The notes under the pieces are model-generated. The model did no database searches, was not told where the DNA came from, and saw nothing but the letters and a program-made list of their open reading frames with translations. From the NCBI RefSeq assembly GCF_006345805.1, contig NW_021823745.1, forward strand, positions 1 to 21,747: a stretch of 21,747 bases of DNA. Reading direction: 5' to 3'. A program made the translations under genes and the position numbers. The stretch is from Octopus sinensis (taxonomy: Eukaryota). Below are positions 1 to 21,747 of this stretch, one piece after another. Position 1 is the first letter of the stretch. Every line of letters begins with the position of its first letter.

Positions 1-1
1 C

Positions 2-133
2 CACTTAGGAACATGTGGAGAAGGAAGATTCAAGATCTTTCCCTTCTATAAATGCCTAAGGAATGACACTTTCTTCAGAAAGAATATGGAACAACACTTC
101 ATAGCAAAATTCTCCCCCAAACAGAATGACTGA
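2..133 (+). pseudogene. C-terminal end of a Penelope-like GIY-YIG endonuclease domain (runs off the window start)
   Basis: Frame from nt 2 reads HLGTCGEGRFKIFPFYKCLRNDTFFRKNMEQHFIAKFSPKQND*, matching the H..C...F.I.P....R...E..FI.KF.P.(L)N terminus of PLE GIY-YIG domains. Confidence 0.6.
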
Positions 134-190
134 AAATATGAAAACCACATTAACTTCCTTATAAACCCATCTGGAACCCTAAGATATATG

Positions 191-192
<2 letters not shown>

Positions 193-222
<30 letters not shown>
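193..222. repeat. (TG)15 microsatellite
   Basis: Direct reading. Confidence 0.97.
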
Positions 223-223
<1 letters not shown>

Positions 224-226
<3 letters not shown>

Positions 227-303
227 GAAACATTCTTGCATCCAGATTTTCCAACCCATACCAGTATGGGAATCAAGCATTGGACAATGATGATGATGAT
301 GAT
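224..303 (+). mobile_element. Short 3' terminal fragment of RTE-type LINE/SINE with (GAT)n tail
   Basis: AGAAAC...CCAACCCATACCAGTATGG...(ATG)n matches the reverse complement of the 3' ends at 13081-13230 and 16317-16440. Confidence 0.65.
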
Positions 304-337
304 AAGTCCAGACAATTTTTTGAAAAATAACTTTCAT

Positions 338-963
338 TATTCTGTTGTGTCTGGGGAGAGTCATTTTCTTTTTGTGCCTTATGATATAACACACTCACAG
401 GGGAAAATTTCCATTTATTTCTTATTTTTATTTTCCTAAAATTTTCGTCGCATCTTGCAAACTTTTCAATAGTCTTGACTGTCCGTTATTTACACTGAAT
501 TCCTTTTTGTTTGTTTGTGTGCATGTGTGTGAGTCAGTGTGTGTGTGTGCATGCACGTATGTATGTATGTATGTATGTATGTGTGTATGCATGTATGCAA
601 GTGTGTGTAAGTATATATGTGTGTGTATGCATATGTATATATGTATGTATGTGTGTGCATCTGTATGTATGTATTCTGCATATTCATGTGCTTGCATGTT
701 AGTGTTTGTGTATTTTCTATGTGTGTGAGCGTGCGTTTGTATATGTATGCACCTCTGTCTCCTTGTGTGTGTGTGTGTTTTGCAACTAAGTACCATGTTT
801 ATATGTATGGATATGGATCTCTATATGGGTGGACCCGTGTCTCCATATGTGTCCTTGTGTGGAGTAAAGTGTGAGTGTATATATGGTCATGTGTTTCAGT
901 CTCTATTTGCATATATGTGCTTGTCTGTTCTTATAATCTATGTACCTATCTGTCTGTATGTTG
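338..963. repeat. Left arm of ~630 bp inverted repeat, including a compound TG/TATG microsatellite core
   Basis: Reverse complement of 2313-2958. 338-448 is identical to 2848-2958; the inner non-repetitive part is about 90% identical by eye. Confidence 0.95.
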
Positions 964-1106
964 AACTGTTTATTTTCATATCCATATGCTTACATACAAA
1001 AAAAAGAAAAAAAAATGTGCATACACACAGACATCTATCTACATAACAGTCCACTAACTATTCTACTCTACCTGTGTAAACTGTGAGTATGGAGGTATGA
1101 TATCTA

Positions 1107-2310
1107 CTATGCATATTTCCTATTTAGTATTGGGGAAGTTTCATTTATAAGGACGTACAACTGTATTTGTCTGAGTGTTGGGTCATTTGGGTGCTTGGAT
1201 AAGATGCGGATGTCAAGTTGACCCAAGCTGCCTCCATGGTGGTCTTTGGCATGTTGGTAAAGTATGGAGGACCGTTTTTTGTCATCATATTGTCTCAGAT
1301 GTCCATTTCGTCGTTCCGCAATGCTCCTAGATGTCTCCCCTATGTACGTCATGTTCATTTCTTTACAAGCACCTTCTATGCATCTTATGCTGTAAACTAC
1401 ATTTCGAGTTCTACAGGTAATGCCAGAGCTAATCCTACATACCATGCAGTTATCATTGGTGCATATGGTATTCTCAAAGGAATAGTTGTGATCTGATGGA
1501 GTTCCCTGGCTTTTCAACAATGTTGAGTTTGGTCTCCTTCAGAGCTTTTCTAAATCTACGGGCTAGTTCTTCATGGGCTGTGGCTTCTACAAACATCACT
1601 CCTTGATATTTGTCGGTTTTATACCATGTGTTCGCCCTGTTTGCTTTGTCACAAGTTCTTTGTATCCTATTCCATTCTTTGTTTCTATATTTAGGGCAGG
1701 TACCACTGATATCATTACGTATAACATTACCTAATTTCCTACTAGCTGCCCCCACCCCCTGTATACTCGAACCCTACCTTTCTGATCATACCCAGAGAAT
1801 TGCATGCAGTGCATGAAGTTCTGTATATGTATTTTTCATTTTATAGGGGACGCATAGTGGGGACACATTGTTAATTATTCTAACTAAGCCTGCGATCAGT
1901 ATGTTAATTTTCATCTTGTGTGACACAGCTGAGTTCTTGTGAACAACATATTTTGAAGTTATGGGTGTCATGTAATAGGAGTGGAAGAGCAGCACCTATT
2001 GTTCAGTCTCTAACCAAAGTTCAGTATCAAGTACAGGGAGTCTATTGTTGGGGTGCTTAGTGAGGTAATCTATAGTTAACTTGATACTTTGATGGATGGA
2101 GTTAGCTATTTGCTGGATGCTCTCCATTATGTTCTTCTCAGTTTCTACATTACCATCACTAGAGTTGGTCCTAACTATGATATTAATGTCATCTTCATAT
2201 CTACTGTAGAGTAGAAGAGTTAAGGACTGTTCTGCTAACCTTTGTTTAAGTTTTCTGTTCCAACAGCTCATGAAGAGGCCAGTCACATTTCCAGCTACAC
2301 CTACATGTGG
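1107..2310 (-). mobile_element. 5'-truncated, degenerate Penelope-like retroelement: RT (motifs 4-5 to thumb), linker, Cys-rich GIY-YIG endonuclease
   Basis: ORF pieces read GNVTGLFMSCW...YSRYEDDINI (YxDD), LPVLDTELW, YVVHKNSAVSHKMKINIL, VMFVEAT...IVEKPG, and C..C...CRTRNVVYSIRC...C...YIGETSRSIAERRNGH...ILN. The pieces are broken by stops and frameshifts. Confidence 0.93.
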
Positions 2311-2312
2311 AT

Positions 2313-2958
2313 ACATACAGATGGATGGGTACATAGATTATAAGAACAAACAAGCACACATACACAAATGGAGACTGAAACACATGACCATATATACAAA
2401 CACACTTTACTCCCCACAAGGACACATATGGAGACACTGGTCCACACATAAAAAGATCCACATCCATACACAGTACATAGTTGCAAAACAAACACACACA
2501 CAGATATGTATACACACAGACATGCACACACAAGGAGACAGAGGTGCATACGTATACAAACATACGCTCACACACACACATACATAGAAAATACACAAAC
2601 ACGGACATGCAAGCACATGAATATGCAGAATACATATATACAGATGCACACACATACATACATGTATACATATGCATACACACACATATATACTTACACA
2701 CACTTGCATACATGCATACATACATACACACATACATACATGCATGCATGCATGCATAGGCACACACACACATGCGCACAAACAAACAAAAAGGAACTCA
2801 GTGTAAATAATAGACAGTCAAGACTATTGAAAAGGTTGCAAGATGCAACGAAAATTTTAGGAAAATAAAAATAAGAAATAAATGGAAATTTTCCCCTGTG
2901 AGTGTGTTATATCATAAGGCACAAAAAGAAAATGACTCTCCCCAGACACAACAGAATA
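2313..2958. repeat. Right arm of ~630 bp inverted repeat, fused directly to the 5' truncation point of the Penelope relic
   Basis: RT-coding sequence switches to the inverted copy of 338-963 at ~2312/2313; the match ends at ACAGAATA (2958). Confidence 0.95.
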
Positions 2959-3578
2959 TGCTTCAACACATGAACTCATATAAAGAATCTTGCAAACCAA
3001 ATCCAAAAATGAAACTTACAGTAACCACCTGGTCTTGGCATTTTTACAGACCAAGAATCAACTTGTCATCATCTATTGAAAGAACTGACCAACTGTATAG
3101 ATATAAACACATTTTTTCTTCTTTCTTCCTTCCTTTCTTTCCTTCTCTTTTCCATTGACACTAAGAAAAAACACATTTTTTCACTTTGAAAACATTTTTC
3201 TTTCAAAAAACCTGGTGAGCTGGCAGAACCAAAGTAAGCATCTGTCCTAGCCACCTACTTAAAAATATATATTCTTTTTCTTTGTCTCTTGTTCAAAAGC
3301 TTCCTTTCAGATACAGGAGCACACACACCACACACAAACATTCTCAGTTTTTCCCTCCCTCCACATTATTCTTCTTTCTCCCCTCTCCCTCTCCACCCCA
3401 ACCTATTCACTAATACTATAAAAATAGATAAATCCCTTCACAAAATTTAAATCTGAAAAATCTATTAGAGTAGATGAAAGTGCTTATATGTGATTTGTAA
3501 AAACATTTCACACTTTAATAAATATTTGTATATGTACAACCATCCAGATCACTGAATATCTTATTTATTTATATATAT

Positions 3579-3579
<1 letters not shown>

Positions 3580-3630
<51 letters not shown>

Positions 3631-3640
3631 TGATGATGAT
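3580..3640. repeat. (AAT)n grading into (GAT)n microsatellite
   Basis: Direct reading. Confidence 0.95.
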
Positions 3641-3744
3641 AATTAGAAAATGGAAATGAATTGAATATAAATGAATTTATTAATTAATCAATACCATCAC
3701 CTACAATTGTTTCATTTCATGAAGTCAAAATTACAAGACATATA

Positions 3745-3934
3745 AATAAAATTTTCATTTTAAATACCTTTGGTGAAAATCTTCAGGTTACATATAAAGA
3801 CTACATAGTGATTTGATGGAATATTCAATTTATACACAGAATATATATTTATGTTTACAATGTGTAAGTGTGTGTGCACGCATTGTTAAAAATATTCATT
3901 CATTTTTTTAATTCAGTATTACTAATAACAATAT
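3745..3934 (-). repeat. Outer segment of the left arm of the old inverted duplication (paralog of ~21338-21545)
   Basis: Reverse complement aligns collinearly with 21338-21545; shared blocks include ATTGTTATTAGTA, TGAATATTTTTAA, GTAAACATAAATATA, TGAATATTCCA and ATTTTCACCAAAGG. Confidence 0.85.
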
Positions 3935-5690
3935 CATTGGGCAAAAAAAACAAACTGTCATGCTATTTAAACTTTTTCAGATGATTTAGGGTAATTTTAA
4001 GGTACTGAATCTGAATCTGACATCAGTTTTCAGACAGCAAGTGTAGCTTTTTTAGTTATTCACAGCATCAGATTTTCCAACCAATTGATAATATTGACAA
4101 AGTAGTAGGCTATTTGCTTTCAATTTTCATTCATATACTCATCACGGAAACAAAAATAAGTGCTAATAGAGGTTAAATGTAGGTTACCTGTTAAATTGTC
4201 ACACAAGATGAGAATTTATTTTACTTTGTTATTGCTGTAATTATAGTAAAGTTCTCCTCACAGAAGGCTATTGATATTAAGTTATAGAAAGCCACTCAGA
4301 CACCCTTTCCTTGATAACTGCTAGTGCTGTTAAAACAAAGTACATCAAATAAGAGAGCCAGGTTACATGAAAAGCAGTTTAGTAGAAAGTTTAGTTATTT
4401 ATTAAAGTGATCAATCCTTGAAATTTAGAGATGGAAAAAATTGTTTCATGATAGCCATAGCTTCAGTACATTCTATAATAATTTCAATGATTTTTTTGAG
4501 AAATATATTTTGATGTTTTACAGTAACATTTACATTTGATTTATTTTATATTTTAGTTTACTGATAGTCTTCATTGAGTGTTGATTTAGGTTATTTCTGT
4601 TTATTTTTGATGAGGAGACAAGTTTGTGCTAATCCCCAGGACAGCTTTTGTTATGTGTGGAAAATTTACATCAAAAGATCAGAGAAATAAGCTTACAACA
4701 AAATTTTAAAATGCTTACAAGCTTTACTTTGGGTCCAAAGTTGGGGACCAAGATAAACTGTGGGCACCTCCTCTTTGTTGCAAAAGCTGCTACATAGCTC
4801 TAACCCAATGGTTGAAAGATAAACGGAAAAGTATGCGCAAACCAACAAACCACTATACCAATTGTTATTTCTGCTTAACTAATATCACAGGTTTCTCTAG
4901 GGAGAACAAATCCAAGATTTGTTTGTCGAGATTGCTCTTCAGCTTTAAAACCAGTTTCTCATGCTGCTGAAAATATTCCAATTCCAGAACCTCCTTCATC
5001 TTTTGACAAAGATAGTTTAAATGAAGAAAATACTGCATCTACTTCAATTGAAGGCATGTCAAGTGATACCGCAGATCACTGTGATGAACCAGGATCTTCG
5101 AAAAAAGTTCTGTATTTATTGAGTCCACTTGAGTTAAATGATTTAGTTAGAGACTTGGGTTTAACAAAAGAAAAGTCAGAACTACTGGGCTCCAGGTTGA
5201 AACAATGGAATCTTTTACACCATGTTATAAAATATTCGTACTTTCAAAACGGCATACAGAATTGCATTAATTCATTGCATGTAGGATTAAAGGAAATGTA
5301 TGAATCAATGGATAAAATTTTGCACTTGATTAAATATTCTGAACACAAGTGGAATATATGCAGGGACTTGAAAGTTATTGGTTTGCTTCTTGGGTTGCAA
5401 ATGGGGTATGTAAAGCATTAGTGCTTTTTGTGCCTTTAGAACAGCAGAGATGACAAGCATCACTATAATCAAAAACAGTGGCCAAAGTGAAGAGAATTCA
5501 CTCCAGGGAGATATGACATTAAATATATATCCCTTTAGTTGACCTTCAGAAAATTTTCCTTCATCCCTTACACATTAAATTTGGCTTGTTTAAGAATTTT
5601 GTTACGGCCATGAATGTAGACAATGAAGGATTCAAATATCTCAGTGAAAAATTTGTTTCTAGCATGAGTGAAACTAAAATCAAAGCTGGT
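3935..5690 (+). mobile_element. Degenerate Chapaev3-like (CMC) DNA transposon, left end plus 5' part of transposase; 3' part missing
   Basis: Paralogy to the other arm stops at 3934 and the element opens CATTGGGCAAAAAAAA (CAC-like terminus). The pseudo-ORF from ATG 4610 reads CANPQDSFCYV(CG)...GDQDKLWAPPLCCKSC...NHYTNCYFC...ELNDLVRDLGLTKEKSELLGSRLKQWNLL...WNICRDLKV...PLHIKFGLFKNFV. The superfamily name is from motif recall. Confidence 0.75.
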
Positions 5691-5820
5691 GGACAAGATA
5701 TCTCAAGAACAACCATATGAATTCAGATGAAACTTTCAGGGATGCTTGGCCTCATGGCTAGCATAAACTGATTAGATTTTGGGATCAATCTGGTACTGGA
5801 CAAGGATTCTAGATTATTTG
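5691..5820 (+). mobile_element. Fragment of a non-autonomous Helentron-associated (HINE/DINE-like) repeat
   Basis: CAAGATATCTCAAGAAC...GATGAAACTTTCAGGGATG...GATTAGATTTTGGGATC...GGACAAGGATTCTAGATTAT resembles the internal region of HINE-like elements; it abruptly replaces the transposase. Confidence 0.45.
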
Positions 5821-6207
5821 TTATATTTACTTAAGTATTACGATCTTACACTGAATTTTAAGTCTTTCTCTGATCATCTCCCTTGAAAGCACACCCATGG
5901 TTTCCACATAAGTTATGACAGTGTTGTTGCTTCCAAAGTATTATTTTGTTTCTCTAATATTAATTTTACACACATCTCTATCTTAGTAGAAACTGATGAA
6001 CAAAGAAATCAAACTACATAAACAAATGGCAGCAAAACTGCTCAGAAATTAAATAACACTAGAATATTTAGTAACAATAATAAATTTAATTTATCCTTGA
6101 TAATTTTTAGTTTTACCAATTTTGAATATATAGCTCCTGTTCAAAACCTCTTACCTACTTGGCAATTGCATTTCTAGCTCTGCCTTGAAGGAAGCTTTAC
6201 TTCTTGA

Positions 6208-6372
6208 ACTCACATTTTTGTGTGCAACGATGTTGTTAAACCTCCGTTAACAGCACTGTATGCAGGTCCTTTCCATTTTCTTTCACACATGGATACATTT
6301 TTCACTATAGACTTTAATGGTCATTAAGACACTATATTAGTGGATAGACTAAAAAAGGCTTTCATAGAGAAA
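6208..6372 (+). pseudogene. Ty3/Gypsy integrase C-terminal (GPY/F) fragment
   Basis: THIFVCNDVVKPPLTALYAGPFHFLSHMDTFFTIDFNGH*DTILVDRLKKAFIE matches the THVFVR.D....PL..PY.GPF.V.....F.I..NG..D.VS.DRLKPA consensus; one internal stop. Confidence 0.8.
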
Positions 6373-6460
6373 ACTGTTCCTGTTCCCAATGCAGACGACA
6401 CACATGCAGCATTACAAATATGGCCCCACACACCCACCTTCACATTCCATGACTACCATT

Positions 6461-6660
6461 GGGATGGATCAGATAGTGGATAAGGATTCTGGATTAATTT
6501 TCCGTGTTTTTTACTTAATTTTTGAGAGCAGTCAGGTTCATTTTTAGTATTCTCGTTTGTGAGAGCAGTTGAGTTTATTTCAGATATTCTCATTTTAAAA
6601 ATCCTCTCCAGTTAATCGTTGAGAGGACATTAGTGTTGCCTTGGTGGAGATTTGTGCTCT
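6461..6660 (+). mobile_element. 3' part of the same HINE-like repeat with subterminal CCTTGGTGGAG motif
   Basis: Restarts with a diverged copy of 5781-5820 and ends GCCTTGGTGGAGATTTGTGCTCT, similar to the CCTTGGCGGAGGTTTGCGCTCT 3' subterminal motif of such elements. Confidence 0.45.
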
Positions 6661-7529
6661 TGTTTAATATTCATATTTATATTTAAATTTAATAATGATA
6701 ATAATCAATTAAATTATATAAGAGTAGAAGTAGATAATTAAAATATATAATATCTTAATATAAAAAAAATACCCTGTCTGTGTGTGTCCTCAATGCATGC
6801 TCAAAGTTCTGAATTAATTTGTACCATACTTGGGGTACATGAATAATTTGACCTTGGAAAGAATAATGTAATCTTGATTTATTTTTTGTTTTTTAAAATA
6901 AATAATATTGCTCTATAGAAAAGATTCACTTGTTCAAATCGTTTTCTTAACTTCCTGTGCTTGAACTTCCTGTCTTTGATGTCCTAACACACATGTATGT
7001 ATACATTATTACAGTTGTGATGATTCTGACAAAAAGAATTTCTAAAGGTACTTTCATGTCAGAAAAATAATTTCATACGGAGACAGACACCATTTTTTCA
7101 GTTAATTAAATGAGGTACTATATACTGTACATTAATTTTCCAAAACATATTTTGGCCATTTTGGGAACAAGTGGCTTTATTAAGACTTGATATTTCACAT
7201 TTAAATCCCATGTGATTATTCTTGATGCAAATCAACTTATTAACACTTTCACTTAATTGTATTGTCAATGTCAACATAGTAACTAAGTAAACAGCTATTT
7301 ACACACACACACACACACACGTATGCATACATCATTACAGTTGTGACGATTTCAGATAAAAAACAAATTCTAAATTCACTTACATTTTATATTTTCTTCT
7401 CTGGCTTTCTATTTGTGTAAGATATATACTTATGTGAGTGTGTGTGTGTGTGTGTGTGTGTAAGAGAAAAAAAATTTCATATGGAGATTTCATTTAATTG
7501 ATCAATTGTCAACAGGGCATAATTACAGA

Positions 7530-7900
7530 TTTCTGCAACCCTCAGAGACTTTGGATGATCATAACTTTAAGAAAAATGGATATTTTTTAATGAAATTTTC
7601 TACGAATATGTTCTATATCATGTAGATTCTGAATATATAAAATTTGTTGGGGGAAGTGTTCACTGGAGTCCTCTTCAATCTGCTTAACTTTCACGAAAAT
7701 GGATATTTTTAAATGAAATTGTTGACAAATATACCTTGGACTATATACATATAAGATTTTGTGGGAAATCCTATATGTACATATAGGAATTTTGGGGTGG
7801 GGGGAAACAATTGGGGATTATTTTTCAGAACTGTTCCTCATTCGGAGGTGTTTTGGAACAAGTCATCCGTATTTGTTACATTTTCTCTCTTTTGTGCATC
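7530..7900 (+). repeat. ~370 bp repeat, inverted diverged partner of 8530-8905
   Basis: Collinear blocks ACTTTGGATGAT, AAAAATGGATATTTT, AAACAATTGGGGATT and GAACAAG are shared with the reverse complement of 8530-8905. Confidence 0.8.
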
Positions 7901-8109
7901 CATAGATTTCTACTGAAGCAACAGGCAATGAAAGCAAATGAACCCCTCATCAGAAAACTCATGCTAAAAATAACAGCTGAACGTATGGTACACAGATATA
8001 TGCTTCTAACATGACTTATCTATTGCATACATTTTTTTTTTCACGGAAGTAAATTCCCAGGTAAATGGTTCTAATAGAAAGGGAGAAGACATCAGAGGCA
8101 AAAATAAGG

Positions 8110-8225
8110 AAGGAATTACAACCATGTTTCGTGGTCTGCTACCACAACAGCTCCTTTATAGGATCCAGTTAGCTCAAGACATCATCAGGAGGAACCACGT
8201 CCAGTTTCGGCCCCTACTCCTCTAC
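8110..8225 (-). ncRNA. Cluster of degenerate type I hammerhead-ribozyme-like motifs (probable Penelope pLTR relic)
   Basis: The minus strand has CCGAAAC (around 8208), CTGATGA (8188-8182), and a unit at 8156-8110 with stem I AAGGAG/TTCCTT, stem II GTGGT/ACCAC, GAAA, stem III ACA/TGT and a GTA site. Its CUGAUGA core has decayed to CTGTT. Confidence 0.45.
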
Positions 8226-8529
8226 CGTTTATAAATGCACAGTTAAATATAGAAGTGTAAAGTATAATTTGTTACATAATCTCTAAAATAAACATGATAC
8301 TGAATGGAATAATTCCTCATTTGATCTTTTTTCATTATATGTGTGTGTGTGAGGACACTGAAAATAAGCATGCTACCCTTTTGTGCTTTTGTTTTTTCTT
8401 TGTATTCCCACCTTGTCTCCAATGGAGATTCTGAATATGCAAAAAATCTACTTTTAGACTTTTTAATACACCCACTCCTTAACTTTTCAATTTTTTTCTT
8501 GAAATTTTACAACTAGGGTTAAGGGTTAT

Positions 8530-8905
8530 ATACAGGTGCACAAACACACAAAACGGAGAAACTGAAACAAATATGGATAACTTGTTCTGAAACATCCTCC
8601 AGTGGGGAATAGTTCACAAAAAGAATCCCCAATTGTTTTCCTCCCAAATCCTATATGGATGGAATCTACATACTTCAAGGTATATTTGTATTAAAGAATA
8701 TCCATTTTCTTAAAGTTAAGACAAATTCAAGTGGATTCCGGTGAATTTTCCGAAAATCCTCCTCCAACCCTGATAAAATACTTTTTCCCCCAAAATTTGT
8801 ATGTTGGGAATCTACGTGATATAACACATATTCATTAAAAATTTCATTAAAAATATCCATTTTTCTGAAAGTTATCATCATCCAAAGTTGGTGGGGAGGG
8901 GCAGA
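8530..8905 (-). repeat. ~370 bp repeat, inverted partner of 7530-7900
   Basis: See 7530-7900. Confidence 0.8.
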
Positions 8906-8909
8906 AAGC

Positions 8910-9520
8910 CTGTGGTGAGATGGTACCAACTGTCAATGATCTCATAATGCATGTGCTCCCAAACATTGCACAAAACTTTAGCAACAGTCAATGGCTCTGT
9001 GAGTGAGCCATCTTAGTTCCATGTAATGATGCTATTAACAAAATCGATTGGGATCTCTTGTAGTTGTTGCCTGGACAATAACAGTCTTTCAAACTAAGTT
9101 CTTGAACTCTCTACAGCCATCTGGGACGCTACCTCATCACTTAACACTTAAAAAGGAGGCCCCAATCATGCTGCTCAGGAATCTGGAATCACCTCGTCTG
9201 TGCAATGGCACCAGACTGGTGATGAAAGTGATGTGACTCCATGTCCCAGAAGCAATAATTATGACCAGGAACTATAAGGGTGAAGATGTCTTCATTCCAC
9301 AGATCCTGTTAATCCCACATGACATCCCCTTTGAATTTAAATGGTTCCAGCTCCCAGTGAAACTAAGTTTCACTATGTTAATAAATAAGGACAGTCTCTC
9401 TTGTTAAACATCACCTTGCTTCTCGCATGGGCAATTATATGTAGGATGTTCGCAGGTTGGAAGTCCCCAAAATCTTTTCATTTATACACCAATTAAAGAC
9501 ACACTCTAAACATCATTTAG
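8910..9520 (+). pseudogene. Helitron PIF1-family helicase, C-terminal fragment
   Basis: NDLIMHVLPNIAQNFSNSQWLCE*AILVPCN, FLNSLQPSGTLPHHLTLKKEAPIMLLRNLESPRLCNGTRL, GEDVFIPQI..IP.DIPFEFK.FQLPVKLSFTMLINK, FSHGQLYVGCSQV; multiple disablements. Confidence 0.93.
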
Positions 9521-9887
9521 AAGCTCTAGATAATTAAACTGTGACTGATTGCTGGATTTGTTTCAATACATTGTTTATACTCACATCATCACATAAAATT
9601 TTTATTAAATGTACTTATTAACAGGAGGAGAGGGCTGCGACTGGTTCTTCTCAAATTTACGCACTTTCAGGTTCAATGCATTTCAAATAAGTACTGATAA
9701 TTGAAGGTGATTGCAAAGACAAAGAACTACCTGGTCTTTAACAGTTCTAACAGTGAAAACATTGAATAAAACATGTTATTGACATTAATAGTTTGTACCT
9801 CAGCTAATTACTGTTTGAGAACTGCATAATCCAGGTTCATTTTAGTTAGGGATTTAAAAGGCATATTTAAATTTCATTATTTCCAAT

Positions 9888-9940
9888 AACCTGGGAAACG
9901 GCAGGTTTATTATGTATAAAGTTGGTATCTCAGCTACTAG
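9888..9940 (+). other. Internal (upstream) Helitron 3'-end copy: hairpin plus CTAG
   Basis: Perfect 6 bp stem AACCTG-GGAAACGG-CAGGTT (9888-9907) and CTAG at 9937-9940. The preceding ~45 bp are duplicated before the terminal hairpin at 10013-10030. Confidence 0.7.
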
Positions 9941-10041
9941 GAGGTAAGACCAGTGTAGTCTGTGTTTCATGTTAGAGATCTAAAAGGTATTTTTAAATTT
10001 CATTTTTCTTTAACCTGGGCAACAGTAGGTATTTCAGCTAG

Positions 10042-10652
10042 TAATAAAAATTAGATAAGGCAGCAGAAATAATGAATATAGAATAAATAAGATAAGATAA
10101 AAATTAGAAATAAAGGGAAAGTTTTGTGGGAATTCATGCACAATTATACATCTGTGTGTGTATATGCATACATGGATTACATTGAGGAGCACTCCAATGG
10201 TTATGATGACAAAGGTCCTAGCTGATATGATTGACAGGACAGCTTGCTCATGAAATTAATGTGCAAGTGGCTGAGCACTCCACAGACATGTGTACCCTTA
10301 ACGTAGTTCTCAGGAGATTCAGCATGACGTATGCTGGCCCTTTGAAATACAGGGCTACTCGATTTTGCCAGCTGAGTGAACTGGAGCAATGTGAAATAAA
10401 GTGTCTTGCTCAAGACAACAATGCATCACCAGGAATCGACTTATGATCTTATGATCATGAGCTGAATGCCCTAACCACTAAGCCATGTGCCTTTACTATG
10501 CATAGATGGATTATATTATGTGTATATGTATACATGGATAATATTGTTGGTATTTATACAACATAATAAATAAAAAAAAAAGGTAAATAAGTAAGGAGAA
10601 TAAGGAGTAAAGAATAAATAAAAATATAAAGGTGAAATAAATTTATTATGTG
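10042..10652 (-). repeat. Inner segment of the left arm of the inverted duplication (paralog of 17188-17473), interrupted by a SINE
   Basis: Reverse complement matches AAATTTATTTCACCTTTATATTTTTATTTATTCTTTA, TAAATACCAACAAT.TTATCCAT and TATTTATTCTATATTCATTATTTCTGCT at 17190-17460. Confidence 0.9.
10184..10496 (-). mobile_element. tRNA-derived SINE (cephalopod type) with 21 bp target-site duplication
   Basis: A box TGGCTTAGTGG (10485-10475), B-box-like GTCGATTCC (10440-10432) and central CTTGAGCAAGACACT. TSD 10163-10183 TATGCATACATGGATTACATT versus 10497-10517 TATGCATAGATGGATTATATT. Confidence 0.9.
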
Positions 10653-11109
10653 GTTATTCTTATTTATTTAATTAATTAATTCATCATTATTTCTGCTTAC
10701 TTCTTTATGTTATTTTATTATATATTTATAGCCCGGTGTTGCCCGGAATTAAGTTAGGATTTAAAGTGATCAAACACATTATTTCAACCAAAATAAGTGA
10801 CACCGACATCAAATTTGAGCAAAATCCATTGAAAATTGGTATACTATTGGCTGAAGATGGGATTGCAGGCAATTTGATTATGAAATCCCATAAGGAATTG
10901 GTTTATCAATTATTTCCATTCAGCGATTGTTTATTATTTTTTTTGAGAACTTACATTATTCAAAAATCCATGGGTCCTAAGTAATGCTGGCATCAAGTTT
11001 GGGGAAAATATGTCAAAATATGTGAAAGTTATGGTTGAAAATGGGGGTGTAGCCAATATTAGTAGGAAATCCTATAAGGAATGGTTCATCAATTTTTTAT
11101 CCTGATTGA

Positions 11110-12560
11110 ATGGAAAAACCTCAAATGGATGCCTGCCACCAATAGTGTTTGGCCTTGGGATTTGTTGATGGACATGGTGAAGCATGATCTCACTGGGAAC
11201 TGCAGAGGTTAAATGGCATGTCTGACCCTGAAGGATAAAGCTGCATCCTTGAAATGAAAATATTTTCACCCCTCCCGCACCCTGTAACAATGGTGGCCTC
11301 AGTCAAGTGGGGTGTCAGATACTTGATTACTAAGCAGGTCCCTTTGCACTGTTTAGGCGGAAGCAAGTTTCTAATTAGCATAATGGGCATCCAACCCTTA
11401 GCCTAAGAATGGAGTGGAAGCCATGTTGGCTCCAATGAGTGGAGAAACTCGATAGAGTAAATGGCAATGTCTTGGGGGGTCAGAGTCTGGTCAATTGATT
11501 TGTAGATGCACTCCTCACCTGGGAATTCGGCTTATGAGCTGGTCGTTGATAGCACTGACAGCTACGTTTTTTGGGGGCCAGGATGGTTCTTTCACTGAGC
11601 CAATTGATGTCTGCATAATTACTTTCCAGATTGGGGAACACTGTTTCCAAAAGATCAGAAGGGTTGTCCACAGTGTTGCACAATCAGAGATGGATATGTC
11701 CCCCCTATAATTCCTAGGGTCCTCGCCTAGGGTTAAAATGACTTCAGCAAATGCTGCAAACGTGCTATCACCAAGCAAGTGTGCACACATGTTTGCGCTT
11801 AGGCTTAAGGTCTTAACCTGGAGCCACAACGTTGATGACTTAAGGCATGCACGCACTTCATCAGCCTGGCTCCCTTTAGGGATGACAGGAAGTGTTTGCC
11901 AGAAATCTCCTGAAAGCAATAGAGTTACACCACTCATAGAAGCTGTAGAATCCCTAATACCTTTCAGTGACTGGTCCAGTACCTCAAGGGCAACCTTACT
12001 GGTTATTGTGCATTCGTCCCATACGATGAGATGGCACTAAGAACTTCAGCTTCCTCTGAAATTTTGCCAATCTTGCAAGTAGGAACTTTGGCCCTCACCA
12101 AATGTAAAGGCAGCCTGAATGCCGAGAGCACCATCCTACCTCCTGGCAATAACGTAGCAGCGATTCCCGAGGAAGCAACTGCTAGTGCAGTTTGTTTCTT
12201 GCAATGAATATTATCAAGTATTAATTGTGTTACAAAGGATTTGCTGGTACCTCTAGCAGCATTGAGGAAAAAAATGCCGCCCACCTGTTTTTCAATGGCA
12301 CTGATGACAGTTTTGTACACTAGCCTCCAATCAGGCAGCAATTTTGGTTCATTTACTCTCAGGTACTCTGCAAGGCCATCAGCGTCATATGACAAGTCCA
12401 GATGTAACTTTGGTAGGAGTGTGTTAATGCCCTGTCGCAATGAGGATGGCAAACCGAATGTGTTCAACGCTGCCCCACCCATTCTGAGCAGGGGCATCCT
12501 TGATTTCAATCAGCCCATTATTGTAGATTCAGGTCATTGTATCCAATGTCAGCATTAGGC
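11110..12560 (-). pseudogene. Helitron PIF1-family helicase relic (near-complete helicase, no Rep/HUH domain seen)
   Basis: FFLNAARGTSKS (decayed Walker A), AVASSGIAATLLPGGR, WDECTM (Walker B, ~12030), GDFWQTLPVIP, WLSERTILAPKN, IMLIRNL, CFTMSINKSQGQTL (~11185-11142). Confidence 0.95.
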
Positions 12561-13080
12561 ACTGTTGCTTTGCCAGTCATCATTTGCCTGACCACTAAGA
12601 AAGCAAAATTACATACAGAGAATTTCATAAACAGAAATGAATGGAAGAAGGTTTTAAATTAAATTTAGACTACACCTTGCACGATTTTCACTAAGTAAAA
12701 AAAATTCGATTTTTTGCTTGTAATCAACTACCATGGCCACCGAATATGCTACAAAACCCTTTTTGTGGTCCAAAAAAAGGGTGGGGTGTGTGGTGGAAGC
12801 TTCTGAAATTTCACCCCCACCCATTGATCTTTTCACCATCGATTTTTCAATGTACGTGGAAAATACGGAGATAAGAATATGGAAAAATTTTTTTTTACTC
12901 TCAAATTTACCATGAAACACTCCAGGCAAATTTTTAGATAAATCTCACACAATTTTCACTGAGAAAAAAAAATCGGATTTTTTGCATGGAATCAACTACC
13001 CTGGCCTCCTAATATACTACAAATACCCATTTATATTGTGTAATTCATTGAAAAATTGTTACCTAACTCTTTGTTTCCGT

Positions 13081-15345
13081 CATCGTCATCATCACCGTCA
13101 TAATCATCATCATTGTTCAACGTCCGTTTTCCATGCTAGCATGGGTTGGACGGTTCGACTGGGGTCTGAGAAACCAGGAGGCTGCACCAGGCTCCAGTCT
13201 GATCTGGCAGTGTTTCTACAGCTAGATGCCCTTCCTAACGCCAACAACTCTGTGAGTGTAGTGGGTGCTTTTTATGTGCCACCGGCACAGGCACCAGGCG
13301 AGGCTGGAATGGCCACGATCGGCTGGTGCTTTTTATGTGCCACCGGCACGGAAGCCAGTCGAGACGGCGCTGGCATCGGCCACGTTCGGATGGTGCTTTT
13401 TACGTGACACCAGCACAGGTATCACAACTACAATTTCCATTTGATTTTTATTTCATGTTGATGTACTTGACTCAATAGGTCTCCTCAAGCACAGTAGGCC
13501 ACCCTACAAGATAAGCACAACAGGCCGTCCTGTGATCCAAGGTACTTTGGATGGGCTGGGGCTGCTACATGAAGCTGGTGCAGGAGACAGCCATGAACTC
13601 ACGTTATTTGTCGGGTTTTCAGTCATAGCATACCTCCAGAGTTCTCGGTATTTCGTCATTGCCTCTGTGAGGCCCAACGTTCGAAGGTCATGCTTGACCA
13701 CCACATCCCATGTCTTCCTGGGTCTACCTCTACCCTGGATTCCTTCAACTGTTTGGGAGTTGCATTTCTTCACGCATCTCTCCTCATCCATCTGTAGTAC
13801 ATGACCATACCAGTGCAAATGTCTCTCTTGCACGCCACATCCAATGCTTCTTATGTTTAACATATCTCTCAGTGAGCTTACACACTGTCGTGTGCGTACA
13901 CTGGCATTACACATCCTTGGTAGCTTTATTTCTTTCAAGCCTATGCATGTCCTCTGCAGTCACAGTCTATGTTTCACTACAGTGAAGCATTGTAGTTCAC
14001 ACACATGCGTCGTACAATCTACCTTTCACTCTGAGCAAGAGACCCTTTGTCACCAGTAGGGGTAGAAGCTTTCTGAACTTTGCCCAGGCTATTCGTATTC
14101 TAGTGGTGACACTCTATGAGCATCTACCGCCACTACTAACTTGGTCACCTAGGTAGCGGAAACTATCAACTACTTCTAGTTTCTCTCCCTGGAGTGTGAT
14201 GAAATCTGTTTTCTGAGTATCTGTGGTGTCTATTGCCCCTGTGCATCTGCCGCACACAAAAGCTATCTTGGTTAATTTTCCTTTGGTGTTGCTGCACCTC
14301 TTATGCATCCATAGCTTACACTGGGTACATCTTATGGAGTTTCTACCTACACCTTTTCTACAGATTGAGGGTGTGTGTGATGAGTTTGCCTTCCTACTTA
14401 CTATAACTTTAGTCTTTGATACATTGACTCTAAGGCCTTTTGATTCGAAACCTTGCTTCCACAGCCGAAATTTCTTTTCTAGTTCTGGTAGTGATTCTGC
14501 TATGAGGGCCAGGTCATCAGCATGGAGGAGCTCCCAGGGGCAACCTGTTTTGAATTCCTCTGTTATTGCCGAGAGGATTATGATGAATAAAAGGGGACTG
14601 AGGGCTGAACCTTGGTGGATCCCTACTTCTACTCGGAATTATTTACTATACTTGTTGCTAATCCTAACCTTACTAATGGCCTCTCAGTATAGGGCCTGTA
14701 CAGCCCTTATTAACCATTCGTCAATCTCCAATTTCCACATCGCCCACCAGATAAGGGATCGGGGAACCCTGTCAAAGGCTTTCTCCAAGTCCACAAAAGC
14801 TAAGTACAGGGGTTTATCTTTATCTAGGTATTTCTCATGCAGTTGTCAAACCAGGAATATGGCATCAGTGGTGCTTCTACCCAGAACAAAACCGAACTGC
14901 ATCTCATCTCTCCCTAATGAGATGGGCTATGACCCTCTCAGTGACAGTCATCACCTGATCCAGCAGTTTAATACCCTTGTAGTTATTTCTATCTAGAGCA
15001 TCACCTTTACCCTTGTAGCAGTTGACTATGATGCTGCTACACCAGTCATTGGGTATGACTCCATTATGAACTACCTGGTTTACAATGCATGTGACTAGGC
15101 CATAGCCCACTCCACCAGATGTTTTAAGCATCTCAGCAGTGATTCCTGATAGGCTGGGGGCTTTTCCTGGCTTCATACCCTTAATTGCTTTACCTACTAG
15201 GGAGCTGTCTATTCGGATAGCTGGTCCTTCTACTGGGTTAACATTTGGCAGGGTCTCCTCCTCCCATTCATTCTCTACATTCAGCAGTCTTTCATAATAG
15301 CTTCTCCAAGCCTCTTTCTTTTCAGAAACATTAAATGCAAGTCTT
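13081..15345 (-). mobile_element. 5'-truncated RTE-clade LINE (RT domain, 3' UTR, (GAT)n tail) nested in Helitron 2
   Basis: MKPGKAPSLSGITAEMLK, NYKGIKLL, QFGF, FVDLEKAFDRVP, GIHQGSALSPLLF, LLHADDLAL, FRYLGD, RGRPRKTWD; tail at 13081-13115; several stops and frameshifts. Confidence 0.95.
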
Positions 15346-16316
15346 TTCAGAAACTTAATGTTTCTATGTTGTTAAATACATAGATTCTCAACAAAACACT
15401 TTTTTCCTCAATGTAAAATAAAAACAAACTCTTTCTTGTCCAAAGTAATGTGTGTGTGTGTGAGAGAGGAGGGGGGCAGGGAGAAAGATGAACAATTTAA
15501 AATAAATAAATGATTTAAAATAGGAATACTAAATTTCTAAATCTCTTGTAGAGACATGTATGGTGGTGGGGCGATAGAATGGTTGTATACTGTCAATCTA
15601 ACACGAACGTGACAGTAGGGGGGTACACCACCGCTGTTTAGCCCTAAGAAGCATCGACGCCTCCTGATGGCTTAGACACATTTTTCCTGTGTCCTTACAT
15701 ACATTTACGAAGGGGAGACAAATACTCCCAGCCGCCCGGGCTGCATCTAGGGACACATGTTTCAGGATTTAAAATAAATATATTTTAATTGTTGTGTGAG
15801 AAAGTATATATATAATCTGATTATAAAGTATAGTGTCTTTCAAAAACATCCTAAATTTGAATACTATATCTCGTGTATAAGAAAAAAAACATTTTACAGT
15901 TTTATTTTTAGTGAACACTGTCACTTACTCTATCTCTCCCTCACACACACACATCAACACACAACATCTGTCTCCCTCACACACACACATACATACGTCA
16001 ACACAACTTCTCTCTCCCTCACATACACACACACACACATTTTCACTTCGTTATGGCAAAAAGGAACTTAACTCATGTTAGCAAACTTCAAAATTGGTAA
16101 AAGTTAAGGCTGAAAATCGATTTTTAATACTACCCGCTAGTGCTTCGGGAAAAATAATTTGATAAAAATACAGTTAGGGTCGTGACAAATGTCCTCCTAA
16201 AATTGGAGCGACATGCGTGCTAATTTGTGGACGTGCATAAATTACATTCACGTACACACATCCTGCCTTTTATATATACAGATAAATACCAACAATATTA
16301 TCCATACACGCATATA

Positions 16317-17071
16317 CATCATCATCGTCATCGTTTAACGTCCGCTTTCCATGCTTGCATGGGTTGGATGGTTTGACGGCTGGTGAACCAGATGGCTGCA
16401 CCAAGCTCCAGTCTTGATCTGGCAGAGTTTCTACAGCTGGATGCCCTTCCGAATGCCAACCACTTCGAGAGTGTAGTGGGTGCTTTTACGTGCCACTGGC
16501 ATGGGGGCCACACAGGCGGTACTGGCAACGACCTTGCTCGAATTTGTTTTTACACATGCCAACGGCACAGGTGCCAGTAAGGAGATGCTGGTAACGATCC
16601 CGCTCGAATGGTGCCTCCTACATCCCTCCTACAAGCCAGGTAGCCACTCTGGCAACAATCATGCTCAGATGGTGCTCTTAGCACCCTACTAGCACAGGAC
16701 ACAAGTGCCAGTAAGGCGAAGCTGGCAATGATCACGATCATATGGTGCTGATGCCCGTCATCGAATTTCACTTTGATTTTGATTTCGGTTTCGATTTCAC
16801 TTGCCTCAACAGGTCTTCGCAAGCAGAGATTAGTGTTCAGTGAAGGAAAAGGTCCGCACAAGTGGGCTGGTTACACCCCTGGCACAGGCAAACAAGGTTA
16901 TGATCTCATTTGGCTTGCCGGGTCTTCTCAAGCACTGCATATTTCCAAAGGTCTCGGTCACTAGTCATTTCCTTGGTGAGTCCTAAAGTTCGAAGGTCGT
17001 GCTTCACCACTTCATCCCAGGTCTTCCAGGGTCTACTTCTTCCACAGGTTCCCTCAACCGCTAGGGTGTGG
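16317..17071 (-). mobile_element. Second, heavily 5'-truncated RTE copy (RT C-terminus, 3' UTR, (GAT)n tail)
   Basis: GRSRPWKTWDEVVKHDLRTLGLT is homologous to 13660-13750; the 3' end 16317-16500 is homologous to 13081-13290. Confidence 0.93.
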
Positions 17072-17187
17072 AAATATAAACTAATGAACTAATGAAATAA
17101 CTAGAAATAAACATCTGTATATGCAAGCACATATAGAGATACTAATATATAAACAAGATACACCCATACATGTATGCACGTGCATAA

Positions 17188-17533
17188 ACACATAAGCAAA
17201 TTTATTTCACCTTTATATTTTTATTTATTCTTTATTCCTTATTTCTGCTTACTTATTTACCTTATTTTATTTTATATATTATATTTTATAAATACCAACA
17301 ATGTTATCCATATATAGCTATCCACATACACATAATATAATCCATGTATGCATATACACGCACATGCATTCACGCATAAACAAATTTTACTTCCCCTTTA
17401 TTTCTATTTTTTATTCTTATCCTATTTATTCTATATTCATTATTTCTGCTACCTTATTTATTTTATTTTATTATATTATATATTTTAATCATGTACTTTT
17501 ACTCTTCTATAATTTAGTTGATTGTTATCATTA
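17188..17533 (+). repeat. Right-arm AT-rich segment made of diverged ~190 bp tandem units; empty site for the SINE and both Helitrons
   Basis: Matches the reverse complements of 10042-10652 and 6693-6752 (54/60 identical for the latter). Confidence 0.9.
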
Positions 17534-18031
17534 CCTGTAGCTCATACAGAACCTCAACGCATCGAGGGAGTTGCTGAACCAACCACTCATGAAGTAATAG
17601 CCATTGGAGTGCTGGAAGATGTGGTAGATCTGCAGGCATTCATTGGAAACACAGCTAAGGATCTCAGCTGTGTTCCTCCAAAAAGCGCTTTCCGCCTTGG
17701 CCGACCAGGATCCAAACCCAGGCTGATTAGGCTGATGTTTACAAACTTTACTGAGGCGCGGGCATTCCATCTGGCTGCTGATAGAGCTCGGTGCGACAAC
17801 ATAATCAACTTTAGGACACGTCCCGGCCTACCACCTGATGTACGCCCAAGGCTAAGATCTGTAGCTTCCCTAAATCGCGACTCTATGCCACAGGAAAGTT
17901 TTAGCCTCTGCGATAATGGGCAAATCTGGAAATTTGTCAAGTCTGGTGAGTCGTGGATAAGGGATACCAGTTGGACTGAGCAAACTGCACCCATAACAAC
18001 AACTGGCAATACAAAAATCTTGGGAAACTAA
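17534..18031 (+). pseudogene. CR1 ORF1 C-terminal remnant (open, ends ...KILGN*)
   Basis: Open frame with FRLGRPGSKPRLIRLMF and RPGLPPDVRPR motifs typical of the ORF1 C-terminus; stop TAA at 18029-18031. Confidence 0.7.
18022..18028 (+). promoter_or_regulatory. Candidate -1 ribosomal frameshift heptamer G_GGA_AAC
   Basis: X_XXY_YYZ in ORF1 phase (TTG GGA AAC TAA); the -1 frame leads straight into the APE domain. Confidence 0.5.
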
Positions 18032-20846
18032 CCAAGAACAATCAGCCATCCCCTGTATATCATCATCTGAAATCCAGATACAAACTGCTGTCCTTGAATG
18101 CCCGTAGTTTATGCAACAAGGTGCATCTTTTTGACTCTTACGTCAAAAGTATCAACCCAGATTTCATCACAGTCACGGAAACATGGGCACATTCTGTACT
18201 CTGTCATTAAGTTTTCAACATAGCCGGCTACAACCTGTTCCGCAAAGACCGCATTAATCGCCGTGGAGGGAGTGTGATGATTTATGTTCCATCAAATCTA
18301 TTGGCAATCCCCTGTGAGGATTTGAACCGATCTCAGGAGGAAGTATTTTTCTGCAAAATATACATGACCATGTCAACACTTCTGCTTGGAGGTGTTTACC
18401 GCCCCCCCAAATTATCGTCAAGACACACAGCTTTTTGACATCCTCAGAGCTGCTGCTATGAAAACAGCCACGTATGTTTATGTTGCGGGCGACTTCAATT
18501 TCCCTGAGATTGACTGGGAGGCCTTCCGTTGGCCGCAAAGTGCAGACGATTTCCTCGAACTGGTGCTGAATTCAAATTGGTCCCAAGTAGTTACCTCCCC
18601 CACAAGGAGTAACAACACTTTGGATCTGCTACTTACCGCTTCTCCTGAAACAATCATTAGTGTCACTACTGAAGAACCTTTTAGGTGACTGATCATTCCA
18701 TGATCATGGCCGACTTGTCTCTGATTGGTTGTAACAAAAAACACAACCATCTTCAGACTGTCCGCTTTGACTGGAATAAAGCAGACTGGAGCCCTTATTG
18801 TACAGAGTGGCAACGCCAAAACTGGCTCGAACTTTATGCCTCTGGAGATGTGGACACTATACTCCAGAACATTCTGAATTCAATATGGGCAGCATGTGCA
18901 GCATCAGTACCATGCAAGCACAAAAAAACACCCAATAGTGCAATTTGGGAGACTGCAGCAGTTCGACTTGCCAGGAAAGAATGCCAAAAGGCTGAACCTC
19001 ATCATCATCATCATCATCAGGATTACAAATAGCACAAATCAGAGATCAACAGGAAAAAGCGCAATAGGTCAGCCAACCACCTCAAGCAGGTGACAAAAAA
19101 GGCAGTGCTTGAATTTGAACAACGCATTGCAACCAACCCTGACAGCAAAATGTTCTGGAAGTATGTGCACTTAAAGCAGAGACCTCACTTTCCAGTTGGT
19201 CCCCTTCGCAACCCCCTCAAAGGACAGATTACTGGCAATCCCAAAGAATGTGCAGAAATCATTGCTGGATGCTATACCGGCATCTTTACTGTCGAAGACC
19301 AAAATGTTCCATCTTCATCACCACTGACATTGGACTCTATATCTACTATGCAATTTACACCAGCAATGTTACAATGCCACCTTAAGAATAAACGCAACTA
19401 TGCCTCTTCTGGTCTCGATGGTGTTACATACCTACTCTCAAATGCGGTGGGTACTTTCTTCTAAGCAAACTTTCTCTATTCTTCCAATGGTGTTACTCCA
19501 GAGCAGTGGAAAACTGCCAGTGTTATCCCTCTGTTCAAAAAGGTGGACCGCACTCGCCTGTCAAACTATTGCCCCGTTAGTCTTACTAGCTGCATCGCCA
19601 AACTGATGGAATCCTGTATCAGGGAAACCCTCTGGAACTTCTGGAAGTCTCACAGCCTCATCCAGCCGTCACAATTTGGATTTATCCCTAACTCCAGCTG
19701 CTGTAATCAACTCATCGAGTTTCTTCAGGACGTTACCCAAATCACTGATTGCAGATCCTGAGTGGATGTTGTTTACCTGGACTTTGCTAAGGCTTTTAAC
19801 TCTGTGCCATGCAAAAGACTTGTGGTGAAGCTCTCTGCGTTGGGCGTAAGAGACGAACTCTATAACTGGTTGAAGTCCTTTATTTTCGGCCAAAAAGAGG
19901 TTGTCACAGTTCTAGGACAGCACTCTTCACCCTATGAGATGACATCTGGTGTACCACAGGGATCTGTTCTTGGCCCCCTTTTATTTGTTGCATATGTTAA
20001 TGATATAGATGCCAACTTAAAGAATGCCACAGTGCTGAAATATGCAGATGACATCAAGCTGTACCTCGAAATAAAGAGGTCAGATACTGTACACTATAGA
20101 TCTCTATTGCAAGCAGACCTGGTCACAATGCAGCAGTGGGTCATGGACTGCCAACTCAAGCTGGTTGTGGACAAATGTACCACCATGCATTTTGGGAGGA
20201 GAAACCCAGCATCCACCTATTCCATCCACAACACTAGTCTCAAAAAGTCTTTGTGTGAACGTGACCTGGGTGTTATTGTCGACAGTGATTTGCGTTGGAC
20301 AAAACACATCGCTAAATTGTCAAGAAGGCTGAGGGTGTCTTGGCATCACTCATCAAATCCTTTGTGAGCCGCTCTCCGACTATCTATCTGCGGCTTTATA
20401 TAGCTATGGTAAGACCTCACCTGGAATTTGCATCACCGGTCTGGAACCCCTATCTTGCCCAGGATATCAATCGTCTGGAAGCCGTTCAGCGACGTGCAAC
20501 CAAAAGAATACCCTCCATCAGGCATTTGCCATATTCTGAATGCCTTACTTCCCTGGGCATGGACACATTGAAACTCCGACATCTGGCAGCTGACTTGGCA
20601 GACACCCATAAAATTATCAACTATCATACAAACAATAACTCTGAGCACCTTTTCAAACCCCACCCGTCTAACACCCATGGACATATTTACAAAGTCAGAA
20701 AACAGCACAGCTCCCATGACTTTAGGAAACATTTTTTCACGCTGAGAGTTGCTGAAGCATGGAACAAACTGCTGGCATCGGTTGTTAGTTGTCGGAGCAC
20801 TGCATCCTTCAAAACTTCCATGCTTTCTGAGATTCGCCAAAACTAA
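18022..20846 (+). pseudogene. CR1 ORF2: apurinic endonuclease plus reverse transcriptase, disabled
   Basis: LNARSLCNK, VTETW, GYNLFRKDR, GGVYRPP, AGDFNFPEIDW, LDLLL, DHS; PVSLTS, QFGF, YLDFAKAF, SGVPQGSVLGPLLF, KYADDIKLY, HLEFASPVWNP, FFTLRVAEAWNKL. Stops and frameshifts at ~18208, 18405, 18686, 19030, 19460, 19759 and 20330. Confidence 0.95.
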
Positions 20847-21011
20847 ACCCGATTTCCACCCCTCCATACACACATAAGCATGTATCTGACTCATACATTG
20901 TTTGCTTTCCAGACATTTGTACATTACTGCATACGCTTTATACGCACTTTCTGACAAGTTGTGGTGCACCTGAGCACTGTATACAATAATTTCATTATTA
21001 TTATTATTATG

Positions 21012-21545
21012 ATTATTAAACTTCAATATAAATATTAATATCAAATAATGTGTGAATGAACTTTTATTGCTGCTCTTATGTATTTATGTAGATAAATAAA
21101 AAACTTAGAAAGTAACATATATACACATGTAAGTTGATATATAAACCATTGGCATCCATAATTATTGTGTGTATGTATATCTGTGTGTGTGTGTGTGCGT
21201 ATATATAAATATGAGCATAGACATGCGCACACACATATACAAACATGAACATAAACTTTATTTCTCTTTCATTTTAATTTTATTTCATTTTATCAGTAAA
21301 TAATGTTCCTCTTATATAGTATAAATCATTATTCATGATTGTTATTAGTAGTAATATTGAATTTAAAAATAAATGAATATTTTTAATGCATGCATGCACA
21401 CACACACATATACATAGTAAACATAAATATATTTTCTGTGTATATTTGAATATTCCAGTAAATCGCTATGTAGTTCACATATTGTCCTTTTATGCACCCT
21501 GAAAATTTTCACCAAAGGCATTTAAAATGCAAAATTTATTATATA
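21012..21545 (+). repeat. Continuation of the right arm beyond the CR1 (paralog of 6661-6695 and 3745-3934 reverse complements)
   Basis: ATTATTAAACTTCAATATAAATATTAATATCAAA resembles the reverse complement of 6661-6695; 21338-21545 resembles the reverse complement of 3745-3934. Confidence 0.8.
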
Positions 21546-21634
21546 TATAAGAGAGAGTTATTAATTTGTTTGTCAACCAAAATAAAACTAAATGGTTCAG
21601 GGAAAGCTATTATGTTTTATCTATCTATATTATA

Positions 21635-21747
21635 TTAGCTGATGTACCCATAATTCCTGGGAAAGCAGGGCTTATCTCTTTGTCTGTTCTTAATCCAATA
21701 AATATCATATGGAAAATGGTATTAAGGAAGGGTAGGAAAATATTAGA
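21635..21747 (-). mobile_element. 3' end of a third Helitron (continues beyond the window)
   Basis: Minus strand reads hairpin CCCA-GGAATTA-TGGG, then TACATCAG-CTAA|T (CTRR|T); similar to the 10013-10042 terminus. Confidence 0.6.

Follow-up and report, generated by a model that had tools for sequence, protein, structure and literature searches.

An inverted repeat with arms of under one kilobase within an 18-kb nest of transposable elements in Octopus sinensis

The window, a 21,747-bp stretch of Octopus sinensis DNA (contig NW_021823745.1, positions 1 to 21,747), contains a sequence of ~0.6–0.9 kb present in two head-to-head copies and later swollen by at least six transposon insertions to 17.8 kb (~18 kb). 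Self-BLASTN of the window revealed a minus-strand chain of five collinear matches (E 1e-10 to 2e-55; about 90% identity at aligned bases) pairing 3740-10657 with 17184-21546 (Table 1). This anti-diagonal bears out the inverted duplication proposed in a preliminary description of the locus, with coordinates agreeing within a few bases. No annotated protein was found in or near the window by exact look-ups; the homologues recovered were paralogous copies of transposable elements (TEs).

Table 1. Arm-to-arm matches, arm domains, spacer pieces and insertions in the window.
Feature	Positions	Strand	Basis
Match	3740-3932 ~ 21546-21338	minus	self-BLASTN, E 1e-45
Match	6660-6705 ~ 21048-21003	minus	self-BLASTN, E 3e-9 (whole window), 2e-10 (sub-region)
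Match	6693-6771 ~ 17533-17455	minus	self-BLASTN, E 9e-22
Match	10039-10183 ~ 17473-17334	minus	self-BLASTN, E 8e-29
Match	10484-10657 ~ 17366-17184	minus	self-BLASTN, E 2.5e-54
Left arm, outer domain	3740-3932	.	reverse complement of 21338-21546; 171/189 aligned bases identical (90.5%), K2P 0.10
Left-arm insertion 1	3933-6659	+	TE-like ORFs 4710-5717; missing from right arm, where 290 bp of unrelated sequence lie instead
Left arm, middle domain	6660-6771	.	matches 21048-21003 (43/49), then 17533-17455 (69/79)
Left-arm insertion 2, composite	6772-10038	+	unclassified 6772-7547; nested long-TIR element 7548-8888; Helitron-1 3' part
Left arm, array unit L_b	10039-10183	.	partner U_b (17334-17473), 118/129 identical (91.5%)
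SINE-like dispersed repeat in left arm	10184-10497	-	20-bp TSDs 10164-10183 / 10498-10517, 18/20 identical
Left arm, array unit L_a	10498-10657	.	partner U_a (17184-17353), 160/173 identical (92.5%)
Spacer U_0, piece 1	10658-10726	+	plus-strand homology to right-arm units
Helitron 2	10727-16281	-	PIF1 helicase 11075-12509 (Pfam, E 2e-42); A|T insertion site in spacer
Spacer U_0, piece 2	16282-16318	+	16282-16306 ~ 17288-17312 (96%, plus); also ~ 10557-10521 (minus)
RTE#2, 5'-truncated RTE-like LINE	16319-17071	-	3' end at 16319; direct repeat with RTE#1 (13099-13760 ~ 16317-17069)
Spacer U_0, piece 3	17072-17183	+	diverged unit tail, contiguous with right arm
Right arm, U_a, U_b and inner part of middle domain	17184-17533	.	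self-BLASTN, Smith-Waterman
CR1-like non-LTR retrotransposon in right arm	17534-21002	+	ORF1-like region, APE endonuclease, RT, (ATT)n tail
Right arm, outer part	21003-21546	.	middle domain 21003-21048, right-only 290 bp, outer domain 21338-21546

Without the nested TEs the arms measure ~0.6 kb (left) and ~0.9 kb (right) around a middle of 218 bp, and the long inverted repeats make up most of the de-nested structure. Both arms are modular, with unique outer and middle domains followed by two ~184-bp units each; 290 bp of the right arm (21049-21337) have no left counterpart. Piecewise Smith-Waterman alignment gave an arm-versus-arm identity of 87–92.5% at aligned bases (~561/619 positions; K2P 0.08–0.14), or ~83% once indel columns are counted as mismatches. 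Artificial palindromes are known to occur in long-read assemblies, for instance from chimeric palindromic reads, and near-identical arms would be expected of them. Here, however, the arms differ by ~10% in substitutions and by many indels, and the TE insertions differ between them, bordered by their own target-site duplications (TSDs), which makes an assembly artefact scarcely credible.

The tandem array has a period of ~184 bp (17176-17288 ~ 17360-17487), and its units contain 28-bp sub-repeats. Across the arms the units pair like with like: L_a matches U_a at 93%, and L_b matches U_b at 81–91% rather than the 'a' units. Different units are less alike (68–83% for 'a' versus 'b'; 63–86% among the a, b and 0 units overall). 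Because same-unit pairs across the arms are closer than different units, the array was already old when it was copied.

Between the arms, orientation does flip within the AT-rich array, as had been suggested for ~10652/10653, but the centre is not a perfect palindrome: a 218-bp single-copy spacer lies there. Past ~10653, plus-strand homology to the right arm sets in (10654-10723 ~ 17411-17476; 10667-10730 ~ 17219-17283), and the spacer is a third array unit, U_0, which keeps the phase of the right arm alone, in head-to-tail order. Split by Helitron 2 and RTE#2, its three pieces have no left-arm partner; when joined, they align with U_a in one block running over both insertion junctions (95/111 identical; score 94, with shuffled sequences reaching at most 37). 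Left arm and spacer meet in a 4-nt overlap, TTAT (10654-10657), with no filler. These four bases are the reverse complement of 17184-17187 and also the first bases of the spacer, and the observed junction, ...TTATGTGG-TTAT-TCTTATTT, is one base off that predicted from priming at 17184-17187. In DNA of ~75% A+T such an overlap is weak evidence, its random expectation being a few percent by rough estimate. A 4-nt overlap is equally expected from a central deletion in a foldback element.

For comparison we used 231 kb of other O. bimaculoides and O. sinensis DNA (11 loci, ~0.01% of a genome). Together with Pfam domains, family copies at these loci bore out the TE identities by class. The SINE-like repeat gave 12 HSPs in 7 of the 11 loci, and neither ARAGORN nor Rfam called a tRNA in it. 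In the CR1-like element, Pfam recognised APE and RT over 17522-20843 (RVT_1, 6e-30, plus Exo_endo_phos); the best protein matches were Octopus 'jockey-like' RTs (81–85% amino acid identity), and two other copies defined the family's 3' end and (ATT)n tail. Insertion 1 had been labelled Chapaev3, which was not borne out: it showed no Pfam match, no terminal inverted repeats (TIRs) and no relatives in the 231 kb. Within insertion 2, the nested long-TIR element is related to one found at O. bimaculoides locus L006, and the Helitron-1 3' part contains a Pif1 2B domain (Pfam, 9039-9233), a duplicated 3' hairpin and a CTAG end at 10036-10039.

The idea that each arm preserves the empty site of the other's insertions holds cleanly for two elements. 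The target site of the SINE-like repeat is present once in the right arm (17334-17353), and left-arm positions 6693-6705, where the two middle-domain matches overlap by 13 nt, are the empty site of the CR1-like insertion (TSDs 17521-17533 / 21003-21015, 13 bp, 11/13 identical). The two large left-arm insertions are less clean. Opposite insertion 1 the right arm has its unmatched 290 bp; over the site of insertion 2 it is unbroken (17455-17473), and the flanks of that insertion overlap by 13–19 nt of low-complexity A-rich sequence, a candidate TSD.

For Helitron 2 and both RTE elements the empty-site argument does not apply: they lie in, or inside elements in, the unpaired spacer, where the other arm offers no empty site, so that they may be older or younger than the duplication. 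Copies of Helitron 2 occur at 10 of the 11 loci (85–88% identical) and define its termini as 5'-TC and 3'-CTAG; the window's copy lacks the last 7–9 nt at its 3' end. Its interior holds RTE#1, nested at 13099-15358 (Pfam RT 13507-15371), and an unmatched 243 bp at 15523-15765. RTE#2 is 81–89% identical to an RTE copy at another locus (L002). The relative chronology is thus that the SINE-like and CR1-like elements entered after the duplication, and RTE#1 after Helitron 2. All target sites are AT-rich, and the element classes inserted here favour such targets in general, so nothing specific speaks for the structure having been a TE landing pad, and the suggestion is superfluous.

Arm segments scored 57–207 bits against the partner arm and at most 40 bits against the rest of the window and the 231 kb (microsatellites excepted), which rules out AT-richness as the cause of the pairing. 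No second arm copy appeared in JGI metagenomes or in a protein-level search with an arm ORF. The SINE-like, Helitron, RTE, CR1-like, inverted-repeat (338-2958) and nested long-TIR families of the window all recurred in the 231 kb. These counts bear on a chance encounter of two independent copies of an ordinary dispersed repeat, neighbouring and in opposite orientation, as might arise in a repeat-rich genome in which every other block of the window is a TE and many recur even in a small sample. However, zero arm matches in 231 kb correspond to a density below ~0.013 per kb (95% bound, our own calculation), at which an independent opposite-strand copy within 0.2–3 kb has a probability of ~0.1–2%. 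Moreover, module order is common to both copies, the left two-unit array matches the right unit for unit, and the right copy continues in phase into a third unit directly abutted by the left copy. Chance pairing is thus very improbable, and the arms are not a high-copy dispersed repeat in this sample. Zero matches were likewise obtained for insertion 1 and Helitron 1, which are undoubtedly pieces of TEs; given this and the small sample, a low- or medium-copy arm family is still compatible with the data.

Both origins offered in the preliminary description, a fold-back rearrangement seeded in a minisatellite and a foldback-type element, thus survive as leading explanations. With a probability of about 0.45, we favour a single, old, local inverted duplication, made by fold-back or template switch, rather than a mobile element. 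The arms are module-by-module copies with order kept; the inverted copy adjoins its parent, with a single-copy spacer contiguous with the parent and short inverted microhomology at the junction of spacer and inverted copy; and no other copy of an arm module occurs in the rest of the window or the 231 kb, where other window families recur. Mechanistically, the ancestor would have been a unique AT-rich region with three or more diverged ~184-bp tandem units (U_0, U_a, U_b) behind it. Breakage or fork stalling within U_0 would expose a 3' end that folds back and, through inverted microhomology of 4 nt (ATAA/TTAT), anneals where U_a begins, ~220 bp away. Extension over ~0.9–1.2 kb and joining of the new tract to the other side at 3739/3740 would then yield two inverted arms around the 218-bp spacer, in phase with the right arm; a staggered-break micro-inversion could give the same product. 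Later the arms diverged by ~10% and received the arm-specific SINE-like repeat, CR1-like LINE and two composite blocks; the arrival of Helitron 2 and the RTEs in the spacer may have preceded or followed the duplication. These central insertions may incidentally have stabilised a hairpin-prone palindrome. The structure requires no function.

Fold-back inverted duplications are recognised by a spacer that is single-copy and adjoins the parental sequence without a break, with 2–8 bp of junction microhomology; human cases have tracts of kilobases to megabases and spacers of 766 bp to 70 kb (Hermetz et al. 2014, PMC3907307). The octopus locus shares the inverted copy beside its parent, the spacer contiguous with the parental arm and the few-nucleotide microhomology exactly at a junction without filler. 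In contrast, its tract is only ~1 kb, its spacer (218 bp) falls below the human minimum unless Helitron 2 was already present, and the event is ancient, fixed and known from one genome, with the second join at 3739/3740 assumed. Since fold-back usually copies far more than 1 kb, a second switch or an end-joining step must indeed be assumed. Templated inverted insertions also occur at breaks, the yeast cases given in PMC11724301 spanning 5–34 bp.

At Drosophila inversion breakpoints, inverted duplications arise from staggered breaks. There too, inverted copies flank a central segment, with one arm-centre junction ancestral and the other new; the octopus centre, however, is tiny (0.2 kb) unless Helitron 2 is older.

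The locus may instead be an old, non-autonomous member of the foldback-type DNA transposons (such as FB, Tetris or Galileo), a serious contender that we nevertheless hold at less than even odds. Its TIRs would comprise the unique flanking domain and ~184-bp repeats (2 versus ~2.8 per arm) with essentially no middle domain, inserted by a transposase encoded elsewhere, possibly into a TA run. The architecture of unique outer domain and tandem repeats in long, AT-rich, non-coding arms is of the foldback-transposon type. It agrees point by point with Tetris of Drosophila virilis, which has long TIRs, a flanking domain, ~220-bp AT-rich tandem repeats in unequal numbers, a small non-coding middle and TSDs of 8–10 bp (Dias et al. 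2014, PMC4079207). Tetris, FB, Galileo and the octopus structure share a flanking domain and ~200-bp AT-rich repeats in arms of unequal repeat number, a short non-coding middle and no ORF of their own. The array units have their own 28-bp sub-repeats, long-TIR elements with sub-repeats exist in the octopus genome (the nested 7548-8888 element among them), and zero matches in 231 kb hold for insertion 1 and Helitron 1 as well. Mutator-like and foldback elements are reported to have 8–10 bp TSDs and to target TA microsatellites (PMC4079207; PMC4486113).

At the outer ends a TA-rich direct repeat, AGACATATA / ATATATATA (7/9), could be a decayed 9-bp TSD. It was chosen from 31 x 31 offsets and is not significant; its ATATA is self-complementary and also aligns within the arms, and the offset scan returned only TA-rich, self-complementary candidates indistinguishable from chance or arm alignment. 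Unlike Tetris, the octopus structure comes with no second copy (window, 231 kb, arm-ORF protein search, JGI metagenomes), clear TSD, recognisable terminal motif, transposase or autonomous partner found, its arms are ~10% diverged, and what would be its 'middle domain' is just an additional right-arm array unit. To account for a left arm that ends at the U_a boundary when the right side runs on in phase through a further unit, a transposon would need to be asymmetric or to have suffered an extra central deletion.

Either origin is a known kind of thing, and the locus is a worked example rather than a new principle. If the favoured local event is correct, this would be an ancient duplication by fold-back or template switch resolved in full, with spacer, junction and microhomology legible after ~10% divergence, and would illustrate how palindromes persist through central insertions. 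If the locus is a foldback transposon, it would be a TE type not previously described in octopus, as far as our literature search shows; that search returned no paper combining octopus, transposable elements and foldback. Foldback elements elsewhere are known to seed satellites and inversions. Tentatively, and at odds well short of even, the locus could be the first copy to be recognised, in cephalopods, of a hitherto undescribed foldback-type (Tetris/FB-like) DNA transposon family, whose ~184-bp AT-rich repeats might give rise to inversions and to minisatellite or satellite arrays in the genomes of octopuses. The internally dated insertions provide a small relative chronology of TE activity in octopus.

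When the 21,747-bp window was compared with itself on both strands, five minus-strand matches (window-wide E-values from 3e-9 to 2.5e-54) formed a single collinear anti-diagonal and recovered the inverted arms of the preliminary description with coordinates correct to within a few bases. Piecewise local alignment of the arms gives 87-92.5% identity at aligned bases (~561/619 positions, K2P 0.08-0.14), with ~50 additional indel columns; it was used in place of a single global alignment of the de-nested arms, which misplaced the outer domain because of a 290-bp segment found only in the right arm. AT-richness does not account for the matches: microsatellites excepted, the arm segments reach at most 40 bits elsewhere in the window or in 231 kb of DNA from other Octopus loci. 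This comparison set, 231,159 bp in total, was drawn from two annotated Octopus assemblies (O. bimaculoides and O. sinensis) as eleven 20-kb loci that surround paralogous TE genes, and doubled as a small genome sample and as the source of family copies. The locus is a real, old and well-resolved inverted repeat of a known kind.

Coordinates of the arms and of the elements within and beside them, with the number of the eleven sampled Octopus loci matched
Feature	Positions	Strand	Location or source	Sampled loci matched
Arm match	3740-3932 ~ 21546-21338	minus	self-comparison	
Arm match	6660-6705 ~ 21048-21003	minus	self-comparison	
Arm match	6693-6771 ~ 17533-17455	minus	self-comparison	
Arm match	10039-10183 ~ 17473-17334	minus	self-comparison	
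Arm match	10484-10657 ~ 17366-17184	minus	self-comparison	
Left-arm pieces (4)	3740-3932, 6660-6771, 10039-10183, 10498-10657		three insertions between	
Right-arm pieces	17184-17533 and 21003-21546		CR1-like LINE between	
Arm modules, spacer, flanks				0/11 above microsatellite level
Insertion 1	3933-6659		left arm	
Insertion 2	6772-10038		left arm, composite	
Nested long-TIR element	7548-8888		insertion 2	2/11
SINE-like element	10184-10497		left arm	7/11
Helitron 2	10727-16281		spacer; bounds from family copies at other loci	10/11
RTE (family)				4/11
RTE#1	13099-15358		nested within Helitron 2	
RTE#2	16319-17071		spacer	
CR1-like LINE	17534-21002		right arm	2/11
Inverted repeats of the element at 338-2958				3/11
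Pif1 2B domain	9039-9233	+	Pfam	
PIF1 helicase	11075-12509	-	Pfam	
RT (+PHD) fragment	13507-15371	-	Pfam	
APE+RT non-LTR element	17522-20843	+	Pfam	

The inner end of either arm consists of two diverged ~184-bp AT-rich units, L_a and L_b on the left and U_a and U_b on the right. The units pair across the arms (L_a with U_a at 93%, L_b with U_b at 81-91%) but 'a' and 'b' units share only 68-83% identity, indicating that the two-unit array predates the copying and had already diverged. Downstream of 10657 the self-comparison shows a plus-strand match to the right-arm units; array sequence resumes for 37 bp at 16282-16318, before RTE#2, and again at 17072-17183, leading into the right arm. When joined, 10654-10726, 16282-16318 and 17072-17183 form one block whose alignment to U_a spans the two insertion junctions (95/111 identical; score 94, shuffle maximum 37). 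A third array unit, U_0, thus forms the 218-bp spacer between the arms. U_0 continues the right-arm array head-to-tail and in the same phase, and has no left-side partner. The left arm joins the spacer at 10654-10657, where TTAT both begins the spacer and is reverse-complementary to 17184-17187, with zero filler bases. Unrelated nested TEs plus a single array unit account for the whole inter-arm sequence, and a giant long-TIR element of Polinton/Maverick type was rejected on that ground.

Two origins fit these data nearly equally, with a slight edge to a one-off local inverted duplication (probability of roughly 0.45), because a single event accounts for the centre's asymmetry together with the microhomology junction that lacks filler, and because the window and the 231-kb sample showed no second copy. 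Fold-back inverted duplications carry a single-copy spacer contiguous with one arm and short inverted microhomology at the junction between spacer and inverted copy (PMC3907307); here too the spacer is contiguous with the right arm and the microhomology lies exactly at the junction. Mechanistically, the broken end of U_0 would prime at 17184-17187, and the junction so predicted is the observed one within one base; since only ~1 kb was copied, a second joining step would be needed at 3739/3740. A staggered-break micro-inversion would be another route to the same product.

A single copy of a foldback-type transposon is a serious contender for the origin. Its architecture would be that of Tetris (PMC4079207): long inverted arms that hold a flanking domain and AT-rich tandem repeats of ~200 bp, in numbers that differ between the arms, around a short, non-coding middle. 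The outer ends carry a TA-rich direct repeat, which is not significant but could be a decayed 9-bp duplication; that no second copy was seen in the window or the 231-kb sample counts against this origin. That two independent copies of a dispersed repeat were paired by chance is very improbable: by our own calculation from the 231-kb sample, the density of the arm family is below ~0.013 per kb (95% bound), which makes the chance juxtaposition of two such copies in opposite orientation within 0.2-3 kb unlikely, at ~0.1-2%. An assembly artefact we regard as more improbable still. The arm family may be of low or medium copy number, which is compatible with the sample; insertion 1 and Helitron 1 (a 3' part inside insertion 2) likewise have 0 matches in it. 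Scans of JGI metagenomes with arm motifs returned nothing, or four chance 23-28-mer matches without extension. A protein search with the ORF spanning the right-arm units gave no match, an uninformative result given that Octopus shotgun data are barely represented in the collection.

The proposal that each arm is the empty site for the other holds cleanly for the SINE-like and CR1-like insertions and less cleanly for the two large ones in the left arm. The SINE-like element is bounded by 20-bp TSDs (10164-10183 and 10498-10517, 18/20 identical) and the right arm has this site once, at 17334-17353. For the CR1-like element the TSDs are 13 bp long (17521-17533 and 21003-21015, with 11/13 identical) and follow an (ATT)n tail that is also present on two other copies of its family; 6693-6705 of the left arm is the corresponding empty site. 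The right arm cleanly lacks insertion 2, whose flanks overlap by 13-19 nt of low-complexity sequence. The correspondence is imperfect for insertion 1: the right arm lacks it but has 290 unmatched bp at the same site (21049-21337), so that one arm also underwent a deletion or a second insertion. This right-only segment has a (CA)n core and no relative in the 231-kb sample; a search for a left counterpart through the left flank and insertions 1 and 2 yielded only (CA)n-driven matches, which were rejected. It may be an insertion in the right arm or reflect a left-arm deletion exactly where insertion 1 sits.

The proposal does not extend to Helitron 2 and the two RTEs, which lie in the unpaired spacer or nested within it and so are not datable by an empty site in the other arm. 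Distance to the consensus of sampled copies was tried as a clock for Helitron 2 (0.08 to its own consensus, versus ~0.05 per arm), the SINE-like element and RTE, and left unused as unreliable: the SINE-like element, although necessarily younger than the arms, scored 0.18, owing to its subfamily and composite structure.

Pfam was run on stop-to-stop ORFs joined by X. Among proteins, the RT and PIF1 helicase of the window are closest to predictions from O. bimaculoides and O. sinensis (60-85% amino-acid identity), which marks the window as octopod. The ORFs at 4710-5717, formerly labelled Chapaev3, had no Pfam match, and a search of insertion 1 for terminal inverted repeats found none. Rfam and ARAGORN gave no match in the window, and neither recognised a tRNA-like head in the SINE-like element, whose tRNA origin is thus putative. 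This element seems composite: its halves (~10188-10353 and 10354-10496) mostly match different places in other Octopus loci, and occur together only at L009 among those sampled.

The 5'-TC end of Helitron 2, adjoining a host T, is defined by four copies (the window, L003, L004 and L005), while its 3' hairpin (CCGGGCAACACCRGG) and ...CTACTAG, followed by T, were read from two (L002 ~11428, L005 ~11291). In the window copy the final 7-9 nt of this end are lost or mutated, and an extra 243 bp (15523-15765) is present that every other copy in the sampled loci lacks. Helitron 1 carries its 3' end twice in tandem, hairpin (ACCTGGGAAACGGCAGGT) included (9845-9906 and 9971-10030, 124-126 bp apart), which gives two candidate termination signals. 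The RTE copies at 13099-13760 and 16317-17069 share 3' ends and orientation at only ~75-78% identity, and each ends in an (ATC/TGA)n-type tail adjoining the target; they inserted separately and differ in age or subfamily.

Another inverted-repeat structure, unrelated to the first, occupies 338-2958. Its two arms (338-961 and 2313-2958; 86% identity across 662 bp) bracket ORFs on the minus strand (1110-2337) that show RT-like motifs and, by eye, GIY-YIG-like ones (...YSIRC...YIGET...). These motifs suggest a Penelope-like element; Pfam returned nothing for the ORFs at E<=0.01. Its arms are a dispersed repeat, with matches in L002, L004 and L005 of up to 92% identity. Within insertion 2, the 1.3-kb element at 7548-8888 begins ACTTTGGATGAT and has ~349-bp inverted arms, 68% identical, which contain ~123-bp sub-repeats (7562-7609 / 7685-7732). 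No TSD was seen for it, and relatives are present at two O. bimaculoides loci (L006, 8247-8846, and L001); it represents a genuine long-TIR family, foldback-like and dispersed, in Octopus.

Six primary insertions within ~1.7 kb of ancestral sequence is dense. AT-rich sites are favoured by target-primed retroelements and Helitrons, and here the SINE-like element has the target ATGCATACATGGATTATATT, the CR1-like element ATTATTATCATTA and Helitron 2 A|T. The idea of a TE landing pad has no specific support, as every target is AT-rich and no evidence links the insertions to the inverted arrangement as such. It is reasonable to infer that the insertions in or near the centre, with the spacer widened from 0.2 to 6.5 kb, may have helped the palindrome to survive.
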